Below are positions 1 through 45,499 of a stretch of 45,499 bases of DNA, one piece after another. The position numbers and the translations under genes are program-made. The notes beneath the pieces are model-generated. The model did not search any database, had not been told where the DNA came from, and saw only the letters and a program-made list of their open reading frames with translations. Source of the stretch: Candidatus Humicultor tengchongensis (GTDB lineage: Bacteria > Sysuimicrobiota > Sysuimicrobiia > Sysuimicrobiales > Humicultoraceae); contig JAVKIA010000019.1 in the NCBI GenBank assembly GCA_031459715.1, positions 1 to 45,499 of the forward strand, written 5' to 3'. How positions within the stretch are numbered: position 1 is the first letter of the stretch; every line of letters begins with the position of its first letter.

Positions 1-441
1 CCCCGCCTCGTCGCCGACCCCCGGGGGAAGGGCCAGCATGTCGGCGGCGGTGATCTCCGCAGGGACCAGCGCATACTCGCACAGGCCGCCGGGCGTAAGG
101 CGCGTGCGCTGCCAGGCGGGACAGTGCACGTACTGGCCCCGGCGGCAGGCGCGACAGCGCAGGCAGGGCGCGTGGTGGTGAACGAAAACCCGTGCACCCG
201 GCTCCAGGGCCACCCCCTCGCCAGCAGCCACCACCTCGCCCACCGGCTCGTGCCCCAGCACCAGCGGAGCCTTGCGCCTCATATACCAGGCCAGCGTTTC
301 GCTGCTGCACAGCCCGCAGGCACGGATGCGCACCAGTGCCTCCCCCGGGCCTGGGGCGCGCAGGGGGACGGTCTCCAGCCGGAGGTCGTCCGGGCCGTGG
401 AAGACGGCGGCGCGGGTCGCGGCGGGTAGCGTCAGCACCAC
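1..441 (-). CDS. Zinc-dependent alcohol dehydrogenase (MDR family), N-terminal part; the gene runs off the window start
   Basis: My own minus-strand translation is an open frame from about 441 to position 1. It reads (V)VLTLPAATRAAVFHGPDDLRLETVPLRAPGPGEALVRIRACGLCSSETLAWYMRRKAPLVLGHEPVGEVVAAGEG...HAPCLRCRACRRGQYVHC. The GHE zinc-ADH signature and structural-zinc Cys cluster are present. A GTG start overlaps the end of the downstream paralog. It is absent from the ORF track because it is incomplete. Confidence 0.6.
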   Translation of the reverse strand, partial: MVLTLPAATRAAVFHGPDDLRLETVPLRAPGPGEALVRIRACGLCSSETLAWYMRRKAPLVLGHEPVGEVVAAGEGVALEPGARVFVHHHAPCLRCRACRRGQYVHCPAWQRTRLTPGGLCEYALVPAEITAADMLALPPGVGDEAG

Positions 442-1463
442 TCCGCCGCCTCGGGCATGATGGCCACCTTCACCGGACCACCGCGGTCCAGCTCCTGGAA
501 AACGCCGACGATCTCGTCCAGGGGGCGCACGGCGCTGATGATGGGCCGGACGTCGATGCGCCTCCCGGCGAGCCAGTGGTAGGCCTCGGTGACGTCGGCA
601 GGCGTGTAGTGAAACGCGCTCACCAGGTCCACCTCGCCGTAGTGCAACAGCGCGGCGTCGAAGGTGACCCGGCTGCCGCCGGCCAGCCCGCCGAAGAGCA
701 GGACCTTCCCGCCGGGGCGCACCCATTCCGGCGCCTGCTCCCAGATGTGGTCGGTCCCGGTGGACTCCACCACCACGTCAGGGCGCGCCCCCAGAGCGTC
801 CTCCACCTGCAGGGGAATCTCCCCCTGCTCGATCTCCACCGGTGCCCCGCCAAGCTCCGCCGCCAGCCGCAGCCGCTCCGGGCGCCGTCCCACCGCGGCG
901 ATGCGGTGCCCCAGGACCCGGCCGGTCAGCACCTGCAGCAGGCCGATGGCCCCCAGGCCCACCACCGCCACGGTGGATGGGACGGACAGCCCCAGCCGCC
1001 GCCACCCGTGGAGGACGCAGGCCAGAGGCTCCAGGAAGGCCGCCTCGATGTAAGAGAGGTCCGCCGGCTTGGGCAACAGGTGGCGCGCCACCACCGCAGG
1101 GGAAATCAGCAGGTAGTCGGCGTAGGCGCCCAGGACGATGTCCCGGAACAGGCGCTCACAGTGGTTCTCCGCCCCGGCACGGCAGGCGCGGCAGGTGCCG
1201 CAGGGCGCCGTGGGCACCAGCATGACCGCATCGCCGGGGGCGACCCCATCCACACCGGAGCCCACGGCCACCACATCGCCGGCGCACTCGTGCCCGAAGG
1301 GGCCCGCCGGCAGGCGGGGATGCCCGCGACGGTACGTCTTCAGGTCGGTGCCGCAGGTGAGCGCCGCGCGCACGCGCAGCAATACCTCGCCCGGACCAGG
1401 ACGCGGCACCGGCCGCTCCTCAATGGTGATCACGCGCGGGGATTTCAGGACCGCCTGGCGCAA
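432..1463 (-). CDS. Zinc-binding alcohol/threonine/sorbitol-dehydrogenase-like oxidoreductase (MDR family)
   Basis: 343 aa. Motifs seen: LKSPRVITIEERPVP...CGTD...GHECAGDVVAVG, Cys-rich structural zinc loop (CGTCRACRAGAENHC) and Rossmann GLGAIG. A TTG start sits 6 nt after the upstream stop. Confidence 0.8.
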   Translation of the reverse strand: MRQAVLKSPRVITIEERPVPRPGPGEVLLRVRAALTCGTDLKTYRRGHPRLPAGPFGHECAGDVVAVGSGVDGVAPGDAVMLVPTAPCGTCRACRAGAENHCERLFRDIVLGAYADYLLISPAVVARHLLPKPADLSYIEAAFLEPLACVLHGWRRLGLSVPSTVAVVGLGAIGLLQVLTGRVLGHRIAAVGRRPERLRLAAELGGAPVEIEQGEIPLQVEDALGARPDVVVESTGTDHIWEQAPEWVRPGGKVLLFGGLAGGSRVTFDAALLHYGEVDLVSAFHYTPADVTEAYHWLAGRRIDVRPIISAVRPLDEIVGVFQELDRGGPVKVAIMPEAAEWC

Positions 1464-1469
1464 ACGGGG

Positions 1470-2645
1470 TTACCCGTCCCCCGTCTCCACGGGAAGCTGC
1501 TGGTTCATCCACTCAATGATACCGCCGCGGAGGTTCAACGCCTCCCTGTACCCGGCGCCGCGCAGCAGCCGGACCACCTCCGCGCTGCGCGAGCCGACGG
1601 CGCAGTGGACCAGGACCGGACGCTGCGGGTCGATCTCCGTCAGCCGCTGCGACACCTCCCCCTTGGGGATGAGCACGGCGCCGGGAATGCGGGCCAGCAC
1701 CCACTCCCACGGTTCGCGCACATCGATCAACTGCGCTCCCTCCTGCAGCAGGCGGTAGGCTTCCTCGGGTTCGACCTCGGGGACCACCTCGCCGTCGCCG
1801 GCTGGGGCAGCGTGCCGCCCGGGCAGGCCGCAGAAGGCCTCGTAGTCGATCAGCGCGGTGATGGTGGGGTGGTCGCCGCAGACCGGGCAGTGGGGATTGC
1901 GGGCCCAGCGGACGACGCGAAACTCATTCTCCAGCGCGTCGAACAGGAGGAGGCGGTTGACCAGCGTCCGCCCGCAGCCCAGAAGCACCTTCACTGCCTC
2001 GGTGGCCTGCAGCGTGCCCATGAAGCCGGCCAGCGCTCCCAGGATGCCGCCCTCGGCGCAGGAGGGGACGACCCCCGGCGGCGGCGGCGTGGGGAAGAGG
2101 CACCGGTAGCACCCATACCCCGGCAGATACGTCGTGGCCTGCCCCTCCCACCTCAGGATGCTGGCATCGACCAGGGGCTTCTTGAGGAAGACGCAGGCAT
2201 CGTTGACCAGGTAGCGGGTGGGGAAGTTGTCGCTGCCGTTAATGACCAGGTCGAAGTCCCGGATGATCTCCAGCGCGTTCTCCGAGCTAAGCGTGGTCTG
2301 GAACGGGACGACCCGCACATCGGGGTTGAGGGCCTGCAGCGTGCGCGCGGCCGACTGAGTCTTGGGCCGGCCCAGGTCCCCCGTAACGTGCAGGATCTGG
2401 CGGTGCAGGTTGTTGAGCTCAACGCGGTCCCCATCCACGATGCCGATGGTGCCCACGCCGGCCGCCGCCAGGTAGAGTGCGGCCGGGCTGCCCAGGCCGC
2501 CGGCGCCCACCACCAGGACGCGGCTCTCCATCAGGCGCCGCTGCCCGGCCAGGCCCACCTCCTGCAGGATGATCTGGCGAGAGTAGCGGTCCATCTGCTC
2601 TCGAGAGAGCAGTGGGGCCTGTCGATTCTGCACCTGCGTGCTCAT
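1470..2645 (-). CDS. moeZ: MoeB/ThiF-type E1-like adenylyltransferase fused to a C-terminal rhodanese domain (MoeZ/MoeBR-like sulfur-carrier activating enzyme)
   Basis: 391 aa. Carries RYSRQIILQEVGLAGQRRL...VLVVGAGGLGSPAALYLAAAGVGTIGIVDGDRVELNNLHRQ, CxxC pairs, and a C-terminal rhodanese region with an active Cys (HCAVGSRS). Confidence 0.85.
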   Translation of the reverse strand: MSTQVQNRQAPLLSREQMDRYSRQIILQEVGLAGQRRLMESRVLVVGAGGLGSPAALYLAAAGVGTIGIVDGDRVELNNLHRQILHVTGDLGRPKTQSAARTLQALNPDVRVVPFQTTLSSENALEIIRDFDLVINGSDNFPTRYLVNDACVFLKKPLVDASILRWEGQATTYLPGYGCYRCLFPTPPPPGVVPSCAEGGILGALAGFMGTLQATEAVKVLLGCGRTLVNRLLLFDALENEFRVVRWARNPHCPVCGDHPTITALIDYEAFCGLPGRHAAPAGDGEVVPEVEPEEAYRLLQEGAQLIDVREPWEWVLARIPGAVLIPKGEVSQRLTEIDPQRPVLVHCAVGSRSAEVVRLLRGAGYREALNLRGGIIEWMNQQLPVETGDG

Positions 2646-2685
2646 CTTTCGCAGAGACTACAATGACAGACGCCGGAAAGCGGTG

Positions 2686-3540
2686 TCAAGGAACGCCGGT
2701 CTCCCGCTGCACCAGTTCGCGGTAAGCCTGTCGCAGCCTGGCGGTCACCTCTCCGGGAGCGCGGCGCCATTCCTGGTCGATCTGCCCCACCGGGAGGACC
2801 TGGATTCCGGTGCTGGTTATGAAGGCCTCCGCGGCCGCCGGGAGGTCGCTCAGGCGCAGCGCTACCTCGCGACAGGGGATCTCCAGGGCGCGGCAGAGGT
2901 CCAGCACGGCGGCGCGGGTCACCCCCTGCAGAATCCAGGTGTCTGCGGGGTGGGTCCGCACCACCCCGTCGATCACCGCAAAGAAATTGGCCGCGGTGCA
3001 CTCGGTGATGGTTCCCTCCGGCCTGTACAGCAGCGCCTCCTCCGCTCCCGCCCGCGCCGCCTGCTCCCGCGCCAGCACGTTGGCCAGCAGCGCGGTGGTC
3101 TTGATGTCACAGCGCGCCCAGCGCAGGTCCGGGTGGGTGATGAGGCGTGCGCCCCGGGTGGCGAGTCCCTCATCCGGTGGCGGGGCCTCCCGCAGGGTCA
3201 TGATCAGCGTGGGCCGCGCCCCCCGGGGGAAGGCGTGCTGCCTCGCAGCGGTCCCCCGGGTGACCTGGATGTAGAGGACGCCCTGGGTCAGGCCGGAGGT
3301 GGCCAGCAGCCGCTGCGCCTCTTCGGCGATCTCGGCCAGGGGCAGCGGGGGGGCCAGGTCGATGGCCTGCAGGCTGCGGGCCAGCCGCTCCAGGTGGGGT
3401 CCGAGGCGGAAGTACCTGCCGCGCTCGAAGTGGACGACCTCGTAGACGCTGTCCCCGAACTGCAGCCCGCGGTCCTCCACCGAGACGCGGGCCTCCTCGA
3501 TGCTGCTGATGGCACCGTTGACGTAGGCGAGCCCTGACAC
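2686..3540 (-). CDS. dat: Class IV PLP aminotransferase, best match D-amino-acid (D-alanine) aminotransferase
   Basis: 284 aa. Block-for-block similar to Bacillus DAAT: EDRGLQFGDSVYEVV, IQVTRGTAARQHAFP and RWARCDIKTTALLANVLAREQA with the catalytic Lys, plus EGT(I)TEC. GTG start with an AAGGAG SD 8 nt upstream. Confidence 0.8.
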   Translation of the reverse strand: MSGLAYVNGAISSIEEARVSVEDRGLQFGDSVYEVVHFERGRYFRLGPHLERLARSLQAIDLAPPLPLAEIAEEAQRLLATSGLTQGVLYIQVTRGTAARQHAFPRGARPTLIMTLREAPPPDEGLATRGARLITHPDLRWARCDIKTTALLANVLAREQAARAGAEEALLYRPEGTITECTAANFFAVIDGVVRTHPADTWILQGVTRAAVLDLCRALEIPCREVALRLSDLPAAAEAFITSTGIQVLPVGQIDQEWRRAPGEVTARLRQAYRELVQRETGVP

Positions 3541-3637
3541 GGTTCACGCTCCTTTCGCCACCAGATGCAGCCCGGTGGAGATTCCCGCGCACCGCCACGA
3601 CGCCCGGACGGTGCACGCGTGCCGTCCGGGCGAACCC

Positions 3638-4360
3638 TCAGCCACCCAGGTAGGCCCGGCGCACCCGCTCGTCGGCCACCAGCTGCGCCGGCGGCCCCTC
3701 CAGGGCAATGGTACCGGTCTCCAGCACGTAGGCGTAGTGCGCCACCCGCAGGGCCATGTGGGCGTTCTGCTCCACCAGCAGGATGGTGGTGCCTCCGGCG
3801 CTGATCTGGGCCAGGACGTCGAAGATGTTACGCACCAGCACCGGGGCCAGCCCCATGGACGGCTCGTCCAGGAGCATGAGCCGGGCGCGGCGCATCAGCG
3901 CCCGACCCAGGGCCAGCATCTGCTGCTCCCCACCCGAGAGCGTGGCCGCCAGCTGGTGGCGCCGCTCGGCCAGCCTGGGCAGGATGGTGAAGACCCGCTC
4001 CAGGTCGGCGGCCACTCCCGCCGCATCCCGTCGCCCCCAGGTGGCCAGGCGCAGGTTCTCCAGGACGGTGAGGTTGGCGAAGATCCCCCGGCCTTCGGGG
4101 ACGTGGGCGATGCCCCGCTCGACGATCTGGTGGGCCGGCACCCCCTTCAGGTCCGATCCGGCGTAAACGATGCGCCCCCGTTCCACGGGCACCAGCCCGG
4201 AGATAGCCCGCAGGGTGCTGGACTTGCCCGCACCGTTGGCGCCGATGAGGGTGACCACCTGCCCCTCCTCCACACGCAGGGAGATACCCTGGACGGCGCG
4301 GATGTTCCCGTAGGAGACCCACAGGTCCTCCACCCAAAGCAGCGGGAACGCGCCGCCCAT
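3638..4360 (-). CDS. livF: Branched-chain/HAAT ABC transporter ATP-binding protein LivF
   Basis: It is the C-terminal 240 aa of the 934-aa track ORF: [18 protein letters not shown]...GANGAGKSSTL...LSGGEQQMLALGRAL...LLDEPSMGLAP. The ATG sits at 4360..4358 and overlaps the livMG stop (ATGA). Confidence 0.9.
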   Translation of the reverse strand: MGGAFPLLWVEDLWVSYGNIRAVQGISLRVEEGQVVTLIGANGAGKSSTLRAISGLVPVERGRIVYAGSDLKGVPAHQIVERGIAHVPEGRGIFANLTVLENLRLATWGRRDAAGVAADLERVFTILPRLAERRHQLAATLSGGEQQMLALGRALMRRARLMLLDEPSMGLAPVLVRNIFDVLAQISAGGTTILLVEQNAHMALRVAHYAYVLETGTIALEGPPAQLVADERVRRAYLGG

Positions 4361-6228
4361 CAGGCCACCGCCTCGCCCAGGTATGCCTCGATCACCCTGG
4401 GGTGGCGCTGGATCTCCGCCGGGGAGCCCTCGGCGATGGTGGCCCCGAAGTCCAGCACCGTTATGCGCTCGCAGATCCCCATGACCACGCGCATCTGGTG
4501 CTCGATCAGGACCACGGTCAGCCCGAACCGTTCCCGCACCCAGCGGATGTGGTGCAGCAGCGAGTCGATCTCGCTGGGGTTCATCCCTGCTGCCGGCTCG
4601 TCCAGCAGGAGCAGGACGGGCTCGCAGGCCAGGGCCCGGGCGACCTCCAGGCGCCGCTGTTCTCCATAGGGCAGGCCGCTGGCCGGGATGTCCGCGTAGC
4701 GGCCCAGGTGGAACACCTCCAGCAGTTCCAGCGCCCGGCGGCGGACCTCCTCCTCCGCACGCTGCACACCCCCGCTGCCCAGCGCGGCTGCCCACAGCGG
4801 ATAGCTCACCCGGGCATAGCGGGCGATGCGTACGTTGTCCAGCACGGAGAGATCCTTGAACAGCCGGATAGTCTGGAATGTCCGGGCAATCCCTCTGCGG
4901 ATGATCTCGTGAGCCGGCCGGCCCACCAGCTCGCGTCCCCGGAAGACGATACTGCCGGAGGTGGGTCGGTAGACTCCGGTGATCAGGTTGAACACCGTGG
5001 TCTTGCCAGCACCGTTGGGTCCGATGATGCCCACAATCTCTCCCGGAAAGACCTCCAGGTTGAAGTCCCAGACCGCGCGCAACCCGTCGAAGTAGTGGGT
5101 CAGTCCGCGCACGGCCAGCAGGGGCTGGCCGCCGGCGGCGGGGACCGGGACCGGAAGCCCGGCAGCCGCGGGCCGTTGCGGCTCGGCCGCTGCAGGGCTC
5201 ATCCCCGCAGGGACCACCGTCGCTTCTGGAGCCCGCGCGCCTGCCCCCCGCCCCGGGTCTGCGGCTGCCTGAGCCAGCGCCGCCTGGATCCCTTCCGGAC
5301 GCTCCTCGGGCGGTACGAGAACCTTCACTTCCCGCAGGCCCATCATGCCCCGCGGGCGGAAGATCATCAGCAGCACCAGCAGCAGCGGCCCGATCACCCA
5401 CCGCCAGACCTGCAGCGGCCGCAGCAGCTCCAGGACCACGGTGAAGGTCGCCGCCCCCAGCACAGACCCGGTGAGGCTGCCGATGCCCCCCAGGTACACC
5501 ATGACCAGCACGTCTGTGGACTTGAGGATACCGAAGGAGCGGGGGTTGATGAACTGGAGGACGTGGGCGAACAGCCCGCCGGCCACTCCGGCGAAGAACG
5601 AGGAGAGCATGAAGGTCATGACCTTGACCTGGCGGGTGTTCACGCTGACCAGCGCTGCGGCGGTCTCGTCCTCCCGGATAGCCTGCGTCCCCCGGCCGAA
5701 GTTGGAGTAGATGTAGTTGCGCAGGACGAACAGGGTGAGCACCACCCAGACGTACACCCAGGCGACGCTGGTCAGCCGGGGCATGCCCATCAGGCCCCGC
5801 GGCCCGCCCACGGCCTCGATGTTCTCCAGCACGCTCTTCACGATCATGTTGAAGGCCAGGGTGACGATGGCCAGGTAGTCGCCACGCGTCTTGAACGAGG
5901 GGACGGCCACCACCAGGCCGGCCAGGGAGGCGGCCAGGCCGCCCACCACCACGGCCAGGGGGAAGACCAGCGTCCCCCACTCCCGGGGGAAGACCCACAG
6001 GGTCATCAGGGAGGCCCCGTAGGCGCCCACGGCCATGAAGGCGGCGTGCCCCACCGAGAACTCCCCCATGTACCCGTTGACCAGGTTGAGGCTGGCGGTG
6101 AGGATGATGTTGATCCCCACGTACATCAGGACCTGTTGCTGGTAGAGGTTGAGCAGCCCCCACCGCGGCAGGAGCACCGCCAGGGGCAGAAAGGACAGGG
6201 CGATAAGGAATCCGCGCCAGCGCCGCAC
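4360..6228 (-). CDS. livMG: Fused LivM permease - LivG ATP-binding protein (HAAT family ABC transporter)
   Basis: 622 aa. The N-terminal ~300 aa is a LivM-type permease with multiple TM helices. An ~60-aa Ala/Pro-rich linker follows. The C-terminal ~255 aa is an ABC ATPase ([16 protein letters not shown]...[15 protein letters not shown]...[11 protein letters not shown]). There is no stop between the domains. GTG start. Confidence 0.85.
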
Positions 6229-6234
6229 CGACGG

Positions 6235-7137
6235 TCACACCTTCATGGCCACCGGACGGCCCAGGATGCCCGTCGGCCGGAAGATCAGGAAGACCAGCAG
6301 CAGGGAGAAGGCGACGAAGTCCCGGTAGGTCGACGGCAGGAGGATGGGGGTGAAGATCTCCACAGCCCCCAGGATGTAGCCGCCGATCATCGCCCCGCGG
6401 ATGTTCCCGATGCCCCCCACCACCGCGGAGATGAAGGCCCACCAGCCGATACGGATGCCCATGTAGGGATCGATGGTGTAGGCCATTCCGTAGAGGACTC
6501 CGCCCACGGCGGCAATGGACGCCCCCAGGGCGAAGGTCAGGGTGATGATCCGGTCCACCGGGACGCCCATCAGCGGTGCGGTGAACTTGTCCCAGGAGAC
6601 CGCGCGCATGGCCATCCCCGTCATGGTCCGGCGCACGATGGCATCCAGCAGCAGCATCACCAGCGCCGAGAGGACGATGGTCTGGGCCTGGACGGTAGAG
6701 ATGACCACGCCGCCCAGGACGATACGCCCCACCGGCACCAGAGGTGGGAGGAACCGGGGCTCGGGCCCGATGGTGGCCAGGGTGAAGTTCTCCAGGAACA
6801 GCCCCACGCCCAGAGCGGTGATCACCGCAGAGACCCGCGGCGCCTGGCGCAGCGGCTTGTAGGCCACGCGCTCGATCACCGCCGCCAGCGTGGCCGTCCC
6901 CAGCACCGCCGCCAGCAGTGTGGCCAGGAACACCGGGACCGCCCCCAGGTGCAGTGTCGAGCCCAGCAGGGCCACCCCCACGAAGAACGCGATATAGGTG
7001 CTGACCATGAAGATGTCCCCGTGGGCGAAGTTGATCATGGTGAGGATGCCGTAGACCATGGTGTAGCCCAGGGCGATGAGCGCGTAGACGCTGCCCACCT
7101 GCAGAGCGTTGAGAAGGTACTGAACGGCCAGGCCCAC
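6235..7137 (-). CDS. livH: HAAT family ABC transporter permease LivH
   Basis: 300 aa. LNALQVGSVYALIALGYTMVYGILTMINFAHGD is the canonical LivH N-terminus. ~8 TM helices. Confidence 0.9.
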   Translation of the reverse strand: MGLAVQYLLNALQVGSVYALIALGYTMVYGILTMINFAHGDIFMVSTYIAFFVGVALLGSTLHLGAVPVFLATLLAAVLGTATLAAVIERVAYKPLRQAPRVSAVITALGVGLFLENFTLATIGPEPRFLPPLVPVGRIVLGGVVISTVQAQTIVLSALVMLLLDAIVRRTMTGMAMRAVSWDKFTAPLMGVPVDRIITLTFALGASIAAVGGVLYGMAYTIDPYMGIRIGWWAFISAVVGGIGNIRGAMIGGYILGAVEIFTPILLPSTYRDFVAFSLLLVFLIFRPTGILGRPVAMKV

Positions 7138-7219
7138 GGCCCCCGCCTATCTTCCCCCCCGCACGGCCGGGGGCTCCCCCGGCCGGCTGCGCCGGACGGG
7201 AGAGCCCCCGCGTCTTCCC

Positions 7220-8395
7220 TTAAGGCTGCGCGGTGGAGTGATAGCGGAACTTACCCTCCCTGATCTGGATGATCACTGCGCTCTTCACCGGATCCCCGGT
7301 CCCCTTGAACTGCATCACGCCGGTCACCCCCTCGTACTGGGTGATGCCGGCCAGCGCGTCCCGCACCGCCTGGCGGTCCAGCCGCCCCGCGGCCCGGATG
7401 GCCTGGAAGGCCAGGCCGAAGGAGTCGTAGGTCAGCGCCGCCACGTCGTCGGGGGTCTTGCCGTACTTGCTCTCGTAGGCCTTGATGAAGGCCTGAGCCT
7501 TGGGCGTGGCGATGTCGGTGGCGTAGTGGGTGGTGAAGTACAGGCCCTCGCAGTCCTTGCCGCACAGGGTAATCAGCTCCAGGTTGCCCCAGGAGTCGCT
7601 GCCGAAGATGACGCCGGCAAAACCCAGGCGGCGCGCCTGCTGCACCTGCAGGGGTACCTCGCTGTAGTAGTTGGGCAGGAAGAGGGAGTCAGCGCCCGCC
7701 GCGCGGATCTTGGTGAGCTGAGAGGAGAAGTCCTTGTCGCCGGTGGTGTAGGTCTCGAAGGCGACCACGGAGACGCCGGCAGCCTCGATGGTCTTCTTGT
7801 ACACCTCGGCAATGCCTTTGTTGTACTCGGAGGCCACGTCGTAGAGCACCGCGGGCTTGGTGGTCTTCAGTTCCTGCAGGGCGAACTTGGCCGCCACCAC
7901 TCCCTGGAAGTCGTCTATGAAGGCGGCGCGGAAGACGAACTTCTTGGGCTGGCCGGTGGCGGCGTCGATGGTGGTCTTCACCGCGGTGGACCAGGGGCTG
8001 ATCATGGGCAGTTTGGCCGACTCGGCCACCTCCGCAGCCGGGATGGCGTTGCGGCTGGCGTTGGGCCCGATCATGAGCAGCACGCCGGCGGTATTCAGCT
8101 TGTGGGCTGCCGCGGCGGCGGACTCGGCCTTGTCCTCGTTGTCCTCCACCAGCAGCTCCACCCGGTACTTCCGGCCGCCCACGTCCAGTCCGCCGGCGGT
8201 GTTCACCTCCGCCACGGCCAGCTCGGCGCCGTTCTTGCAGGAGGCGCCCACCACCGGGATGCCTCCGGTGAGCTCGGCGTTCAGGCCGATGCGGATCACC
8301 GCGGGCGCCGGTGCCCGTGTGCGGGCAACCAGCACCACGACGACGGCTGCCACGACCACGATGACAGCCGCGACCAGCAGAGACCGCGTCCTCAT
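7220..8395 (-). CDS. livJ: Branched-chain amino acid ABC transporter substrate-binding protein (LivJ/LivK-type, Peripla_BP_6)
   Basis: The track ORF starts with GTG at 8404. An internal ATG (MRTRSLLVAAV...) with an AGGGGGTGA SD 5 nt upstream is more likely. It has a signal/anchor helix followed by a type-I periplasmic binding fold. Confidence 0.85.
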   Translation of the reverse strand: MRTRSLLVAAVIVVVAAVVVVLVARTRAPAPAVIRIGLNAELTGGIPVVGASCKNGAELAVAEVNTAGGLDVGGRKYRVELLVEDNEDKAESAAAAAHKLNTAGVLLMIGPNASRNAIPAAEVAESAKLPMISPWSTAVKTTIDAATGQPKKFVFRAAFIDDFQGVVAAKFALQELKTTKPAVLYDVASEYNKGIAEVYKKTIEAAGVSVVAFETYTTGDKDFSSQLTKIRAAGADSLFLPNYYSEVPLQVQQARRLGFAGVIFGSDSWGNLELITLCGKDCEGLYFTTHYATDIATPKAQAFIKAYESKYGKTPDDVAALTYDSFGLAFQAIRAAGRLDRQAVRDALAGITQYEGVTGVMQFKGTGDPVKSAVIIQIREGKFRYHSTAQP

Positions 8396-8611
8396 GAAGA
8401 TCACCCCCTGCTATCGTCTGCCGTGCTCGATCCACAGGTGGGAGGGAGTGCCTGGCGCTGCCGTGGGAGGGCCTGCCCCGCGCTGCGCCGGCACGGCTAC
8501 TGAACTCAATGCTCGCATGGCGCCCCTCGTCCCGTCAAAGGGAAGGAAAGGGAGTCTCCGGATTCGGGGCGGCCTCCCGGTGCCGGGGCAGGGTCCGGCC
8601 TGGCGCCGCCG

Positions 8612-9574
8612 TCAGCCCGGGATGCCTCCCCGCGATCCGCTCCGGTAGGCCAGCACCGCCCGGGCCTGCTCGTCGGCGTGGTAACTCGAGCGCACCAGCG
8701 GGCCGGACTCGACGTACTTGAAGCCGCGGCGCAGCCCTTCGTCACGGAGGCTGCGGAACTCCTCCGGCGTGTAGTAGCGGTCGATGGGATGGTACCCGGG
8801 CCCTGGCCGCAGGTACTGCCCCAGCGTCAGGATGTCAACGTCGACGGCCCGCAGGTCTTCCATGGTCTGCAGCAGTTCCTCCCAGGTCTCCCCCATCCCC
8901 AGGATGATCCCGCTCTTGGTGAAGCAGGTGTACCCCCACTCCTTCACCCGACGCAGCAGCTCCAGGGAGCGGTCGTAGCTGCCGCCGTGGCGCACCACCT
9001 TGAACACCCGGCGGACGCTCTCGATGTTGTGGCCGAGAATCTCCGGGTCGGCCTCCAGCACGGTGCGCAGCGCGGCGGCGTCTCCCTTGAAGTCGGGGAC
9101 CAGCACCTCCACGGTGCAGCCGGGGAAGATTTCCCGGATACTGCGGATGGTCCGGGCGTAGATGCCGGCGCCGCCGTCTCTCAGGTCGTCGCGGTTCACC
9201 GAGGTGATCACGGCGTGACGCAGCCCCATGGCCGCCACGGCGCGGGCGACCCGCTCCGGCTCCTGCACGTCCAGCTCGGTGGGCAGCCCGTGGGCGATGG
9301 CGCAGTAGGCGCAGTTGCGGGTGCACAGGTTGCCCAGGATGAGGAAGGTGGCGGTGCGGCGCCCCCAGCACTCGCCGATGTTGGGGCAGCGCGCCTCCTC
9401 GCAGACGGTGTGCAGGGTCTGCGTGCGCATGATGCCCACCAGGTCCTGGTAGGCGCCACCCCCAGGCAGCCGGACTTTGAGCCATGCAGGCCGGCGCGCC
9501 CCATCAAGCGGAGGGACGGAAGGCGAGACCTGGGGTGGCGGGAGGGAACGAGTTTCACCGGGAGCGAGGGCCAT
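8612..9574 (-). CDS. lipA: Lipoyl synthase
   Basis: 320 aa. [13 protein letters not shown] and CTRNCAYC radical-SAM/auxiliary cluster motifs. Sits 2 nt downstream of bkdB. Confidence 0.9.
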
Positions 9575-9576
9575 GG

Positions 9577-10905
9577 TTACAGGTCCGTGACCGCGGCCTG
9601 GCCGCCCCGGAAGCCTTCCAGCCGGGCCTTGATGTGGTTTAGGAACCGGTCGGCCACCGCGCCGTCAAAGACACGGTGGTCGAAGGAGAGCCCCAGGTGC
9701 ATGATGGAGCGGATGGCGATGGCCTCACCCCAGGGTGCCGCTTCGCCCCGCCCGTCGCCGCGACCCCCGACCACCACCGGCCGCCTGACAATGGCATCGG
9801 TGGCCAGGATGGCCGCCTGGCCGGGGAGGATGATGGGCATCGACCAGATCGAGCCGAAGATGCCGGGATTGGTGATGGTGAACGTCCCGCCCTCCACGTC
9901 CTCCAGGGTCAGCTTACCCTCGCGGGCCCTGCGGCTGAGGTCCTCCAGATCCCGGGCTATGCCCAGGAGCGACTTCTGATCGGCGTCCTTGATCACCGGA
10001 ACGATCAGGCCGTCCTCCAGGGCCACCCCGACGCCGATATTTACCCGGCCCCGCAGCAGGACGCCCTCCTCGGTCCAGGTGGAGTTGACCACGGGGAAGG
10101 CGCGCAGCGCCTCCGCCGCGGCCCGCACGAAGAAGGCGGTGTAGGTGAGGGCCACCCCGTGACGCTGCCGCCACTCGTCCTTGTACTTCTCCCGCCAGTC
10201 CACGACCCCGGTCATATCCACCTCGATCACGCCGTAGGCATGCGGGATCTCCCGCTTGGACTGGGCCATGCGCTGGGCAATGGTGCGTCGCAGCGGGGAG
10301 AGCTTGAGCAGCCGGTCGCCGGGAGCAGCCGCGGGGGTGGGGACGGCCGGCGCGGGGGCCACCGGCGGCCCTGCGGGTGAAGGGGCGGCAGCCGGCGGCG
10401 TGGCGGGGGAGACCACCGCCGGCGCAGTCTCCCGCTGGGCCACGTACCTGAGCAGGTCCTCCTTGGTGACCCGCCCGCCCGCCCCGCTGCCGCGGAGCTG
10501 CTCCACCTCGGCCAGGGGAATCCCGTGTTCTTCCGCCAGGCGGCGGACCAGCGGGGAGAGCCTGGCACCGGCCTGCCGCGGGGGCGGCGCACCCGCCGGG
10601 GGCGCAGAGGGGACGGGCCCCGCAGCCCCCGCCCCCACGGGTTCCCCCGCCGCCACGGGCTCGGCCGCTTCGACTTCCATCAGGGCGATGGGCGTTCCCA
10701 CCTCCCTGGTCTCACCCTCAGGCACCAGGATCTCTTTCAGGATGCCGCCATAGGGCGAGGGCATCTCCACGTTGACCTTGTCCGTGATGATCTCGACCAG
10801 AGGCTCAAACCGCTCCACCCGGTCGCCGGGCTGCTTCAGCCAGCGGCCGATGGTCCCCTCGAATGTGGACTCGCCTAGCTGGGGCAGCTTTATCTCAACG
10901 GGCAT
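9577..10905 (-). CDS. bkdB: Dihydrolipoamide acyltransferase E2 of a 2-oxoacid dehydrogenase complex (branched-chain type by operon context)
   Basis: 442 aa. N-terminal lipoyl domain ([14 protein letters not shown]), Ala/Pro linkers, a peripheral-subunit binding domain, and a catalytic domain with DHRVFDGA. Confidence 0.85.
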
Positions 10906-10957
10906 GCCGGGCCCCCGGGGTCATGGTCCCATTCTACACAACTCGGTCCAGGAAGGC

Positions 10958-11941
10958 TCAGTAGGCCGCCAGATGGCGCATGGCTGCGGCGATGCGGGCC
11001 TGGTCGATGTAGAACCACTCCTCCAGCGGCTTGCTGTAGGGAATGCCGGGCACGTCGGGCCCGGCCAGGCGCATAACCGGAGCGTCCAGGCTGTCGAAAG
11101 CCTCCTCGGCGATCAGGGCGGCGATCTCCGCGCCGTAGCCGCAGAACCGGTTGTCCTCGTAAACGATCAGCGCGCGGCTGGTCTTGGCCACGGAGGCCAG
11201 GATGGTGTTCTTGTCCAGCGGCTTGAGCGAGCGCACGTCCACCACCTCGGCGCTGATGCCCTCTGCCGCCACCACCTCCGCCGCCCGCAGCGCCTCGTGC
11301 AGCATCCAGCCGAAGGCGAAGACGGACAGGACGCTGCCCTCACGGCGCACCGCCGCGGGGCCGAGGGGCACCGTGTAGTCCCCCTCGGGGACCTCCCCCC
11401 GGACAATCCGGTAGGCGCGCTTGTGCTCCAGGAAAAGTACGGGGTCGGGGTCACGCACCGCGCTCTTGAGCATGCCCTTGGCGTCGTAGGGGGTAGACGG
11501 CGCCACCACCTTCAGCCCCGGGACGTGGGCGTAGAAGGACTCGACGGACTGGGAGTGATAGAGGGCCGTGCCGTGGGAGCCACCGTAGGGAGCACGGAAG
11601 ACCACCGGGCAGCCGTAGCTGCCGTTGGAACGGTAGCGCATCCGCGCCGCTTCGCTGACGATCTGGTTGAAGGCCGGGTGGATGAAGTCGGCAAACTGGA
11701 ACTCGGCGATGGGCAGCAGGCCGTTGGCGGCCATGCCGATGGCCACCCCGGCGATGGAGGACTCGGCCAGGGGGCTGTCGATGACCCGATCTTCTCCGAA
11801 CTTCTCGTACAACCCCATGGTCACACCGAAGACGCCGCCTTTACGGCCTACATCCTCCCCCAGGACAACCACGCGCTCGTCTCGAGCCATCTCCTCGTGG
11901 TGGGCCTGGTTCAGGGCATCGACGTAGCGCAGCTCAGGCAT
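10958..11941 (-). CDS. bkdAB: 2-oxoacid dehydrogenase E1 component beta subunit
   Basis: It is the C-terminal 327 aa of the 470-aa track ORF, starting MPELRYVDALNQAHHEEMARDERVVVLGEDVG. The ATG sits 6 nt after the E1-alpha stop. The upstream 143 aa of the track ORF is Arg/Pro-rich read-through, not coding. Confidence 0.9.
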   Translation of the reverse strand: MPELRYVDALNQAHHEEMARDERVVVLGEDVGRKGGVFGVTMGLYEKFGEDRVIDSPLAESSIAGVAIGMAANGLLPIAEFQFADFIHPAFNQIVSEAARMRYRSNGSYGCPVVFRAPYGGSHGTALYHSQSVESFYAHVPGLKVVAPSTPYDAKGMLKSAVRDPDPVLFLEHKRAYRIVRGEVPEGDYTVPLGPAAVRREGSVLSVFAFGWMLHEALRAAEVVAAEGISAEVVDVRSLKPLDKNTILASVAKTSRALIVYEDNRFCGYGAEIAALIAEEAFDSLDAPVMRLAGPDVPGIPYSKPLEEWFYIDQARIAAAMRHLAAY

Positions 11942-11946
11942 CGCCC

Positions 11947-13050
11947 TCACCCCCCCCACTTGCCGGCGGGAGACAGCCAGGGATGCGGCGGGTGTGGCCC
12001 GGGGATCTGGCCGTCGGGATCGTAGAACGCGGGGTCCCGCTGCGTGGCGAACAGGTGCTGCTCGGCAGTGGCGGGATCGGGGAGCGGCTCGGCCTCGGCG
12101 GCGTCGGTGGCCTCGTCGATCTCCCGCTTGATCCGGGCCATCAGAGCCTGATAGCGCTCTTCGGTGAGCAGGCCGACGCTCTCCAGATAGGCCCGGAAGG
12201 TCAACAGGGGATCGCGCTGGCGAGCAGCCTCGATCTCCTCCCTGGGGCGGTAGCGTTCCTGCTGGTCGTCGCTGGAGTGCGACCCCAGCCGCTGAACGCG
12301 GTACTCGATGAGCGTGGGGCCGTCCCCGCGCCTGGCCCGCTCGTGGGCCTCCTTGGCCACGCGGTAGCACTCCAGCACATCACTGCCGTCGGCCACCACA
12401 CCCGGCATTCCGTACCCGGCAGCACGGGCGGCGATGTTCTCCCCGGCTACCTGCTTGCGTAGCGGGACGGAGATCGCATAGAAGTTGTTCTCCACCACGA
12501 AGATCACCGGCAGCCTGTAGATCCCCGCCCAGTTCAACGATTCGTGCCAGTCGCCCTGGCTGGTACCGCCGTCACCGATGGCCACCATGGTGATCTCGCC
12601 GGTCCTGCGCAGCTTCGCCGCGTAGGCGATGCCCACAGCATGAGGGTACTGGGTGCCCACGGGGCTGCTGGTGGAGAGGATCTTCAGGCGGGGGTGGCTG
12701 TAGTGGCCGGGCATCTGGCGGCCGCCGCTGCTGGGGTCGGTGGCGCGGGCAAACAGCCCCAGCAGCATCTCCCTGGGCGTCATCCCCTTGACCAGGCAGG
12801 CGGCCACCGACCGGTAGAAGGGCACGAACCAGTCACGCTGCCGGTCCATTGCCCACATGGCTCCCACCTGGCAGCCCTCGTGCCCGGGCCCGGAGATGAC
12901 GAACATGGCCTTGCCTGCCCGCTGCAGGACCCACATGCGGTCGTCCAGCGCCCGGGCCAGAGCGATGTAGTAGTACATGTCCAGCACGTCCTGGTCGCTC
13001 AGACCCAGGGCTGCGTGGCGGGCTGCAGTCCTGGTCTCGTGCAACACCAT
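11947..13050 (-). CDS. bkdAA: 2-oxoacid dehydrogenase E1 component alpha subunit (TPP-dependent)
   Basis: 367 aa. Motifs: YYIALARALDDRMWVLQRAGK, TPP-binding GDGGTSQGDWHESLNWAGIYRLPVIFVVENN. Confidence 0.9.
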   Translation of the reverse strand: MVLHETRTAARHAALGLSDQDVLDMYYYIALARALDDRMWVLQRAGKAMFVISGPGHEGCQVGAMWAMDRQRDWFVPFYRSVAACLVKGMTPREMLLGLFARATDPSSGGRQMPGHYSHPRLKILSTSSPVGTQYPHAVGIAYAAKLRRTGEITMVAIGDGGTSQGDWHESLNWAGIYRLPVIFVVENNFYAISVPLRKQVAGENIAARAAGYGMPGVVADGSDVLECYRVAKEAHERARRGDGPTLIEYRVQRLGSHSSDDQQERYRPREEIEAARQRDPLLTFRAYLESVGLLTEERYQALMARIKREIDEATDAAEAEPLPDPATAEQHLFATQRDPAFYDPDGQIPGPHPPHPWLSPAGKWGG

Positions 13051-13063
13051 ACGGCTCCCCCCG

Positions 13064-14461
13064 TCAGATGTGAATGGCCCGGCCCAGCGCGTCCAGGGCC
13101 GCTTCCTTCAGCGCCTCGGCCAGGGTGGGGTGCGAGTGCACGGCGCGCCCCAGCTCATAGACGGTCCCCTCCAGGGATCTGACCGCGACGCCCTCCGCCA
13201 GCAGCTCCGTGACGCCGAACCCGACCATGTGTATGCCCAGAATCTCCCCCACCCGGGCGTCGGCCACCACCTTCACCAGCCCCTCGGTGGCGTCCTCGAT
13301 GGTAGCCTTGGAGTTGGCCTGGAAGGGGAAGCGCCCCACCCTCACCTCGCGGCCGCTCTCCCTGGCCTGCTGCTCGCTCAGCCCCATGGTGGCCACCTGG
13401 GGGATGGAGAACGTCGGCCGGGGGATGGCCTGGTAGTCGATGGACGGAGGCGAGGCTCCGGCGATGGACTCGGCCACAAACACCGCCTCCTCGGAGGCCA
13501 CGTGCGCCAGGCGGAAGGGTCGCCCCAGGACGTCCCCGATGCCGAAGATGGTCGGGGTGGCCGTGCGCAGGTTCGCGTCCACCTGCACCGCCCCCTGCTC
13601 GATCACCACCCCCGCCTCCTCCACAGCCAGCTCCCGATAGACCGGAGCCCGCCCCACCGCCACCAGCAGGTAGTCCGCGGCGATGGTGGTGGTCTGGTCG
13701 CCTTTGCGCAGGGTGATGGCCAACCCGTCGCCGCGGTACTCGACGCGCTCCGCCGTCGACTCCGTGTGCACCTGGATCCCGCGCCGCTCGAAAGACCGCT
13801 GCAGCTGCCGGCCGATCTCCTCGTCCTCCAAAGGCAGCAGCGTCGGCAGCAGCTCCACCAGCGTCACCTCGGCTCCGAAGGCGCGGAAGACGCTGGCCAT
13901 CTCCACCCCTACCGGCCCGGCACCCAGGATGGCGATGGCCCGCGGCACCTCCTTCAGGTCCAGCGCCGCGGTGCTGTCGATGATGCGCCGGTTGTCAATG
14001 GCAATCCCCGGGACGCTTCGTGGCGCGGAACCGGTGGCGATCATGAAGTGCTTCCCCCGCAGCGCGGTCTCCGACCCGTCCGCCAGGGCCACCGCCACCT
14101 CGGTCCTGCTCAGGAAGCGGGCCTCCCCGTGGAAGACGTCGACCCGGTTCTTGCGCAGCAGGTACTGGGTGCCCTTGTAGAGTTTCTCCACCACGCGCCG
14201 CTTCCTGGCGTGCACCGCGGCCAGGTCCACAGCCAGGTCACCGGTGGCGATCCCCAGGTCCCGGCCCCGGCGCAGCTCGTCCAGGACCCCGGCCACGTAG
14301 AGCAGCGCCTTGGTGGGGATGCAGCCGTAGTGCAGGCAGGTGCCGCCCACCTTGTCCCGCTCCACCACCGCCGTGCGCAGTCCAAGCTGCGCGGCGCGGA
14401 TGGCCCCCACGTAGCCGCCCGGTCCTGCGCCGATGACCACCAGGTCATAGGGTTCGGGCAT
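13064..14461 (-). CDS. lpdV: Dihydrolipoyl dehydrogenase E3
   Basis: 465 aa. MPEPYDLVVIGAGPGGYVGAIRAAQLGL...GGTCLHYGCIPTK redox disulfide. GAGGAG SD 5 nt before the ATG. E3 comes first, as in Bacillus bkd operons. Confidence 0.9.
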   Translation of the reverse strand: MPEPYDLVVIGAGPGGYVGAIRAAQLGLRTAVVERDKVGGTCLHYGCIPTKALLYVAGVLDELRRGRDLGIATGDLAVDLAAVHARKRRVVEKLYKGTQYLLRKNRVDVFHGEARFLSRTEVAVALADGSETALRGKHFMIATGSAPRSVPGIAIDNRRIIDSTAALDLKEVPRAIAILGAGPVGVEMASVFRAFGAEVTLVELLPTLLPLEDEEIGRQLQRSFERRGIQVHTESTAERVEYRGDGLAITLRKGDQTTTIAADYLLVAVGRAPVYRELAVEEAGVVIEQGAVQVDANLRTATPTIFGIGDVLGRPFRLAHVASEEAVFVAESIAGASPPSIDYQAIPRPTFSIPQVATMGLSEQQARESGREVRVGRFPFQANSKATIEDATEGLVKVVADARVGEILGIHMVGFGVTELLAEGVAVRSLEGTVYELGRAVHSHPTLAEALKEAALDALGRAIHI

Positions 14462-14563
14462 GTGCTCTCCTCTCTATCCTCCCACTCCTGTCCGCCGTCA
14501 TACCCTCAATGCACCTCTCGTCCCGGCAGTTGGGAGAGCAGCTTGAGGTAGCGCGGCACGAGG

Positions 14564-16252
14564 CTACTTCCCCACACGGATGCGGATGATATGGTGACCG
14601 GTCGCCCCCTCCGGCAGCGGGGGCGAGGGCTGCGCCGTCTGCAGGGCCCCGGTGCCGTCGCGCGCCCGCACCCGCACCCGGTACTCCCCCGGTGCCGCCG
14701 GCGTCCACACCACCGCCCACAGCACCCAGGTATACGGCCCCAGCGGCGCCTTGACCTGCGCTGCCAGCCAGGCCCTGCCGTCGTCCGGGGAGACCTCCAC
14801 CGCCCGGATCCTCCGGGCGCCGGCGTAGGCCACCCCGCCCAGGCCCACCTCCTCCCCGGCCTTCGCCCGCAGCGGGGAAGGGATGGTGAACTTGGACATG
14901 GTCTGCACCACCGCCTGGTCGCTCCACCCCGAGCGCTCCCAGAACCCCTGGAAGTCGAAATCGGCCGCCTCGATCCGGGTGATCCACTTGGGATTCTTCA
15001 TCCCAAACAACCCCGGCACCAGCAGCCGCAGCGGGAAGCCGTGCCTGGGCGGCAGGGGCTCGCCGTTCATCTCGTAGACGAGCAGGGTGTCGGGATGCAG
15101 CGCTTCGGCCACCGGCAGCGATTCCGTGTAGCCGTCGGCGCAACGGAAGACCAGCTTGATGGCAGTGGGCGGCAGGCCTCCGGCCCTGGCCACCACGTCA
15201 CGCAGCCGGACTCCGCGCCAGTAGGCGTTGCCGATCAGGTCGCCGCCGACCTCGTTGCTGATGCACTCCAGGGTGTGCGGCCGGCGCACCGCAGGCATGG
15301 CCTTGAGCTCGTCCAGGCCCATCACCAGCGGGCGGTCCGGCCGCACTGCGACCTCCAGCCGCCAGCGATCGGCCCGCAGCACAGGGTCGAGTCCCGGCGG
15401 GTTCTTGCTCACCACATAGAACTGGTCGGTGGGTGTGACCTCCGGTGGCAACCCGCGCACGCGGGTAAAGGGACTCTGAGCGGTGACGGCGGGCCCTCCG
15501 GCCGCGGCGGCCCGCTCCTGCGCGGTGGGGGATATTGCGCCCAAACGTCCGGGCGCGCCGGGAGGTGCTGCGGCGGATGGTCTGAGCGCGGCCAGCCACT
15601 GCCACAGGCTCGCTCCCGTCAGCGTCCCCAGAGCCAGAGCCAGCCAGCGGCCCAGCAGCTCCCGGCGGGTACGGCTGTCCCCGCCGGCGGGGCCAAAACG
15701 GCGGGCGGGGGGCCACAGGACCGCCCCGGTCACCAACAGGGCGAACAGGCCCGCGTAAACGGCCAGCGCGCCCAGAATCCGGGCAGCAACGGAGGTGGGG
15801 TCGGGCTCGAGCACCCCCATGCCCTGCAGCCGGCCGCGCATGTACTCGGCGCCCGGGGTGAAGGTCAACCCCACGAGCGGCACAAATGCGGCGAGAAATG
15901 CGACCAGAAACCTGGTCGCAGCGACCCGGGCCGCGCTGCCGCCGCCTTCCGGTGCGCCGCCGTGGCCTGCAGACGGCTGCCCCCACGGCGCCCGTCCCAG
16001 AACGTATCCCAAAAGCGCCCAGGCGGCCACCATCCCCGCGAGCATCCCCCAGAAGGCCAGCGGCTTGGCCAGGAACTTGAGGCGGACGATGAGGAAGCCG
16101 AAGACCTCCACTGGCAGCAGGCGCAGGGTCCGCTCCCACAGGGCCAGAGCGACCACCGGGAACCCTGCAGTAAAAGTCCCCCGCAGCATCAGCGACACCG
16201 CCAGCACTCCAGCGGTGGCGCCGCCCAGCGCGCCGCGCGCGCCCCTGCTCAT
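14564..16252 (-). CDS. Membrane-anchored sulfite-oxidase-family molybdopterin oxidoreductase: N-terminal polytopic TM domain, internal twin-arginine-like motif, Moco domain, C-terminal dimerisation domain
   Basis: 562 aa. Residues 1-190 are hydrophobic with ~5 TM helices. Residues ~193-215 read SRTRRELLGRWLALALGTLTGAS, which is Tat-signal-like. After that come the SO-family core (HTLECISNEVGG with Moco Cys, GYTESLP, NGEPLPPRHGFPLRLLVPG..GMKNPKWI) and an Ig-like C-terminal domain. It starts 10 nt after the nuoC stop. Confidence 0.75.
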   Translation of the reverse strand: MSRGARGALGGATAGVLAVSLMLRGTFTAGFPVVALALWERTLRLLPVEVFGFLIVRLKFLAKPLAFWGMLAGMVAAWALLGYVLGRAPWGQPSAGHGGAPEGGGSAARVAATRFLVAFLAAFVPLVGLTFTPGAEYMRGRLQGMGVLEPDPTSVAARILGALAVYAGLFALLVTGAVLWPPARRFGPAGGDSRTRRELLGRWLALALGTLTGASLWQWLAALRPSAAAPPGAPGRLGAISPTAQERAAAAGGPAVTAQSPFTRVRGLPPEVTPTDQFYVVSKNPPGLDPVLRADRWRLEVAVRPDRPLVMGLDELKAMPAVRRPHTLECISNEVGGDLIGNAYWRGVRLRDVVARAGGLPPTAIKLVFRCADGYTESLPVAEALHPDTLLVYEMNGEPLPPRHGFPLRLLVPGLFGMKNPKWITRIEAADFDFQGFWERSGWSDQAVVQTMSKFTIPSPLRAKAGEEVGLGGVAYAGARRIRAVEVSPDDGRAWLAAQVKAPLGPYTWVLWAVVWTPAAPGEYRVRVRARDGTGALQTAQPSPPLPEGATGHHIIRIRVGK

Positions 16253-16262
16253 GTGCTGATCC

Positions 16263-16802
16263 CTACGCGCGTTCTCCCAGCCCGAGCCCCTCGATCTCCC
16301 GCTGCCGCTGCGCTGCCAGCGCCCGGAGCCATTCCGGGTCCTCGAAGACGTAATCCTTGCGCAGAGGGTGCCCCACCCAGTCCTCGGTCATCATGATGCG
16401 CCGGAGGTTGGGGTGCCCCTCGAAGGTGATGCCCAGGAGGTCGTAGGCTTCTCGCTCATGCCAGTCTGCGCCCTGCCAGATGCCGGTGACGCTGGGCACC
16501 CGGGGATCGTCGCGCGGCGTACGCACCTTGAGCACTAGCTCGTGCTGGTGGCGGAAGGAGAAGAGGTGGTAGACGACATCGATGCGTTGCTCTTCCGGGT
16601 AGTCCACCCCTGTGACAAACGACAGGTAGTCCATGGCGAATTCCGGATCGGCGGCCACGAAGCGGCAGATCTCCAGTAGCTGGTCCGCAGGCACCCAGGC
16701 CCCGGGGGTGAGGTAGACCGGGGCCTTCGCCTCCTCCCGCCGGGGAAACGGCTCCACCTGGGGGAACCGCCGGCGCAGGCGCTCCACCAGCTCCCAGCTC
16801 AC
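16263..16802 (-). CDS. nuoC: NADH-quinone oxidoreductase subunit C (30 kDa, NuoC/Nqo5 family)
   Basis: It is the C-terminal 179 aa of the 329-aa track ORF. It aligns to Nqo5: YLSFVTGVDY, IDVVYHLFS and PRDDPRVPSVTGIWQGADWHEREAYDLLGITFEGHPNLRRIMMTEDWVGHPLRKDY. The GTG start overlaps the nuoI TGA (GTGA). Confidence 0.85.
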   Translation of the reverse strand: MSWELVERLRRRFPQVEPFPRREEAKAPVYLTPGAWVPADQLLEICRFVAADPEFAMDYLSFVTGVDYPEEQRIDVVYHLFSFRHQHELVLKVRTPRDDPRVPSVTGIWQGADWHEREAYDLLGITFEGHPNLRRIMMTEDWVGHPLRKDYVFEDPEWLRALAAQRQREIEGLGLGERA

Positions 16803-17275
16803 AGCACCCTCCCCCGGATCACGCCGCGGGCGATGGGCTCCTTGGGCGCGGCCCGGTGCAGGTCCTCCAGACTGTAGAGGAGGTTGGCCCGGTTGTAGGT
16901 GCTGGCCTCGTAGTGTGGCACGAAGACGATGGCCTCCGTAGGGCAGACCTCCACGCACAGCCCGCAGTACTGGCACTTGTCCATCTCGATGTCGAAGCGG
17001 GTGAGCACTCGCTCCTTGCCCCGTCCGGTGGCCTCGATGTGGATGCAGCGGCTGGGGCAGACCCGCTCGCACTGGAAGCAGATGATGCACTGGTCGTTGC
17101 CGGTCTCCGGGTCCACCGGCAGGGCCAGCAGCCCGTGCCAGCGCGGAGAGATGTCGTTCTTCTCCAGCGGGTACTTGACGGTGTTCTTGGGGCGGACCAG
17201 GGCAATGAAGGTGAGCCGCAGCCCCTCCGCCAGCGCCTGCGCCCCCTGCCACACCCGTCCCAGGCTTACGGCCAC
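16799..17275 (-). CDS. nuoI: NADH-quinone oxidoreductase subunit I (2x[4Fe-4S] ferredoxin-type)
   Basis: 158 aa. CIICFQCERVCP and CQYCGLCVEVCP, with the typical NuoI N-terminus (VRPKNTVKYPLEK). Confidence 0.9.
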   Translation of the reverse strand: MAVSLGRVWQGAQALAEGLRLTFIALVRPKNTVKYPLEKNDISPRWHGLLALPVDPETGNDQCIICFQCERVCPSRCIHIEATGRGKERVLTRFDIEMDKCQYCGLCVEVCPTEAIVFVPHYEASTYNRANLLYSLEDLHRAAPKEPIARGVIRGRVL

Positions 17276-17340
17276 CAGCTCACCTCCGCCCCGTGGCCCT
17301 GCCCTACCGGCCGCGCCCGCGCCATGGTCCCACCCCGGAA

Positions 17341-18447
17341 TTACCGGTCCACATCCGAAAGCACAATGTCCACGCTGCCCAGGATGGCGATCACGTCGGC
17401 GATCTTCCAGCCGCGCATCATCTCTGACAGCGCATAGAGGTTGTTGAAGGCCGGGGCACGGATCTTCACCCGGTAGGGGTGCTCCTCCCCGTCGCTGACC
17501 AGATAGATACCCAGGTCCCCCCGCGGGGATTCCGTGCGCGTGTAGACCTCGCCCCTGGGCAGGCGCAGGGTGACGGGGATCTTCGGCGCGCGGATCTCGC
17601 CGGGTGGCAGCTTGGCCACCGCCTGCCGGATGATGCGGGTGGACTGCCGCATCTCCTCCACGCGCACCTGGTAGCGGGCGAAACAGTCCCCCTCCTGGCG
17701 CACCGGGATGTCGAAGTCCACCTCCGCGTACTTCTCGTAGGGGAAGGCTTTGCGTACGTCAAAGGCGATCCCGGAGGCCCGGGCTACCGGCCCCGACGCC
17801 CCCAGGTTGACGGCCAGCTCTCGCGGCAGTACCCCCACCCCCCTGGTGCGCACCTCAAAGATGGGATTGGCGGTGAACAGCCCCTCGTACTCTGCAATAC
17901 GCCCGGGGAACTCGTCGCAGAAGGCCAGCGCCTGCTCCACCCAGCCGTCGGGAATGTCGTCGCAGACGCCGCCGGGGCGGAAGTAGACGTGGTGCAGCCG
18001 TCCGCCCGTGACCCGTTCGAAGAGGTCCAGGACCTTCTCCCGCTCCCGGAAGCACCAGAGGAACATGGTGGTGGCCCCCAGGTCAGCCCCCCAGGTGCCC
18101 AGCCAGACCAGGTGGCTGGAGATGCGCTGCAGCTCCAGGAGGATGACCCGCAGCCACTGCGCCCGCTCCGGCACGCTGATCCCACCCAGGGTCTCCACCG
18201 CCCGCAGCAGCGCTTCCTCGTTGGCCAGCGCCGCCAGGTAATCCATCCCCCGGTCGGCCAGGGAGACGGACTGCAGGTAGGTGCGGTACTCCATCATCTT
18301 CTCGACGGAGGAGTGGAGGTAGCCGATGTCCGGGGCCACCTCCACAATGTTCTCGCCTTCCAGGGTGACGATCATCCGCAGCACCCCGTGCGTGCTGGGG
18401 TGCTGGGGCCCCAGGTTGAGGATGAGCTCTTCGGTGCGCAGCGCCAT
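17341..18447 (-). CDS. nuoD: NADH-quinone oxidoreductase subunit D (49 kDa)
   Basis: 368 aa. LNLGPQHPSTHGVLR at the N-terminus and DIVLSDVDR at the C-terminus. It has no N-terminal RxCGxC or C-terminal DPCxxC NiFe ligands, so it is not a hydrogenase large subunit. Confidence 0.9.
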   Translation of the reverse strand: MALRTEELILNLGPQHPSTHGVLRMIVTLEGENIVEVAPDIGYLHSSVEKMMEYRTYLQSVSLADRGMDYLAALANEEALLRAVETLGGISVPERAQWLRVILLELQRISSHLVWLGTWGADLGATTMFLWCFREREKVLDLFERVTGGRLHHVYFRPGGVCDDIPDGWVEQALAFCDEFPGRIAEYEGLFTANPIFEVRTRGVGVLPRELAVNLGASGPVARASGIAFDVRKAFPYEKYAEVDFDIPVRQEGDCFARYQVRVEEMRQSTRIIRQAVAKLPPGEIRAPKIPVTLRLPRGEVYTRTESPRGDLGIYLVSDGEEHPYRVKIRAPAFNNLYALSEMMRGWKIADVIAILGSVDIVLSDVDR

Positions 18448-18451
18448 GAGC

Positions 18452-19042
18452 TCAGGAGGCCGCCACGCCGGCGCGGCGCCGCAGGAAGGGCTCCTTCTTG
18501 ATCTTCTCCTGGAGCTTCAGGATGCCCTCGTAGAGGGCCTCTGGCCGCGGCGGGCATCCCGGCACGTAGACATCCACCGGGATGATGGTGTCGATGCCCT
18601 TGAGGATGGAATAGTTGTCATAGAAGAAGGGTCCGCCGCAGGTGGCGCACGACCCCATGGAGATCACGTACTTGGGCTCAGGAATCTGCTCGTAGAGGCG
18701 GCGGACGATGGGAGCCATCTTGATGGTGCAGCGGCCGGAGACGATGATCAGGTCCGCCTGGCGCGGGGTGCCGCGGAAGAAGGTGCCGATGCGATCCATG
18801 TCGAACCGGCCGGCGGCCGCCGCCATCATCTCGATGGCGCAGCAGGCCAGGCCGAACCCCAGGGCCCAGAGGCTGCTGGCCCGCCCCCAGTTCAGGACCT
18901 GTTCCACTGAGGAGAGGATGACGCTGCCCCCGGGGAGGACGTCGATCATCTCGACCAGCCTGTCGATGGGCGTGGCGGTGCTGACGCGCAATTGACCGTT
19001 CCCCTGCCCGCCGGGCAGGGACCTCTCTGGCAGGTCGGGCAT
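18452..19042 (-). CDS. nuoB: NADH-quinone oxidoreductase subunit B (20 kDa, N2 cluster)
   Basis: The track ORF begins with TTG at 19075. An internal ATG (MPDLPER...) has a GGGGAGGT SD 6 nt upstream. Motifs: [23 protein letters not shown]. Confidence 0.9.
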
Positions 19043-19350
19043 CCCTGGACCTCCCCGGCTCCCGCGGCCGGTCAAATCCTAGCATGAGCATTTCAGAGGG
19101 GTCAAACTGACCCGATGGGGACCGCCAGGAGGGCGCGTCTGCCTGCGCGCTTCACCCCGTGGCGGGTCCCACCGCGGGGCTTCTTTCGAAGGAAACGCCG
19201 ATCGCCGACCTACCGCAGCATGAGAAAGGTCCGGCGCAGCCTGGCCAGCCCGTCCCGCCCCTGCGGTCGTCCCGCCGCCTCTAAAGGCGCACGCACTGCT
19301 CCAGGCCCGCCGCGATAAGCATCAGCACCCCCGGCCACGAGTATCGCCTC

Positions 19351-19701
19351 CTATGGGCGGACGGGCTCCTGCGTCGGATCCATCCCGGCCGCCTGCAGCA
19401 CTGCGGCCAGGAACGCCGCCTCAGGCAGCGCTCCCTCAAACTGCGTGGTTTCGTTGATGACCACCTTGGGCACGCCGTAGACGCTGTACCGCTGCGCCAG
19501 GTCCGGGTACTCGGAAGCGTCGATAACATCGGCCCGCACCCGCGGCGACTCCAGCGCCATGGCGTGGGCCAGCCGCGCGGCCCGCGGGCAGTAGGGGCAG
19601 GTCGGGGTGACGAAGACCTGGATGTGCACGTCCCGGGCGAGACCGGCCAGCGCCTGCCGGGTCTGCGGGCTCAGGCCGCTATCCCTCCGGGAGACCGCCA
19701 C
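19351..19701 (-). CDS. Thioredoxin-fold / glutaredoxin-like small redox protein
   Basis: 116 aa. [11 protein letters not shown] active-site motif and [13 protein letters not shown] start. Confidence 0.7.
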
Positions 19702-20070
19702 CAGGTCTTCCAGGAAAGCCGCAAACTCGAAGCCGGCCGGGATGCCGTAGTACCGGATGCGGCCTGCGCCGTCACGGGCGTCGCTGGCATAGGAGCCACT
19801 CTCCCGGGTCCTGATGTGAGGGGCCCGACCGTCTGGTCCGCACCTGTGGAGATGATAATGGTCGGGATGCGGGCGACGGGCGGCGCGCCGGGATCCCCAA
19901 AGACCCCGTGGATGCGCAGCCGGATACGCGGGTCGAGTGCGGCGACCTCCCGCAGGAGCTGCGCCTCGCCGTCAACCCTTCCCGCCCGGGTGACCGAAGG
20001 TCCGGTGATCCCCATCGGCTCCGGGGCGGGGTGCTACGCTCTGGACGAAGACGGGCACGGGGAGGAACGG

Positions 20071-20490
<420 letters not shown>

Positions 20491-20550
20491 CCCCGGCCGA
20501 CCCGGGCGGGCGCCCCGGACTGGCGCGCAAGAACGAGATGCCCGCCCCCT

Positions 20551-22248
20551 TTACCTGCCCCCTGTGGTCACCGCTCCCTCAGAAGCCGAAGAGACCAGGC
20601 GGGCGTACTTCGCCAGCGCCGGGCCCGGGGCAGGGCGCACGGGCGGACGCCGCTCCCGCAGCCGCTGTGCCAGCACCTCCTCCGGGAGCTCCACCGCCAG
20701 GCGGCGGGCAGGCACGTCGATCGTGATCAGGTCGCCGTCCTGCACCGCGGCGATCGGACCGCCCACGGCGGCCTCCGGGGTGACGTGGCCCACCATCAGC
20801 CCGTGCGTGGCCCCGGAGAAGCGGCCGTCGGTCACCAGGGCCACCGCATCCCCCAGCCCCGCTCCCACCAGCGCGCCCGTCACCGCCAGCATCTCCCGCA
20901 TCCCGGGGCCCCCCACCGGGCCCTCGTAGCGGATCACCACCACATCCCCGGGCCGGATGGTCCCTGCGCCCACCGCGACGAAGGCTTCCTCCTCGCTGTC
21001 GAAGACGCGCGCCGGCCCGCGGTGGCTGGTACGCTCGTGCCCCACCAGCTTGACCACGCACCCCTGGGGCGCCAGGTTTCCCCGCAGGATGGCGAACCCT
21101 CCGCTGGCCCGGAGCGGTGCCGCCAGGGGGCGCACTACCTCCTGCCCCGGCGTCTCGGGAGCGTCGGAGACCTCTTCGGCCAGGGTACGCATGGTCACGG
21201 TGAGGGTCCGGGGGTGGAGCAGGCCCCCCTCCAGCAGCCGCCGCGCCAGCAGGCGCACGCCCCCGGCCCGGTGCAGGTCCGTGGCCACGAAGCGGCCGCC
21301 GGGCTTCAGGTCCGCCAGAACCGGGGTGCGCGCGCTGATGGTGTCGAAGTCTTGTAGTTCGAGCGGCACGTCCGCTTCCCGCGCCACGGCCAGAAGGTGC
21401 AGCACCGCGTTGGTGGAGCCGCCGCTTGCGGCCACCGAGGCTATGGCGTTCTCCAGGGCCGCCCGGGTGACTATCTGCCGCGGACGGACTCCGTTACGCA
21501 CCAGGGCCACGGCCAGGCGCCCCGCCGCCCGGGCCAGCTCGTCCCTGGCCGGATCCAGCGCGGGGACGGTGCAGCTTCCCATGGGAGAGATCCCCAGCAC
21601 CTCGAAGGCGATGGCCATAGTGTTGGCGGTGAACTGCCCGCCGCAGGCCCCCGCCCCGGGGCAGGCCTGCGCCTCCAGCTCGGCCAGGTCGGCGGCGCCG
21701 ATGGCACCCCGCTGGTAGGCGCCCACCGCCTCGAAGACGTCCTGGATGGTCACCGCCCTGCCGCGGAACTGGCCGGGGGCGATGGAGCCTCCGTAGAGCA
21801 TCAACCCCGGCAGGTCGAGCCGCGCCAGGGCCATCACTGCCGCGGGGATGGTCTTGTCGCATCCCGTGATCGCCACCAGTCCGTCCAGCAGGTGGCCGCG
21901 GGCCACCAGCTCAATAGAGTCGGCGATGACCTCGCGGCTGACCAGGGAGGCGCGCATCCCTGCTGTCCCCATAGAGACCCCGTCGGAGATGGCTATGGTG
22001 TTGAACTCCACCGGAGTCCCTCCGGCCTCGCGGATGCCCGCCTTCACCTGTGCGGCCAGGTGACGGTGGTGGTAGTTGCAGGGCATGACCTCGATCCAGG
22101 AGTGGGCCACCCCGATCAGCGGACGGCGGAAGTCCTCGTCCCGGTAGCCCACCGCCCGCAGCATGGCCCGGGCCGGAGCCCGCTCCGGCCCGTCCAGCAG
22201 CGTCCGGCTGTTAGTGCGCGGATCCACTACGCTCTCGTCCCCGCTCAC
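20551..22248 (-). CDS. ilvD: Dihydroxy-acid dehydratase
   Basis: It is the C-terminal ~565 aa of the 858-aa track ORF. Motifs: [45 protein letters not shown]. The GTG start overlaps the leuB TGA (GTGA) and is in frame with both ends of the track ORF. Confidence 0.9.
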
Positions 22249-23378
22249 TGCCCTCCACCTCCTTCCCGCACCATGGCGGCGATGCGCTCGCCCACCTGCA
22301 TGGTGGTCGCCTCCCCACCGAGGTCGGGGGTGCGCACCCCTGCGGCCAGTACGCGGGATGTCGCCTCCTCCACCAGAGCCGCCTCCTCCTCCAGGCCGCA
22401 GGAATAGCGCAGCAGCAGCGCCGCGCTCAGGATCGCCCCCACCGGGTTGGCCACCTGCCGTCCGGCGATGTCGGGGGCGGAGCCGTGCACCGGCTCGTAG
22501 AGCGCCGGCGGGCGCGCTCCCAGGCTGGCCGACGGCAGCAGGCCCACCGACCCCACCACTCCCGCGGCCTCGTCGCTCAGGATGTCGCCGAACATGTTCT
22601 CCGTGAGCAGCACGTCGAACTGCTGCGGGGCGCGCACCAGCTCCATGGCCGCGGTGTCTACCAGCATGTGCCGCAACGCCACGTCGGGAAAGGCGCGGGC
22701 TTCCTCCTGCACTACCGCCCGCCACAGCTGGGAGCTGGCCAGCACGTTGGCCTTGTCCACCGACGTCACCTGCCCCCGCCGCGTCCGCGCCTGCTGGAAG
22801 GCCACACGGGCCACGCGGGCAACTTCCTCGCGCCCGTAGCGCAGGGTGTCCACCGCCTGGTCCCCCGTCCGGCCGCGTGGCTCCCCAAAGTAGAGTCCCC
22901 CGGTGAGCTCGCGCACGATCACCAGGTCCATCCCGGCGGCGCGCTCGGGGCGCAGCGGCGAGACCTCCGCTGCTCCGGGAAAGACCCGCGCCGGACGGAG
23001 GTTGGCGAACACCCCCAGGGCCCGGCGCAGCGCCAGCAGGCCGCGCTCGGGACGCCGCTCGGAGGGCAGGTCGTCCCACTGCGGCCCACCCACAGCGCCC
23101 AGGAAGACGGCCTCCGCCGCCGCGCACGCCTGCAGGGTCTGCCGGGGCAGGGGCTCACCAGTGGCCTCCAGGGCGGCGCCGCCTATCAGCCCCTCGCTGA
23201 AGTGAAACCGCAGGCCGCGCCGCGCCTCCACCGCACGCAGGACGCGCACGGCCTCCGCGGTGACCTCGGGCCCGATCCCGTCCCCGGGCAGGAGCAGGAT
23301 CCGGTACCAGGCATTCCGGTTGCCGGATGCAGAGGGCCGAGCGCTGCCGGGGCGGCCTAGAAGATCTCCTGGATGCAC
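22245..23378 (-). CDS. leuB: 3-isopropylmalate dehydrogenase
   Basis: 377 aa. [35 protein letters not shown] and [11 protein letters not shown]. The annotated ATG overlaps leuD by 22 nt. The true start could be slightly downstream, but no ATG or GTG is available there. Confidence 0.85.
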
Positions 23379-24001
23379 TCCGCCAGCCAGCGGACCTCCT
23401 CCCCGCCCCCCGGCCGCACCGCACCGCCCGCCCCCAGGCTCTCCACAGCGCCGCCGCCCGGGCCGCCGCGCTGCAGCACCGCCCGCACGTAGCCCACCAG
23501 GCCCCCGCTGGCCAGCAGCCGCTGCATGAATTCGGGCACGGGCGTGGCGGGGTAGGTCTCGTCTCTGGTCAGGTTGACGATGCGCCCCCGCTGCAGGTCG
23601 CAGAGCAGCTCGTCCCCGTCCCGCACCCGGTCGCGGGCCTTGGGCGACTCCAGCAGGGGCAACCCGATGTTGAAGGCGTTGCGGTAGAAGATGCGGGCAA
23701 AGGAGCGGGCCACGATTGCGCCCACCCCCAGCGCCCGGATGGCTATGGGGGCGTGCTCGCGGCTACTGCCCTGGCCGAAGTTCTCGCCGGCCACCAGGAT
23801 GTCGCCGGGACGGATGCGCTCCCGTAGCGTGGGATCCAGGTCCTCGAAGACGTACCGCGCCAGCTCCCGGGGATCGCTGGTCACCAGGTAGCGGGCCGGT
23901 ATGAGCACGTCGGTGTCGATGTGGTCGCCCAGGGTGTGGGCCCGTCCGCGCACCTGCAGGGAGCCGCCGGCACCGGCGTCGTCTCTCCCGGCCCCGCTCA
24001 T
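23357..24001 (-). CDS. leuD: 3-isopropylmalate dehydratase small subunit
   Basis: It is the C-terminal 214 aa of the 562-aa track ORF: MSGAG...LGDHIDTDVLIPARYL...GENFGQGSSREHAP. The ATG overlaps the leuC TGA (ATGA). Confidence 0.9.
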   Translation of the reverse strand: MSGAGRDDAGAGGSLQVRGRAHTLGDHIDTDVLIPARYLVTSDPRELARYVFEDLDPTLRERIRPGDILVAGENFGQGSSREHAPIAIRALGVGAIVARSFARIFYRNAFNIGLPLLESPKARDRVRDGDELLCDLQRGRIVNLTRDETYPATPVPEFMQRLLASGGLVGYVRAVLQRGGPGGGAVESLGAGGAVRPGGGEEVRWLAECIQEIF

Positions 24002-25278
24002 ACCGGCACCGCCTCCCGCACAACTTCGTCGGGGTGGGCCAGACAACCCCGCACCGCGGAGGCCGCGGCCACCGCCGCGTTGGCCAGGTAGACCCGGCTG
24101 CCCCGGTGCCCCATCCGCCCGATGAAGTTGCGGCTGCTGGTGGAGACGCACACCTCGCCTTCCGCCAGCACCCCCATGTGCCCGCCGATGCAGGGCCCAC
24201 AGGTGGAAGTGCTGACTGCGGCGCCCGCTTCCAGGAAGACCTGGATCAGCCCTTCCTCCAGCGCCTGGCGGTAGATGCCGGGGGTGGCGGGGATGACCAG
24301 CAGCCGCGTCTGTGGGTGCACCCGCCGCCCGGCCAGGACGCGGGCGGCCAGCCGCAGGTCCTCCATCCGCCCGTTGGTGCAGGTGCCGATGAAGCACTGG
24401 TCGACGCGGATCCCGGCCGCCTCGCGCACGGGGACCACGTTGCCGGGCGAGGAGGGCGCGGCCACCAGCGGCTCCAGACGGGAGACGTCGTAGCGGCGCA
24501 CCTCCGCGTAGGTGGCGGCCGGGTCCCGGTGGTGCACGGTGAAAGGACGGCGGGCGCGGGGTCGGATCCAGGCCAGCACCGTCTCGTCGGCCTCCATGAT
24601 GCCGTTCTTCGCACCGGCCTCCACCGCCATGTTGGTGATGGAGAAGCGCTCGTCCATGGTCAACTGCCCCAGGGCCTCGCCGGCGAACTCCATGGCGGCG
24701 TAACGGGCGCCGTCCACCCCGATGTCGCCTATGACCCGCAGGATCAGGTCCTTGCCGGTGACCCAGGGCTGCAGCCGCCCGGCGAAGAGGTAGAGCACCG
24801 TCTCCGGGACGCGCAGCCACAGGCGGCCCAGGGCCATGGCCGCGGCCAGGTCCGAGGAGCCCACCCCGGTGGCGAAGGCACCCAGCGCCCCGTGATTGCA
24901 GGTGTGGGAGTCGGCCCCCAGAAAGACGTCGCCTGGGCCGACGAACCCCTCCTCGGCCAGAAGGACGTGGGCCACCCCGGTGCGCCCTATGTCGTAAAAG
25001 TGGGGCAAGCGGTGGCGGCGCACGAAGGCCCGCGTCACCGCGCACTGCTGGGCGGAGGCGATGTCCCTGGCCGGGACGTAGTGGTCGAAGACGAAGGCCA
25101 CCCGGTCCGGGTCAAAGACCCGCTCCGCGCCCATGCGCTCGAACTCCTGGATGGCCAGCGGGGCGGTGATGTCGTTGGCGAAGACGAAGTCCACGCGCGC
25201 CTCGATCAGGTCCCCCGGGCGCACGGTGGCCGCCCCCGCATGGGCGGCCAGGATCTGCTCGGTCAGGGTCAGCCCCAC
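23998..25278 (-). CDS. leuC: 3-isopropylmalate dehydratase large subunit
   Basis: 426 aa. Aconitase-family motifs: GADSHTCNHGALGAFATGVG, CFIGTCTNGR, TSTCGPCIG. Confidence 0.9.
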   Translation of the reverse strand: MGLTLTEQILAAHAGAATVRPGDLIEARVDFVFANDITAPLAIQEFERMGAERVFDPDRVAFVFDHYVPARDIASAQQCAVTRAFVRRHRLPHFYDIGRTGVAHVLLAEEGFVGPGDVFLGADSHTCNHGALGAFATGVGSSDLAAAMALGRLWLRVPETVLYLFAGRLQPWVTGKDLILRVIGDIGVDGARYAAMEFAGEALGQLTMDERFSITNMAVEAGAKNGIMEADETVLAWIRPRARRPFTVHHRDPAATYAEVRRYDVSRLEPLVAAPSSPGNVVPVREAAGIRVDQCFIGTCTNGRMEDLRLAARVLAGRRVHPQTRLLVIPATPGIYRQALEEGLIQVFLEAGAAVSTSTCGPCIGGHMGVLAEGEVCVSTSSRNFIGRMGHRGSRVYLANAAVAAASAVRGCLAHPDEVVREAVPV

Positions 25279-25287
25279 CGCCGGACC

Positions 25288-26463
25288 TCAGGAGCGCACG
25301 CCGCCAGCGGCGCTGTGCACCTCCCTGGCCAGCGCCACCAACTCCTCCACGGTCACCCGCTTGCGCCGGTCGGCCAGTGCCTTGAAGGCGGCGAAGGCCC
25401 GCTCCAGCGCCTCCTCCGGCAGGTGCACCCCCTGCTGGGCCAGGACGTGAGCGAAGGCGTGCCGGCCGGAGTGCTTGCCCATCACCAGCCTGGTGGCCGG
25501 CACCCCCACGTCCTCGGGCCGCATGATCTCGTAGGTCAGAGGGTTGACGATCACCCCGTGCTGGTGGATGCCGGCCTCGTGGGCGAAGGCATTGGCACCC
25601 ACGATGGCCTTGTTGGGCGGTACGGCGACCCCGGTGATCGCCTCCAGCGTGCGGCTGGCTCCGTAGATTCCCTGCGTCCGGACGCCGACCTCCACCCCGA
25701 AGACGTCGCGGCGCACCACCAGCGCCATGACCACCTCCTCCAGGGCGGCGTTGCCGGCGCGTTCCCCGATTCCGTTGACGGTGCACTCCACCTGCCGGGC
25801 GCCGGCCTGCACCGCCGCCAGGGAGTTGGCCACGGCCAGCCCCAGGTCGTCGTGGCAGTGGACGCTTACCGTCACCCCATCGATCCCGGGAACCTCCGCC
25901 CGCACCCGGCGCACCAGGGCGGCGAACTGGTCGGGCGTGGCATACCCCACGGTGTCGGGGATGTTGATGGTCGTGGCCCCTGCAGCCACGGCGGCGGCGA
26001 AGACCCGGATGAGGAAGTCCGGATCGGACCGGCTGGCGTCTTCCGCGGAGAACTCCACCTCGGGAGCATAGCGGCGGGCGCGGCGGACCGCCGCTGCCGC
26101 ATCGGCCACCACCTCGTGGGGGGTCTTGCGCAGCTTGCTGCGCATGTGCACCTCAGAGGTGGCGATGAAGGTGTGGATGCGTGGCCGCTTAGCCCCCCGC
26201 AGCGCCTCCGCCGCGGCATCGATGTCCTCGGGGGCGGCGCGGGCCAGGGCGGCGATCACCGGGCCGCGCACCGCCCGGGCCACGGCGGCGACGGCCGCGC
26301 CGTCGCCCGGGGAGCTGGCGGGGAAGCCGGCCTCGATGACGTCCACCTGCAGCTCCGCCAGCGCCCGGGCCATGGCCACCTTCTCCTCAAGGGTCATGGA
26401 GAAGCCGGGCGACTGCTCTCCATCGCGCAGCGTGGTATCGAAGATGGCGACGCGGTCGGCCAC
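25288..26463 (-). CDS. leuA: 2-isopropylmalate synthase, short form (catalytic TIM-barrel plus subdomains, no C-terminal LeuA-dimer regulatory domain)
   Basis: 391 aa. [35 protein letters not shown], and HxH (HEAGIHQHG). GTG start. The operon position argues for LeuA rather than NifV or CimA. Confidence 0.75.
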
Positions 26464-26468
26464 GGTGG

Positions 26469-27596
26469 CTACCTCCCCGCGGGGGCGCGCGCAGATGCCG
26501 CCGCACCCGGGGAAGGGGCGGCGGCAGGCTCGCCCGATGCTGAAGCCACAGCGGCGGCGGCCCGTTCGCCGGGACCCGGAGACGGTGCAGCGCCGGGGAC
26601 CTCTACCCGGCGCAGCCAGGGCATCATGGCCCGCAGGCGGCGGCCCACCTCCTCAATGGGGTGGCGTGCCTCCTCCGCCCGGCGGGCCTCCAGGACCGGG
26701 CGCCCGGCCTGGTTCTCCAGGATCCACTCCCGGGCGAAGGTGCCGTCCTGCACCTCGCGCAGCAGACGGCGCATCTCCTGCCGCGTGGCCTCCGTGATGA
26801 TCCGCCGCCCGCGGGTCAGGTCCCCGTACTCGGCGGTGTTACTCACCGAGTAGCGCATCCAGGCCAGCCCCCCCTCGTAGAGCAGGTCCACGATCAGCTT
26901 CAGTTCGTTGAGGCACTCGAAGTAGGCGATCTCCGGCTGGTAGCCCGCCTCCACCAGGGTGTCGAAGCCCGCCTTGATCAGCTCGGTCACCCCGCCGCAG
27001 AGGACAGCCTGTTCGCCGAAGAGGTCGCTCTCCACCTCCTCGCGGAAGGTGGTCTCGATGACACCGGCCCTGGTGCAGCCGATGCCGCGGGCGTAGGCCA
27101 GGGCCAGCGCCTGCGCGCTCCCGGTGGCGTCCTGGTGCACGGCCAGCAGCGCGGGGACGCTTCCCCCTTCCGCAAACATCCGCCGCAGGAGGTGACCGGG
27201 TGCCTTGGGGGCCACCATGAAAACGTCCACGTCGGGCGGGGGGACTACCTGGTGAAAGTGGACGGCAAACCCGTGGGAGAACCCCAGGGCCTGACCGCCG
27301 CGCAGGCGGGGAGCAATCTCCTCGCGGAACACCTGCCCCTGGCGCTCGTCGGGGATGAGGACCTGCACCAGGTCCGCCTCCGCCACTGCCTCGGACACCG
27401 TGCGCACGCGGAACCCGTCGGCCTCCGCCCGGGCCCAGGAGCGGCTGCCGCGGAAGAGGGCCACCGTCACCTGCACGCCGTTGTCGCGCAGGTTCTGCGC
27501 CTGGGCGTGCCCCTGGCTGCCGTACCCCACCACCGCCACCCGCCGCCCCTCCAGGGGTGCCAGGCTGGCGGCGTCGTCGTAGTAGATCCTGGCCAT
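26469..27596 (-). CDS. ilvC: Ketol-acid reductoisomerase (class I) with a ~45-aa Ala/Pro-rich C-terminal tail
   Basis: 375 aa. [21 protein letters not shown], and ...[11 protein letters not shown]... Confidence 0.9.
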
Positions 27597-27654
27597 AGGC
27601 CTCTCCTCCTTAAACCGGGTTAACGTGATCTGCGCCTCCCGGGCGGCCCGGCTC

Positions 27655-28185
27655 CTACGTGGTCTGCGACCCCCGGGCCAGGGCCACCCGCCCCGTGCGC
27701 ACCATCTCCCGGATGCCGTGCCTGCGCAGCAGCGCCTGCAGGGCGTCGATCTTGTCCGGCTTGCCGCTGACTTCCACCACCACAGTGTGTTCGCCCACGT
27801 CCACCACCCGGGCGCGGAAGATCTGGGCCACGTGCAGTACCTCTTGGCGCGTGCCCGGGGTGACGCTGACCTTGATCAGGGCCAGCTCCCGCTCCACCGT
27901 GTCGCAGCCGGTGAGGTCGTGGACGCGGCGCACCTCCAGGATCTTGTTCAGGTTCTTCACCACCTGCTCCGCCTGCTCGTCTCCCTCCAGGACCACCAGC
28001 ATGCGGGAGATCCGCCGGTCGTCGGTCACCCCTACGGAGAGGCTGTGGATGTTGTAGCCGCGGCGGCGGATCAGCCCGGCAATCTTGGCCAGCACGCCGG
28101 GGCTGTTCTCCACCAGCAGCGAAATGCTGCGGACCGTAGTCGGAGGCTGGCCGTTGGGCTGCCGCCGGATGCGGGCGCCATCCAT
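27655..28185 (-). CDS. ilvN: Acetolactate synthase small (regulatory) subunit
   Basis: It is the C-terminal 176 aa of the 387-aa track ORF. It has an ACT domain ([32 protein letters not shown]). The ATG overlaps the ilvB TGA (ATGA). Confidence 0.9.
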
Positions 28186-29978
28186 CACTCCAGAATCATC
28201 TCCTTCACCGACTGCCCGGAGGGGATCATCGGGAAGCAGTTCTCCTGGGGGTCCACCAGGACGTCCAGCACCACAGGCACATCCGACACCTGCAGCGCCC
28301 AGGCCACCGCGTCCTCCACCTCCTCGGGGCGGCGCACGGTGCGCCCCGCGGCGCCGAAGACCTGGGCCAGCCGGGCGAAGTCGGGGTTCTGCAGCATGAC
28401 GTGGGAGTAGCGCTGGCGGTAGAAGAGCTGCTGCCACTGCCGCACCATGCCCAGGGAGCCGTTGTTGATGATGACCACCTTCACCGGGAGGCGCCACTCC
28501 ACCGCCGTGATCAGGTCCTGCAGCGTCATCTGGAACCCACCGTCGCCCACCAGCGCCACCACCGTGCGCTGCGGGCAGGCCAGCTGCGCCCCTATGGCTG
28601 CAGGGAAGCCGAACCCCATGGCCCCCAGGCCGCCGGAGCTGATGAAGGTGCGGGGCTCGCGGCAGCGGTAGAACTGCGCCGCCCACATCTGGTGCTGGCC
28701 CACATCCGTGACCACGATGGCCCTTTCCTGGGTGAGGCGGGCTACGGTCTCGCAGACGAACTGGGGCTTGATCACCTGGTCGCCCTGGCGGTAGCGCAGC
28801 GGGTAGCGCTCTCGCCACTCCTGGATCTGGCGCAGCCAGGGCTCGATCTGCGGCGGAGCCGTGATGCGCTCCACCAGGGCCGCCAGCACCAGCTTCGCGT
28901 CGCCCACGATGGGGATGTGCGCCGGCTTGTTCTTACCGATCTCCGCCGGGTCGATGTCGATGTGGATGAAGCGGGCGCGGGGGGCGAAGTCCGCCAGGCG
29001 CCCGGTCACGCGGTCGTCGAAGCGCACCCCCACCGCCAGGATCAGGTCGGCCTCGTTAATGGCGTAGTTGGCATACGCGGTGCCGTGCATCCCCAGCATG
29101 CCCAGACAACGGGGATGGTGCTCGTCGATGGCACCTTTGCCCATCAGGGTCACGGTGACGGGGATCCCCGTGCGCTCCACCAGGCGGGTCAGCTCCGCGG
29201 AGGCCCCCGCGGAGATCACCCCGCCGCCGGCATAGATAATGGGCCGCTCTGCTCCCTGCAGGGCCTCGGCCGCGGCGGCGATCTGGGCGGCGTTGCCCTC
29301 GCGGTGAGGGCGGTAGCGAGCGGTCACGTCTTCCACGGGGCGGGGGACGACCCGGGCCTGGGCCACATCGCGCGGCACGTCCACCAGCACCGGCCCCGGC
29401 CGGCCCGCGGCGGCCACGTAGAAGGCTTCGGCGATGGCCCGGGGCAGGTCGGCGGCATCCCAGACCTGGTAGGCGTGCTTGGTCACCGGCATGGTGATGC
29501 CGATGACGTCGGCCTCCTGGAAGGCGTCCCTCCCGATGACCGCGGTGGGCACCTGGCCGGTGATGGCCACCACCGGCACCGAATCCATGTGGGCGTCGGT
29601 CAGGCCGGTGACCAGGTTGGTGGCTCCCGGCCCGGAGGTGGCCATGCACACCCCCACCCGCCCCGAGGCCCGGGCGTAACCCACTGCTGCGTGGGCGGCC
29701 ACCTGCTCATGGCGAACCAGGACGTGCCGCAGGTCGGCGGCGTCGTAGAGGGCATCATAGATGGGTAACGAGGCGCCGCCGGGTATGCCAAAGATCACCG
29801 CAGCACCGGCCTGACGCAGGGCCTCGACCAGGAGCTCGGCCCCGGACCGGGTGACCTCCCGCCCGGTTGGGGCCAGCTCGCCTCGGGAGCGGCCCAATCG
29901 CGAACGGATTGCTGCCCGCGAGCCAGCCCCGTCTCCTGAGGGTGTGCGCCTGCCTGTGCGGGATGCGGTTACCGTCAT
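28185..29978 (-). CDS. ilvB: Acetolactate synthase large (catalytic) subunit
   Basis: The track ORF is 634 aa. An internal ATG (MTVTAS...) has a GGAGGG SD 6 nt upstream, giving 597 aa. TPP/FAD motifs: GIPGGASLPIYDAL, GDGGFQM. Confidence 0.9.
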   Translation of the reverse strand: MTVTASRTGRRTPSGDGAGSRAAIRSRLGRSRGELAPTGREVTRSGAELLVEALRQAGAAVIFGIPGGASLPIYDALYDAADLRHVLVRHEQVAAHAAVGYARASGRVGVCMATSGPGATNLVTGLTDAHMDSVPVVAITGQVPTAVIGRDAFQEADVIGITMPVTKHAYQVWDAADLPRAIAEAFYVAAAGRPGPVLVDVPRDVAQARVVPRPVEDVTARYRPHREGNAAQIAAAAEALQGAERPIIYAGGGVISAGASAELTRLVERTGIPVTVTLMGKGAIDEHHPRCLGMLGMHGTAYANYAINEADLILAVGVRFDDRVTGRLADFAPRARFIHIDIDPAEIGKNKPAHIPIVGDAKLVLAALVERITAPPQIEPWLRQIQEWRERYPLRYRQGDQVIKPQFVCETVARLTQERAIVVTDVGQHQMWAAQFYRCREPRTFISSGGLGAMGFGFPAAIGAQLACPQRTVVALVGDGGFQMTLQDLITAVEWRLPVKVVIINNGSLGMVRQWQQLFYRQRYSHVMLQNPDFARLAQVFGAAGRTVRRPEEVEDAVAWALQVSDVPVVLDVLVDPQENCFPMIPSGQSVKEMILE

Positions 29979-30370
29979 GCTCTGCCCTCCGGTGAAAACA
30001 AAATGAGCCACCCGTAAGGACGGGCAGCTCCCGTGGTACCACCTTACTTCCGGGGCCCAGAGGGGCGGGGCGGAGATCGCACCGCACATCGCGTGCGGGC
30101 CCGGCCCTGCCCGGAGACCCGGAACTCTTTGCCCGCTATCGGGGGCGAGGACGGCGGAACCTAGTCCCGGGGGACGTCGGTCCCGCGGCTCGGGGACGAG
30201 TTCGTGCGGTCACCGCGGCGGCCAGCTCCCACCTGCCCTGGCTCTCTCCACGCCGCGCGCCGCCTACTGCTTCCCCTCATCGCCGATAAAGCCATAAAGC
30301 CGGCCGGGCCGTCAAGCACGAAAGCCTGAGGCGACAGATTTCACGAGGAACCTCCCCCTCAGGCTTCTGT
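29979..30370 (-). promoter_or_regulatory. Candidate T-box riboswitch leader of the ilv-leu operon (tRNA-Leu, CUC specifier)
   Basis: In the minus-strand RNA, GUAAGG-UGGUACC-ACGGG-AGCUG-CCCGU-CCUUAC forms helix A1, a 7-nt bulge carrying UGGU that could pair the tRNA NCCA end, and helix A2. It resembles the T-box consensus AGGGUGGNACCGCG. A stem-I candidate (AAGCCUGAGG...CCUCAGGCUU) contains GUGA and then CUC-A, the same Leu specifier as the B. subtilis ilv-leu leader. Confidence 0.6.
29995..30030 (-). terminator. Intrinsic terminator of the T-box leader (competes with the antiterminator)
   Basis: The RNA AGCUGCCCGU-CCUU-ACGGGUGGCU forms an ~8-bp stem with an internal mismatch, followed by CAUUUUGUUUU. 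It lies ~25 nt upstream of the ilvB SD. Confidence 0.5.
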
Positions 30371-30394
30371 CCTGACGGCGTAGCGGCGACCGGT

Positions 30395-30446
30395 GCACCG
30401 CCTGCGCCGCTTGGTCCAGACCGGTCCCGGATGGGGACCGCGGAAC
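30395..30446. repeat. Copy A of a conserved bipartite motif, CCTGCGCCGCTTG-(hairpin)-GCGGAACCCTAGGCGC
   Basis: Blocks of 13 and 16 nt are identical to the copy at 35229..35290. The intervening hairpins differ but both pair (A: GGUCCC/GGGACC; B: GCCUUCC/GGAAGC or CCAGG/CCUGG). Confidence 0.5.
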
Positions 30447-30524
30447 CCTAGGCGCACTTCCTCGATCGACCAGCCAAACTCCTATGGACTTGCCGCAAAC
30501 GCTAGCAGAGCGCGGAGCTGTTTG

Positions 30525-33500
30525 TCAAGCCCTGAATCCCGAAAGTTCGGAATCTGGCGAACCGGCCGCCTCCGCAGCATCCTGTCCGAGGAGGCCGCGG
30601 GGGAGGACCTTTCGGAGGCGACCGGCTGAAAAAGGCCAGGCCTGCAGCAGCTCTGCCGCCCGCCGGCTCCCGGTGTGCGCCAGATGCTCGGCGAGGAGGT
30701 CGCGCAGCTCGTGCAGATCTTTCGCTTCGACCTGCACCACCGACACCGTCTCCTGGTTGCACCGGCCGGCGAACAGGCCGTCCTCGTCCAGGACGTAGGC
30801 CCGGCCCCCGGTCATCCCCGCACCGAAGTTGTAGCCGGCGCGGCCCAGCACCACCACTACCCCTCCGGTCATGTACTCGCACCCGTGGTCGCCCACCCCT
30901 TCCACTACGGCCACCGCGCCGCTGTTGCGCACGGCGAAGCGCTCGCCGGCGCGCCCCGCGGCGAAGAACCGGCCGCCGGTGGCGCCGTAGAGGACCGTGT
31001 TGCCCGCGATCACGTTCTCGTGGGAGGCGCCGGTGAAACCACGCGGCGGGCGGATGGCGATCGTTCCCCCGCTCATCCCCTTCCCCGCATAGTCGTTGAC
31101 CTCGCCCTCCAGCTCCAGGACCATCCCCGGGACGCAGAACGCGCCGAAGCTCTGACCCGCGCTCCCGGTAAACCGGAGCACGACGCGTCCCTCCCCCAGT
31201 CCTCCCTCCCCGTACCGCCTGGCGATGGCTCCGGCCAGGCGTCCGCCCACCGTCCGGTCCATGTTGCTGATGGAGTAGGTCAGGTGCACTGGGATGCCGC
31301 GCTCCAGGGCGGGCCAGGCGTCCATCCAGACGCGGTCGTCCAGGGTGGGGCCCTCGGGCCGCTTGTTGCGCGCCTGCATGCAGCGCCGCGCCGCCTCCGG
31401 CACCCCGGCGGACCCGGCCAGGAGCGCGGAAAGGCCGATACGGCGTCCCAGGACGGACTCGTCCACCGGGGATAGCAGCTCGCTGCGCCCGATGACCTCC
31501 TCCAGGGTGCGGGCGCCCAGCGCCGCCAGGTGACGCCGCACCTCCTCGGCCACCGCAAGCAGGTATGCCTCCACCCGCTCGGGCCGTCCGCTGAACCGGC
31601 CTCGCAGGTCCTCCCGCTGCGTGGCGATGCCGGTGGGGCAGGTGTTGAGGTGGCAGGCGCGGGCCATCACGCAGCCCAGGGCGACCAGCGCCGCGGTGCC
31701 GAAGCCGAACTCGTCTGCGCCCAGCAGGGCAGCCACGACCACGTCCCGCCCCGTTTTCAGCCCCCCGTCCACGCGCAGGCGGACCCGCCCGCGCAGCCCG
31801 CTGGCCACCAGCACCTGCTGGGTCTCCGCCAACCCCAGCTCCCAGGGCAGGCCCACGTGCTTGATGGACTCCAGGGGCGAGGCCCCCGTGCCGCCGTCGT
31901 GTCCGCTGATCTGGATGGTGTCGGCAAAGGCCTTGGCCACCCCCGCGGCGATGGTGCCCACACCGGCTTCCGCCACCAGCTTCACAGCCACGCGGGCCAG
32001 AGGATGGACTCGCTTGAGGTCGTAGATGAGCTGGGCCAGGTCCTCGATGCTGTAGATGTCGTGGTGGGGCGGCGGGGAGATCAGCGTGATCCCCGGCTGC
32101 GCGCGGCGGATGGCGGCGATCTCGGCGCTGACCTTGTGGCCGGGGAGCTGGCCTCCCTCGCCCGGCTTGCTCCCCTGCGCCATCTTGATCTCCAGCTCGT
32201 CGGCCGATACCAGGTAGGCCGCAGTCACCCCGAATCGTGCCGAGGCCACCTGCTTGATCCGGCTGTTGGCGTTGGTGCCGTCGGGCCGGGGGAGGTAGCG
32301 GGAGGGATCCTCGCCCCCCTCGCCGCTGTTGGAGCGGGCCCCCAGGCGGTTGGCGGCGATGGCCAGGGCCTCATGTGCCTCCCGGGAGAGCGCCCCGTGG
32401 GACATCGCTGAGAGGACGAAGCGGCGCACGATGGCGTCGGCAGGCTCCACCTCCTCCAGAGGGACGGGCTCCCGCCGGACAAAGGCCAGCAGGTCGCGCA
32501 GGGCGGTGGGGGGGCGGGAGGCGACCAGGTCGGCGAAGGCGGTGTAGGCCTGGCCGCTGCCCGACTGGGCGGCCTGGTGCAGCCGCTTCACTACATAAGG
32601 GTTGAAGGCGTGGTATTCACCGTCGCGGCGGAAGCGGACCAGCCCCGGGTCCGCCAGCTCTCCATCTCCGGCGAAGGCGCGTGCGTGGCGGGCGGCCGCC
32701 TGGGCGGCCAATTCGTCCAGGGAGACGCCGCCCAGGTGGGCGGGCGTGCCGGGGAAGTAGCGCTCCACCACCTGAGGGTCCAGCCCCACGACCTCGAAGA
32801 CCTGCCCGCCCTGGTACCCGGCGAGGGTGCTGATTCCCATCTTGCTGGCCACCTTGAGCAACCCCTGCTCCAGAGCGCTGAGGTACTGCCGGACCGAGGG
32901 TCGGCGGCCGTTGGCGGAGGGCAGCGCGGCCACGGTCTCCAGGGCCAGGTAGGGGCAGACCGCCTCAACTCCGTAGCCCAGCAGGCAGGCTACCTGGTGG
33001 ACGGTACGCGCTTCACCGCTCTCGACCAGCAGACCCACCCGCATGCGCAGCCCCACCCGGATGAGGTGATGGTGAACGGCGCTGGCGGCCAGGAGCATGG
33101 GGATGGGGATGCGTTTTGGGTCGGCGGCGCGGTCGCTGAGGATGAGCAGACCTGCCCCTTCTGAAACTGCGGATTCCGCCTCGCCGGCCAGACGGACAAG
33201 CGCAGCCTCCAGCGAGTCGCGGTCCGCAGGCCACGTGGCGTCCAGAACCACCGCCGGCCAGGGAGCGTGGGCGCGCACCCAGCCAAGCTGGTCGGGGGTG
33301 AGCACGGGCGAGGGGAAGGCCAGCAGCGCGGCGTGTTCGGGGCCATCCTCCAGCCAGTTGCGCCGCGGGCCCACCCGGACGGCAAGCGACATCACCAGCC
33401 GCTCCCGCAGGGGGTCGATCGGCGGATTGGTCACCTGGGCGAACCGCTGGCGGAAGTAATCGTAGAGGAGCCGGGGCCGTTGAGACAGGGCAGCGGGCGG

Positions 33501-35108
33501 GGTGTCGTCACCCATGGAGAAGACGACCTCCTTGCCCTCGGTGGCCATCGGCAGGAGGAGGTAGGTCACCTCTTCAGCCGTATACCCGAACACCTGCTGG
33601 CGGCGGCGCAGCCTGGCCCCGGCTGCGCTGTCTTGGGGTGGCGCTCCTGCATCAGGAGCGAGCGCCGCCTGCTCCGGCCCCTTCGCCGGCACCGGGGGTT
33701 CCCAGTTCCCGCCCGGGACGCGGATGATCCGGCGCGTCCACTCCCGGTAGGACCTGGCCGCGGCCACCTGTGCCTTTATCTCCGCGTCCGCCAGCATCTG
33801 GCCGGTGACAGTGTCCACCGCCAGGACCTGGCCCGGCCCCAACCGCCCCTTGCGCACCACCTGATCTGCGGGAAACGGTAGGACCCCAGCCTCTGACGCC
33901 AGCACTACCAGCCCCTCTGCCGTCACGGCGTAGCGGGCGGGTCGCAGGCCGTTACGGTCGAGGGCCGCGGCCACGATGCGCCCGTCGGAGCAGGCCAGCG
34001 CCGCGGGTCCGTCCCACGGCTCGGTCAGGCAGGCGTGGTACTCGTAGAAGGCGCGCACCGCATCGGGCAGGTCCGGGAGCTCCTCCCACGCCTGCGGGAC
34101 CAGCATCAGGAGGGCATGGAGCAGAGAGCGGCCCGAGGCCACCAGCAGCTCCAGGACGCTGTCCAGGTGGGCGCTGTCGCTTCCGCCCTCCTGCAGCAGC
34201 GGGACCAGGTCCCTCCACCGGTCGGCCCAGAGGGACTCCCGCAGCATCGCTTCCCGCGCGCGGGTCCAGAGGAGGTTGCCCTGCAGGGTGTTGATCTCCC
34301 CGTTGTGCGCCAGGTAGCGAAAGGGCTGGGCCAGCCACCAGCTGGGGGAGGTGTTGGTGCTGTACCGCTGGTGGAAGACCGCCAGCCGGGTGACGTAGGC
34401 GGGGTCGGTCAGGTCGCCATAGAAGCGCCCGAGTTGGGGGGAGACGAAGAGGCCTTTGTAGACCACGGTCCGGTGCGAGAAAGAAGCGATGTAGGCTCCA
34501 AGACCGGATTCCCGCAGGCGTCGCTCTGCCGTCCTCCGGGCGAGGTAGAGGCTGCGGGTGAAGGCAGGGTCATCATCCCCCGCCCGCCGCACGACCACGA
34601 GCTGTCGGATCACCGGCTGCGTCACGCGGGCGAAGGCTCCAAGTGCGTCCGGGTCTACGGGAACGGGCCGCCAGCCCAGGACGCGCAACCCCTGAGAACA
34701 CGCGGCCTGCTCAATCAGCGCCGCAGCCTCGTCTGCGGCAGCAGATGGCAGGAACACCATGGCCAGGGCCAGGTCCTCATCGCCCACGTCCCCCAGCGGG
34801 AGGTCGCGGCGCAGCAGGTCATAGGGAAGCTGGGTGAGCACCCCCGCTCCGTCCCCCGACTTCCCGTCGGCGGAGACGGCCCCACGGTGGCTCATCCGGG
34901 AGACGGCGGAGAGCGCCGCGGCCAGCACAGCGTGGCTGGGGAAGCGGTGGGCAACGAACCCTACGCCGCAGGCGTCGTGTTCCGCGATCGGGCTGACCAC
35001 TGGACCTCCCTTAGACTTCCTCAGGGCAAGCCGTCCGTCACAGGCGACTTTCAGGACAGCGCCCGCTCCAGGATCCCCTGCTATGCACGAAGCCCGAGGG
35101 CGAGGCAC
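30525..35108 (-). CDS. gltB: Glutamate synthase large subunit (GltB/GltS type)
   Basis: 1527 aa. Motifs: HDACGVGF, FSHRTVVYKG, GEGG (the FMN/4Fe-4S region) and a C-terminal GxxGxxG beta-helix. The ORF start is GTG. An alternative GTG at about 35000 has an AAGGGAGGT SD and leaves 10 aa before the catalytic Cys. Confidence 0.9.
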   Translation of the reverse strand: MPRPRASCIAGDPGAGAVLKVACDGRLALRKSKGGPVVSPIAEHDACGVGFVAHRFPSHAVLAAALSAVSRMSHRGAVSADGKSGDGAGVLTQLPYDLLRRDLPLGDVGDEDLALAMVFLPSAAADEAAALIEQAACSQGLRVLGWRPVPVDPDALGAFARVTQPVIRQLVVVRRAGDDDPAFTRSLYLARRTAERRLRESGLGAYIASFSHRTVVYKGLFVSPQLGRFYGDLTDPAYVTRLAVFHQRYSTNTSPSWWLAQPFRYLAHNGEINTLQGNLLWTRAREAMLRESLWADRWRDLVPLLQEGGSDSAHLDSVLELLVASGRSLLHALLMLVPQAWEELPDLPDAVRAFYEYHACLTEPWDGPAALACSDGRIVAAALDRNGLRPARYAVTAEGLVVLASEAGVLPFPADQVVRKGRLGPGQVLAVDTVTGQMLADAEIKAQVAAARSYREWTRRIIRVPGGNWEPPVPAKGPEQAALAPDAGAPPQDSAAGARLRRRQQVFGYTAEEVTYLLLPMATEGKEVVFSMGDDTPPAALSQRPRLLYDYFRQRFAQVTNPPIDPLRERLVMSLAVRVGPRRNWLEDGPEHAALLAFPSPVLTPDQLGWVRAHAPWPAVVLDATWPADRDSLEAALVRLAGEAESAVSEGAGLLILSDRAADPKRIPIPMLLAASAVHHHLIRVGLRMRVGLLVESGEARTVHQVACLLGYGVEAVCPYLALETVAALPSANGRRPSVRQYLSALEQGLLKVASKMGISTLAGYQGGQVFEVVGLDPQVVERYFPGTPAHLGGVSLDELAAQAAARHARAFAGDGELADPGLVRFRRDGEYHAFNPYVVKRLHQAAQSGSGQAYTAFADLVASRPPTALRDLLAFVRREPVPLEEVEPADAIVRRFVLSAMSHGALSREAHEALAIAANRLGARSNSGEGGEDPSRYLPRPDGTNANSRIKQVASARFGVTAAYLVSADELEIKMAQGSKPGEGGQLPGHKVSAEIAAIRRAQPGITLISPPPHHDIYSIEDLAQLIYDLKRVHPLARVAVKLVAEAGVGTIAAGVAKAFADTIQISGHDGGTGASPLESIKHVGLPWELGLAETQQVLVASGLRGRVRLRVDGGLKTGRDVVVAALLGADEFGFGTAALVALGCVMARACHLNTCPTGIATQREDLRGRFSGRPERVEAYLLAVAEEVRRHLAALGARTLEEVIGRSELLSPVDESVLGRRIGLSALLAGSAGVPEAARRCMQARNKRPEGPTLDDRVWMDAWPALERGIPVHLTYSISNMDRTVGGRLAGAIARRYGEGGLGEGRVVLRFTGSAGQSFGAFCVPGMVLELEGEVNDYAGKGMSGGTIAIRPPRGFTGASHENVIAGNTVLYGATGGRFFAAGRAGERFAVRNSGAVAVVEGVGDHGCEYMTGGVVVVLGRAGYNFGAGMTGGRAYVLDEDGLFAGRCNQETVSVVQVEAKDLHELRDLLAEHLAHTGSRRAAELLQAWPFSAGRLRKVLPRGLLGQDAAEAAGSPDSELSGFRA

Positions 35109-35228
35109 CCACCGGACTGTGCACTCCGGCGAGTGCGAACCTCTCCCTCGGGCTTCTCTCCCGATGGTAGACCGGCCGACCCCACCCGATCCGCTCAGGA
35201 ACCAGACCGGGGAACTGTCGGTATTTCG

Positions 35229-35290
35229 CTGCCGGCCTGCGCCGCTTGAACCAGGCCTTCCCCTGGTGGAGGAAGCGGAACCCTAGGCGC
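35229..35290. repeat. Copy B of the same conserved bipartite motif
   Basis: CCTGCGCCGCTTGaaCCAG...GCGGAACCCTAGGCGC, lying ~120-180 nt upstream of the gltB start on the minus strand. Confidence 0.5.
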
Positions 35291-35564
35291 CTCTCGCGCC
35301 AAGCGCGAGGAACTTGGCGCCATGGTTGCAGCCGGTCGGGATCCTGTCAAGCGGTTCGTTCGCGTAACTCGAACATTCTGGCAAGAACCCGGGGAGCGCA
35401 TGTGGCTCCCCTGACGGCTTCCGCTCCCTGCAGTGCCTGAGATCCGAGCCTGGGCCTGCGAGCGATCCCCGGGCCGGGCCGTGGACTCCCACGCTCGGTG
35501 AGGCCCTGAAAGCTCTCACTTCCGGCCGATCCTCATTCCTGGTAAGGTCAAAAGATGATCGCCC

Positions 35565-35867
35565 ATGGGGACCGAGACCACCGGCGTCAGGCTTGCCCGG
35601 CTGGAAGGCGCCTACGAGCAGATTGACAGGCGCCTGGGCACCATCGAGGGGCGCCTGGCCGTGCTGGAAGGCAAGGTGGACGCCGGGTTCGCCCGACTCG
35701 ACGCCAAGATCGGCGGGAAGATCGACGCGCTCGCCTCCGAGCTGCGGGAGGCGATCGTGCGTACCAACGCCCGGATGGATGCCCTGGGCGCCCGTCTGAA
35801 CACCGCGATGTTTGGCATCGTGGCCGCCGTCCTGGTTCCCATCCTCCTGCGCCTTTTCTGGCCCTGA
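35565..35867 (+). CDS. Small coiled-coil protein with a C-terminal transmembrane helix (XhlA/haemolysin-XhlA-like)
   Basis: 100 aa. Heptad-like LARLEGAYEQIDRRLGTIEGRLAVLEGKVDAGFARLDAKIGGKIDALASELREAI followed by MFGIVAAVLVPILLRLFW. G/C-rich codon third positions are consistent with genuine coding. No holin or lysin lies nearby. Confidence 0.5.
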   Translation: MGTETTGVRLARLEGAYEQIDRRLGTIEGRLAVLEGKVDAGFARLDAKIGGKIDALASELREAIVRTNARMDALGARLNTAMFGIVAAVLVPILLRLFWP

Positions 35868-35876
35868 CAGCCGCTG

Positions 35877-37169
35877 CTACTCCACAACCCGGATGACGCT
35901 GCCCACCACCTGCACCACGTCCATAGCCCGCAGCCTCACCACCACGCGGCGCATGGCCGCCTCTTCCGCCTCGTGGGTCAGCAGGACGACGTCGGCCACC
36001 TCGCCGCGGCTCTTTTGCACGATGGAGGCGATGCTCACCTGCTCCTCGCCGAAGACTGTGGCGATCCGGGCGAAGACGCCGGGGCGATCGGTCACCTGGA
36101 GGCGCAGGTAGAAGGGGATGACCAGACGCTCCATGGGGTGCACTTCGCGGCGCACCGAAGGGGCGGAGAGGGTGCGCCCGCCGGCACCGCGGAGGCGGTT
36201 GCGCGCTGCGTCGATGATATCGCCCACCACTGCCGCCGCGGTAGGCGCACCCCCGGCACCGGGCCCACTGAAGAGCACCCGACCGCAGGCTTCCCCTTCC
36301 ACCAGCACGGCGTTGCGCTCTTCAGAAATCCCGGCCAGGAGGTGGCCGGCCGGGACGAGGGCGGGGTGGACGCGCAACTCCAGGGCGCCGTCCCGGTCGC
36401 GGGCCACGGCCAGGAGTTTGATGACGTAGCCCAGCTCCGCGGCGTGCCGGATGTCTGCGGGGGTGACCCCGCCGATCCCCTCGCGGTAGACCTGCTCCGC
36501 GGCCAGGGAGGTATTGAAAGCTACCGTAGCTAGGATGGCCAGCTTGGCCGCCGCATCATGTCCGTCCACGTCGTCGGCGGGATCCGCCTCCGCAAACCCA
36601 CGGGCCTGCGCCTCGGCCAGCGCATCGTCGAAGGTCCGCCCCTCCCGGCTCATCAGGGTGAGGATGTAGTTGGTCGTCCCGTTGAGGATGCCCTCGATCA
36701 GGCGGATCCGGTCGGCGGCCAGGGATTCGCGCAGCGGTTTGATCAGCGGGATCCCCGCACCCACACTGGCCTCGAAACAGAGGTCGACGCCTGCCGCCGC
36801 CGCAGCAGCCAGCAGCTCCGCCCCGTGCGCGGCCAGCAGTTGCTTGTTGGCAGTGACCACGGCCTTGCCCCCAGCCAGGGCGCGCAGCAGGAGCGATCGG
36901 ACCGGCTCCACCCCGCCCACCACCTCCACCACGATATCCACGGCGGGATCCTCCACCACCGTGGCCCCGTCGGTGGTCAGCAAGGATGAAGGGATGCGCA
37001 CGCGCCGCGGCCGGCCGGGACGGGCCACGGCCACGCGCCGCACCACGCAGGGCCGGCCCACCAGGCCCGCGATGTGCTCCGCCCGCTCCGCCAGGAGGCG
37101 GTAGACCTCCGCCCCCACCGTCCCCAGCCCGAGCAGGCCGACGCCGATCTCCGGAAGCCGGGATGCCAT
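35877..37169 (-). CDS. hom: Homoserine dehydrogenase
   Basis: It is the C-terminal 430 aa of the 553-aa track ORF: MASRLPEIGVGLLGLGTVGAEV, a NAD-binding domain, a catalytic domain, and a C-terminal ACT domain. GGAGGAGG SD 5 nt before the ATG. Confidence 0.9.
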   Translation of the reverse strand: MASRLPEIGVGLLGLGTVGAEVYRLLAERAEHIAGLVGRPCVVRRVAVARPGRPRRVRIPSSLLTTDGATVVEDPAVDIVVEVVGGVEPVRSLLLRALAGGKAVVTANKQLLAAHGAELLAAAAAAGVDLCFEASVGAGIPLIKPLRESLAADRIRLIEGILNGTTNYILTLMSREGRTFDDALAEAQARGFAEADPADDVDGHDAAAKLAILATVAFNTSLAAEQVYREGIGGVTPADIRHAAELGYVIKLLAVARDRDGALELRVHPALVPAGHLLAGISEERNAVLVEGEACGRVLFSGPGAGGAPTAAAVVGDIIDAARNRLRGAGGRTLSAPSVRREVHPMERLVIPFYLRLQVTDRPGVFARIATVFGEEQVSIASIVQKSRGEVADVVLLTHEAEEAAMRRVVVRLRAMDVVQVVGSVIRVVE

Positions 37170-37302
37170 CAGGACCTCCTCCACCGCTCTGTCTCCACTC
37201 TCCGTACGTTGCCCGCCCGGACGGCAGAAGTCAACCGGATCCCTCTTGACAACCGCCGCGGAGGTGCTACTTTTTTGGGATAAATAGAGTGCAGTTGGCC
37301 TG

Positions 37303-37351
37303 AGGCCGCGACGCCTCTCAAGCGAAGGGGTCGCGGCCTTTCGCTTTTCGG
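37303..37351 (+). terminator. Stem-loop plus U-tract in the amtB leader (candidate attenuator/terminator)
   Basis: A perfect 10-bp stem, AGGCCGCGAC / GUCGCGGCCU, encloses an 18-nt loop. UUCGCUUUUCGG follows. It sits ~100 nt upstream of the amtB ATG, in a divergent intergenic region. Confidence 0.45.
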
Positions 37352-37450
37352 TGTACCGGCGGATCAGCCACGTCCCGGCGGGCTCGGGGCAGAGAGAGGC
37401 AGCGTCCGCGGGGGCACGGGGAGCGGAGAGAGGCACAGGAGGGACGACAG

Positions 37451-38893
37451 ATGGCCTTGCCGGGAAAGCCAGAGCGCGCGGGACGTATGTGGCTGGCCGC
37501 AGCCCTCGGCCTGCTGGTCGCAGGCTCCGCCGCAGCACCCGCCCTGGCCGCCGATCCGTCCGGGAGCGCCACCCTGGCCCGTCAGCCCGAGGCCGCCGTC
37601 AACTTCACCTGGACGCTGGTGGCCGCCTTCCTGGTCTTCTTCATGCAGGCGGGGTTCGCCCTGCTGGGTGCAGGGCTGATCCGCTCCAAGAACACGGTCA
37701 ACTACCTGACCAAGAGCTTCATGGACTTCTGCATGGCCTCGCTCTCCTTCTGGGCCTTCGGCTTCGCCCTGATGTTCGGCGGCTCCAGGCTGGCCCCAGG
37801 CCTGGAGGCCGGAGGCACCCTGGCGGGCTTCTCCGGATTCTTCCTGGCCCGCGGGAGCTACGACGTCTCCGCTGCGATGCTGTGGCTGTTCCAGATGGTC
37901 TTCGCCGCCACGGCGGCGACCATCGTCGCCGGCGCGGTGGCCGAGCGCATGAAGATCACTGCTTACCTGGCCTACAGCTTCCTCATCGGCGCGCTTATCT
38001 ACCCCATCTACGGGCACTGGGTCTGGGGCGGGGGCTGGCTGGCAACCCTGCCCTGGGGCGCGGGGGCGCGGGACTTCGCTGGCTCCGGCGTCGTGCACGC
38101 CGTGGGCGGGCTGCTGGCCCTGGTCGGTGCGGCCATGACCGGTCCGCGCCTGGGGAAATTCAACCGTGACGGCACGGCCAATGCCATCCCCGGCCACAAC
38201 ATGGTCTACGCCGTGACCGGGACGTTTGTCCTTTTCTTCGGCTGGTTCGGCTTCAACGCCGGCAGCACCCTGGCGGCCACCGACCTGCGCACCGCGGTGA
38301 TTGCCACAAACACCTTCCTCGCCGGAACCGCCGGAGCCGTAACCGCCCTCTACTACGCCCTGGTCCGCAGCGGTCGGGCGGATGTGGTCATGGCCTGCAA
38401 CGGCGCGCTGGCCGGCCTGGTGGGGATCACCGCTCCCTGCGCCTACGTGGCGCCGTGGGCGGCGGTGGTGATCGGCGCCGTCGGCGCCCTGATCATGGTG
38501 GGTGTGAGCGCCTTCGTCGAGCGGGTCCTCAAGGTGGACGACCCGGTGGGTGCCATCGCCGTGCACGCGGGCGGGGGGCTGTGGGGCCTGCTCGCGGTGG
38601 GAATTTTTGCCGACGGCACCTACGGAGGCGTCCGCGGGCTGATTACCGGAGCCGGAGGTCAGATGTTGGCGCAACTGGTGAGCATCGGCGCGGTCCTGGC
38701 CTGGAGCCTGGGGACCGGGTTCCTGATGTTCTGGTTCCTCAAGGCGACCATGGGCCTTCGGGCCTCGCCGGAGGAGGAGCTGTCGGGGCTGGACGTCCCC
38801 GAGCACGGGATCGAGTGCTACCCGGAACTGCAACTGGTCCCGGTTATGGGCGCCAGTGAGCCCCCGGCGATGCGACGGGAGGTGGGAGCATGA
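37451..38893 (+). CDS. amtB: Ammonium transporter (Amt family) with signal peptide
   Basis: 480 aa. Signal peptide (AAAPALAADPS), FMQAGFALL, and the twin-His/Phe-gate region. AGGAGGG SD 7 nt upstream. Confidence 0.9.
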   Translation: MALPGKPERAGRMWLAAALGLLVAGSAAAPALAADPSGSATLARQPEAAVNFTWTLVAAFLVFFMQAGFALLGAGLIRSKNTVNYLTKSFMDFCMASLSFWAFGFALMFGGSRLAPGLEAGGTLAGFSGFFLARGSYDVSAAMLWLFQMVFAATAATIVAGAVAERMKITAYLAYSFLIGALIYPIYGHWVWGGGWLATLPWGAGARDFAGSGVVHAVGGLLALVGAAMTGPRLGKFNRDGTANAIPGHNMVYAVTGTFVLFFGWFGFNAGSTLAATDLRTAVIATNTFLAGTAGAVTALYYALVRSGRADVVMACNGALAGLVGITAPCAYVAPWAAVVIGAVGALIMVGVSAFVERVLKVDDPVGAIAVHAGGGLWGLLAVGIFADGTYGGVRGLITGAGGQMLAQLVSIGAVLAWSLGTGFLMFWFLKATMGLRASPEEELSGLDVPEHGIECYPELQLVPVMGASEPPAMRREVGA

Positions 38894-40092
38894 TCTCCGA
38901 GGTGACAGCCGCTGTCCTCTTCTTCCTCCTGCTGGCCGCGGCCTGGCTGGTCCTGCCCACGCTCTTCGTACACCGGGAGCGGGTGGAGGGAGCGGCACGG
39001 CGGGAGCGACAGAGGCAGGTGGCGGCCGAACGCGTGCACCTGGCCGGCCCCCTGCCGGGAGGTCCGCCCAGGATGCGCTCCCGGGGGGCGCTTGCCGGCA
39101 GGCTGGTGCGCAACTCCCAGGACGGGACCTCTCCAAACGGTACGACTCCCCGCTACTTCTTCGTCGCCGACGGGGGAGCCCACGGCCCGGGTGAACTGCG
39201 CGTCCCCATCTACCACCAGGTCAACCCCCGACCGGACCTGCTGCGCAAGGAGATCTACGTGGCAGAGGTGGCGGGGATGCGGCTGGAGGCCGGCAACCTG
39301 CCGCTTCTGGCAGAGATGCTATCGGTGGAGCTCGCCCGGCTGCGCCGCGGCGGCGCGCTGCCGCGCTACTGGTTCACGCTGCCCGACGGCGGCAGCGTGC
39401 CGGTATTCGCCCGGGGGGAGGGGTTTGAGGCCCGCATACCCGGGGGCCCGCACCTGGTGGAGCAGACGGTGGGCCGGCTGCGTCGCCGCCTGGCGGAGTA
39501 CCTGGCGCCGTTCGGAGAGGCCGCCCGGGGCGGTGGGCCCGAGGTCCTGGTGCTTGGAGCCGACCTGCGCTGCGCCCGGCCGGTTGCGGCCTTCGCCGCT
39601 GGGGAACTCTGGCTGCCGGTCCTGCGTATGGACGGGGCGCTGGTGGTGGAGGAGGCGGTGTATGAGCGCCAGCCCGCGGAGGAGGACGCCGCCGCGCTGC
39701 TCCCCCTGCGCCGCCGCGTCGCCGACCGCCTGGTGGCCCGGGGTCGTGTGCGCTCCCCCGCCGAAGTTCGGATCGAAGAGGTGGAACGGCACGCAGCACA
39801 GCGGCTGCGCCTGCTCCTGGGCCCGCCGGTGGGCCACCTGCCCTGCTTCGGCGCCGAGGGCGGGACGCTGGAGCAGGTTCTGCTCCCGGTCTTCCGCTTC
39901 CAGGGCGAGGTGCTCTGCCCCGGCCGGGCGGACTTCTCCGTCCTCTACGTCGGTCGGGACGAGGAGGAGTTACGCGCTCAGGTGGACGGCTCCTCATGGC
40001 GGGACGGCCTGGGCGCGGCCGCAGACCTTCTCCCGCCCGCCGCAGCAGGGCAGGCCAGGGACAAGACCAGCGCGCTGGGGAGGGTGATCTGA
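38890..40092 (+). CDS. Hypothetical membrane-anchored protein (one N-terminal TM helix; ~375-aa soluble part with internal repeats) in the position normally held by glnK
   Basis: 400 aa. The ATG overlaps the amtB TGA (ATGA) and has a strong GGAGGTGGGAG SD. Repeated segments: PRYFFVADGGAHGPGELRVPIY / PRYWFTLPDGGSVPVFARGEGFEARIPG / LPVLRMDGALVVEE / LPVFRFQGEVLCPG. I recognise no known domain. Confidence 0.7.
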   Translation: MISEVTAAVLFFLLLAAAWLVLPTLFVHRERVEGAARRERQRQVAAERVHLAGPLPGGPPRMRSRGALAGRLVRNSQDGTSPNGTTPRYFFVADGGAHGPGELRVPIYHQVNPRPDLLRKEIYVAEVAGMRLEAGNLPLLAEMLSVELARLRRGGALPRYWFTLPDGGSVPVFARGEGFEARIPGGPHLVEQTVGRLRRRLAEYLAPFGEAARGGGPEVLVLGADLRCARPVAAFAAGELWLPVLRMDGALVVEEAVYERQPAEEDAAALLPLRRRVADRLVARGRVRSPAEVRIEEVERHAAQRLRLLLGPPVGHLPCFGAEGGTLEQVLLPVFRFQGEVLCPGRADFSVLYVGRDEEELRAQVDGSSWRDGLGAAADLLPPAAAGQARDKTSALGRVI

Positions 40093-40095
40093 GCC

Positions 40096-41496
40096 ATGGC
40101 AGTGGGATGGATCGTGGCTGCGGGCGTGGTGCTGCTGGGCGCCGCCTTCGCCGTCTGGGCGCTGCGGTACACGAAGGTCGGCCCCAACGAGGTGCTGATC
40201 ATCTCCGGCCGGCGGCGCACGGTGGCGGACCCCAGGGGAGGGAAGCGCACTGTGGGCTACCGCCTGGTGCACGGCGGGGGCACCTTCGTCTGGCCAATCA
40301 AAGAGAAGGTGCAGCGCATGTCCCTGGAGCTGATGACCCTGGAGGTGCGCACCCCCGAGGTATACACGGCCATGGCCGTCCCCGTCACCGTGGACGGGGT
40401 GGCGCAGATCAAGGTGAAGGGCGACGACGCCTCCATCGCCCTGGCCGCGGAACAGTTCCTCTCCCGGTCGCGGGAGGAGGTGATGCGCACCCTGCTGCAG
40501 ACCCTGGAAGGGCACATGCGCGCCATCCTGGGGACCATGGTGGTAGAGGAGATCTACCGCGGGCGGCAGGAGCTGGCCCGCCGCGTGCGCGAGGCCGCCG
40601 CGGAAGACCTGGGGAAGATGGGGATGGAGATCATCTCCCTGACCATCCGCAACGTCACCGACAGTCAGGGCTACCTGGAGGCGCTGGCCCGCCCCCGCAT
40701 CGCCCAGGTGAAGCGCGACGCGGTGAAGGGCGAGGCGGAGGCGGAGTGGGAGGCGCAGCAGGCCCGCTTTGCCGCCGACACCCGCATCGAGGCGGCGCGG
40801 CGGGACATGGAGATCAGCAAGGCAGGCTTCGAGGCGGAGGTGAAGCAGAAGCGGGCCGAGGCCGACCTGAGCTACGACCTGCAGCGGTTCAAGATGGCCC
40901 AGCGGGTGAAGGCGGAGGAAGTGCAGGTGGGCATTGTGGAGAAGCAGAAGGCCGTGGAGCTGCAGGCGCAGGAGATCCTCCGCCGGGAGAAAGAGCTGGT
41001 GGCCACCGTGCTCAAGCCCGCCGAGGTCGAGCGGCAGAAGGTGGAACTTCTGGCGGAGGCCGAGCACTACCGCCTCAAGGCGGAGGGGCAGGGGCGGGCC
41101 GAGGAGATCCGCGCCCGGGGGACGGCCGAGGCCGCGGTGATCAAGGAGAAGGGCCTGGCGGAGGCCGAGGCCATGCTGCGTAAGGCCGACTCCTGGGGGC
41201 GGTACAACGAGGCGGCCATCAGCGAGCTATTCATCAACGTCCTGCCCCAGCTGGCCCGCGCGGTGAGCGAGCCGCTGGCCAGGACCGAGAAGATCGTGGT
41301 GGTGGGCAGCGACGGGAAGGGCACCGGTGCCTCCCGGATCACCGGCGACGTGGCCCAGGTGGTGGCGCAGCTACCGGCCGTGATCGAGGCGCTGACCGGG
41401 ATCAAGCTGCACAAGCTCCTGGAGCGGCTCCCCGCCCTGGCGGCGGCCGGCCGCAGCGAGCCCGGGGACCGCGAGGCGCCTGCCGGGGAGGTGTAG
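40096..41496 (+). CDS. floT: Flotillin-like SPFH/band-7 protein (FloT/YuaG type)
   Basis: 466 aa. N-terminal membrane hairpin, an SPFH domain (KVGPNEVLIISGRR...), a long EA-rich coiled coil (AEAEWEAQQARFAADTRIEAARRDMEI...), and a C-terminal flotillin tail. It starts 3 nt after the X stop. Confidence 0.85.
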   Translation: MAVGWIVAAGVVLLGAAFAVWALRYTKVGPNEVLIISGRRRTVADPRGGKRTVGYRLVHGGGTFVWPIKEKVQRMSLELMTLEVRTPEVYTAMAVPVTVDGVAQIKVKGDDASIALAAEQFLSRSREEVMRTLLQTLEGHMRAILGTMVVEEIYRGRQELARRVREAAAEDLGKMGMEIISLTIRNVTDSQGYLEALARPRIAQVKRDAVKGEAEAEWEAQQARFAADTRIEAARRDMEISKAGFEAEVKQKRAEADLSYDLQRFKMAQRVKAEEVQVGIVEKQKAVELQAQEILRREKELVATVLKPAEVERQKVELLAEAEHYRLKAEGQGRAEEIRARGTAEAAVIKEKGLAEAEAMLRKADSWGRYNEAAISELFINVLPQLARAVSEPLARTEKIVVVGSDGKGTGASRITGDVAQVVAQLPAVIEALTGIKLHKLLERLPALAAAGRSEPGDREAPAGEV

Positions 41497-41499
41497 GGA

Positions 41500-42975
41500 A
41501 TGGCCAAGGCCAGTTTGCGTCCTGCGACGCTCAAACCGACCACAGCCGCGGAGGTGCTGGAGCTGTGCCAGGGGACCGTGGAGGTGCGGGAGCGGCAGCG
41601 GGTGGAGGTGGTCGACCTGCGCTTCGTGGACCTGCTGGGCGCCTGGCAGCACTTCTCCATCCCGGCGGGTGAGCTGAGCGAGGAGCTGTTTGCGGAAGGC
41701 ATCGGGTTCGACGGGTCCAGCATCCGCGGCTTCCAGCACATCCACGAGAGCGACATGCTCCTCCTCCCCGACCCGACCACCGCGCGCATCGACCCCCTGG
41801 GCGATCCTCCCACCCTGGCCATCATCTGCAACGTGGTCGACCCCATCACCCGAGAACCCTACACCCGGGACGCCCGGTTCGTGGCCCAGAAGGCGGAGCG
41901 CTACCTGCGGGCCTCAGGTATCGCCGAAGTCAGCTACTGGGGGCCGGAGGTGGAGTTCTTCGTCTTCGACGACGTGCGCTTCGACCAGAACCAGCACTCC
42001 GGCTACTACTACCTGGATTCCATGGAGGGCGCCTGGAACACCGGGCGGGAGGAGAAGCCCAACCTGGGCTACAAGCCGCGGTACAAGGAGGGCTACTTTC
42101 CCGTCCCGCCCACCGACTCCCTGCAGCCCCTGCGCTCGCGCATGGTCCGCCGCCTGCTGGAGGCCGGCCTGGAGGTGGAGGCGCACCACCACGAGGTGGG
42201 CAGCGGCGGGCAGTGCGAGATCGACCTGCGCTTTACCTCCCTCACCGAGATGGGCGACCGCGTCCTCTGGTACAAGTACGTCGTGCGCAACGTGGCCCGG
42301 GCCGCGGGCAAGGTCGTCACCTTCATGCCCAAGCCGCTGTTTGGAGACAACGGCTCGGGGATGCACACCCACCAGAGCCTGTGGGCGGCGGGCGCCAACC
42401 TGTTCTTCGACCCCCGCGGCTACGCCCAGCTCAGCGAGCTGGCCATGTACTACATCGGGGGGCTGATCAGGCATACCCCGGCCCTGCTGGCCTTCTGCGC
42501 CCCCACCACCAACTCGTACCGCCGCCTGGTACCCGGCTACGAGGCGCCGGTGAACCTGGCCTACGCCCAGCGCAACCGCAGCGCCTGCATCCGCATCCCC
42601 GTCTACTCCGCCAGCCCGGGGGCCAAGCGCATCGAGTACCGCTGCCCCGACCCCACCTGCAACCCCTACCTGGCCTTTGCCGCCATGCTCATGGCCGGCC
42701 TGGACGGCATCGAGCAGCGGATAGACCCCGGGGCGCCCATGGACGTGGACCTGTACGAACTGGCCAGCGGCAACGGCGGCGCGGTCCCGCAGGTGCCTGC
42801 CTCACTCCCCGAGGTGCTGGATGCCCTGGAGGCCGACCACGACTTCCTCCTGCGCGGCGAGGTCTTCACCGAAGACCTCATCCACGCCTGGATCGCCTAC
42901 AAGCGCCACAAGGAGGTGGACGCGGTGCGGCTGCGGCCCCACCCGTGGGAGTTCGCCCTGTACTTTGACGCCTGA
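41500..42975 (+). CDS. glnA: Glutamine synthetase type I
   Basis: 491 aa. GS signatures: FDGSSIRGF, KPLFGDNGSGMHTHQSLW, NSYRRLVPGYEAP. GGAGG SD 8 nt upstream. It starts 3 nt after the floT stop. Confidence 0.95.
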   Translation: MAKASLRPATLKPTTAAEVLELCQGTVEVRERQRVEVVDLRFVDLLGAWQHFSIPAGELSEELFAEGIGFDGSSIRGFQHIHESDMLLLPDPTTARIDPLGDPPTLAIICNVVDPITREPYTRDARFVAQKAERYLRASGIAEVSYWGPEVEFFVFDDVRFDQNQHSGYYYLDSMEGAWNTGREEKPNLGYKPRYKEGYFPVPPTDSLQPLRSRMVRRLLEAGLEVEAHHHEVGSGGQCEIDLRFTSLTEMGDRVLWYKYVVRNVARAAGKVVTFMPKPLFGDNGSGMHTHQSLWAAGANLFFDPRGYAQLSELAMYYIGGLIRHTPALLAFCAPTTNSYRRLVPGYEAPVNLAYAQRNRSACIRIPVYSASPGAKRIEYRCPDPTCNPYLAFAAMLMAGLDGIEQRIDPGAPMDVDLYELASGNGGAVPQVPASLPEVLDALEADHDFLLRGEVFTEDLIHAWIAYKRHKEVDAVRLRPHPWEFALYFDA

Positions 42976-43085
42976 CGAACCATCCGGACGGGTTCCCGGC
43001 GGACCCGCATCGACACCTTTTCTCAGCCGGAGCCTCTCCGGTACAGGCTACGGAAGGTTATACCATCAAGCCGTTACGTTCGGCG

Positions 43086-43727
43086 GTGAGAATGGCCGGG
43101 TTGCGCAATTTGAAGAAATTACCGGCCACCCTCTTTGGCGTGATGCTGGATGCTCCGGGCATGGATCTGGATCGCCGCATCACAGTCGTCCCGGCGGGCT
43201 GTTCTGCGCCGGCCCTAACTCCTGACGACCTCGCGGCCTACCAGCGCACAGTGGGGGAGATCCTGGACGCCCACCGCCCTGGCCTGCTGGTGGTTGAGAA
43301 CGAGGAAAACTCGGCTCTGTTCTATCGGGGCACACCTCGGGAGTACGGGGCTGAGCTTCAGGCGGCCCACTCAGGTGCAGGAGCAACTGGCACGGGGAAG
43401 GGCGCTGCTGGCGCAGTACCGGGCCGCCGGTGCCGACTTTCTCAGTATCCACCGGTACATTCCCGACCCACAGGCTCTGCGCCAGGCGGTCATCCTCCTG
43501 CGGCAGCGGTTGGGGCTCCGCTGGTAACCAATGAGATCGCCCAGCACGACCACAACCCGCAGACGACCACGGCCCTGCTGACGGCGGTGGCGGACCTGCG
43601 TTTGCCTTACGCGGTGTGGTTCAGCATCGACGCTGCACGGGCCCGGGCGCTGATGAACCCAGACGGGACGCTGCGCCCAACCGGCGAGGCCTTCCGGGCA
43701 TTCATGGCCGGCCGGACACACCGGTAA
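43086..43727 (+). pseudogene. Frameshifted hypothetical gene (possibly hydrolase-like, with a VVENEENS motif)
   Basis: Coding-like sequence switches frame 1 -> 2 -> 1. The track ORFs 43086..43727 and 43294..43527 share the locus, and a W-stop falls at 43525. Its N-terminal segment is paralogous to the partial gene at 45305. Confidence 0.4.
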
Positions 43728-43769
43728 GCAGCCGGGTAGGCTGGGCATGGGTCGGGAGGACCAGAAGCA

Positions 43770-44488
43770 GTGCGCCGGTTCCTGATCGACACCGACACCG
43801 CCTCCGACGACGCCGTGGCACTACTCATGGCCCACCGCTGGCCGGACGTGCAGGTGGACGCGGTCACCATCGTCGCCGGCAACGTGCCTGTGGAGATGGG
43901 CGCGCGCAACGCCGGCTACACCATCGAGCTGTGCGGCCAGGAGACACCGGTGTATGTGGGATGCGACCGGCCGCTGCTACGCGAGCCCCGCTGGGCCTTC
44001 TTCTTCCACGGCCCCGACGGCATGGGTGGGATGAACTACCCGCCGCCGAGTTCAACATCTGGGTGGACCCCGAGGCCGCCCGCATTGTGCTTCACTCGGG
44101 GATGCCCATCCTCATGGTGGGCTGGGAGCACTGCCGGGGCCCGGCGGCGTTCGACGAAGCCGGGATGGAAGAGGTCCGCCGCATCGGCACGCCCTACGCC
44201 CGGTTCGTTCTGGACTGCAACCGCACGGCCATCCGGGTGGCTATGGAGTGGCTGGGGGAGCCGGGACTGACGCTGCCGGATCCGGTAACCATGAGCATCG
44301 CCCTGGACCCGGCGGTATGCACTTCACGCGGCCGGCACTTCGTGGAGGTGGAGACCGCCAGCGACCTCACCCGCGGCATGACCGTGGTGGATCGCCACGG
44401 GGTGCTGAACCGGGAGCCCAACGTCGAGGTGTGCTGGGCCATCGACGTACCCCGCTGGAAGGAGACGCTGCTCCGCACGCTGCGCTGA
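43770..44488 (+). pseudogene. Inosine-uridine-preferring nucleoside hydrolase family gene, disrupted
   Basis: The N-terminal part (frame 0) reads [19 protein letters not shown]...FHGPDGMGG, which carries the DTDxxxDD signature. The C-terminal part is in another frame ([16 protein letters not shown]...). A -1 frameshift falls in a CCGCCGCC run near 44040. About 75 aa appear missing between the GxDG and AAEFNI blocks compared with RihA. Confidence 0.6.
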
Positions 44489-44587
44489 GCGGTGGCGGGA
44501 CGGTCAAGTGGCGGGGGCGGTAGGGACGATCACGCGGCGCGAGCGGCGGGAGGAACGATCACCCCGCGCCCGGCGGCAAGGGGACGG

Positions 44588-45112
44588 TCACGCAGCCCCG
44601 TAGCGCTCCCAGGAGACGATCTGCTCCAGGGGCTTCCGCCCCCTGTGCAGCAACACCCGGTAGACGATACGTTCCACCGGGCTGCGCTTCTTCGCGGGAA
44701 GGCCGAAGGCCACCACCACGGCGAGCTTCATGGAGGGAGGTAGCCCCAGGAGTTCCTTGGCCCTGGCCTCATCGTGCATCACGGTGGGACAGGAGCCCAC
44801 TCCCAGCGCCCAGGCGGCCAGCATCATGTTCTGCGCGCAGCGGCCCGCGTCGAAGCTATCCCGCTCCGCTTCTACGGCCACAGCCACCGCAAACGCCGCG
44901 TCGGCCAGGTGGGCCGCGAACCGACCGCAGCGTGCCAGTTGCTTGAGGCCCTGCCTCTCCGTGACCACCACGAAGTGCCACGGTTGCCGGTTGCGGCTGC
45001 TCCCGCTCCACCGCCCGGCCTCCAGAATCTGCACGATGGTCTCCCTGGGGACCTTCGCGGCGAGGAAGGACCGTACCTCACGCTTGCTCCGGATGCAGCG
45101 GTATGCCTCCAC
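44588..45112 (-). CDS. Nitroreductase family protein
   Basis: It is the C-terminal ~174 aa of the 269-aa track ORF. GTG start at V96, with an AAGAGG SD 7 nt upstream. Motifs: AYRCIRSKREVRSF...RNRQPWHFVVV... Confidence 0.7.
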   Translation of the reverse strand: MEAYRCIRSKREVRSFLAAKVPRETIVQILEAGRWSGSSRNRQPWHFVVVTERQGLKQLARCGRFAAHLADAAFAVAVAVEAERDSFDAGRCAQNMMLAAWALGVGSCPTVMHDEARAKELLGLPPSMKLAVVVAFGLPAKKRSPVERIVYRVLLHRGRKPLEQIVSWERYGAA

Positions 45113-45304
45113 GGCCAGGCCTCTTGAGCCACGCTTCAGGTCCAGTGTACCGTGGTCTGCCGCACCCCGTGCACCCGGGCAACCGCCCCTGAGCGCAGCG
45201 GGAGCCCGGCCGCCCTCGGTCGAATCACAGGCGGGGGAGCGGTCCGGTGGCAGAGGCAGACCAGGAACCCGCAGGAGCACAGCGAGAAGTGGCAGAGGGT
45301 CGCT

Positions 45305-45499
45305 ATGTCCGCCCCAACGACGTCCGCATCTGCGGCCGCACCGCCGGAGGATCCCGCCGCCTTCCGGCGCACGGGCGGAGAGATCCTGGACGCGCACCGC
45401 CCCGCGCTCCTGGTGGTCGAGAACGAGGAGAACTCCGCTATGGAGACTAAAGCTGCGGCCCTCGCATTGGTGGTAGCAGCGGTGTTCCCGGGCTTCGGC
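45305..45499 (+). CDS. Partial CDS (5' end) running off the window; the N-terminus is paralogous to the 43086 gene
   Basis: ATG with a GAGGG SD 5 nt upstream. MSAPTTSASAAAPPEDPAAFRRTGGEILDAHRPALLVVENEENSA compares with CSAPALTPDDLAAYQRTVGEILDAHRPGLLVVENEENSA. It is about 85% identical over ~75 nt, then diverges. Confidence 0.4.
   Translation, partial: MSAPTTSASAAAPPEDPAAFRRTGGEILDAHRPALLVVENEENSAMETKAAALALVVAAVFPGFG

Follow-up and report, generated by a model that had tools for sequence, protein, structure and literature searches.

[quoted passage not shown] The molybdenum cofactor (Moco) is incorporated in the cytoplasm, and Tat is the export route of the periplasmic enzymes known in the sulfite oxidase (SO) family, namely SorA, SoxC, and MsrP. 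For Sco3746 of Streptomyces coelicolor, Tat dependence and a topology with five transmembrane domains (TMDs) have been shown experimentally, and the protein has been described as a fused version of the MsrPQ pair (Tooke et al. 2017, eLife 6:e26577, PMC5449189).

We analyzed a gene in a window of 45,499 nucleotides (the whole stretch of DNA under study) and confirmed that the fusion it encodes is genuine and conserved: a multi-helix membrane domain is joined to an SO-fold molybdenum (Mo) enzyme, with an internal twin-arginine signal between them.

A conserved fusion of a membrane domain and an SO-fold molybdoenzyme

The open reading frame (14564..16252, minus strand) encodes 562 aa, and its ATG is the first start codon past the upstream in-frame stop. 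From the N-terminus, the protein consists of a helical membrane domain (aa 1-180), the twin-arginine (RR) motif, a weakly hydrophobic helix (aa 203-223), a linker, and an SO-fold domain (aa 259-562); its AlphaFold2 model has a mean pLDDT of 84.5 and a pTM of 0.81. The features, with the evidence for each in brackets, are as follows.

14564..16252, minus strand: whole gene, long form, encoding a membrane-anchored SO-fold molybdoenzyme of 562 aa (ORF, domains, homologues, AlphaFold2)
16181..16246, minus strand: helix H1, aa 3-24, Gly/Ala-rich, probable first transmembrane (TM) helix, with R3 and R6 at its N-terminus (AlphaFold2 helices, hydropathy)
16064..16180, minus strand: conserved trans-side platform, aa 25-63, made up of loop 25-32, short helix H2 (33-45), and the first part of long helix H3 (46-63) (insertion energy, conservation)
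15992..16063, minus strand: H3b, aa 64-87, transmembrane helix (AlphaFold2; median crude energy -0.65)
15941..15991, minus strand: cis-side (cytoplasmic) loop L2, aa 88-104, variable and indel-rich (alignments; conservation 0.14, 71% gaps)
15821..15940, minus strand: H4, aa 105-144, TM part about 112-132, with a conserved trans-side extension 133-146 (P133, A134, L138, R141, A144, G146) (AlphaFold2, conservation)
15716..15799, minus strand: H5, aa 152-179, transmembrane helix (AlphaFold2; median crude energy -0.9)
15647..15676, minus strand: internal twin-arginine motif S193-R-T-R196-R197-E-L-L-G-R202 (sequence, column counts, alignment to short-form Tat signals)
15584..15646, minus strand: H6, aa 203-223, Tat h-region and predicted Tat-dependent final TM (crude energy, pLDDT)
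15479..15583, minus strand: linker, aa 224-258, disordered in the model (AlphaFold2, alignment)
14918..15478, minus strand: Moco-binding catalytic domain, aa 259-445 (Pfam)
14567..14917, minus strand: SO-type dimerisation (Ig-like) domain, aa 446-562 (Pfam)

Homology searching returned 1254 matches at E<=1e-5, of which the best 120 are mostly 500-565 aa long, most of them at 95-100% query coverage. Relatives are encoded at 393 genome loci, and the architecture is kept from 80% to approximately 40% identity in two phyla, CSP1-3/Sysuimicrobiota and Chloroflexota. A sequence-only reading of this DNA had left two explanations side by side, a mis-called start or frameshift fusion and a membrane protein fused to a Tat-exported SO enzyme. 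The former, and likewise an assembly chimera, can be rejected, since more than 100 full-length homologues share the architecture and begin at the same aligned Met, and no genuine stand-alone gene for the N-terminal domain was found. The identical protein is present on 3 independent contigs, and no ATG, GTG, or TTG occurs in frame between V178 and the RR motif. The ~190 N-terminal residues were not found as a separate upstream gene either: a phmmer search of 1.8 billion representatives with aa 1-225 as the query yielded 21 matches, all from the same family, and the short matches inspected among them are truncated or frameshifted fragments. A profile search with the N-terminal domain, the sensitivity of which is limited by a word-index pre-filter, returned 12 proteins that are apparently fragments or partial sequences.

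The fusion explanation is borne out by the long-form homologues and, most decisively, by short-form paralogues and homologues that lack the membrane domain and start with an N-terminal Tat-type leader aligned to the same RR motif. One example (L036, 6169-7230) starts MGPDPKFVEEMTRRQLLRR..., and further short forms can be found in L015, L026, L029, L041, L023-25, and L039, some of them directly beside a long form. It is therefore well supported that the protein arose by placement of a membrane domain of ~190 aa before a Tat-exported enzyme, the unfused paralogues of which persist.

In the catalytic half, Pfam Oxidored_molyb (PF00174) matches aa 290-438 (E 6e-46) and Mo-co_dimer (PF03404) matches aa 464-538 with 24 bits against a cutoff of 22.7. 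Residue C330 (nt 15263-15265), which lies in an invariant TLECISN, aligns with the Mo-ligand Cys104 of SorA. The Moco domain, the Mo-ligand Cys, and the PF03404 dimerisation domain that mark the SUOX fold family are thus all present, and the earlier assignment to the SO family stands, given the two-domain SO fold and the conserved Mo-ligand Cys.

The residues that bind sulfite in SorA (identities checked against the R55M entry 2ca3) are replaced here: R55 corresponds to V281, H57 to N284, and Y236 to W443, while the position of R109 falls within a 7-residue segment that is deleted. We take 2ca4 and 2c9x to be the SorA H57A and Y236F entries. K283, N284, and W443, which stand in place of the SorA residues, are invariant in the family. 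A canonical sulfite dehydrogenase or oxidase (SorA, SorT, SUOX) was rejected on account of the missing sulfite-binding residues and of scores below the NCBIfam equivalog cutoffs (SorA, 122 bits vs 600; SoxC, 114 vs 420; SorT, 100 vs 570). The active site predicted from the alignment is different from that of the canonical sulfite dehydrogenase, and because the sulfite-binding residues of SorA are not conserved, we have left the substrate unassigned. JGI labels homologues as 'YedYZ catalytic subunit'. Two papers on CSP1-3 contain no mention of the present gene, Tat, or msrP. An Rfam search of the window yielded neither a Moco riboswitch nor any other Rfam family.

Topology and export of the molybdenum domain

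No other feature in the N-terminal half of the protein is as conserved as the RR motif, which fits the Tat consensus position by position. Among 114 CSP1-3 homologues, T/S195 is kept in 108, R196 in 112, R197 in 113, L200 in 103, and R202 in 112, and in an alignment of 29 sequences, Chloroflexota among them, the RR pair does not vary. The motif is directly preceded by a variable, Arg-rich loop (aa 180-192), in which the top residue of each of columns 190-192 is found in fewer than 34 of the 114 sequences; at position 193, G occurs in 78. The pattern [ST]RR.[FLVIM]L appears in 1.2% of shuffles of the 562-aa protein. The string quoted in the sequence-only reading, SRTRRELLGRWLALALGTLTGASLWQW, is indeed present, and it spans aa 193-219 rather than the 193-215 given there. 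In the AlphaFold2 model, the helix begins at R196 and its hydrophobic core comprises residues 203-223, so that the RR pair is located at the helix N-terminus and membrane interface, outside the TM core. The claim of an internal Tat-like motif behind a polytopic domain is upheld by this placement and by the near-invariance of the pair, neither of which points to coincidence.

AlphaFold2 and hydropathy together suggest four TM helices (H1, H3b, H4, and H5) before a 16-aa loop (180-195), with H1 being Gly/Ala-rich and marginal in the window protein. The next helix, H6, is the least hydrophobic of the membrane helices (+3.5, compared with -0.9 to +1.8 for the other TMs, on a crude, position-independent Hessa-scale sum that is distinct from the dGpred server) and has a pLDDT of 66-83 vs 94-98 for the other helices. 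In the homologues, columns 218, 225, and 247, at or after H6, are mostly basic. With a crude insertion energy of +8.4 for its best 19-mer, the platform is too polar for a transmembrane segment; it is conserved at the level of the catalytic domain (0.69-0.81), with P47, F51, K59, F60, and A62 invariant in the 114-sequence alignment and G25, P32, L38, and W39 kept in at least 90%. Over the membrane domain as a whole, conservation is 0.64-0.81 on the side of the Mo domain and 0.14-0.32 in the cytoplasmic loops, which are indel-rich; most of L2 is an 18-aa insert rich in Gly, Ala, and Pro (aa 91-108) that is limited to the window protein and its closest relatives. From this pattern we infer that the conserved residues of the membrane domain sit on the outer face, on the same side as the Mo domain.

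Weighing these lines of evidence, we consider it likely that the protein is a polytopic one assembled jointly by Sec and Tat, with an extracytoplasmic Mo domain. The topology is derived from AlphaFold2 helices, the crude position-independent Hessa-scale sum, and charge counts. H1, H3b, H4, and H5 would be inserted co-translationally by Sec/YidC, after which the Arg-rich loop with T-R-R-E-L-L-x-R would stay cytoplasmic, while helix 203-223 would be skipped by Sec owing to its low hydrophobicity and the basic residues on its flanks. The C-terminal SO-fold domain would then fold and gain its molybdenum cofactor in the cytoplasm, and Tat would recognize the internal twin-arginine signal and move the folded domain across the membrane, leaving helix 203-223 as the fifth transmembrane segment. 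The extracytoplasmic, probably dimeric enzyme would be seated on the outward platform formed by aa 25-63 and 133-146, a contact suggested by helix parity and conservation. The membrane domain may serve to hold the Mo domain in place at the membrane, and possibly to link it to quinone or another partner.

The features that accompany Sec-to-Tat hand-over are present here, namely an RR motif just before the last TM, a preceding loop of ~16 aa, a last TM that is the least hydrophobic, and basic residues after it. Such features govern the hand-over, for which a preceding loop of at least 8 aa is needed (Tooke et al. 2017, PMC5449189). The protein also has the globular, cofactor-binding C-terminal domain that dual-inserted Sec/Tat proteins require before export, in the form of its Moco domain. 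On the side of the RR motif, ~45 residues include 10.0 K or R, compared with 7.8 among the ~72 residues of the opposite side; this positive-inside argument is weakened by the approximately five conserved basic residues of the outer platform. Tat genes are absent from the window and from the tables of the published paper.

The conserved A-x-A-Q that follows the RR helix leaves room for proteolytic cleavage. In this rather improbable alternative, export by Sec and Tat would be the same and the RR helix would be an internal, cleavable signal peptide cut by signal peptidase at A-x-A|Q, giving a soluble or loosely bound Mo enzyme and a separate five-helix membrane protein, with the fusion serving co-expression and co-localisation only. 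The linker does end in a possible signal-peptidase site, A250-x-A258-Q259, situated a few residues past the helix and well conserved (A250 is A in 88 and V in 22 of the 114 homologues; A258 is kept in 106 and Q259 in 101), basic residues occur in the c-region as in classical Tat signals, and the short forms share the A-x-A-Q, where cleavage is plausible. However, A-x-A-Q-S-L-F passes without a break into the conserved beginning of the Mo domain and may have a structural role, and two linker inserts of 21 and 6 aa (226-246 and 251-256), present in at most 2 of the 114 homologues, shift the site in the window protein off the membrane surface where signal peptidase works. The outward platform is strongly conserved, which suggests that it stays associated with the Mo domain, and reporters on TMD5 of Sco3746 required an engineered cleavage site (PMC5449189).

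A bolder form of the anchored, extracytoplasmic reading, which we put forward tentatively and with low expectation, is that the haem-free five-helix domain is a new module that holds the exported Mo domain on the platform and links it directly to the quinone pool. Equally speculative is the assignment of W39, E/D40, R41, R44, F51, R57, K59, K63, W68, and R141 as the platform residues of such a quinone module. If true, electrons would be exchanged between quinol/quinone and Mo without a haem or Fe-S relay.

Another explanation would make the membrane domain a degenerate MsrQ/YedZ-type (ferric-reductase-like) anchor that has lost its haem ligands, in a diverged member of the Sco3746 family. The two share a common plan of about four Sec-type helices, a long first outer loop, an RR motif, a last TM, and an SO-fold domain. 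Conserved TMD His residues that could serve as haem ligands and a PF01794 match are both absent from the membrane domain, Pfam has no match in aa 1-260 of the 562-aa protein, and comparison of the fold with PDB structures gave no match; we regard this explanation as very unlikely. The observation in the sequence-only reading that the N-terminal domain has a single His proved correct: H97 is the only one in the first 260 aa, lies within the variable insert, and is not conserved, and the homologue alignment holds no conserved His or Cys in the membrane domain. Because of this single, non-conserved His, the domain is not an MsrQ-type dihaem anchor.

The adjacent nuo genes

Four co-oriented genes lie upstream of the SO gene.

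16263..18949, minus strand: nuoB (18452-18949), nuoD (17341-18447), nuoI (16799-17275), and nuoC (16263-16802) (Pfam and NCBIfam above cutoffs, gene calls)

The ATG of the SO gene is 9 nt beyond the nuoC stop codon, a single promoter-like site (19105-19076) is found upstream of nuoB, and the minus strand shows no terminator-like site before the SO gene; nuoB-D-I-C and the SO gene are probably part of the same transcript. Of 41 loci for which 6 kb or more of upstream sequence is available, 27 have nuoB-D-I-C upstream of an SO gene.

Both this spacing and this recurrence would suit an extremely unlikely alternative, in which the Mo domain is cytoplasmic and works with the co-transcribed NuoB/D/I/C, the membrane domain provides the anchor and quinone site in place of NuoH/NuoA, and the RR motif is a relic or has another role. 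The weak hydrophobicity of helix 203-223 also speaks for it, since the Mo domain would be cytoplasmic if this marginal helix failed to span the membrane. Against it, the RR motif and the Tat-like tripartite signal are strongly selected and are carried N-terminally by the unfused paralogues. Neither in sequence nor in fold does the membrane domain resemble NuoH or NuoA, in agreement with what had been noted from the sequence, and because its cytoplasmic loops are its least conserved parts, it offers no conserved docking surface for NuoBDIC.

The adjacency itself is limited to the CSP1-3 (Sysuimicrobiota) lineage: no nuo genes occur within 8 kb of the Chloroflexota and Tepidifontimicrobium homologues, and at approximately 12 CSP1-3 loci, two-component-system and DM13 genes, joined at some of these loci by extra SO paralogues, lie between nuoC and the SO gene. 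Neighbours at the Chloroflexota loci are unrelated (LysRS, GH57, amidase, ABC permease, NMT1, 2-hydroxyacid dehydrogenase, DUF309, and TPR/C25), with one related exception, MoeA in L067. NuoD retains QHPSTHGVLR and MDY, which we take to be quinone-site motifs by comparison with the roles of residues in T. thermophilus Nqo4. A published gene table for Sysuimicrobiota lists nuoA-N, including E, F, G, and H, with nuoD present as 1 in every column and nuoC in all but one; with this full set, nuoB-D-I-C looks like the Q-module of an ordinary complex I, and appears to have been split off from an otherwise complete complex. The link between NuoBDIC and the SO gene looks like lineage synteny rather than a dedicated partnership, and no description of a cluster of this kind turned up in a literature search for nuoB/C/D/I and sulfite oxidase. 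In view of the lineage-limited synteny, the interposed genes, the variable cytoplasmic loops, and the published nuo set, a dedicated NuoBDIC-SO complex was judged unlikely, and physical docking of NuoB/D/I/C on the membrane domain is nearly excluded. Most likely, the Mo domain faces the side opposite to the cytoplasmic NuoBDIC. Should the tentative quinone link hold, co-expression with complex I Q-module genes in CSP1-3 would follow from action on the same quinone pool.

Significance and relation to known systems

The family is widespread in CSP1-3/Sysuimicrobiota and Chloroflexota, two little-studied phyla, and its fused and unfused states coexist, sometimes side by side. Because both states are preserved, it offers a natural system for tracing the conversion of an N-terminal Tat signal into an internal one. 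Haem or Fe-S ligands for an electron-transfer cofactor were not identified in the protein, and neither a conserved partner gene nor a cytochrome c partner gene was found near the SO gene. This raises the question of how an extracellular, Mo-only enzyme exchanges electrons when neither the protein nor its neighbours supply haem, Fe-S, or a cytochrome partner. For annotation, our analysis indicates that the family should be labelled neither sulfite oxidase nor MsrP, and that the adjacent nuo genes do not constitute a novel mini complex I.

Among described proteins, the Sco3746 family shares the polytopic N-terminal domain, the RR motif immediately ahead of the last TM, the weak hydrophobicity of that TM and its trailing basic residues, and a C-terminal SO-fold MoCo domain on the outside. 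The two differ in that the TMDs of Sco3746 have conserved His and are predicted to bind two haems b (MsrQ-like), whereas the domain described here has no conserved His or Cys and no Pfam or PDB match. As judged from the published description of Sco3746, the catalytic domain of the window protein, which includes a dimerisation domain, is nearer to SorA/SoxC. SorA, SorT, and SoxC, together with chicken and plant sulfite oxidase, differ in turn, as SorA-type enzymes are soluble and the window protein is membrane-anchored. The E. coli MsrPQ (YedYZ) system likewise ties an extracytoplasmic SO-fold Mo enzyme functionally to an integral membrane protein. In the actinobacterial three-TMD Rieske proteins (Sco2149, M. 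tuberculosis QcrA), Sec also inserts the first helices and Tat the last helix and the folded cofactor domain (PMC3471235, PMC5449189), although these proteins carry a [2Fe-2S] domain, have a different helix count, and are members of the bc1 complex. Set beside these systems, the membrane domain of the present family is an anchor different from those above, cofactor-free, and strongly conserved, that appears to follow the same export logic.

Architecture of the SO gene and its homologues

14564-16252 (-): SO gene, 562 aa, membrane-anchored molybdoenzyme of the sulfite-oxidase (SO) fold
aa 290-438 of the product: Oxidored_molyb (Pfam, E 6e-46)
aa 464-538 of the product: Mo-co_dimer (Pfam)

The ATG of the SO gene is the first start codon after an in-frame upstream stop, and the nuoC stop lies 9 nt before it. 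Residues 1-260 of the protein had no Pfam match. In NCBIfam, similarity to SorA, SoxC and SorT was sub-threshold and that to MsrP much weaker. Alignment with SorA pairs the Mo ligand C104 with C330, but the remaining active-site residues are not carried over: R55, H57 and Y236 correspond to V281, N284 and W443, and R109 falls in a segment deleted from the SO protein. The substituting residues are invariant across the family; the protein has the SO fold but, on this alignment, is no canonical sulfite dehydrogenase.

The sequence-only reading offered two explanations for a twin-arginine (RR) motif lying behind a membrane domain, a gene fusion or a mis-called start. Our search of 5.8 billion proteins returned 1254 matches, the best 120 of which are mostly 500-565 aa long and ~48% to 100% identical, most with 95-100% query coverage; alignments of 32 and 114 of the best matches show a common N-terminal Met region and architecture. 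An identical protein was found on three contigs, and the nearest genomes are CSP1-3/Candidatus Sysuimicrobiota. Relatives are encoded at 393 loci in a genome scan, mainly in CSP1-3/Sysuimicrobiota/ANGP1 MAGs and Chloroflexota. The Chloroflexota long forms (those with the membrane domain) can be aligned across the entire N-terminal domain, and only G11, F51, R196 and R197 are invariant in a 29-sequence alignment that includes them. This conservation across alignments and lineages rules out that the start was mis-called or that a frameshift joined two genes. A separate upstream gene for the N-terminal ~190 aa, proposed as the mark of such an artefact, was not found among the homologues, the short matches inspected being truncated or frameshifted fragments. 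The gene-fusion reading is upheld by the retention of the long architecture and by the existence of unfused paralogues with Tat signals.

The Tat-like string reported earlier is present, although it spans aa 193-219 rather than ~193-215, with R196-R197 as the twin arginines. Among 114 homologues, its columns hold T/S195 in 108, R196 in 112, R197 in 113, E/Q/D198 in 100, a hydrophobic residue at 199, L200 in 103 and R202 in 112, which fits the Tat pattern S/T-R-R-x-F-L-K. At loop positions 190-192 the top residue occurs in fewer than 34 of the 114, and G193 in 78. The motif arises in 1.2% of shuffles of the protein.

The decisive result came from short forms, several catalytic-domain paralogues or homologues (60-70% identical) without the membrane domain. 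A comparison of orthologs with and without this domain had been suggested; family members of both kinds exist, and the unfused ones open with a Tat-type leader, in which a brief n-region precedes the shared TRR motif and is followed, after the motif, by a Gly/Ala-rich h-region, then basic residues, then A-x-A-Q.

L036, 6169-7230: short form, beginning MGPDPKFVEEMTRRQLLRRTALLAGGAVAGPTIARLFRAAGGGTLVYAQ...
L015, L026, L029, L041, L023-25, L039: other loci with short forms

Short and long forms adjoin in L036, L015, L016, L026, L029, L041 and L046, so the family holds both an unfused, N-terminally Tat-targeted enzyme and a fused version, with their signals in register. By this comparison, the RR motif of the SO protein is evidently a Tat signal turned internal. 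Cleavage after the RR helix at the conserved A-x-A-Q is possible.

Topology and the membrane domain

AlphaFold2 modelled the protein with confidence, at a pLDDT of 84.5 and a pTM of 0.81 for the full length (pLDDT 89.8 for the N-domain alone), with helices at 3-24, 33-45, 48-87, 105-144, 152-179 and 196-223 and a disordered linker at aa 224-257. By a crude Hessa-scale 19-mer sum, residues 64-87, 105-132 and 152-179 score well as membrane-spanning segments, the first helix (H1) is marginal, aa 30-64 are unable to span the membrane (+8.4), and the RR helix has the lowest hydrophobicity (+3.5). If H3b, H4, H5 and H6 (the RR helix) all span, the Mo domain and the RR loop would lie on opposite sides, the former sharing its side with aa 25-63 and 133-157 regardless of H1. 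The RR side carries 10.0 K+R per ~45 residues versus 7.8 per ~72 on the other, a twofold difference in density. From this bias and the Tat evidence, together with the AlphaFold2 helices and the crude hydropathy, we infer that the RR loop is cytoplasmic and the Mo domain outside, opposite the cytoplasmic NuoBDIC module, a relation that topology had been expected to settle.

Conservation of the membrane domain is strikingly one-sided. Outward elements score 0.69 (aa 25-32), 0.78 (33-45), 0.81 (46-63) and 0.64 (133-146), against 0.80 for the catalytic domain, whereas the cytoplasmic loops are indel-laden and score 0.14 and 0.32, with the RR motif (0.76) as the exception on that side. This pattern suggests that the membrane domain acts at the outer face jointly with the Mo domain. 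As previously noted, the N-terminal domain has one His (H97 is the sole His within the first 260 residues). Neither His nor Cys reaches 30% of sequences in any column from aa 1 to 225, so a haem or Fe-S site is very unlikely and the domain is no MsrQ/Sco3746-type anchor, in agreement with the earlier rejection of an MsrQ-type dihaem anchor.

Gly/Ala/Pro-rich inserts occur in the cytoplasmic loop L2 (15929-15982, aa 91-108), otherwise seen in the closest relatives only, and after the RR helix (15482-15577, aa 226-257). The linker inserts 226-246 and 251-256 are shared by no more than 2 of the 114 homologues and shift the A-x-A-Q farther from the membrane.

Genomic neighbourhood

8612-14461 (-): lpdA, 2-oxoacid dehydrogenase E1 alpha, E1 beta and E2, lipoyl synthase, directly 3' of the SO gene
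16263-18949 (-): complex I Q-module standing alone, in the unusual order nuoB-nuoD-nuoI-nuoC
19351-19701 (-): 116-aa thioredoxin/glutaredoxin-like protein with a CPYC motif, upstream of nuoB
30525-35108 (-): glutamate synthase large subunit
37451-38893 (+): ammonium transporter
40096-41496 (+): SPFH/flotillin-like protein
41500-42975 (+): glutamine synthetase

The four nuo genes lie upstream of the SO gene, with one promoter-like site 5' of nuoB and no terminator-like site on the minus strand from nuoB to the SO gene. No Rfam family reached its gathering score in the window (1-45499), and no Moco riboswitch was found near the molybdoenzyme gene. The thioredoxin/glutaredoxin-like gene is not conserved at the same position in the related locus L003, and the nitrogen-assimilation neighbourhood (30525-42975) is unrelated to the SO gene.

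The nuo cluster was found at 27 of the 41 related loci whose upstream sequence extends for 6 kb or more, and is absent from Chloroflexota and Tepidifontimicrobium-type loci. The downstream lpdA and branched-chain 2-oxoacid dehydrogenase genes equal it in synteny with the SO gene; since this block is syntenic throughout CSP1-3, gene order in the region is shown to be kept by descent, irrespective of function. All four Nuo proteins exceed curated complex I thresholds, and nuoA, nuoH, nuoJ-N and nuoE-G are absent from all 45 kb of the window. The whole series nuoA to nuoN, E, F, G and H included, is listed in a published gene table for Sysuimicrobiota, where nuoD is scored 1 in all columns and nuoC in all but one. 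With all 14 in that table, the genes for complex I seem to be spread over split operons, and the simplest reading of the cluster is a split-off Q-module of ordinary complex I. Direct electron exchange between the SO protein and NuoBDIC is implausible, given an outside Mo domain and no transmembrane redox wire; any link would run via the quinone pool.

Related loci vary between nuoC and the SO genes. About 12 CSP1-3 loci have two-component genes there, for a response regulator of the OmpR type and a HAMP histidine kinase, some also extra SO paralogues, and a membrane-anchored DM13 protein ('electron transfer DM13', PF10517) is inserted in L013, L014, L026 and L036. These insertions suggest that the SO genes are regulated separately and may have a DM13 partner; the window has none of the three genes.

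L013 3060-5342, L014 5211-7452, L036 3751-6154, L026 5269-7690, L010 6120-7897: insertions between nuoC and the SO genes
L010 7962-8558; also L011, L015, L016, L017, L030, L038, L046: 198-aa SO-fold protein (PF00174, E 1e-40)
L013 5398-5874, L019 4766-5287: ~160-aa conserved protein directly 5' of the long-form SO gene
L067 6802-8034: moeA (molybdopterin molybdenumtransferase), 3' of a Chloroflexota long-form SO gene

The 198-aa protein, without signal peptide or dimerisation domain, is encoded past nuoC and ahead of the exported SO genes in several genomes. In some loci its gene follows nuoC directly, whereas in L010 and L011 the two-component genes come first. Such loci have up to three different consecutive SO-family genes; the window has the long form only. 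The ~160-aa protein is hydrophobic over a segment near its N-terminus and carries the motif HLHHV(L/I)NCIEGKDGK(N/D)Y...GMAGGHALPYVEIAQS; its L013 copy had no Pfam match. The moeA of L067 is the only functionally related SO-gene neighbour found outside CSP1-3.

Comparison with Sco3746

The architecture and proposed biogenesis of the SO protein match those of the Sco3746 family of Streptomyces haem-MoCo proteins, for which a need for both Sec and Tat has been shown by experiment (PMC5449189). In Sco3746 and actinobacterial Rieske proteins, Sec release and hand-over to Tat are governed by basic residues after the helix and by the preceding loop (Tooke et al., PMC5449189); the SO protein likewise has basic residues past its RR helix, at alignment columns 218, 225 and 247, and, in the predicted topology, a loop of 16 aa before it. 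Unlike the Sco3746 family, its membrane domain is haem-free and unclassified, its catalytic part is SorA-like and two-domain with a diverged active site, and fused and unfused forms coexist. The architecture alone would not surprise Tat and molybdoenzyme specialists, but an anchor without haem and the adjoining fused and unfused forms should be useful to them. The SO protein is a variation on the known Sco3746-type architecture, new in its membrane domain, in its catalytic part and in the survival of both states of the enzyme.

Follow-up and report, generated by a model that had tools for sequence, protein, structure and literature searches.

A putative ppGpp-type ykkC aptamer and a leucine T-box in series in the leader of an ilv-leu operon from a GC-rich Armatimonadota genome

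Results

The ilv-leu operon and its upstream region

The window, i.e. the whole stretch of DNA analysed here (45,499 nucleotides, contig JAVKIA010000019.1 of assembly GCA_031459715.1), comes from Candidatus Humicultor tengchongensis, a MAG that is labelled Armatimonadota in NCBI protein names. Its GC content is 70.3%, consistent with the 70% GC genome given in the original prediction. All features described below lie on the minus strand. The regulated operon (20551..29990) was delimited by NCBIfam equivalogs and by gene calls in identical MAG contigs. It contains eight genes, and not nine as had been proposed, and NCBIfam equivalog matches for all eight support the proposed order: ilvB (29978-28185), ilvN (28185-27655), ilvC (27596-26469), leuA (26463-25288), leuC (25278-23998), leuD (24001-23357), leuB (~23300-22245) and ilvD (~22227-20551). 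The presence of ilvD, which had been predicted as an addition to the Bacillus gene set, was thus borne out. LeuA is short (391 aa) and has no C-terminal regulatory domain. ATGA/GTGA overlaps were said to occur throughout the operon, but start/stop overlaps are found at three of the seven junctions (ilvB/ilvN, leuC/leuD and possibly leuB/ilvD), and at the remaining four the genes are separated by about 5-55 nt. The gene 3' of ilvD is convergent. Three further MAG contigs with these genes have identical leaders and hence provide no variation.

The ilvB leader is preceded by gltB (35108-30525), which encodes the 1527-aa large subunit of glutamate synthase. From the stop codon of gltB to the ATG of ilvB at 29978, 546 nt are untranslated, and the leader proper, approximately 480 nt long, contains both RNA elements described below. 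There is no terminator between gltB and the ilvB leader. A promoter-like element at 30499..30528 consists of TTGACA (30528-30523), an 18-nt spacer and TGC-TAGCGT (30507-30499), which is of the extended -10 type; the TTGACA overlaps the stop codon of gltB (30527-30525). In an alignment of the window with two related leaders, L087 and L090, the block GATTCAGGGCTTGACAAAC...TCTG(C/G)TAGCGT is invariant and its flanks diverge. A simple sigma-70 consensus scan of the sequence called no promoter at the TTGACA/TGnTAGCGT block. As judged from its conservation, the TTGACA-N18-TGnTAGCGT block probably supplies the promoter of the leader.

A leucine T-box upstream of ilvB

An Rfam scan of the entire window at gathering thresholds (GA) gave zero matches. 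In E-value mode, cmscan of 29900-30560 aligned RF00230 (T-box) to 30289-30013 with 45.4 bits against a GA of 93 bits. The RF00230 scan suggested in the original prediction therefore returned no match above threshold, but it did return an alignment over the full length of the model (1-219 of 219) with E = 9e-9. The default scan is empty because this RNA and the one upstream of it both score under their gathering thresholds. T-boxes located 5' of ilvB in ten other genomes scored 47-108 bits on RF00230, and since only two of the ten exceeded the GA, this threshold is uninformative or conservative for ilvB-linked T-boxes. The low score is no evidence against T-box membership; the GA is a curation cutoff and not a structural feature. 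In the nearest relative, L001, the homologous leader reached 86 bits, and it differs from the window mainly in its short stem III. The lower score in the window is accompanied by a stem III of ~77 nt, far beyond the length in the model, and by GC-rich insertions. By itself the 12-mer T-box core lacks significance, with 0.87 matches expected at one mismatch or fewer, in contrast to the full alignment to the covariance model.

Stem I spans 30188..30283. The cmscan alignment to RF00230 places its base pairs and the K-turn GCGAUGAG (GAUGA) at 30283-30276, the AGUA of the specifier loop at 30268-30265, the AG bulge AGAGA at 30247-30243, the distal loop GGCAGGUGGGA, which contains GGUG, at 30237-30227, a GAA at 30203-30201 and the leucine specifier CUC at 30200-30198, with G as the next base. 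A failure to form the specifier loop or the distal motifs of stem I had been named as grounds for rejecting a T-box; here the K-turn, the AGUA...GAA-codon-purine arrangement, the AG bulge and the distal loop all align. The original prediction of a CUC-A leucine specifier was correct with respect to CUC, and also in equating it with the specifier of the Bacillus ilv-leu leader, which reads GAA-CUC-G in Bacillus spizizenii (L058). It was wrong about the position and about the A that follows. CUC also occupies the aligned specifier position in four Armatimonadota leaders (L001, L013, L015 and L067). Its GAA context is intact in L001 and L067; the alignments of L013 and L015 have gaps in the GAA region.

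Stem II (30186-30154) was assigned from the same alignment and is 100% paired in five leaders (helix 6). It is followed by the IIA/B and F-box-like segment CGUCCUCGCCCCCGAUA (30153-30137). The S-turn motifs of stem II are approximate, with GA/CUA in place of GAA/GUA, and the F-box reads CCGAUA compared with the consensus CCGUUA. According to alignment and fold, stem III (30048..30124) is a GC-rich, irregular hairpin with the base UUCCGGG/CCCGGAA. The window, L087 and L090 all retain this base helix, in which one compensatory pair occurs; stem III is short in L001 and L089.

The near-consensus T-box sequence noted in the original prediction is AAGGUGGUACCACGGG at 30045-30030, within an antiterminator at 30014..30047 that was assigned by the cmscan alignment and by folding. 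The MFE structure of 30056-30013 (-12.9 kcal/mol) coincides exactly with the predicted antiterminator, which has helix A1 GUAAGG/CCUUAC, the 7-nt bulge UGGUACC and helix A2 ACGGG/CCCGU. The antiterminator is 100% paired in five leaders, and A1 contains a G-C to C-G swap. The UGGU of the bulge would form a pair with the discriminator base A73 that bacterial tRNA-Leu typically carries. A tRNA-Leu gene was sought in the window and in seven related contigs, and these sequences contain no tRNA genes. The competing terminator was likewise found where it had been expected, ahead of the ilvB SD. This intrinsic terminator (29995..30030) has an 11-bp stem GAGCUGCCCGU/ACGGGUGGCUC with the loop CCUU (30030-30005; -19.2 kcal/mol, z = -4.15), followed by AUUUUGUUUU (30004-29995). 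Terminator and antiterminator have strands in common and are mutually exclusive, and in a fold of 62 nt the terminator displaces the antiterminator. The MFE fold of the whole leader was uninformative (z = -1.2), whereas domain-wise folds were informative.

T-boxes that act on translation are typical of high-GC Actinobacteria. In view of the high GC content of the present genome, the T-box could be imagined to sequester the SD, as in actinobacterial ileS T-boxes. However, what competes with the antiterminator in this 70% GC genome is a GC-rich, canonical hairpin of 11 bp followed by a U-tract, and the SD GGAGGG of ilvB (29990-29985) lies outside the hairpin, 5 nt past the U-tract. This terminator anatomy speaks against translational control, which we rejected as very improbable. 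The data support control of the ilv-leu operon by a leucine (CUC) T-box attenuator, here in a bacterium that is not a member of the Firmicutes.

A ykkC-type aptamer upstream of the T-box

The original prediction described the leader as a lone tRNA-Leu T-box. The T-box was confirmed, but it is not alone: a ykkC-fold aptamer with features of subtype 2a (ppGpp-type) at 30344..30464, with a terminator of its own, had been missed. RF00442 (Guanidine-I / ykkC) is the only Rfam family that matched this upstream element. In E-value mode (29900-30560) it aligned over its full length at 30462-30353 with 58.8 bits (GA 63 bits) and E = 7e-10. We also used a ppGpp-aptamer profile made from 29 different putative ppGpp aptamers in the literature, whose alignment was reconstructed from supplementary file 9 of PMC10687018. 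This profile aligned with the element 30464-30344 over positions 2-114 of 118, both tails included, with 45.9 bits. Against the whole window, it matched the upstream aptamer (E = 8.5e-14) and the gltB leader only.

The fold of the aptamer contains the elements of the ykkC scaffold (P1, P1a, P1b, P2, P3 and CUAGGGUUCCG). P0 is a helix of 7 bp, CGAGGAA/UUCCUCG (30464-30458 with 30350-30344), and P1 is UGCGCC/GGCGCA within 30464-30344. These are accompanied by CUAGGGUUCCG (30451-30441), the P1b hairpin (30440-30422), the AAGC junction (30412-30409), P2 (30402-30382), an ACGC junction (30381-30378), P3 (30375-30359) and the 3' junction GGGGGAGG (30358-30351). On its own, the aptamer (30466-30344) has as its MFE structure a four-way junction of P0, P1, P2 and P3, with -64 kcal/mol and z = -3.1.

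A terminator-like hairpin AAGCCUGAGG...GUGA...CCUCAGGCUU was found in the MFE fold at 30366-30322 (-29.4 kcal/mol alone, z = -3.4). Its 5' strand consists of the 3' strand of P3 and the 3' junction of the aptamer. When 27 further 3' nt are included in the fold, the hairpin replaces P0 and P3, so that the hairpin can be assigned as the terminator of the first riboswitch, whose expression platform spans 30314..30366. The U-rich tract that follows, UUUCGUGCUU (30323-30314), is poor for a terminator; the relatives L087 and L090 have UUUCGUUUUU and UUUUGUGUUU, respectively, at this site.

This hairpin is what had been taken for a 10-bp stem I with GUGA and CUC-A. On that reading, a lone leucine T-box would control the operon, with the hairpin as part of its stem I; the T-box is genuine, and the hairpin does contain the strings GUGA and CUCA. 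However, the T-box model starts at 30289, approximately 40 nt 3' of the hairpin, and a complete stem I is present at 30283-30188. A full-length ykkC aptamer uses the same 5' strand as the hairpin, and relatives, including singlet aptamers without a T-box (L085 and L086), keep the hairpin as the aptamer terminator. A lone T-box is therefore scarcely credible.

Subtype of the aptamer

The subtypes of ykkC RNAs are separated by few diagnostic nucleotides (PMC6031431; PMC9881157). The position equivalent to A46 of guanidine-I riboswitches (C49 in T. mathranii numbering) is C in the window (AAG-C-G, 30412-30408), and in the 29 published aptamers it is C in 26 and U in three. A pyrimidine at this position is a criterion of the ppGpp subtype (PMC6031431). 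A5/G6 is present as an AG directly 5' of P1, as in all 29 of the published set. P0 is present in the MFE fold, and relatives show one compensatory and one wobble change in it. The linker between P3 and P0 is GAGG, which fits NAGG, a motif enriched in ppGpp-preferring aptamers (PMC9881157). Genes for branched-chain amino acids (BCAA), glutamate synthase genes and natA-type genes are associated with the ppGpp subtype (PMC6003355); the aptamer precedes the ilvB operon, and a second copy precedes gltB.

The match to RF00442 as the sole Rfam family (58.8 bits) could be read as evidence of a guanidine-I riboswitch (ykkC subtype 1). Several observations argue against this. The score is under the GA, and a clear ppGpp-type aptamer, L066, which resembles published Atribacteria entries in sequence, likewise scores just 51.9 on RF00442. 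The diagnostic A46 position is C, and P0, which guanidine-I riboswitches lack, is formed by the conserved 5'/3' extension (criteria of PMC6031431). The downstream genes function in BCAA biosynthesis and not in guanidine carboxylation or efflux. The guanidine-I identity was rejected on these grounds, and its probability is close to nil. The PRPP identity (subtype 2b) was also rejected. PRPP riboswitches have G at position 96 in >97% of cases (PMC6031431), but with the register set by an ungapped match to Dac-1-2-type 3' tails, this column is A in the window (CCUG-A-G), and in the published ppGpp set it is A 16 times, U 12 times and C once. The associated genes belong to BCAA biosynthesis and not to purine biosynthesis.

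One position of the pocket deviates from the ppGpp subtype. The P2-ACAC motif reads ACGC in the window (30381-30378), with G at 30379, and the C that pairs with the ligand is kept. The rest of the pocket is canonical. All 29 published putative ppGpp aptamers have ACAC without variation, and so do the nine related aptamers that we recovered. The first C of ACAC pairs with the guanine of ppGpp. In the structure of the ppGpp aptamer of S. acidophilus (PDB 6DMC), the second A of ACAC hydrogen-bonds to a conserved G that contacts the 3' phosphates (PMC9881157). As ACGC loses the A that bonds this G, the affinity for the ligand may be reduced or altered.

This deviation bears on whether a subtype 2 aptamer in this leader responds to ppGpp at all. 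The first sensor might be of PRPP type, belong to another subtype, or be decaying or altered, and in that case either the T-box alone would function as a sensor or the first sensor would respond to another ligand. Such an explanation accords with the departure from the invariant ACAC, with the failure of aptamers missing parts of ACAC to bind in DRaCALA (PMC9881157) and with the weakness of the first U-tract. On the other hand, the PRPP class needs G96 where the window has A, the other pocket positions are canonical, and P0, P3 and the terminator are intact. Between the window and its close relatives L087 and L090 there are few substitutions, and ACAC is found in both relatives, which indicates that the aptamer was under selection until recently. 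We consider loss or change of ppGpp response unlikely, and the upstream element appears to be a subtype 2a-type aptamer with (p)ppGpp as its putative ligand, as far as diagnostic nucleotides can tell.

Conservation of the tandem in related leaders

The nearest relative in an IlvB-based scan of species-representative genomes was L001 (Armatimonadota SAR307), with 65% identity. It has the same tandem of a ykkC aptamer followed by a T-box. A DNA-pattern scan of metagenomes recovered the tandem leaders L087, L089 and L090, as well as L092, whose leader sequence equals that of L090. The same scan found five singlet aptamers 5' of gltB-like genes. The tandem is thus common to L001, L087, L089 and L090.

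Covariation was assessed in five leaders, the window and four relatives, which form two tight groups, so the following values support the structures and do not constitute statistical proof. The base pairs of the aptamer are 99% kept with two compensatory changes, compared with 30-48% when the partners are slid, and those of the T-box are 96% kept with five compensatory changes, compared with 35-51%. The covariation score observed for the T-box was reached in 0 of 500 shuffles. Compensatory changes occur in helices 4 and 5 of T-box stem I.

A divergent aptamer in the gltB leader

A second, divergent ykkC-like aptamer with a hairpin lies 5' of gltB (35088..35297) and was identified with RF00442 and the ppGpp profile. 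The aptamer proper (35297-35143) is followed by the hairpin GAAGCCCGAGGG...CCCUCGGGCUUC. It scores 42.8 bits on RF00442 (E = 3e-6), and the ppGpp profile matches its 5' half with E = 5.9e-6. This aptamer is conserved in L087. It has a junction that is one nt shorter, no intact ACAC and an insertion of ~50 nt in P2. In one alignment of the window copy, the ligand-pairing C is changed to U. It is conceivable, but quite improbable, that this lineage carries derivatives of subtype 2 ykkC RNAs with altered pockets, and that the ilvB copy, the gltB copy or both recognise a ligand different from ppGpp, for instance the adenine-containing alarmone (p)ppApp. Such RNAs would be a new ykkC subtype.

Discussion

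Our data suggest that the leader of the ilv-leu operon consists of a ppGpp-type ykkC attenuator and a tRNA-Leu T-box attenuator in series, which would form an AND gate with two inputs. We assign this reading a probability of slightly less than 0.8. Both folds are present with their diagnostic nucleotides and mutually exclusive helices, and they are conserved with covariation in relatives. That the aptamer binds its ligand, that transcription terminates in vivo and that the two signals combine as an AND gate is deduced from these features. By default, the downstream terminator hairpin (30366-30322) with its U-rich tract would capture the strands of P0 and P3. With the alarmone (p)ppGpp bound, P0 and P3 would be stabilised, and RNA polymerase could then pass the first terminator. 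The CUC specifier in stem I of the T-box would recognise the tRNA-Leu(GAG) anticodon. If the tRNA is uncharged, its 3' ACCA could pair with UGGU in the bulge and stabilise the antiterminator, which is the weaker structure, relative to the stronger terminator. A full-length ilvBNC-leuACDB-ilvD mRNA would require both signals. Because the leader is a tandem and not a lone T-box, the proposed logic becomes alarmone AND tRNA-Leu in place of tRNA-Leu alone.

An all-RNA gate for an alarmone and uncharged tRNA-Leu, which has been described mainly in Firmicutes, may therefore operate, or is at least conserved, in high-GC Armatimonadota. If loss of the LeuA domain removes feedback inhibition by leucine, control of the operon in response to leucine would rest mainly with the RNA sensors. 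The locus also points to a blind spot in annotation. Both elements are sub-threshold, and automated pipelines would leave a leader of ~550 nt blank.

The window aptamer shares the ykkC scaffold (P1, P1a, P1b, P2, P3 and CUAGGGUUCCG) with guanidine-I and PRPP riboswitches. With PRPP riboswitches it also has in common P0 and a pyrimidine at the C49 position. It differs from guanidine-I riboswitches in having C instead of A46, in the presence of P0 and in gene context, and from PRPP riboswitches in having A instead of G96 and in its association with BCAA genes and not purine genes.

The T-box is similar to that of the Bacillus ilv-leu leader. In B. spizizenii (L058), the specifier context GAA-CUC-G, the core GGUGGUACC, the terminator/antiterminator logic and ilvB as the first gene are the same as here. 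Unlike the window leader, the Bacillus leader has no ykkC aptamer. The Bacillus operon is ilvB-ilvH-ilvC-leuA-leuB-leuC-leuD without ilvD; CodY, TnrA and CcpA act at its promoter, and its LeuA is full length. Compared with Bacillus, the present operon has the order leuC-leuD-leuB, an added ilvD and a LeuA without the regulatory domain.

Tandem ppGpp/T-box-Leu leaders of BCAA genes were published in 2018 with a proposed AND gate (Sherlock, Sudarsan & Breaker, PMC6003355), and the window leader therefore belongs to a known kind of tandem. Approximately 40% of BCAA-associated ppGpp riboswitches adjoin a Leu T-box (PMC6003355), and Table 2 of a later review lists 15 cases of ppGpp followed by T-box and 16 of the reverse order (Sherlock et al. 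2022, PMC9481103). The AND logic of such tandems was proposed in these papers and not measured there (PMC6003355; PMC9481103). The published tandems have the same order as here, with a ppGpp aptamer, its own terminator, a Leu T-box, its own terminator and BCAA genes downstream, so that each element has a separate expression platform, as in the window. However, the class is described as predominantly Firmicutes, whereas the present leader comes from a 70% GC Armatimonadota MAG, and it has ACGC instead of ACAC, an expanded stem III and two elements under the Rfam gathering scores. Our literature search found no paper that pairs the T-box or the ppGpp riboswitch class with Armatimonadota. Current understanding of the two riboswitch classes is unchanged by this leader. 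What is new is modest, namely the phylum, the GC-rich expansions with both elements under the Rfam thresholds, and the ACGC substitution.

Leaders of gltB and the ilv-leu operon

In the ppGpp-type aptamer of the ilvB leader, the second A of ACAC, the pocket motif of the P2-P3 junction, is replaced by G at position 30379 (minus strand). ACAC is invariant in the published aptamers (29 of 29) and in all relatives. Two other MAG contigs, L081 and L082, also cover this stretch, and their leaders are identical to that of the window; the G at 30379 is therefore not a private assembly error.

A second ykkC-like aptamer (35088-35297, minus strand) lies upstream of gltB (35108-30525) and matches RF00442, the Guanidine-I/ykkC family, with 42.8 bits (E = 3e-6). 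Its subtype-2 features are P0, the sequence CAAG-C-G, a linker that reads GAGG, and an A where PRPP riboswitches have the diagnostic G96; its P2 carries an insertion of approximately 50 nt. The P2-P3 junction is one nucleotide shorter than the canonical form and has no intact ACAC motif; in one alignment, U takes the place of the ligand-pairing C in the window copy. The aptamer is followed on its 3' side by a terminator-like hairpin of its own. The same variant is kept in the related tandem-leader locus L087 (560-835), unlike the singlet gltB-linked aptamers of L085 and L086, which are canonical.

Three relatives share, without variation, the block GATTCAGGGCTTGACAAAC...TCTG(C/G)TAGCGT (30499-30528 on the minus strand of the window, 5255-5400 in L087 and 6925-7070 in L090, another tandem leader), which overlaps the gltB stop codon. 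This conserved block is likely an extended -10 promoter of the ilv-leu leader. Since no terminator is present between gltB and the ilv-leu leader, read-through from gltB into the leader is also possible.

LeuA and IlvB

LeuA (25288-26463, minus strand) is only 391 aa long; the 2-isopropylmalate synthase profile has 516 positions, of which LeuA covers 4-384. Because the match ends at 384, LeuA lacks the C-terminal regulatory domain for leucine feedback, and leucine control may have shifted to the RNA leader. In the IlvB ORF (597 aa), acetolactate synthase profiles leave the first ~44 residues unmatched (29846-29978, minus strand), and one MAG annotation gives a product of 570 aa instead. The ATG at 29978 has a good SD, GGAGGG, at a spacing of 6 nt, and is a candidate IlvB start, although not a certain one.

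Related elements in other genomes

Most elements of this group are missed by Rfam gathering thresholds, as compared for L001, L007, L013, L015, L019, L066, L067 and L068. Eight of ten ilvB-linked T-boxes fall below the threshold of 93 for RF00230, and both ppGpp-type aptamers recovered from other genomes (L001 and L066) fall below that of 63 for RF00442. RF00442 is the only matching family, with no match to a separate ppGpp family in Rfam 15.

In a genome of the Solirubrobacterales (L031, 5488-7567), the region downstream of ilvB contains GATGGTTCCGCG four times at a spacing of exactly 693 nt, a recurrence that suggests a long tandem repeat.

In ilvB-linked T-boxes of other phyla, the aligned specifier position reads GUC (Val) in a Poribacteria MAG (L017, 2667-2946) and AUC (Ile) in Pelotomaculum (L068, 1-254). 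Given these non-Leu codons, the BCAA tRNA that gates this type of operon differs from lineage to lineage.

Follow-up and report, generated by a model that had tools for sequence, protein, structure and literature searches.

The two copies of a conserved motif upstream of gltB and of the ilv-leu operon are probably (we put the probability at about 0.85) 5′ core segments of aptamers from the ykkC subtype 2a (ppGpp) riboswitch class, carried on minus-strand transcripts. This assignment is based on sequence signatures, a covariation-supported structure and gene context in the window, by which we mean the whole analysed stretch of 45,499 nt. The repeated 56 nt is only the 5′ half (P1-P1a-P1b) of an aptamer of 120–165 nt that belongs to a known family. 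An earlier note on this DNA had left the choice between a structured RNA whose flanks are conserved and whose core shows compensatory changes, an operator, a promoter-associated element and a REP/MITE-like repeat; the first of these stands and the others do not.

A repeat search of the window returned the direct repeat as one family, ungapped and 79% identical between 30400–30455 (copy A) and 35235–35290 (copy B), with outer blocks of 14 and 16 nt that are identical in both. The exact 16-mer GCGGAACCCTAGGCGC was found in the window only at 30440–30455 and 35275–35290, and the exact 13-mer CCTGCGCCGCTTG only at 30401–30413 and 35236–35248. On re-reading, the two copies and the sequences quoted for them in the earlier note were correct, and its coordinates were slightly off (30395–30446 for copy A, and 35229 for the start of copy B). 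The spacer hairpins and the GCGCC/GGCGC pairing that it proposed are real, being helices P1b and P1 of the minus-strand RNA. It had also proposed a covariance model, and such a model from relatives (model R1) matched exactly two sites in the window: copy A with 118 bits (E=6e-30), a score to be read with the fact that copy A is part of the seed, and copy B with 60–71 bits (E about 1e-14 to 1e-16). No other site in the window reached E<1 with this model, and the two-site match is far above chance. A supposed third degenerate copy, GGAACCTAG at about 30156–30164, lies inside the T-box match and gives no hit with the model; it is a chance resemblance. Two direct copies around one gene might also be a short dispersed REP/MITE-like repeat that flanks gltB by chance, but a sensitive model with filters off finds no more than two copies in 45.5 kb, distant genomes have the element at orthologous positions and with the same classes of genes, and there are neither target-site duplications nor terminal inverted repeats beyond P1, so that this origin has practically no probability. 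The features of both leaders are collected in Table 1.

Table 1. Coordinates of predicted elements in the gltB and ilv-leu leaders (positions in the window)
Feature	Position	Strand	Details and basis
Palindrome GTTCG-N7-CGAAC, candidate operator	35358..35374	.	7 nt upstream of the putative gltB-leader -35
Putative gltB-leader promoter	35322..35350	-	-35 TTGACA 35350-35345; 17-nt spacer; TGc-AACCAT 35327-35322 (extended -10-like)
Aptamer B, ykkC subtype-2a-like	35135..35297	-	RF00442 42.8 bits; model R1 60-71 bits, E=2e-14 to 2e-16
Aptamer B, 5′ parts		-	P0 35297-35293; AG 35292-35291; P1 5′ strand 35290-35286; marker C 35244
Aptamer B, J2/3		-	C74 35170; U75 35169 (C in relatives); A76-C78 35168-35166
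Aptamer B, 3′ parts		-	P3 35163-35149; position 96 = A35148; P0 3′ strand 35139-35135
Terminator-like hairpin B	35089..35156	-	Full-leader MFE fold; conserved in relatives
gltB, glutamate synthase large subunit, 1491 aa	30525..35000	-	NCBIfam NF008730, 1729 bits; gene call
Palindrome GTTCG-N8-CGAAC, second copy	30545..30562	.	16 nt upstream of the putative ilv -35, within gltB 3′ coding end
Putative ilv-leu leader promoter	30499..30528	-	-35 TTGACA 30528-30523; 18-nt spacer; TGc-TAGCGT 30504-30499
Aptamer A, ykkC subtype 2a	30344..30464	-	RF00442 58.8 bits; model R1 118 bits; aptamer-only MFE fold
Aptamer A, 5′ parts		-	P0 30464-30459; A,G 30458-30457; P1 5′ strand 30456-30451
Aptamer A, middle		-	Marker C 30409; P1 3′ strand 30408-30403; P2 30402-30382
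Aptamer A, J2/3		-	C75 30380; G76 30379 (A in all relatives); C77-C78 30378-30377
Aptamer A, 3′ parts		-	P3 30374-30360; position 96 = A30359; P0 3′ strand 30349-30344
Terminator hairpin A	30312..30366	-	Full-leader MFE; L133 and L142 keep it, with compensatory changes
Leucine T-box leader, in tandem downstream of riboswitch A	30013..30289	-	RF00230, 45.4 bits, E=8.5e-8
T-box intrinsic terminator	29995..30030	-	Terminator scan; 11-bp stem 30030-30005, then AUUUUGUUUU
ilvB, first operon gene	28185..29978	-	NCBIfam TIGR00118 and others; gene calls

Both copies matched RF00442 (ykkC, Guanidine-I) across its full length (E=6e-9 for A and 2.5e-5 for B), each under the gathering score of 63. The two aptamers and the T-box were the only significant Rfam matches, RF00442 was the sole family for the aptamers, and no dedicated ppGpp family was returned by the Rfam search. 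Because Rfam offers just these sub-threshold matches, routine annotation overlooks both riboswitches, and the leaders would otherwise be left blank or mislabelled. The ykkC architecture, that is the P1-P1a-P1b stack, P2, P3 and the core CUAGGGUUCCG / CUGG..C.AG, is present in both copies, and the aptamer-only MFE fold of copy A recovered P0, P1, P1b, P2 and P3. The markers that separate the subtypes have been defined previously (PMC6031431 and PMC6003355), the first of them being a pyrimidine where guanidine-I aptamers have the conserved A46 (C49 in T. mathranii numbering; PMC6031431). Both copies read AAG-C-G here, with C as the marker. Moreover, the add-on helix P0 is present in both, accompanied by the pocket-lining 5′ AG and 3′ AGG, with strands CGAGGA/UCCUCG in A and GCGAG/UUCGC in B. 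Position 96 is A and not G in both copies and the long-range C75-G96 pair is absent; the register of this position is set by the covarying C81-G95 pair (CG 33, GC 15, UA 3, UG 2), and its column holds A in 49 of 56 sequences. Of the other pocket nucleotides, both copies have C77, C78 and G48; position 76 is A in copy B and G (30379) in copy A, the one exception among the 56 sequences. Copy A has the ligand-pairing C between P2 and P3. The tails match that of the engineered ppGpp-binding G96A aptamer (...GCCCGAGAGG...).

That the elements are guanidine-I riboswitches, as the best Rfam match would have it, or PRPP (ykkC subtype 2b) riboswitches is highly improbable. RF00442 is indeed the only Rfam family matched and the fold is common to all ykkC subtypes, but the scores of both copies fall below gathering, the marker is C and not A, and the downstream genes are gltB and ilv-leu, with no guanidine-related or purine genes. 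For PRPP, the G at position 96 is >97% conserved, and the PRPP-type relatives have an 11-nt tail and pur genes downstream. The PRPP riboswitch of T. mathranii and its ppGpp-binding G96A mutant have a nearly identical consensus, and the tails of A and B (CCYG-A-GGG...AGG-UUC) match the mutant (GCCCG-A-GAGGAUAGG-UUUC; PMC6031431). PRPP aptamers, unlike A and B, have G96 paired to C75 and a tail one nucleotide longer, usually follow a guanine aptamer and control purine genes; neither a guanine aptamer nor pur genes were found near copies A and B.

Relatives were retrieved with a pattern that fixed CTAGGGTTCCG and AGCG, and the alignment to model R1 comprised 56 sequences (53 distinct), including both window copies. 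With the reservation that statistics for the columns fixed by the pattern are circular, 93.9% of helix cells were paired compared with 31–46% when partners were slid, and the covariation score was 0.552 compared with 0.189 in shuffles, none of 500 shuffles reaching it. Pairs with both partners changed occur in five of the six helices, all but the two-pair P1a. In P0 (helix 1), each of the six pairs is changed on both sides and 88% of cells are paired over the 56 sequences. Gene context follows the type of tail: all retrieved relatives with the tail type of our copies and enough downstream sequence precede gltB or (T-box plus) ilvB-ilvN-ilvC-leuA, PRPP-type tails stand before purL, purC, purE or a purine permease, and EamA-associated members form a separate group. 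The genes after the two aptamers (gltB after B, ilvB-ilvN-ilvC-leuA and so on after A) show the class-typical association. Homologues in Bacillota, Armatimonadota-labelled and other MAGs share the same RNA register, and in metagenomic relatives the orthologous leaders still carry both elements.

That the motif occurs in two leaders of amino-acid biosynthesis units, those of gltB and ilv-leu, and beside a T-box had been noticed before and is right; its supposed promoter position was not borne out, the element being within the transcribed leader and downstream of the likely promoters. Gene calls start gltB at GTG 35000, a start conserved in relatives, and not at 35108 as earlier proposed, and copy B is therefore 236–290 nt upstream of the gltB start. 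Copy A does follow the gltB stop (30525–30527), by 70 nt, and its distance to the 5′ end of the T-box (30289) is 112–166 nt and not about 35–80 nt. The putative promoters were assigned by eye, and a strict sigma-70 scan of both leaders called neither. The boxes of the gltB-leader promoter are invariant in five related leaders, and those of ilv-leu are conserved in L133 and L142. Because the putative ilv -35 overlaps the gltB stop (TGA 30527–30525 lies within it), read-through from gltB could also feed the tandem leader.

We attach very little probability to the motif acting as DNA, whether as operator or as promoter element, for an amino-acid or nitrogen regulator common to both units. Its inverted-repeat frame and its location upstream of two biosynthetic units are what such an operator would show; however, the inverted repeat is P1 of an RNA with six helices, of which five covary and 93.9% of cells pair, and the variable centre retains pairing and not sequence. 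Moreover, the conserved TTGACA/-10-like boxes are upstream of the element, which continues for a further 65–110 nt through P2, P3 and P0 and keeps one RNA register in the homologues noted above. The GTTCG/CGAAC palindrome, a separate sequence outside the riboswitch, makes a better candidate for an operator common to both units. Its pattern occurs twice in the window compared with 0.07 expected, and none of 100 shuffles reached two. In four related leaders the gltB-leader palindrome has conserved arms and a variable centre, and the ilv-leader palindrome is conserved in L142 and not in L133.

Each aptamer is a four-way junction of P0, P1-P1a-P1b, P2 and P3, and its 3′ part (P3 3′ strand, pocket tail and P0 3′ strand) can alternatively serve as the 5′ arm of a downstream terminator. 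Bound (p)ppGpp would hold P3 and P0, block the terminator and allow read-through by RNA polymerase, making this an ON switch; ligand and ON logic are taken from the family. Aptamer B would act on gltB and aptamer A on ilvB-ilvN-ilvC-leuA-leuC-leuB-ilvD. In the gltB leader, the 5′ arm of hairpin B (GAAGCCCGAGGG, 35156–35145) overlaps the P3 3′ strand and the pocket tail, and the 3′ arm (CCCUCGGGCUUC, 35100–35089) is followed by a weak U-tract, GUGCAU. The MFE of the full leader was -112.0 kcal/mol, an OFF fold in which hairpin B replaces P3 and P0, compared with -96.6 kcal/mol when P0/P1/P3 were enforced. The terminator scan of this leader did not call hairpin B, owing to its long loop and poor T-run. 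In the ilv leader, the 5′ arm of hairpin A (AAGCCUGAGG, 30366–30357) shares sequence with the 3′ strand of P3 and with position 96, the 3′ arm (CCUCAGGCUU, 30331–30322) is followed by UUUCGUGCUU, and the full-leader MFE with hairpin A was -75.2 kcal/mol compared with -65.5 kcal/mol with the aptamer enforced; its U-tract is weak and it was not called in the terminator scan of the ilv leader. By computation, therefore, terminator and P3/P0 are predicted to be mutually exclusive, with weak U-tracts. Fold and covariation, subtype signatures, mutually exclusive terminator structures and conserved gene context were established in this analysis.

Upstream of ilvB the order is aptamer A, terminator, T-box (CUC) and second terminator. 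The T-box matched RF00230 over its full length, with a score under the gathering score of 93, and has stem I with a specifier loop, a T-box sequence (AAGGUGGUACCACG, 30045–30032) and a competing terminator/antiterminator. The specifier is CUC (30200–30198), and its GAA-CUC-G context and the T-box sequence are conserved in L133 and L142. The likely ilvB start is ATG 29978, in an SD+ATG context conserved in relatives, and the operon ilvB-ilvN-ilvC-leuA-leuC-(leuD)-leuB-ilvD extends down to about 20551. Because the Leu (CUC) T-box after aptamer A is independent and has a terminator of its own, alarmone and uncharged tRNA-Leu would both be needed for expression, a two-input AND gate. The arrangement of riboswitch, terminator, T-box (CUC), terminator and BCAA genes resembles the known ppGpp and Leu T-box gate (PMC6003355; PMC5912903, Fig. 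6C), and the riboswitch-T-box-BCAA order is conserved in relatives; unlike in the known tandem, the leader here begins within the 3′ end of gltB, itself a gene under predicted riboswitch control. The gate, known chiefly from Firmicutes, would thereby extend to Sysuimicrobiota (CSP1-3) and Armatimonadota-labelled MAGs. The riboswitch identity would also account for two ‘empty’ intergenic regions of roughly 300–530 nt and link gltB and the whole ilv-leu operon to the stringent response.

In the structure-aware alignment, position 75 is C in 54 of the 56 sequences and U solely in copy B and in the metagenomic relative L130; the PRPP-type rows inspected keep C75. This C (C75, C71 or C69 in three numbering schemes) forms the Watson-Crick pair with the guanine of ppGpp, and in copy B the nucleotide immediately 5′ of U75 is C74. 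Because U75 replaces the ligand-pairing C, the ligand or the affinity may differ, and copy B is filed as a 2a-derived variant and not as a confirmed ppGpp sensor; it is a candidate for altered specificity. Copy B and L130 thus have a natural U in place of the ligand-pairing C while the rest of the aptamer is strongly conserved, the core of aptamer B being 93–100% identical in relatives compared with 37–65% in the downstream spacer; copy B may be a natural ppApp-type riboswitch, or the ligand-pairing position may be more tolerant than thought. We know of no description of a natural U class of ykkC 2a. Between guanine and adenine riboswitches, one C-to-U change at the ligand-pairing nucleotide (C74 versus U74) has given a natural adenine class. 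This precedent, whose fold differs from ykkC, is also cited in PMC6031431. The identical change was engineered in the M8 (C71U) T. oceani ppGpp aptamer, where it switched the ligand from G to A, pAp (KD about 50 uM) being preferred over pGp and ppGpp, and the authors knew of no natural example (PMC6003355). M8 is artificial and copy B natural, and copy B has C, not A, at 74 and another sequence background.

It is quite unlikely that copy B and L130 are natural specificity variants that recognise adenine-containing analogues, for example (p)ppApp or pAp. The confinement of U75 to these two among 56 subtype-2a sequences, the M8 precedent (PMC6003355) and the strong purifying selection on the rest of aptamer B, which argues against simple decay, point this way, and a full-text literature search returned no report of a natural ppApp riboswitch. 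Against it, U occurs in two lineages only and the sister lineages L133/L145 and L158 carry C; C74 of B-type leaders might pair with a guanine ligand instead; U75 could pair with A96 inside the RNA, L158 being C75/G96; ppApp has no known physiological link to glutamate synthase; and copy A of the same genome retains C75. The wider claim, that these would be the first natural ykkC-2a U variants sensing (p)ppApp or pAp, with two alarmone-type inputs in one organism (through the C75 copy for ilv-leu and through the U75 copy for gltB), is very doubtful. It is also unlikely that copy B represents a ppGpp riboswitch whose pocket has been weakened or tuned, or one that no longer depends on a ligand, with gltB mainly under promoter control. 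Here C75U (A96G in L158) would lower affinity or close the pocket by a 75–96 pair; the states of (75, 96) in four B-type lineages are U/A, U/A, C/A and C/G, and both derived states can form a Watson-Crick pair like C75-G96 of PRPP aptamers. The loss of the aptamer from the gltB leader altogether in the more distant relatives L159–L162 and the conserved palindrome at the gltB-leader promoter are consistent with it. However, the high conservation of aptamer core and terminator argues for continuing switch function, an ON switch unable to bind its ligand would shut off, by constitutive termination, a gene presumably important for nitrogen assimilation, and a few bona fide 2a contexts (L099, L120) likewise have G at position 96, so this position tolerates variation.

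Returning to the subtype 2a assignment, the fold including P0 is common to copies A and B and the ppGpp riboswitch (ykkC 2a; Sherlock, Sudarsan & Breaker 2018, PMC6003355), of which T. oceani ilvE, D. hafniense ilvE and the Clostridiales oral taxon 876 element (PMC10687018) are examples. Also shared are C at the ‘A46’ marker, the non-G at 96, 5′ AG and 3′ AGG, a terminator 5′ arm that overlaps P3 and P0, and gltB and BCAA copies in the same organism. For the ppGpp class, BCAA genes, gltB, about 40% of members in tandem with a Leu T-box and organisms carrying gltB as well as BCAA copies have been reported (PMC6003355). Hence ppGpp riboswitches before gltB and BCAA operons and in Leu T-box tandem are already known, and the unusual details are the U75 of copy B and the G76 of copy A. 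Unlike known ppGpp riboswitches, the present elements have very high G+C and weak U-tracts, the host appears to be an uncultivated Sysuimicrobiota (CSP1-3) MAG and not a Firmicute, and the ligand is predicted. In addition to its U at the ligand-pairing C, copy B departs from them by a roughly 55-nt extension of P2, and copy A by a G at A76, where the other 55 of 55 sequences have A.

Both copies of the repeat described in the earlier note exist with the sequences it quoted, although its coordinates were shifted by a few bases: they form a single ungapped 56-nt family (copy A, 30400-30455; copy B, 35235-35290) with 79% identity, and in pattern searches of the window perfect matches to the 16-mer GCGGAACCCTAGGCGC and to the 13-mer CCTGCGCCGCTTG were confined to these two sites. 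When the two leaders were aligned on the minus strand, the likeness ran well past the 56 nt, to a second conserved block (…CC.UC.GGA.AGAAGCC.GAGGG.GAGGUUC…) that is followed by a hairpin in both. The two copies are the 5' cores of minus-strand ykkC aptamers at 30464-30344 and 35297-35135, in the leaders of ilv-leu and gltB respectively. The differing spacers with hairpins of their own, as the note had seen, are helix P1b (CGGUCCC/GGGACCG in A and CUUCCUC/GGGGAAG in B), in which three pairs are fully compensatory between the copies. We rejected the proposals that the 56-nt motif is a shared operator, a promoter-associated RNA or a REP/MITE-like repeat, and the supposed third degenerate copy near 30160 falls inside the T-box and does not match the covariance model R1, which was built from relatives.

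Features of the two leaders and their neighbouring genes
Feature	Position	Strand	Evidence or remark
hom	37169-35877	minus	
RF00442, copy B	35297-35143	minus	42.8 bits, E=2.5e-5; 52-nt insertion in P2
gltB	35000-30525	minus	NF008730, 1729 bits
ilv-leu putative -35, TTGACA	30528-30523	minus	contains gltB stop TGA 30527-30525
RF00442 (ykkC/Guanidine-I aptamer), copy A	30462-30353	minus	58.8 bits, E=6e-9
RF00230 (T-box)	30289-30013	minus	45.4 bits, E=8.5e-8
T-box terminator, canonical	30030-30005, then AUUUUGUUUU	minus	terminator scan
ilvB	29978-28185	minus	
ilvN, ilvC, leuA, leuC, leuB, ilvD	after ilvB	minus	

At gathering thresholds no Rfam family matched in the window, and the ykkC and T-box matches surfaced solely in E-value mode, which gave three matches, all on the minus strand. 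Both RF00442 matches are full-length yet lie under the gathering score of 63, as expected for the ykkC 'subtype 2' variants, which do not bind guanidine. Relatives were collected by scanning genomes for a subtype-2 pattern (120 loci), from a metagenome scan for GC-rich relatives (34 loci) and from contigs encoding identical or homologous proteins; the IlvC protein of the window is found identical in the MAG assemblies GCA_031458955.1, GCA_031459065.1 and GCA_031458875.1. R1 was made from 44 putative 2a sequences, with copy A in the seed and copy B outside it. Searched against the window with filters off, R1 gave exactly two matches, copy A with 118 bits (E=6e-30, as a seed member) and copy B, not a seed member, with 60 bits (E=2e-14); the rest of the window had nothing further at E<1. 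The structure that the note had proposed to examine by covariance modelling was borne out: 93.9% of cells were paired in 56 aligned sequences, compared with 31-46% for slid partners, and the covariation score of 0.552, against 0.189 in shuffles, was reached by none of 500 shuffles. All six helices pair well, and changes on both sides occur in five of them, including P0, and in none of the pairs of the two-pair P1a. One relative (L029), whose accession belongs to the series of these assemblies, is Candidatus Thermofontivivens primus, of the phylum Candidatus Sysuimicrobiota (CSP1-3), from which the window would probably come too.

In subtype 2 a pyrimidine replaces the conserved A of guanidine-I, and in 2a and 2b the conserved 5' and 3' tails pair into the extra helix P0 (PMC6003355, PMC6031431, PMC5912903). 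The marker in both copies reads …CAAG-C-G… (C30409 and C35244). The PRPP class (2b) keeps G96, paired to the conserved C75, and the ppGpp class (2a) is without G96, thus C75 is free for pairing with the guanine of ppGpp (PMC6003355, PMC6031431, PMC5912903). The 3' tail is CCUG-A-GGGGGAGG-UUCCUCG in A and CCCG-A-GGGAGAGG-UUCGC in B. Published primers for the T. mathranii element have GCCCG-G-GAGGAUAGG-UUUCAC as the wild-type PRPP tail and GCCCG-A-GAGGAUAGG as the ppGpp-binding G96A tail (PMC6031431), and both copies carry the A of the latter, not the wild-type G. Because C81-G95 covaries in the 56 aligned sequences (CG in 33, GC in 15, UA in 3 and UG in 2), the G after CCY belongs to P3, and the next nucleotide is therefore position 96, which is A in both copies and in 49 of the 56. 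Taking the G after CCY itself as 'G96', which would make the tails PRPP-like, was rejected on this covariation with C81 as a P3 pair and on the T. mathranii primer sequences.

Elements of class 2a lie upstream of branched-chain amino acid (BCAA) genes, glutamate synthase genes or natA-type ABC transporters, ∼40% of the BCAA elements are in tandem with a Leu T-box, and organisms with a gltB copy usually have a BCAA copy too (PMC6003355, PMC6031431, PMC5912903). We compared by local blastx the 5.5 kb downstream of every match with the window's proteins. All relatives that have the tail CCYGAGGGRKAGGUUCC and enough sequence precede gltB or ilvB-ilvN-ilvC-leuA, and in those preceding ilvB the aptamer is followed, 320-490 nt further on, by a T-box core motif. 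The PRPP-type tail is one nucleotide longer and has G96, and sequences with it usually come after the 3' end of a guanine aptamer; the genes downstream of them are purL, purC, purE or a xanthine/uracil-family permease. Other sampled matches precede a class-IV aminotransferase (ilvE-like), a natA-like ABC ATPase or EamA transporters. This clean split of contexts, taken with sequence and structure, very probably places both elements in subtype 2a. We put at roughly 85% the reading that a known system explains the repeat, namely two ppGpp-class riboswitches, of which the ilv-leu one forms with a Leu T-box a tandem already known for the class; for both, the ligand is inferred from family membership.

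Within the genome-scan loci (L004-L123) many subtype-2-pattern matches from Actinomycetota (among them Microbacterium and Mycolicibacterium) and Pseudomonadota carry J2/3 CAUCU or GCACC and lie upstream of EamA-family transporters; such matches are similar to ykkC subtype 2d, which is still an orphan. One locus (L021) has a subtype-2 match upstream of a GMP-synthase-like gene. On one metagenomic contig (L139, 364-560, minus strand) a second ykkC-2a-like match of 197 nt and 87 bits, with CUGGGG replacing CUAGGG, sits ∼10 kb downstream of the ilv riboswitch.

Each copy has an unusual nucleotide in the pocket. Copy A has G30379 at position 76, which is A in all 55 other sequences, including its closest relatives (IlvB 93-94% identical). 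By the structure-aware alignment, 54 of 56 sequences have C at the ligand-pairing position 75, and the two with U are copy B (U35169) and the metagenomic relative L130 (GltB 88-89% identical); the PRPP-type rows inspected keep C, and the sister lineages have C75 with A96 (L133, L145) or with G96 (L158). Among B-type lineages the core of aptamer B is 93-100% identical, compared with 37-65% for the spacer before gltB and 77-80% for the 5' end of gltB; because the core is conserved so far above the spacer, aptamer B is under selection rather than decaying. B-type leaders also have in common a ∼55-nt extension of P2 with compensatory changes. A C-to-U change at the ligand-pairing nucleotide turned a ppGpp aptamer to adenine ligands, and its authors knew of no natural example (PMC6003355); our literature search for a natural U at this position found no report. 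C74, which is peculiar to B-type leaders, may substitute for C75, or U75 may pair with A96, or C75U may be mere tuning of affinity. Copy B, which lacks one defining 2a feature (C75), should be treated as a 2a-derived variant whose ligand may differ.

The leader in L158 (2092-2266; JGI Ga0137716_10010739) is of B type and has PRPP-like C75 and G96 in an otherwise ppGpp-type look; G in the position-96 column occurs also in L099, L120 and L011. A GltB-homologue search for further B-type leaders found two close lineages only. In the next relatives (L159-L162, with GltB 68% identical; GCA_031459375.1 and other MAGs from the same project that are more distant) R1 had no match on the sense strand of the gltB leaders (∼2300-2500). 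These leaders retain a promoter with TTGACA and a hairpin resembling a terminator (AGCCCGAGGAGG...CCUCGGGCUUCGCCUUUG), and the riboswitch looks to have been lost in that lineage.

Class 2a elements are ON switches with P3 as antiterminator (PMC6003355, PMC6031431, PMC5912903), and by family membership both switches here would act likewise. Folding the aptamers alone recovered P0, P1, P1b, P2 and P3. In the minimum free energy structures of the full leaders, AAGCCUGAGG (30366-30357) pairs with CCUCAGGCUU (30331-30322) in A, and GAAGCCCGAGGG (35156-35145) pairs with CCCUCGGGCUUC (35100-35089) in B, and both alternative hairpins use up the P3 3' strand, position 96 and the tail. Enforcing the aptamer costs ∼10 kcal/mol (A) and ∼15 kcal/mol (B) relative to the OFF state, a predicted difference such as kinetically controlled ON switches typically show. 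The U-tracts after these hairpins are weak (UUUCGUGCUU in A and GUGCAU in B); the terminator scan of the leaders called the T-box terminator but neither of the riboswitch hairpins, which have long loops and weak T-runs, and the U-run of the validated D. hafniense element is interrupted as well (PMC6003355). The T-box downstream of riboswitch A has a GAA-CUC-G specifier (Leu) and the sequence AAGGUGGUACCACG. The order riboswitch-terminator-T-box-terminator-ilvB is that of the published two-input AND arrangement (PMC6003355), and is kept in close and distant relatives.

Upstream of each leader lies TTGACA with a TGc-xAxCxT element, kept in relatives; these putative promoters were assigned by eye with conservation as their sole support, and a strict sigma-70 scan called no promoter in either leader. 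There is no terminator between gltB and riboswitch A, thus read-through from gltB may enter the ilv leader, and the two units are perhaps partly co-transcribed. Moreover, the window contains exactly two copies of the palindrome GTTCG-N5-9-CGAAC (30545-30562 and 35358-35374; chance expectation 0.07), one a short way upstream of the putative -35 in each riboswitch leader, with centre-to-centre distances of 28 and 18.5 nt, respectively, which differ by about one helical turn. It is present in all B-type relatives, with arms kept and centres variable, and in the A-type leader it is kept in L142 and not in L133. The palindrome may be a shared transcription-factor site.

A tRNA scan found no tRNA genes in the window. 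A 100-aa ORF (35565-35867, plus), which sits between hom and the gltB leader but on the other strand, is a gene call in the source MAGs and has no Pfam match. A 110-nt direct repeat (43210-43319 and 45333-45442, 78% identity) lies within the ORFs 43086-43727(+) and 44730-45476(+), and seems to be a stretch conserved between two paralogous coding sequences.

What the first reader, a model, noticed from the sequence alone, without database searches (positions are those of the whole stretch)
37451..42975. amtB - unknown membrane protein - flotillin - glnA operon with no glnK
Four plus-strand genes are packed tightly. There is an ATGA overlap between amtB and the unknown, 3-nt gaps before the flotillin gene and before glnA, and a strong SD before each.

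From established knowledge, amtB is almost universally followed by glnK (PII), which plugs the transporter. Here the downstream, translationally coupled gene is instead a 400-aa single-pass membrane protein with no recognisable domain. It is followed by a FloT-type flotillin (SPFH), and then glutamine synthetase I.

This suggests a PII-independent organisation of ammonium uptake and assimilation. Flotillin scaffolding could hold AmtB and GS in a membrane microdomain, and protein X could be a new AmtB-associated regulator or adaptor. In Bacillus, flotillin operons normally carry an NfeD partner. X is too large and has only one TM helix, so it is not NfeD-like.
Basis: partly seen in the sequence, partly recalled or inferred. 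Interest (0 to 1): 0.8.

Follow-up and report, generated by a model that had tools for sequence, protein, structure and literature searches.

The report
New partner protein in ammonium operon
The unknown gene between the ammonium transporter and the flotillin gene belongs to a widespread, unnamed protein family that sits in a conserved amtB-(glnK)-X-flotillin-glnA gene block in several bacterial phyla and in archaea. This points to an undescribed membrane component of ammonium uptake and assimilation.

Summary
Four plus-strand genes (amtB, X, a flotillin-type SPFH gene, type I glnA) are packed with a 4-nt overlap and two 3-nt gaps, and no PII gene lies anywhere in the 45-kb window.

X is not an orphan. 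Its soluble part (residues ~70-372) is four tandem repeats of a beta-rich module. The family has 92 representative clusters, and one subfamily alone has more than 500 clusters. It has no Pfam, NCBIfam or PDB relative.

In about 48 non-redundant loci the order is amtB-glnK-X-flotillin-glnA. These come from Thermoleophilia, other Actinomycetota, Dehalococcoidia, Methanomassiliicoccales, and Armatimonadota/CSP1-3.
- amtB lies upstream in 33 of 35 loci where this can be seen.
- Flotillin follows X in about 40 loci.
- glnA follows wherever the region is visible.
- One actinobacterial clade encodes AmtB::X fusion proteins.

The window is therefore a lineage variant. glnK has dropped out of the block and X has gained an N-terminal membrane anchor. 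"PII-independent" is not the general rule, because most relatives keep glnK directly upstream of X.

Best reading, by inference only: X is a cytoplasmic-face adaptor that works with flotillin at AmtB and GS. Nothing on this turned up in the searchable literature.

The parts
37246..37273 (+). Promoter-like element upstream of amtB: TTGACA, 16 nt, then TG-n-TACTTT (an extended -10)
   Evidence: Read directly from the sequence. The -35 TTGACA and a TAnnnT -10 at the same spacing are conserved in L001, L002, L006, L013 and L027. The generic scan missed it because the -10 is a weak match.
37304..37349 (+). Conserved GC-rich hairpin (GGCCGCGAC...GTCGCGGCC) followed by a T-run, in the amtB 5' leader. 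It could be an attenuator/terminator or an operator.
   Evidence: The stem and T-run are conserved in L001 and in L002, whose X is only 50% identical. They are also present in L013 and L027, and in L006 with a different stem sequence. The 181-nt leader folds with z = -2.4. No Rfam family matches.
37451..38893 (+). amtB: ammonium transporter with an N-terminal signal-peptide-like segment and a canonical cytoplasmic C-terminal region
   Evidence: PF00909 E 1.5e-121; TIGR00836 421 bits against a cutoff of 343.
38890..40092 (+). X: N-terminal TM helix (residues ~5-27, nt 38902-38970), a charged helix, then four tandem beta-rich modules (residues ~70-372). It is a member of a new, unnamed family.
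   Evidence: No Pfam, NCBIfam, PADLOC or PDB sequence hit. 92 representative clusters in the profile search. AF2 pLDDT 85.4, pTM 0.75. Internal repeats by hhalign at 90-97% probability. Maximum 19-residue hydropathy of the N-terminal segment is 2.62.
40096..41496 (+). Flotillin-type SPFH protein (FloT-like) with an N-terminal hydrophobic segment
   Evidence: PF01145 Band_7 E 1.2e-28; PF15975 Flot E 3e-6; NF058507 FloT 377 bits, below its equivalog cutoff of 700.
41500..42975 (+). glnA: glutamine synthetase type I, beta subtype by alignment, with Tyr419 at the E. coli adenylylation position
   Evidence: TIGR00653 640 bits against a cutoff of 429; Gln-synt_N and Gln-synt_C domains.

Best explanation
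The four genes are one lineage variant of a conserved, multi-phylum nitrogen-assimilation block, amtB-(glnK)-X-flotillin-glnA.

X is a non-enzymatic protein of four repeats that acts on the cytoplasmic face of the membrane. It sits next to the cytoplasmic exit of AmtB. Together with the flotillin oligomer encoded directly downstream, it organises or regulates the transporter and the co-expressed glutamine synthetase.

In most lineages X is soluble and glnK lies between amtB and X. In the window's clade glnK is gone from the block and X carries its own N-terminal TM anchor. In one actinobacterial clade X is fused to the C-terminus of AmtB.

What is shown: the gene block, its conservation, the fusions, the repeat architecture, and the absence of known homologues. 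What is inferred: physical contact of X with AmtB and flotillin, cytoplasmic topology, a scaffold or regulator role, and co-transcription.
For: (1) Synteny. In about 48 non-redundant loci, amtB lies upstream of X in 33 of 35 where the upstream region is visible. Flotillin is directly downstream of X in about 40. glnA follows flotillin in all 28 where that region is visible. Taxa include Thermoleophilia/Solirubrobacterales, other Actinomycetota, Dehalococcoidia, Methanomassiliicoccales/Thermoplasmata, Armatimonadota-labelled MAGs and Ca. Sysuimicrobium/Tepidifontimicrobium.
(2) Rosetta-stone fusions. P0037 (748 aa), P0118 (753 aa), L023 and L028 each encode a complete PF00909 domain (1-399/399 shown for P0118 and L028), then a Pro/Ala-rich linker, then the X domain. 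The AmtB C-terminus is cytoplasmic (established knowledge), so X is cytoplasmic.
(3) Window X has its TM helix followed by HRERVEGAARRERQRQ. By the positive-inside rule this predicts N-out/C-in, the same side of the membrane.
(4) Tight coupling. The window has a -4 nt overlap and +3, +3 nt gaps with a Shine-Dalgarno sequence before each gene. Relatives have gaps of 4-54 nt or overlaps.
(5) Conserved positions are mostly structural (Y123, G129, L140, P158, P171, L226, P243), with no Cys/His/Ser catalytic-type set. This fits a binding protein.
(6) Membrane tethering of X, by a TM helix or by fusion, occurs only where glnK is absent between amtB and X. All 27 glnK-containing loci have a soluble X.
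(7) One conserved promoter-like element plus a leader hairpin lies upstream of amtB. The scan found no sigma-70-type promoter in the block, and its few weak terminator-like matches lie within amtB, at the amtB/X junction or on the opposite strand.
Against: - There are no experimental data of any kind. All sequences come from MAGs or metagenomes.
- amtB is missing upstream in two lineages: L030 (PII-X-flotillin) and L063/L064 (TM-X-flotillin-glnA). The invariant core is therefore X-flotillin-glnA, and AmtB may be a frequent rather than obligatory partner.
- X occurs without flotillin in L008-10 (amtB-X-glnA).
- The TM/fusion versus glnK anticorrelation rests on only two evolutionary events, because both clades are monophyletic in a rough NJ tree. 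Three soluble lineages without glnK are exceptions (L004, L007, L008).
- The structural model is a prediction. AFDB could not be searched, so a known fold cannot be fully excluded.
- No multimer prediction could be run.
Confidence: 0.55

Rival explanations
1. X is primarily the dedicated accessory partner of the flotillin, a functional analogue of NfeD in SPFH-NfeD operons. It would be needed for assembly or client selection of the flotillin oligomer. Linkage to amtB would then reflect only the usual client.
For: X-flotillin adjacency is the most constant feature: about 40 loci, usually with a gap under 25 nt or an overlap. The pair persists without amtB in L030 and L063/64. X occupies the upstream, translationally coupled position that NfeD takes in Bacillus flotillin operons (established knowledge). 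No NfeD gene is in the window.
Against: X is fused to AmtB, not to flotillin, in one clade. X occurs with amtB and glnA but no flotillin in L008-10. X has no NfeD Pfam match, and its model is an alpha+beta repeat protein rather than an OB barrel. This rival overlaps with the best explanation rather than excluding it.
Confidence: 0.25
2. X is a soluble signalling target or regulator in the GlnK/GS circuit. It could be a GS-binding modulator, or a GlnK-controlled protein sequestered at AmtB-GlnK as DraG or TnrA are. It would not be a structural scaffold.
For: glnK lies directly upstream of X in 27 loci, and PII-X-flotillin occurs without amtB in L030. glnA is always in the block and directly overlaps X in L008-10. 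In actinobacterial amtB-glnK-glnD operons the third gene is a GlnK modifier (established knowledge).
Against: Permanent tethering, by a TM anchor or by fusion to AmtB, is hard to reconcile with regulation through reversible sequestration. No nucleotidyltransferase or hydrolase signature and no conserved catalytic residues were found. The constant flotillin partner is left unexplained.
Confidence: 0.15
3. The clustering is a genomic coincidence or hitch-hiking, and X has a function unrelated to nitrogen.
For: No functional data exist. X has no informative homology.
Against: The same order recurs across at least five phyla, including archaea, with X sequence identity down to 20-30%. Gene fusions with AmtB exist. 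Genes are translationally coupled.
Confidence: 0.03

Closest known systems
amtB-glnK operon (AmtB channel plugged by the PII protein GlnK)
   Same: It has the same transporter family at the head of the operon. Most relatives of this block do carry glnK right after amtB. Regulation is expected at the cytoplasmic face of AmtB.
   Different: The window has no glnK anywhere in 45 kb. The block always continues with X, flotillin and glnA, which are not part of the classical two-gene operon.
Actinobacterial amtB-glnK-glnD operon
   Same: It is a nitrogen operon starting amtB-glnK in which the third gene encodes a protein acting on the AmtB/GlnK system. Many X loci are from Actinomycetota.
   Different: The third gene here is X. 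X has no nucleotidyltransferase/HD/ACT domains and no Pfam match at all.
SPFH-NfeD operons (B. subtilis yuaF-floT and yqeZ-floA; archaeal stomatin-STOPP)
   Same: A flotillin/SPFH gene is preceded by, and translationally coupled to, a membrane-associated partner gene.
   Different: X is not NfeD. It has no PF01957 match, and its soluble part is a four-module alpha+beta repeat protein of about 300 aa rather than an OB-fold. In most lineages X has no TM segment.
Membrane sequestration of DraG or TnrA by the AmtB-GlnK complex
   Same: A soluble protein encoded near or regulated with amtB-glnK could be brought to the membrane through AmtB-GlnK. Soluble X always co-occurs with glnK in the block.
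   Different: X is unrelated in sequence and in predicted fold. It can be permanently tethered by a TM helix or by fusion, and it is always paired with flotillin and GS genes.
Eukaryotic SPFH-Amt/Rh links (Flot1-dependent endocytosis of Arabidopsis AMT1;3; RHAG mutations causing overhydrated stomatocytosis)
   Same: An SPFH-family protein is functionally associated with an Amt/Rh-family ammonium transporter. The AMT1-3 link is reported in PMC6052134. The association of RHAG mutations with overhydrated stomatocytosis is in PMC3742762; the loss of stomatin from those red cells is from my own recall.
   Different: The eukaryotic links are cell-biological and have no X-like component. Here the link is a conserved prokaryotic operon.

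Membership tests
Amt/AmtB ammonium transporter (gene 1) | Full-length match to PF00909 / TIGR00836 above the curated cutoff | tested here: met
   PF00909 E 1.5e-121, covering 2-396 of 399. TIGR00836 421.5 bits against a cutoff of 343.3. The E. coli-type equivalog NF007947 is not reached (196 against 657).
PII / GlnK (as an identity for X) | Match to PF00543; trimeric ferredoxin-like protein of about 112 aa with a T-loop | tested here: not met
NfeD (as an identity for X) | PF01957 match / C-terminal OB-fold beta-barrel after the TM segment(s) | tested here: not met
   No Pfam hit for X or for any of 49 family members. The AF2 model shows four beta-hairpin-plus-helix modules. No OB-fold protein among the listed structure matches.
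Flotillin / FloT-type SPFH protein (gene 3) | N-terminal membrane segment + SPFH (Band_7) domain + flotillin C-terminal coiled-coil domain | tested here: met
   Band_7 at residues 27-217, E 1.2e-28. Flot domain at 335-418, 27.7 bits against a cutoff of 27. Hydrophobic N-terminus.
B. subtilis FloT equivalog (NF058507) | Score above the equivalog cutoff of 700 bits | tested here: not met
   376.7 bits. It is flotillin-like but not an orthologue-level match.
Glutamine synthetase type I (gene 4) | TIGR00653 above cutoff; Gln-synt_N + Gln-synt_C | tested here: met
   640.1 bits against a cutoff of 429. Both Pfam domains are present.
GSI-beta, adenylylation-regulated subtype | Insertion of about 25 residues, and Tyr at the E. 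coli Tyr397 position | tested here: inconclusive
   The alignment shows the insertion region aligned and Tyr419 at that position.
Classical amtB-glnK operon | glnK immediately adjacent to amtB | tested here: not met
   No PII gene anywhere in the window. It is met in 27 related loci.
X family (defined here) | Four tandem modules with the motifs PRYF, P-[VI]-[YF], KE-x-Y-x3-h-x-G-x2-h-E-x-GNL-x2-L and W-x-P-[VI]-F, encoded in an amtB-(glnK)-X-flotillin-glnA block | tested here: met
   Window X matches the family HMM at E 2e-98. Modules are related by hhalign at 90-97% probability. Conserved columns are; part of that conservation is by ascertainment from the pattern used.

The most novel reading that the evidence does not exclude
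X and flotillin together build a membrane-attached assembly on the cytoplasmic side of AmtB that physically couples the ammonium channel to glutamine synthetase. This would be a prokaryotic transport metabolon. GlnK would control the docking of soluble X in most lineages. In the window's lineage GlnK would be bypassed by hard-wiring X to the membrane, through its TM anchor. It would give a structural basis for the long-discussed metabolic coupling of AmtB and GS, and an ancient precedent for SPFH-Amt/Rh association.
Probability: 0.2. Interest if true: 0.9.

Novelty: new variant of a known kind. Interest (0 to 1): 0.75.

Why it matters
AmtB-GlnK is one of the most conserved regulatory pairs in prokaryotes, and its partner list is short (DraG, TnrA, GlnD-type modifiers). 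This finding adds a whole protein family. It has hundreds of sequence clusters, is common in soil Thermoleophilia, and is present in archaea. Every named database copy is labelled hypothetical, yet it is locked into the operon between glnK and glnA, always alongside a flotillin.

The finding matters in three ways:
- It gives bacterial and archaeal flotillins a concrete candidate client, which is rare.
- It makes the old question of whether ammonium transport is physically coupled to GS directly testable.
- It offers natural variants (soluble X with glnK, TM-anchored X, AmtB-fused X) that act as built-in experiments on how X reaches the membrane.

Tried and rejected
- **Diverged PII or NfeD.** Rejected. 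No Pfam or NCBIfam hit, and no PII or OB-fold match among the structure hits listed.
- **Defence-system component.** Rejected. No PADLOC hit for X or for the flotillin.
- **First AF2 run.** With only 4 sequences the model was unusable (pLDDT 46.6). It became confident only with the 49-sequence family alignment.
- **Word-indexed homologue search.** It found only 4-5 relatives, which would have suggested an orphan. The exhaustive profile search overturned this.
- **The search for related loci.** I replaced it with a hand-made degenerate DNA pattern. That returned 36 true loci and 9 chance hits.
- **AFDB fold search.** The library was unavailable.
- **Conserved N-terminal extension of cluster GS as a docking peptide.** Extensions of 10-25 aa exist, but their sequence is not conserved across phyla. 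Dropped.
- **Rfam.** No known riboswitch or leader family in the window.
- **PII elsewhere in this genome.** I could not test this. The phylum paper for the related CSP1-3 MAGs and its tables do not list glnB or glnK.
- **Literature.** Seven of the eight searches combined amtB, glnK, PII, flotillin, SPFH, band 7 and stomatin. None found a description of this block.


Full report
**1.

The window is 70% GC. Its copy of X is recorded as coming from an NCBI "Armatimonadota bacterium" MAG. It carries four plus-strand ORFs:

| Coordinates | Length |
|---|---|
| 37451-38893 | 480 aa |
| 38890-40092 | 400 aa |
| 40096-41496 | 466 aa |
| 41500-42975 | 491 aa |

- The junctions are an ATGA overlap and two 3-nt gaps, each preceded by a GGAGG-type Shine-Dalgarno sequence.
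- Gene 1 is an Amt-family transporter (PF00909 E 1.5e-121; TIGR00836 above cutoff).
- Gene 3 has Band_7 and Flot domains. It scores 377 bits on the FloT model, below the equivalog cutoff of 700.
- Gene 4 is type I glutamine synthetase (TIGR00653, 640 bits).
- Gene 2, called X here, matches nothing in Pfam or NCBIfam even at E 0.1.
- X has the codon-position GC pattern of a real gene (GC3 0.86).
- No PII gene exists in the 45.5-kb window. This holds by tblastn with three PII queries and by Pfam scans of the window's ORFs. No NfeD gene was found either.
- The surrounding genes are gltB, hom, the ilv/leu genes, a branched-chain amino-acid ABC transporter and a 2-oxoacid dehydrogenase complex.

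**2. X is not an orphan**

- The word-indexed search found only three relatives, at 80%, 80% and 50% identity. All three sit in the same amtB-X-flotillin arrangement.
- An exhaustive profile search of 1.84 billion representatives found 92 clusters at E <= 1e-3, of which 58 are at E <= 1e-10. Most are proteins of 310-350 aa that align to X residues ~70-380 and lack the N-terminal hydrophobic helix.
- None of 49 members has a Pfam domain, apart from one member with a C-terminal Cache domain fused on.
- A later search seeded with a Thermoleophilia member returned 526 further 90%-identity clusters. Every one that a source names is called "hypothetical protein".
- A profile search against all PDB sequences gave nothing below E 0.097. 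PADLOC gave nothing.

**3. Architecture of X**

- With the 49-sequence alignment, AlphaFold2 gives a confident model (pLDDT 85.4, pTM 0.75). It shows a long N-terminal helix (residues 2-52) followed by four units, each of several beta strands and one helix.
- Profile-profile comparison of the four units shows they are homologous. The hhalign probabilities are m1-m2 93%, m2-m3 96.8%, m2-m4 96.6% and m3-m4 90%.
- The best-conserved columns are Y123, G129, L140, P158, P171, L226 and P243, plus K120/E121, E133, N136 and D225. No Cys/His/Ser catalytic-type set appears.
- I read X as a binding or scaffold protein. This is inference.

**4. The gene block is conserved across phyla**

Neighbourhood look-ups of diverse family members gave these orders:

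| Loci | Gene order |
|---|---|
| L006, L007, L013-15 | amtB-X-flotillin-glnA |
| L012, L016, L017 | amtB-glnK-X-flotillin(-glnA) |
| L008-10 | amtB-X-glnA |
| L004 | amtB-X |

I then scanned one genome per GTDB species with a degenerate DNA pattern for the motif [KR]E-x-Y-x3-h-x-G-x2-h-E-x-[GA]N-h-x2-L. I annotated the hits in the sandbox with an X HMM and with phmmer queries for AmtB, PII, flotillin and GS. Of 45 hits, 36 are true X genes.

Their hosts are Thermoleophilia/Solirubrobacterales, other Actinomycetota including a Streptosporangiales MAG, Dehalococcoidia, Methanomassiliicoccales/Thermoplasmata archaea, Armatimonadota, Ca. Sysuimicrobium and Ca. Tepidifontimicrobium (phylum CSP1-3), and "Bacterium HR24".

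Across all non-redundant loci:
- amtB lies upstream in 33 of 35 where the upstream region is visible.
- glnK lies directly upstream of X in 27.
- Flotillin lies directly downstream of X in about 40.
- glnA follows flotillin in all 28 where that region is visible.

Exceptions:
- L030 is PII-X-flotillin, preceded by alaS fragments.
- L063/64 is X-flotillin-glnA with no amtB.
- L008-10 have no flotillin.
- L062 has only a flotillin remnant.

The common form of the block is therefore amtB-glnK-X-flotillin-glnA, and its most constant core is X-flotillin-glnA.

**5. Fusions**

- P0037 (748 aa) and P0118 (753 aa) come from two different contigs and differ at many positions.
- The ORFs in L023 and L028 have the same design.
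- Each encodes a complete AmtB, with PF00909 1-399/399 shown for P0118 and L028, ending in the canonical C-terminal region. A Pro/Ala-rich linker follows, and then the X domain.
- In L028 the order is amtB::X-flotillin-glnA-PII.
- The AmtB C-terminus is cytoplasmic (established knowledge). The fusion therefore places X on the cytoplasmic face and is classical Rosetta-stone evidence for a functional, probably physical, link to AmtB.
- In the window, the TM helix of X is followed by a strongly basic stretch. This predicts the same N-out/C-in orientation (positive-inside rule).

**6. What is special about the window**

- X proteins with a strongly hydrophobic N-terminal segment (19-residue hydropathy >= 1.95) are those in the window, L001-3, L006, L013-15, L027 and L040. 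In L013-15 the database gene call had cut the segment off.
- Wherever the upstream region is visible, these loci have no glnK between amtB and X. In L040 it is cut off by the contig end.
- The AmtB::X fusions likewise have no glnK in between.
- All 27 loci with glnK have a soluble X.
- This suggests GlnK may mediate or regulate the membrane docking of soluble X, and that tethering replaces that step.
- The evidence is thin. In a rough NJ tree the TM clade and the fusion clade are each monophyletic, so only two independent events are involved. Three soluble lineages lacking glnK exist (L004, L007, L008).
- No PII was found in the roughly 115 kb of TM-clade DNA that I hold: the window, L006, L013 and L027 by the sandbox search, and L063 by its recorded Pfam annotations. 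The rest of these genomes could not be searched.
- The window's GS aligns along its whole length with E. coli GlnA, including the region of the GSI-beta insertion. Classical GlnE/PII control may therefore still exist.

**7. Regulation**

- The generic scan found no sigma-70-type promoter. It found only weak terminator-like sites, all within amtB, at the amtB/X junction or on the opposite strand.
- Upstream of amtB there is a TTGACA-16 nt-TGnTACTTT element (37246-37273). A GC-rich hairpin with a T-run follows (37304-37349).
- Both elements are conserved in relatives whose X is only 30-50% identical. In L006 the stem sequence is different.
- No Rfam family matches.
- This fits one regulated transcript starting at amtB, possibly with a leader attenuator. 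That is inference.

**8. Mechanism**

My best-supported reading (confidence about 0.55) is as follows. X is a cytoplasmic-face adaptor of a conserved ammonium uptake and assimilation module. It contacts AmtB and works with the flotillin oligomer, and GS is co-expressed and possibly co-localised.

Rivals:
- X is mainly the flotillin's NfeD-like accessory (0.25). This overlaps with the main reading.
- X is a soluble GlnK/GS-circuit regulator (0.15).
- The clustering is coincidence (0.03).

The "PII-independent" framing is not supported as a general principle, because glnK is normally part of the same block.

**9. Novelty**

- Seven full-text searches combining amtB, glnK, PII, flotillin, SPFH, band 7 and stomatin found no description of this block or of X.
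- The paper describing the related CSP1-3 MAGs does not mention it.
- The known parallels are eukaryotic. One is Flot1-dependent endocytosis of Arabidopsis AMT1;3 (PMC6052134). The other is RHAG mutations in overhydrated stomatocytosis (PMC3742762); that stomatin is lost from those red cells is my own recall.
- I rate this a new variant of a known kind: the amtB-glnK nitrogen operon extended by a new protein family plus a flotillin and GS. There is a modest chance (about 0.2) that it represents a new kind of transporter-enzyme membrane assembly.

**Limits**

- Everything rests on sequence comparison of MAG and metagenome data.
- Start codons in the relatives are approximate.
- Part of the conservation seen is by ascertainment from the search pattern.
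- The counts come from one pattern-based sample of GTDB, not from a census.

Noticed in passing
window 37246-37349; L001 ~4440-4560; L002 ~30-160; L006 8415-8530; L013 8225-8310; L027 6080-6165: A conserved promoter-like element (TTGACA, 16-17 nt, TAnnnT with an upstream TG) is followed within about 30 nt by a GC-rich hairpin plus T-run in the amtB leader. The stem is invariant in five relatives and has a different sequence in L006. It could be an attenuator or antiterminator target, or a palindromic operator. L006 has an ANTAR response regulator two genes upstream of amtB. No Rfam match.
   Followed up: partly
window 43616-44488: The inosine-uridine nucleoside hydrolase gene is split over two reading frames. 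Model positions 2-92 are read in the frame of 43770-44270, and positions 158-296 in the frame of 43616-44488. The middle part is missing. This is a pseudogene or a MAG assembly error.
   Followed up: partly
window 35565-35867 (+); L001 2795-3097: A small 100-aa ORF lies between gltB and hom. It has a heptad-like charged region and a C-terminal hydrophobic tail, and no Pfam hit. A 100-aa ORF is called at the same position in the 80%-identity relative L001.
   Followed up: no
P0023 (465 aa, from the representative search): One family member carries a C-terminal dCache_1/PDC sensor domain fused to a complete X domain. This is an unexpected pairing for a protein otherwise predicted to be cytoplasmic.
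   Followed up: no
L019, L020, L046 (Methanomassiliicoccales/Thermoplasmata): The archaeal versions of the block carry two tandem PII genes between amtB and X.
   Followed up: no
L036 7482-8000; L049 1609-2985 (Dehalococcoidia): A second, divergent glnA paralogue directly follows the block's glnA.
   Followed up: no
L013-L015, gene called at 10001-10996: The database gene call for X (331 aa) starts too late. The ORF extends upstream to a GTG and encodes the conserved TM anchor (VTLEAWLGLAAFVVLF...). This also closes the apparent 300-nt gap after amtB. Annotation-based censuses would therefore miss the anchor.
   Followed up: yes
L004 5001-6880: In the most divergent X lineage (22% identity), two Band_7 (HflK/C-like) genes lie divergently about 3 kb upstream of amtB-X. 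The region downstream of X is cut off by the contig end.
   Followed up: no
window 20551-30209 and 4360-13107: The operon sits in an amino-acid and nitrogen metabolism neighbourhood. On the minus strand are ilvD, leuB, leuD/leuC, leuA-like, ilvC and ilvB, then gltB and hom. Further away are a branched-chain amino-acid ABC transporter and a 2-oxoacid dehydrogenase complex. No gltD lies next to gltB.
   Followed up: no

Follow-up and report, generated by a model that had tools for sequence, protein, structure and literature searches.

Protein X, a family of four-repeat proteins encoded between amtB and a flotillin gene in several bacterial phyla, is a probable component of the ammonium-uptake machinery

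Among the functional gene pairs of prokaryotes, that of AmtB and GlnK ranks with the most conserved and most thoroughly studied. The PII protein is a 112-aa trimeric ferredoxin-like protein with a T-loop, and the C-terminus of Amt, as known from AmtB, is cytoplasmic; in Amt-histidine kinases and other Amt-signalling transporters it is fused to a cytoplasmic domain. NfeD proteins carry a C-terminal five-stranded OB-fold barrel, and to our knowledge bacterial flotillins lack well-defined physiological clients. NfeD proteins are operon partners of SPFH/flotillin proteins, as in the pairs YuaF-FloT, PH1510/PH1511 and FloA-NfeD (PMC2636767, PMC4208085, PMC11222466), and SPFH proteins act together with partners from their own operon, by which particular clients are recruited, examples being YdjG/H-YdjI-PspA (PMC8581546) and FloA-NfeD (PMC11222466). 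In Methanosarcina, AmtB is reported to be modulated via GlnK by small accessory proteins (PMC10714827).

The gene described here, that of protein X (38890..40092, 400 aa plus stop; locus tag QN152_08540 of an Armatimonadota MAG), belongs to a tightly packed cluster in the window, that is, the whole stretch of 45,499 nucleotides that was analysed; all features given below lie on its forward strand. X is preceded by amtB, encoding an ammonium transporter of 480 aa (37451..38893; Pfam PF00909, E=1.5e-121), and followed by the genes of a flotillin/SPFH protein of 466 aa (40096..41496; Pfam Band_7 E=1.2e-28, Flot E=3e-6) and of a type I glutamine synthetase (GS) of 491 aa, glnA (41500..42975; Pfam Gln-synt_C and Gln-synt_N). 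The amtB stop codon overlaps the start of X by 4 nt (ATGA), as it does at three other loci (L001-L003), and a Shine-Dalgarno-like site, GGGAGGTG, is located 6-13 nt 5' of the X start within the 3' end of amtB. The gap between X stop and flotillin start is 3 nt, as is that between flotillin stop and glnA start. Upstream of amtB, the region 37246..37349 is a tentative candidate for an operon leader, which is conserved in L001 and L002. It contains a conserved -35-like TTGACA (37246-37251) and, some 100 nt upstream of the amtB start, a hairpin, GGCCGCGAC...GTCGCGGCC (37304-37338), which is likewise conserved and has a T-rich run (37339-37349) on its 3' side. No promoter was called at the TTGACA by a consensus scanner, and Rfam gave no match in the whole window, nor in the amtB leader under permissive search.

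The cluster is not peculiar to this genome. Thirteen independent loci, picked by match rank or size of the contig regardless of gene context, span Armatimonadota, Chloroflexota (including Thermoflexus, L014) and Thermodesulfobacteriota. X is linked to amtB at 12 of them, once as an Amt::X fusion (L005), and lies 3' of amtB, directly or after glnK, at 11; a flotillin gene is found directly 3' of X at 11 of the 13. The commonest order, amtB-(glnK)-X-flotillin-glnA, takes the form amtB-X-flotillin(-glnA) in the window, L001, L002, L003, L006 and L014 and amtB-glnK-X-flotillin-glnA in L009/10, L011 and L012. The remaining arrangements are amtB-X::PDC-flotillin-glnK (L013), amtB-X-glnA without flotillin (L004) and, in Armatimonadota, X-flotillin-glnA without an adjacent amtB (L007/8), the last two indicating that neither partner is obligatory in cis. 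In the fusion protein P0037 (748 aa), a complete Amt domain (residues 14-416) leads via a linker rich in Pro and Ala into the X domain. P0029, which is 80% identical and comes from a different sample, has this architecture as well, so that an artefact of assembly can be dismissed. An association of X with the amtB-flotillin-glnA cassette is thus well supported. From its position immediately after amtB, X had originally been put forward as a candidate novel transporter-associated factor, an idea that is strongly reinforced by its recurrence after amtB at 11 loci and its fusion to Amt at a twelfth.

X is tied to the flotillin gene and glnA as tightly as to amtB, two links which the original prediction had missed. 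Flotillin orthologues at the other loci are 55-98% identical (tblastn). The cassette GS copies share 58-79% identity with one another as opposed to 36-45% with a second GS on the same contigs, and as judged from these sequences the cassette glnA belongs to a cassette-specific GS clade. Searches of the literature for amtB/GlnK together with flotillin/SPFH, or for Armatimonadota nitrogen genes, returned nothing relevant, the one match to flotillin plus GlnK being incidental.

A model structure of X generated by AF2 from an alignment of 61 sequences (pLDDT 86.7, pTM 0.76) shows four consecutive ββββ-α units; a run with four close homologues alone reached a pLDDT of only 46.6 and was not used. Module 1 (residues 85-153, 39142..39348) comprises strands 89-96, 99-111, 121-127 and 130-134 and helix 137-151, and contains the patch that is best conserved within the family (E121, Y123, G129, E133, N136, L137, L140). 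Module 2 (residues 154-212, 39349..39525) comprises strands 158-163, 169-175, 178-182 and 188-191 and helix 194-208, and module 3 (residues 214-286, 39529..39747) strands 218-222, 233-237, 240-247 and 250-253, helix 266-283 and P243, the sole invariant residue of the family. A short connector of one strand (294-296) and one helix (300-310) leads into module 4 (residues 311-380, 39820..40029), which comprises strands 315-323, 326-337, 340-344 and 352-355 and helix 358-378. Smith-Waterman self-alignment of the single sequence was not significant, its score of 46 being reached by 15 of 100 shuffles. Alignment of family profiles (hhalign), in contrast, was significant for four of the six module pairs (M1-M2, P=3e-7; M2-M3, 3e-10; M2-M4, 1e-10; M3-M4, 1e-7), while all 12 reversed-profile controls gave P>=0.019. 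Model and profiles together indicate that X is composed of four mutually homologous ββββ-α modules in tandem.

This picture agrees only in part with the original prediction of three or four repeats of some 30-40 aa in a β-propeller or β-sandwich tandem. The five peptide segments quoted there map to residues 5-27, 87-108, 158-185, 239-255 and 331-355, one in the membrane helix and one in each module, so that the number of repeats holds at four, their self-similarity emerging from profile comparison and not from the single sequence, but the unit is roughly 60-75 aa long. The propeller or sandwich guess has to be abandoned, as the modelled modules are of the α+β type and a fold search with the model returned no significant match to propeller or sandwich structures. 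The absence of any known domain was borne out, and the X family is previously undescribed, without known domain or solved fold; a PDB sequence-profile search gave nothing below E=0.2. A weak Foldseek lead towards a DNA sliding-clamp-like fold was rejected (3p16_C, probability 0.02, TM 0.09), and a DnaN match of the model in BFVD (probability 0.04, TM 0.09) likewise failed to superpose as a sliding clamp.

The predicted N-terminal transmembrane (TM) helix (residues 5-27, 38902..38970) stands as well, on the grounds of hydropathy (Kyte-Doolittle mean of 2.62 for residues 9-27), a helix pLDDT above 90 and a motif, E..W.G..AF..L..LW.VLP.R followed by a basic cluster, which is common to TM-bearing members of distant lineages and includes the conserved W19 and L22-P23. 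It is succeeded by a basic juxtamembrane helix, HRERVEGAARRERQRQ... (residues 28-52, 38971..39045), assigned from the model and the motif alignment, and by a linker modelled with low confidence (residues 53-66). By the positive-inside rule the rest of X is predicted to be cytoplasmic (N-out/C-in). The Amt::X fusion matches this topology, as the C-terminus of Amt is cytoplasmic. An HMM search recovered 92 cluster representatives related to X (E<=1e-3), of which 58 reach E<=1e-10. Most members of the family are soluble, about 18 of 96 carry an N-terminal TM anchor and a third form is fused to Amt; any of the three could act on the inner face of the membrane.

The recurrence of X between amtB and a flotillin gene, in three phyla or more, makes it a probable component, so far overlooked, of the machinery for ammonium uptake. 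As to its role there, we favour, with about an even chance of being right, a cytoplasmic protein without enzymatic activity that serves as adaptor or regulator at the face of AmtB, coupling the channel to flotillin and possibly to GS. The term adaptor itself is owed to negative evidence, namely the lack of a catalytic signature and of an informative structural neighbour of the fold. How, then, does X compare with the known partners of Amt and of flotillin, and could it be one of these in disguise?

Like a PII gene, that of X adjoins amtB and, judging from the 4-nt overlap and the linkage across loci, is co-transcribed with it. Both proteins are encoded directly downstream of amtB in nitrogen-assimilation circuitry that includes GS, and X would likewise be expected to act on the cytoplasmic side of the Amt trimer. 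There is, however, no relation in sequence or fold: X has 300-400 aa and four ββββ-α repeats, is often membrane-anchored or Amt-fused, and PF00543 matches neither X (E<=1) nor 61 relatives (E<=0.01). X might nonetheless be a signal-responsive regulator, and not a scaffold, that gates AmtB or modulates GS according to nitrogen status, either together with GlnK, whose receptor or co-regulator it would be, or in its place. That X holds the slot usually taken by glnK where a PII gene is absent, i.e. throughout the 45-kb window and in L001-L006, is in line with this, as are the overlap of its start with the glnK stop codon in L009-L012, the fusion of X to a PDC/Cache-type ligand-binding domain in Thermodesulfobacteriota and the precedent of the Methanosarcina accessory proteins. 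Then again, X contains no conserved ligand-binding motif, and X and GlnK share an operon in at least four lineages, arguing that X is not simply a substitute for GlnK. We consider this reading rather unlikely, and as a general statement the replacement of GlnK by X is ruled out by the genuine P-II genes that accompany X in L009-L013. Sensor-type Amt proteins resemble X in that the X domain of P0037 and P0029 is joined to the Amt C-terminus via a flexible linker, but no kinase, GGDEF or other output domain can be recognised in X, which most genomes encode as a separate polypeptide.

The comparison with NfeD rests on the other side of the cassette. The X gene occupies the usual position of NfeD directly 5' of an SPFH/flotillin gene to which it is translationally coupled, no NfeD gene adjoins the flotillins at these loci, L007/8 retain X, flotillin and glnA without amtB, and TM-anchored X combines a membrane anchor with a β-rich soluble part, so that a role in client recruitment or co-assembly may be envisaged. 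X could accordingly be regarded primarily as a flotillin partner, a functional analogue of NfeD that aids SPFH assembly or client selection, its link to AmtB and GS reflecting mere co-expression. We deem this unlikely. Pfam NfeD (PF01957) has no match in X or in its relatives, the soluble part consists of four α+β repeats and not of a five-stranded OB barrel, and most members of the family are without a TM helix. Moreover, amtB and glnA accompany the family, too: L004 keeps amtB, X and glnA without flotillin, and where the X domain is fused, it is to Amt and not to an SPFH protein. A parallel in logic, though one of analogy only, is Bacillus subtilis YdjG/YdjH-YdjI-PspA, where operon-encoded membrane partners hard-wire an SPFH protein to one client (PMC8581546), as we propose for flotillin, X and AmtB/GS; the proteins are unrelated, and the client is an envelope-stress ESCRT-III homologue as opposed to ammonium assimilation.

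That X is instead an enzyme of a new fold, modifying for instance GS, GlnK or a lipid, is very improbable. A new fold could harbour activity, and the acidic and amide residues E121, E133, N136 and D225 are well conserved. But the conserved positions are mainly P, G, L, Y and W, besides those four, D357 and N75; the single invariant residue is a proline; and neither a conserved Cys/His/Ser/Lys set, nucleophile or set of metal ligands nor a nucleotide-binding motif is present in the family, a pattern suggestive of a binding and not a catalytic function. Small internally repeated modules are also commoner among binding proteins. In addition, X diverges far faster than its cassette partners (cross-locus identity of 21-34%, versus 42-90% for AmtB, 59-78% for flotillin and 58-79% for GS), as is typical of an adaptor or regulator and not of a core enzyme. 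With no catalytic signature and such divergence, an enzymatic role is disfavoured.

X is a genuine gene under purifying selection, as follows from its coding-type codon-position GC (0.82/0.52/0.87, the pattern of its neighbours amtB, flotillin and glnA), a dN/dS of 0.31-0.45 against three orthologues (amtB, 0.16-0.21) and the tight coupling of its start and stop to amtB and the flotillin gene. The idea of a chance open frame with compositional repeats, which could appeal to the frequency of long spurious ORFs at 70% GC, several of them overlapping the X stretch, and to the failure of the single-sequence repeat test, is refuted and of negligible probability in view of this coding signal and selection, the non-coding codon-position GC of the two long ORFs in alternative frames, the presence in other phyla (GC of 49 to 73%) of homologues with as little as about 21% identity, the confident model and the profile-level repeats with their reversed controls.

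We therefore return to X as an adaptor or regulator at AmtB, and suggest the following course of events. X would be a dedicated part of a conserved and translationally coupled ammonium-assimilation cassette, amtB-(glnK)-X-flotillin-glnA, the X of the window being tethered to the inner membrane face by its N-terminal helix. It would dock on the cytoplasmic face of the AmtB trimer and couple the channel to the flotillin scaffold encoded next downstream, and possibly to the cassette GS, such that ammonium entry and its capture by GS are organised at a single membrane site. Physical binding of X to AmtB, flotillin or GS, and with it the adaptor role, is what we infer from gene order, fusion and predicted topology. 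At loci with glnK, it is this gene and not amtB to which X is translationally coupled, and GlnK could be its true partner. A tentative and somewhat unlikely extension is a physical microdomain for ammonium assimilation made up of AmtB, X, flotillin, the cassette GS and, at loci that have it, GlnK, in which a flotillin scaffold recruited via X would confine Amt with GS and NH3/NH4+ would be captured before leaking back.

All named members of the family without a fused domain are annotated as hypothetical proteins, and the family thus deserves definition as a domain. X is also carried by Thermoflexus hugenholtzii (WP_303900110.1), a named and cultured species whose genome is nearly complete, so that experiments would be feasible. 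If true, the microdomain would be the first case in bacteria of a flotillin committed to one defined metabolic pathway, and would give Amt channels their first protein partner other than PII. A protein family that sits between amtB or glnK and flotillin, with a dedicated GS next to it and one fusion to Amt, points to an unrecognised layer in the organisation or control of ammonium uptake, and flotillin biology gains a concrete, testable candidate client system.

The open reading frame of protein X (38890..40092, forward strand, 400 amino acids), which entered the database from an Armatimonadota MAG as hypothetical protein QN152_08540, is a genuine gene. Its GC content by codon position (0.82/0.52/0.87) follows the pattern of the flanking amtB, flotillin and glnA genes, and the long ORFs overlapping it in other frames show non-coding patterns. 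The ATG of X, preceded by a GGGAGGTG site, overlaps the amtB stop codon (ATGA), and the flotillin and glnA ATGs lie 4 nt after the X and flotillin stops, respectively; this translational coupling suggests that X, flotillin and glutamine synthetase (GS) are synthesised at a constant ratio. Compared with three orthologues X has a dN/dS of 0.31-0.45, as against 0.16-0.21 for amtB of the same contigs.

The original prediction had proposed X as a transporter-associated factor from its position behind amtB, and this association holds well beyond the window. We surveyed 13 independent loci, picked by match rank or size of contig, using gene calls with precomputed Pfam matches that were verified by tblastn with the window proteins and E. 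coli GlnK as queries. Twelve of them show X linked to amtB and 11 show it linked to a flotillin gene, and glnA comes next in seven of the eight contigs extending far enough. The window order amtB-X-flotillin-glnA recurs in L006 and, up to the contig end after flotillin, in L001, L002 and L003; L009/10, L011 and L012 read amtB-glnK-X-flotillin-glnA, L013 carries glnK after the flotillin gene and not before X (amtB-X::PDC-flotillin-glnK), the Thermoflexus locus L014 reads glnA-nhaP-amtB-X-flotillin-purL, and L004 has amtB-X-glnA with a GAF kinase/regulator close by. The pair L007/8, from other Armatimonadota MAGs, keeps TM-bearing X, flotillin and glnA (L007:9330-14077, L008:2470-7217) without amtB; in its place upstream stand a small gene of the Metal_resist family (PF13801) and a CHAT/peptidase S8 pair. 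Finally, L005 carries an Amt::X fusion. In the X-family protein P0037 a Pro/Ala-rich linker connects a complete Amt domain (residues 14-416) to the X domain, and because P0029, from another sample, shares this architecture at 80% identity, the fusion is genuine.

Between the same loci flotillin is 59-78%, AmtB 42-90% and X 21-34% identical in pairwise comparison, and within this conserved set it is thus X that evolves fast. The cassette GS (window 41500-42975, L004:11112-12647, L007:12617-14077, L009:11224-12657, L011:10358-11794, L012:3528-4961) forms a separate clade, with 58-79% pairwise identity between loci across phyla and GC contents of 49-73%, as compared to 36-45% identity with second GS copies of the same contigs. 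These sequence comparisons suggest that the cassette has a dedicated GS isoform, or that it has spread laterally as a unit.

The amtB leader (37246-37349, forward strand), compared with L001:4397-4654 and L002:1-211, conserves a -35-like CTTGACA and a TGnTAnnnT-like element and, further 3', a GC-rich hairpin (GGCCGCGAC...GTCGCGGCC) followed by a T-rich run, some 100 nt upstream of the amtB start. Even the relative whose X is only 50% identical retains the stem of the hairpin. The region may serve the cassette as a transcription attenuator or regulatory leader; Rfam returned no match for it, and a consensus scanner did not call it. Just upstream of hom/amtB, on the reverse strand, lie gltB (GOGAT large subunit; 30525-35108) and an ilvB-ilvC-leuA-like-leuC-leuB block (22245-30089). 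These genes and the cassette, which has GOGAT nearby in L004 as well, constitute a wider nitrogen-assimilation neighbourhood. Between gltB and hom, a 100-aa ORF (35565-35867, forward strand) has the codon GC of a coding sequence and matches nothing in Pfam, and in the related contig L001 a called gene (L001:2795-3097) agrees with it in length and position. An inosine-uridine nucleoside hydrolase gene (43770-44488, forward strand) is broken: profile positions 2-92 lie at 43770-44055 and positions 165-296 in a different frame at 44060-44488, with about 70 residues absent between them. Either the gene has become a pseudogene or the MAG is misassembled here.

The peptide segments originally cited for X are all present in its sequence, and the absence of a known domain was likewise upheld: Pfam and NCBIfam gave no match, a PDB HMM search none below E=0.2 and Foldseek of the model against PDB and BFVD none with E<0.09, while domain searches of 61 and 50 relatives returned fused domains only. 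A word-indexed search found three close relatives only; when 1.84 billion representatives were searched exhaustively with an HMM, 92 matched at E<=1e-3, of which 58 reached E<=1e-10 and 10 reached E<=1e-30. The family occurs in Armatimonadota, in Chloroflexota, with Thermoflexus hugenholtzii (QWK11919.1 / WP_303900110.1) among them, and in Thermodesulfobacteriota, and named members are annotated 'hypothetical protein', bar the PDC fusion, named for its sensor domain. Compared with Pfam, NCBIfam, PDB and BFVD, the family has no domain model, solved relative or annotation, and we rate it as categorically new.

Internal repeats had been predicted as well, of some 30-40 residues in a beta-rich fold, possibly a beta-propeller or beta-sandwich tandem. 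Self-alignment of the single sequence gave no significant repeats (score 46, matched by 15 of 100 shuffles). When the 61-sequence family alignment was split into modules M1-M4 (residues 85-153, 154-212, 214-286 and 311-380), hhalign of the module profiles matched M1-M2 (P = 3e-7), M2-M3 (3e-10), M2-M4 (1e-10), M3-M4 (1e-7) and M1-M3 (2e-4), M1-M4 not being significant; none of the 12 reversed-profile controls went below P = 0.019, and the originally named segments 'RVPIY', 'SVPVF', 'LWLPVL' and 'LLPVF' superpose. AlphaFold2 gave a pLDDT of 46.6 from four sequences and of 86.7 (pTM 0.76) from 61. The latter model opens with a long helix at the N-terminus, and a disordered linker (residues 53-63) leads from it to four successive units of four strands and one helix each. 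Profile matches and model therefore indicate four alpha+beta repeats of roughly 60-75 residues, in place of the predicted 30-40, and the propeller or sandwich is abandoned. Sliding-clamp proteins (3p16_C; phage DnaN) appear nearly full length in both Foldseek lists (probability 0.02-0.04, TM about 0.09), and the clamp unit b-a-b-b-b has the cyclic order of the bbbb-a unit of X; the resemblance is probably coincidence.

Most family members are soluble proteins of 310-350 residues corresponding to residues ~70-380 of X. The predicted N-terminal TM helix is substantiated by a mean hydropathy of 2.62 over residues 9-27 and by a motif common to the roughly 18 of 96 family sequences that have such a helix: an acidic residue stands before it, W19 and L22-P23 are conserved, and an Arg/His-rich cluster comes next. 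Under the positive-inside rule, such a cluster would place the N-terminus outside and the repeat domain in the cytoplasm. The C-terminus of Amt is cytoplasmic, and its position in the Amt::X fusion fits this topology.

What, then, would X do? As a flotillin-centred analogue of NfeD it would share the gene position of NfeD but neither its sequence nor its fold. A GlnK-linked, signal-responsive regulator would agree with the overlap of X with the glnK stop codon and with the PDC/dCache-type ligand-binding module, itself without predicted TM segment, at the C-terminus of the X domain in P0023 (L013:1914-3311), MFQ6079125.1 and MFQ5841029.1 (Thermodesulfobacteriota); with PII, too, X has gene position in common but not sequence or fold, and neither the 45-kb window nor L001-L006 contains a PII gene. 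An enzyme is unlikely: conserved positions are mainly P/G/L/Y/W, with few polar ones (N75, E121, E133, N136, D225, D357) and P243 as the sole invariant residue, and they contain no catalytic-looking set.

The evidence supports X as a non-enzymatic cytoplasmic protein at the inner membrane face, physically near AmtB, with a function deduced from gene context. As adaptor or regulator it would tie the Amt channel to a flotillin scaffold and perhaps also to GS. This role parallels YdjG/H-YdjI-PspA (PMC8581546) and FloA-NfeD (PMC11222466), in both of which operon-encoded partners connect an SPFH protein with a particular client. In the literature searched, no functional link of flotillin/SPFH proteins to amtB, GlnK or GS appeared, amtB and SPFH never occurred in one paper, and the few papers pairing a flotillin term with GlnK, or with ammonium-transporter and GS terms, appear to mention them incidentally. 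In the cassette around X, the classical amtB-glnK-glnA neighbourhood takes a new form.
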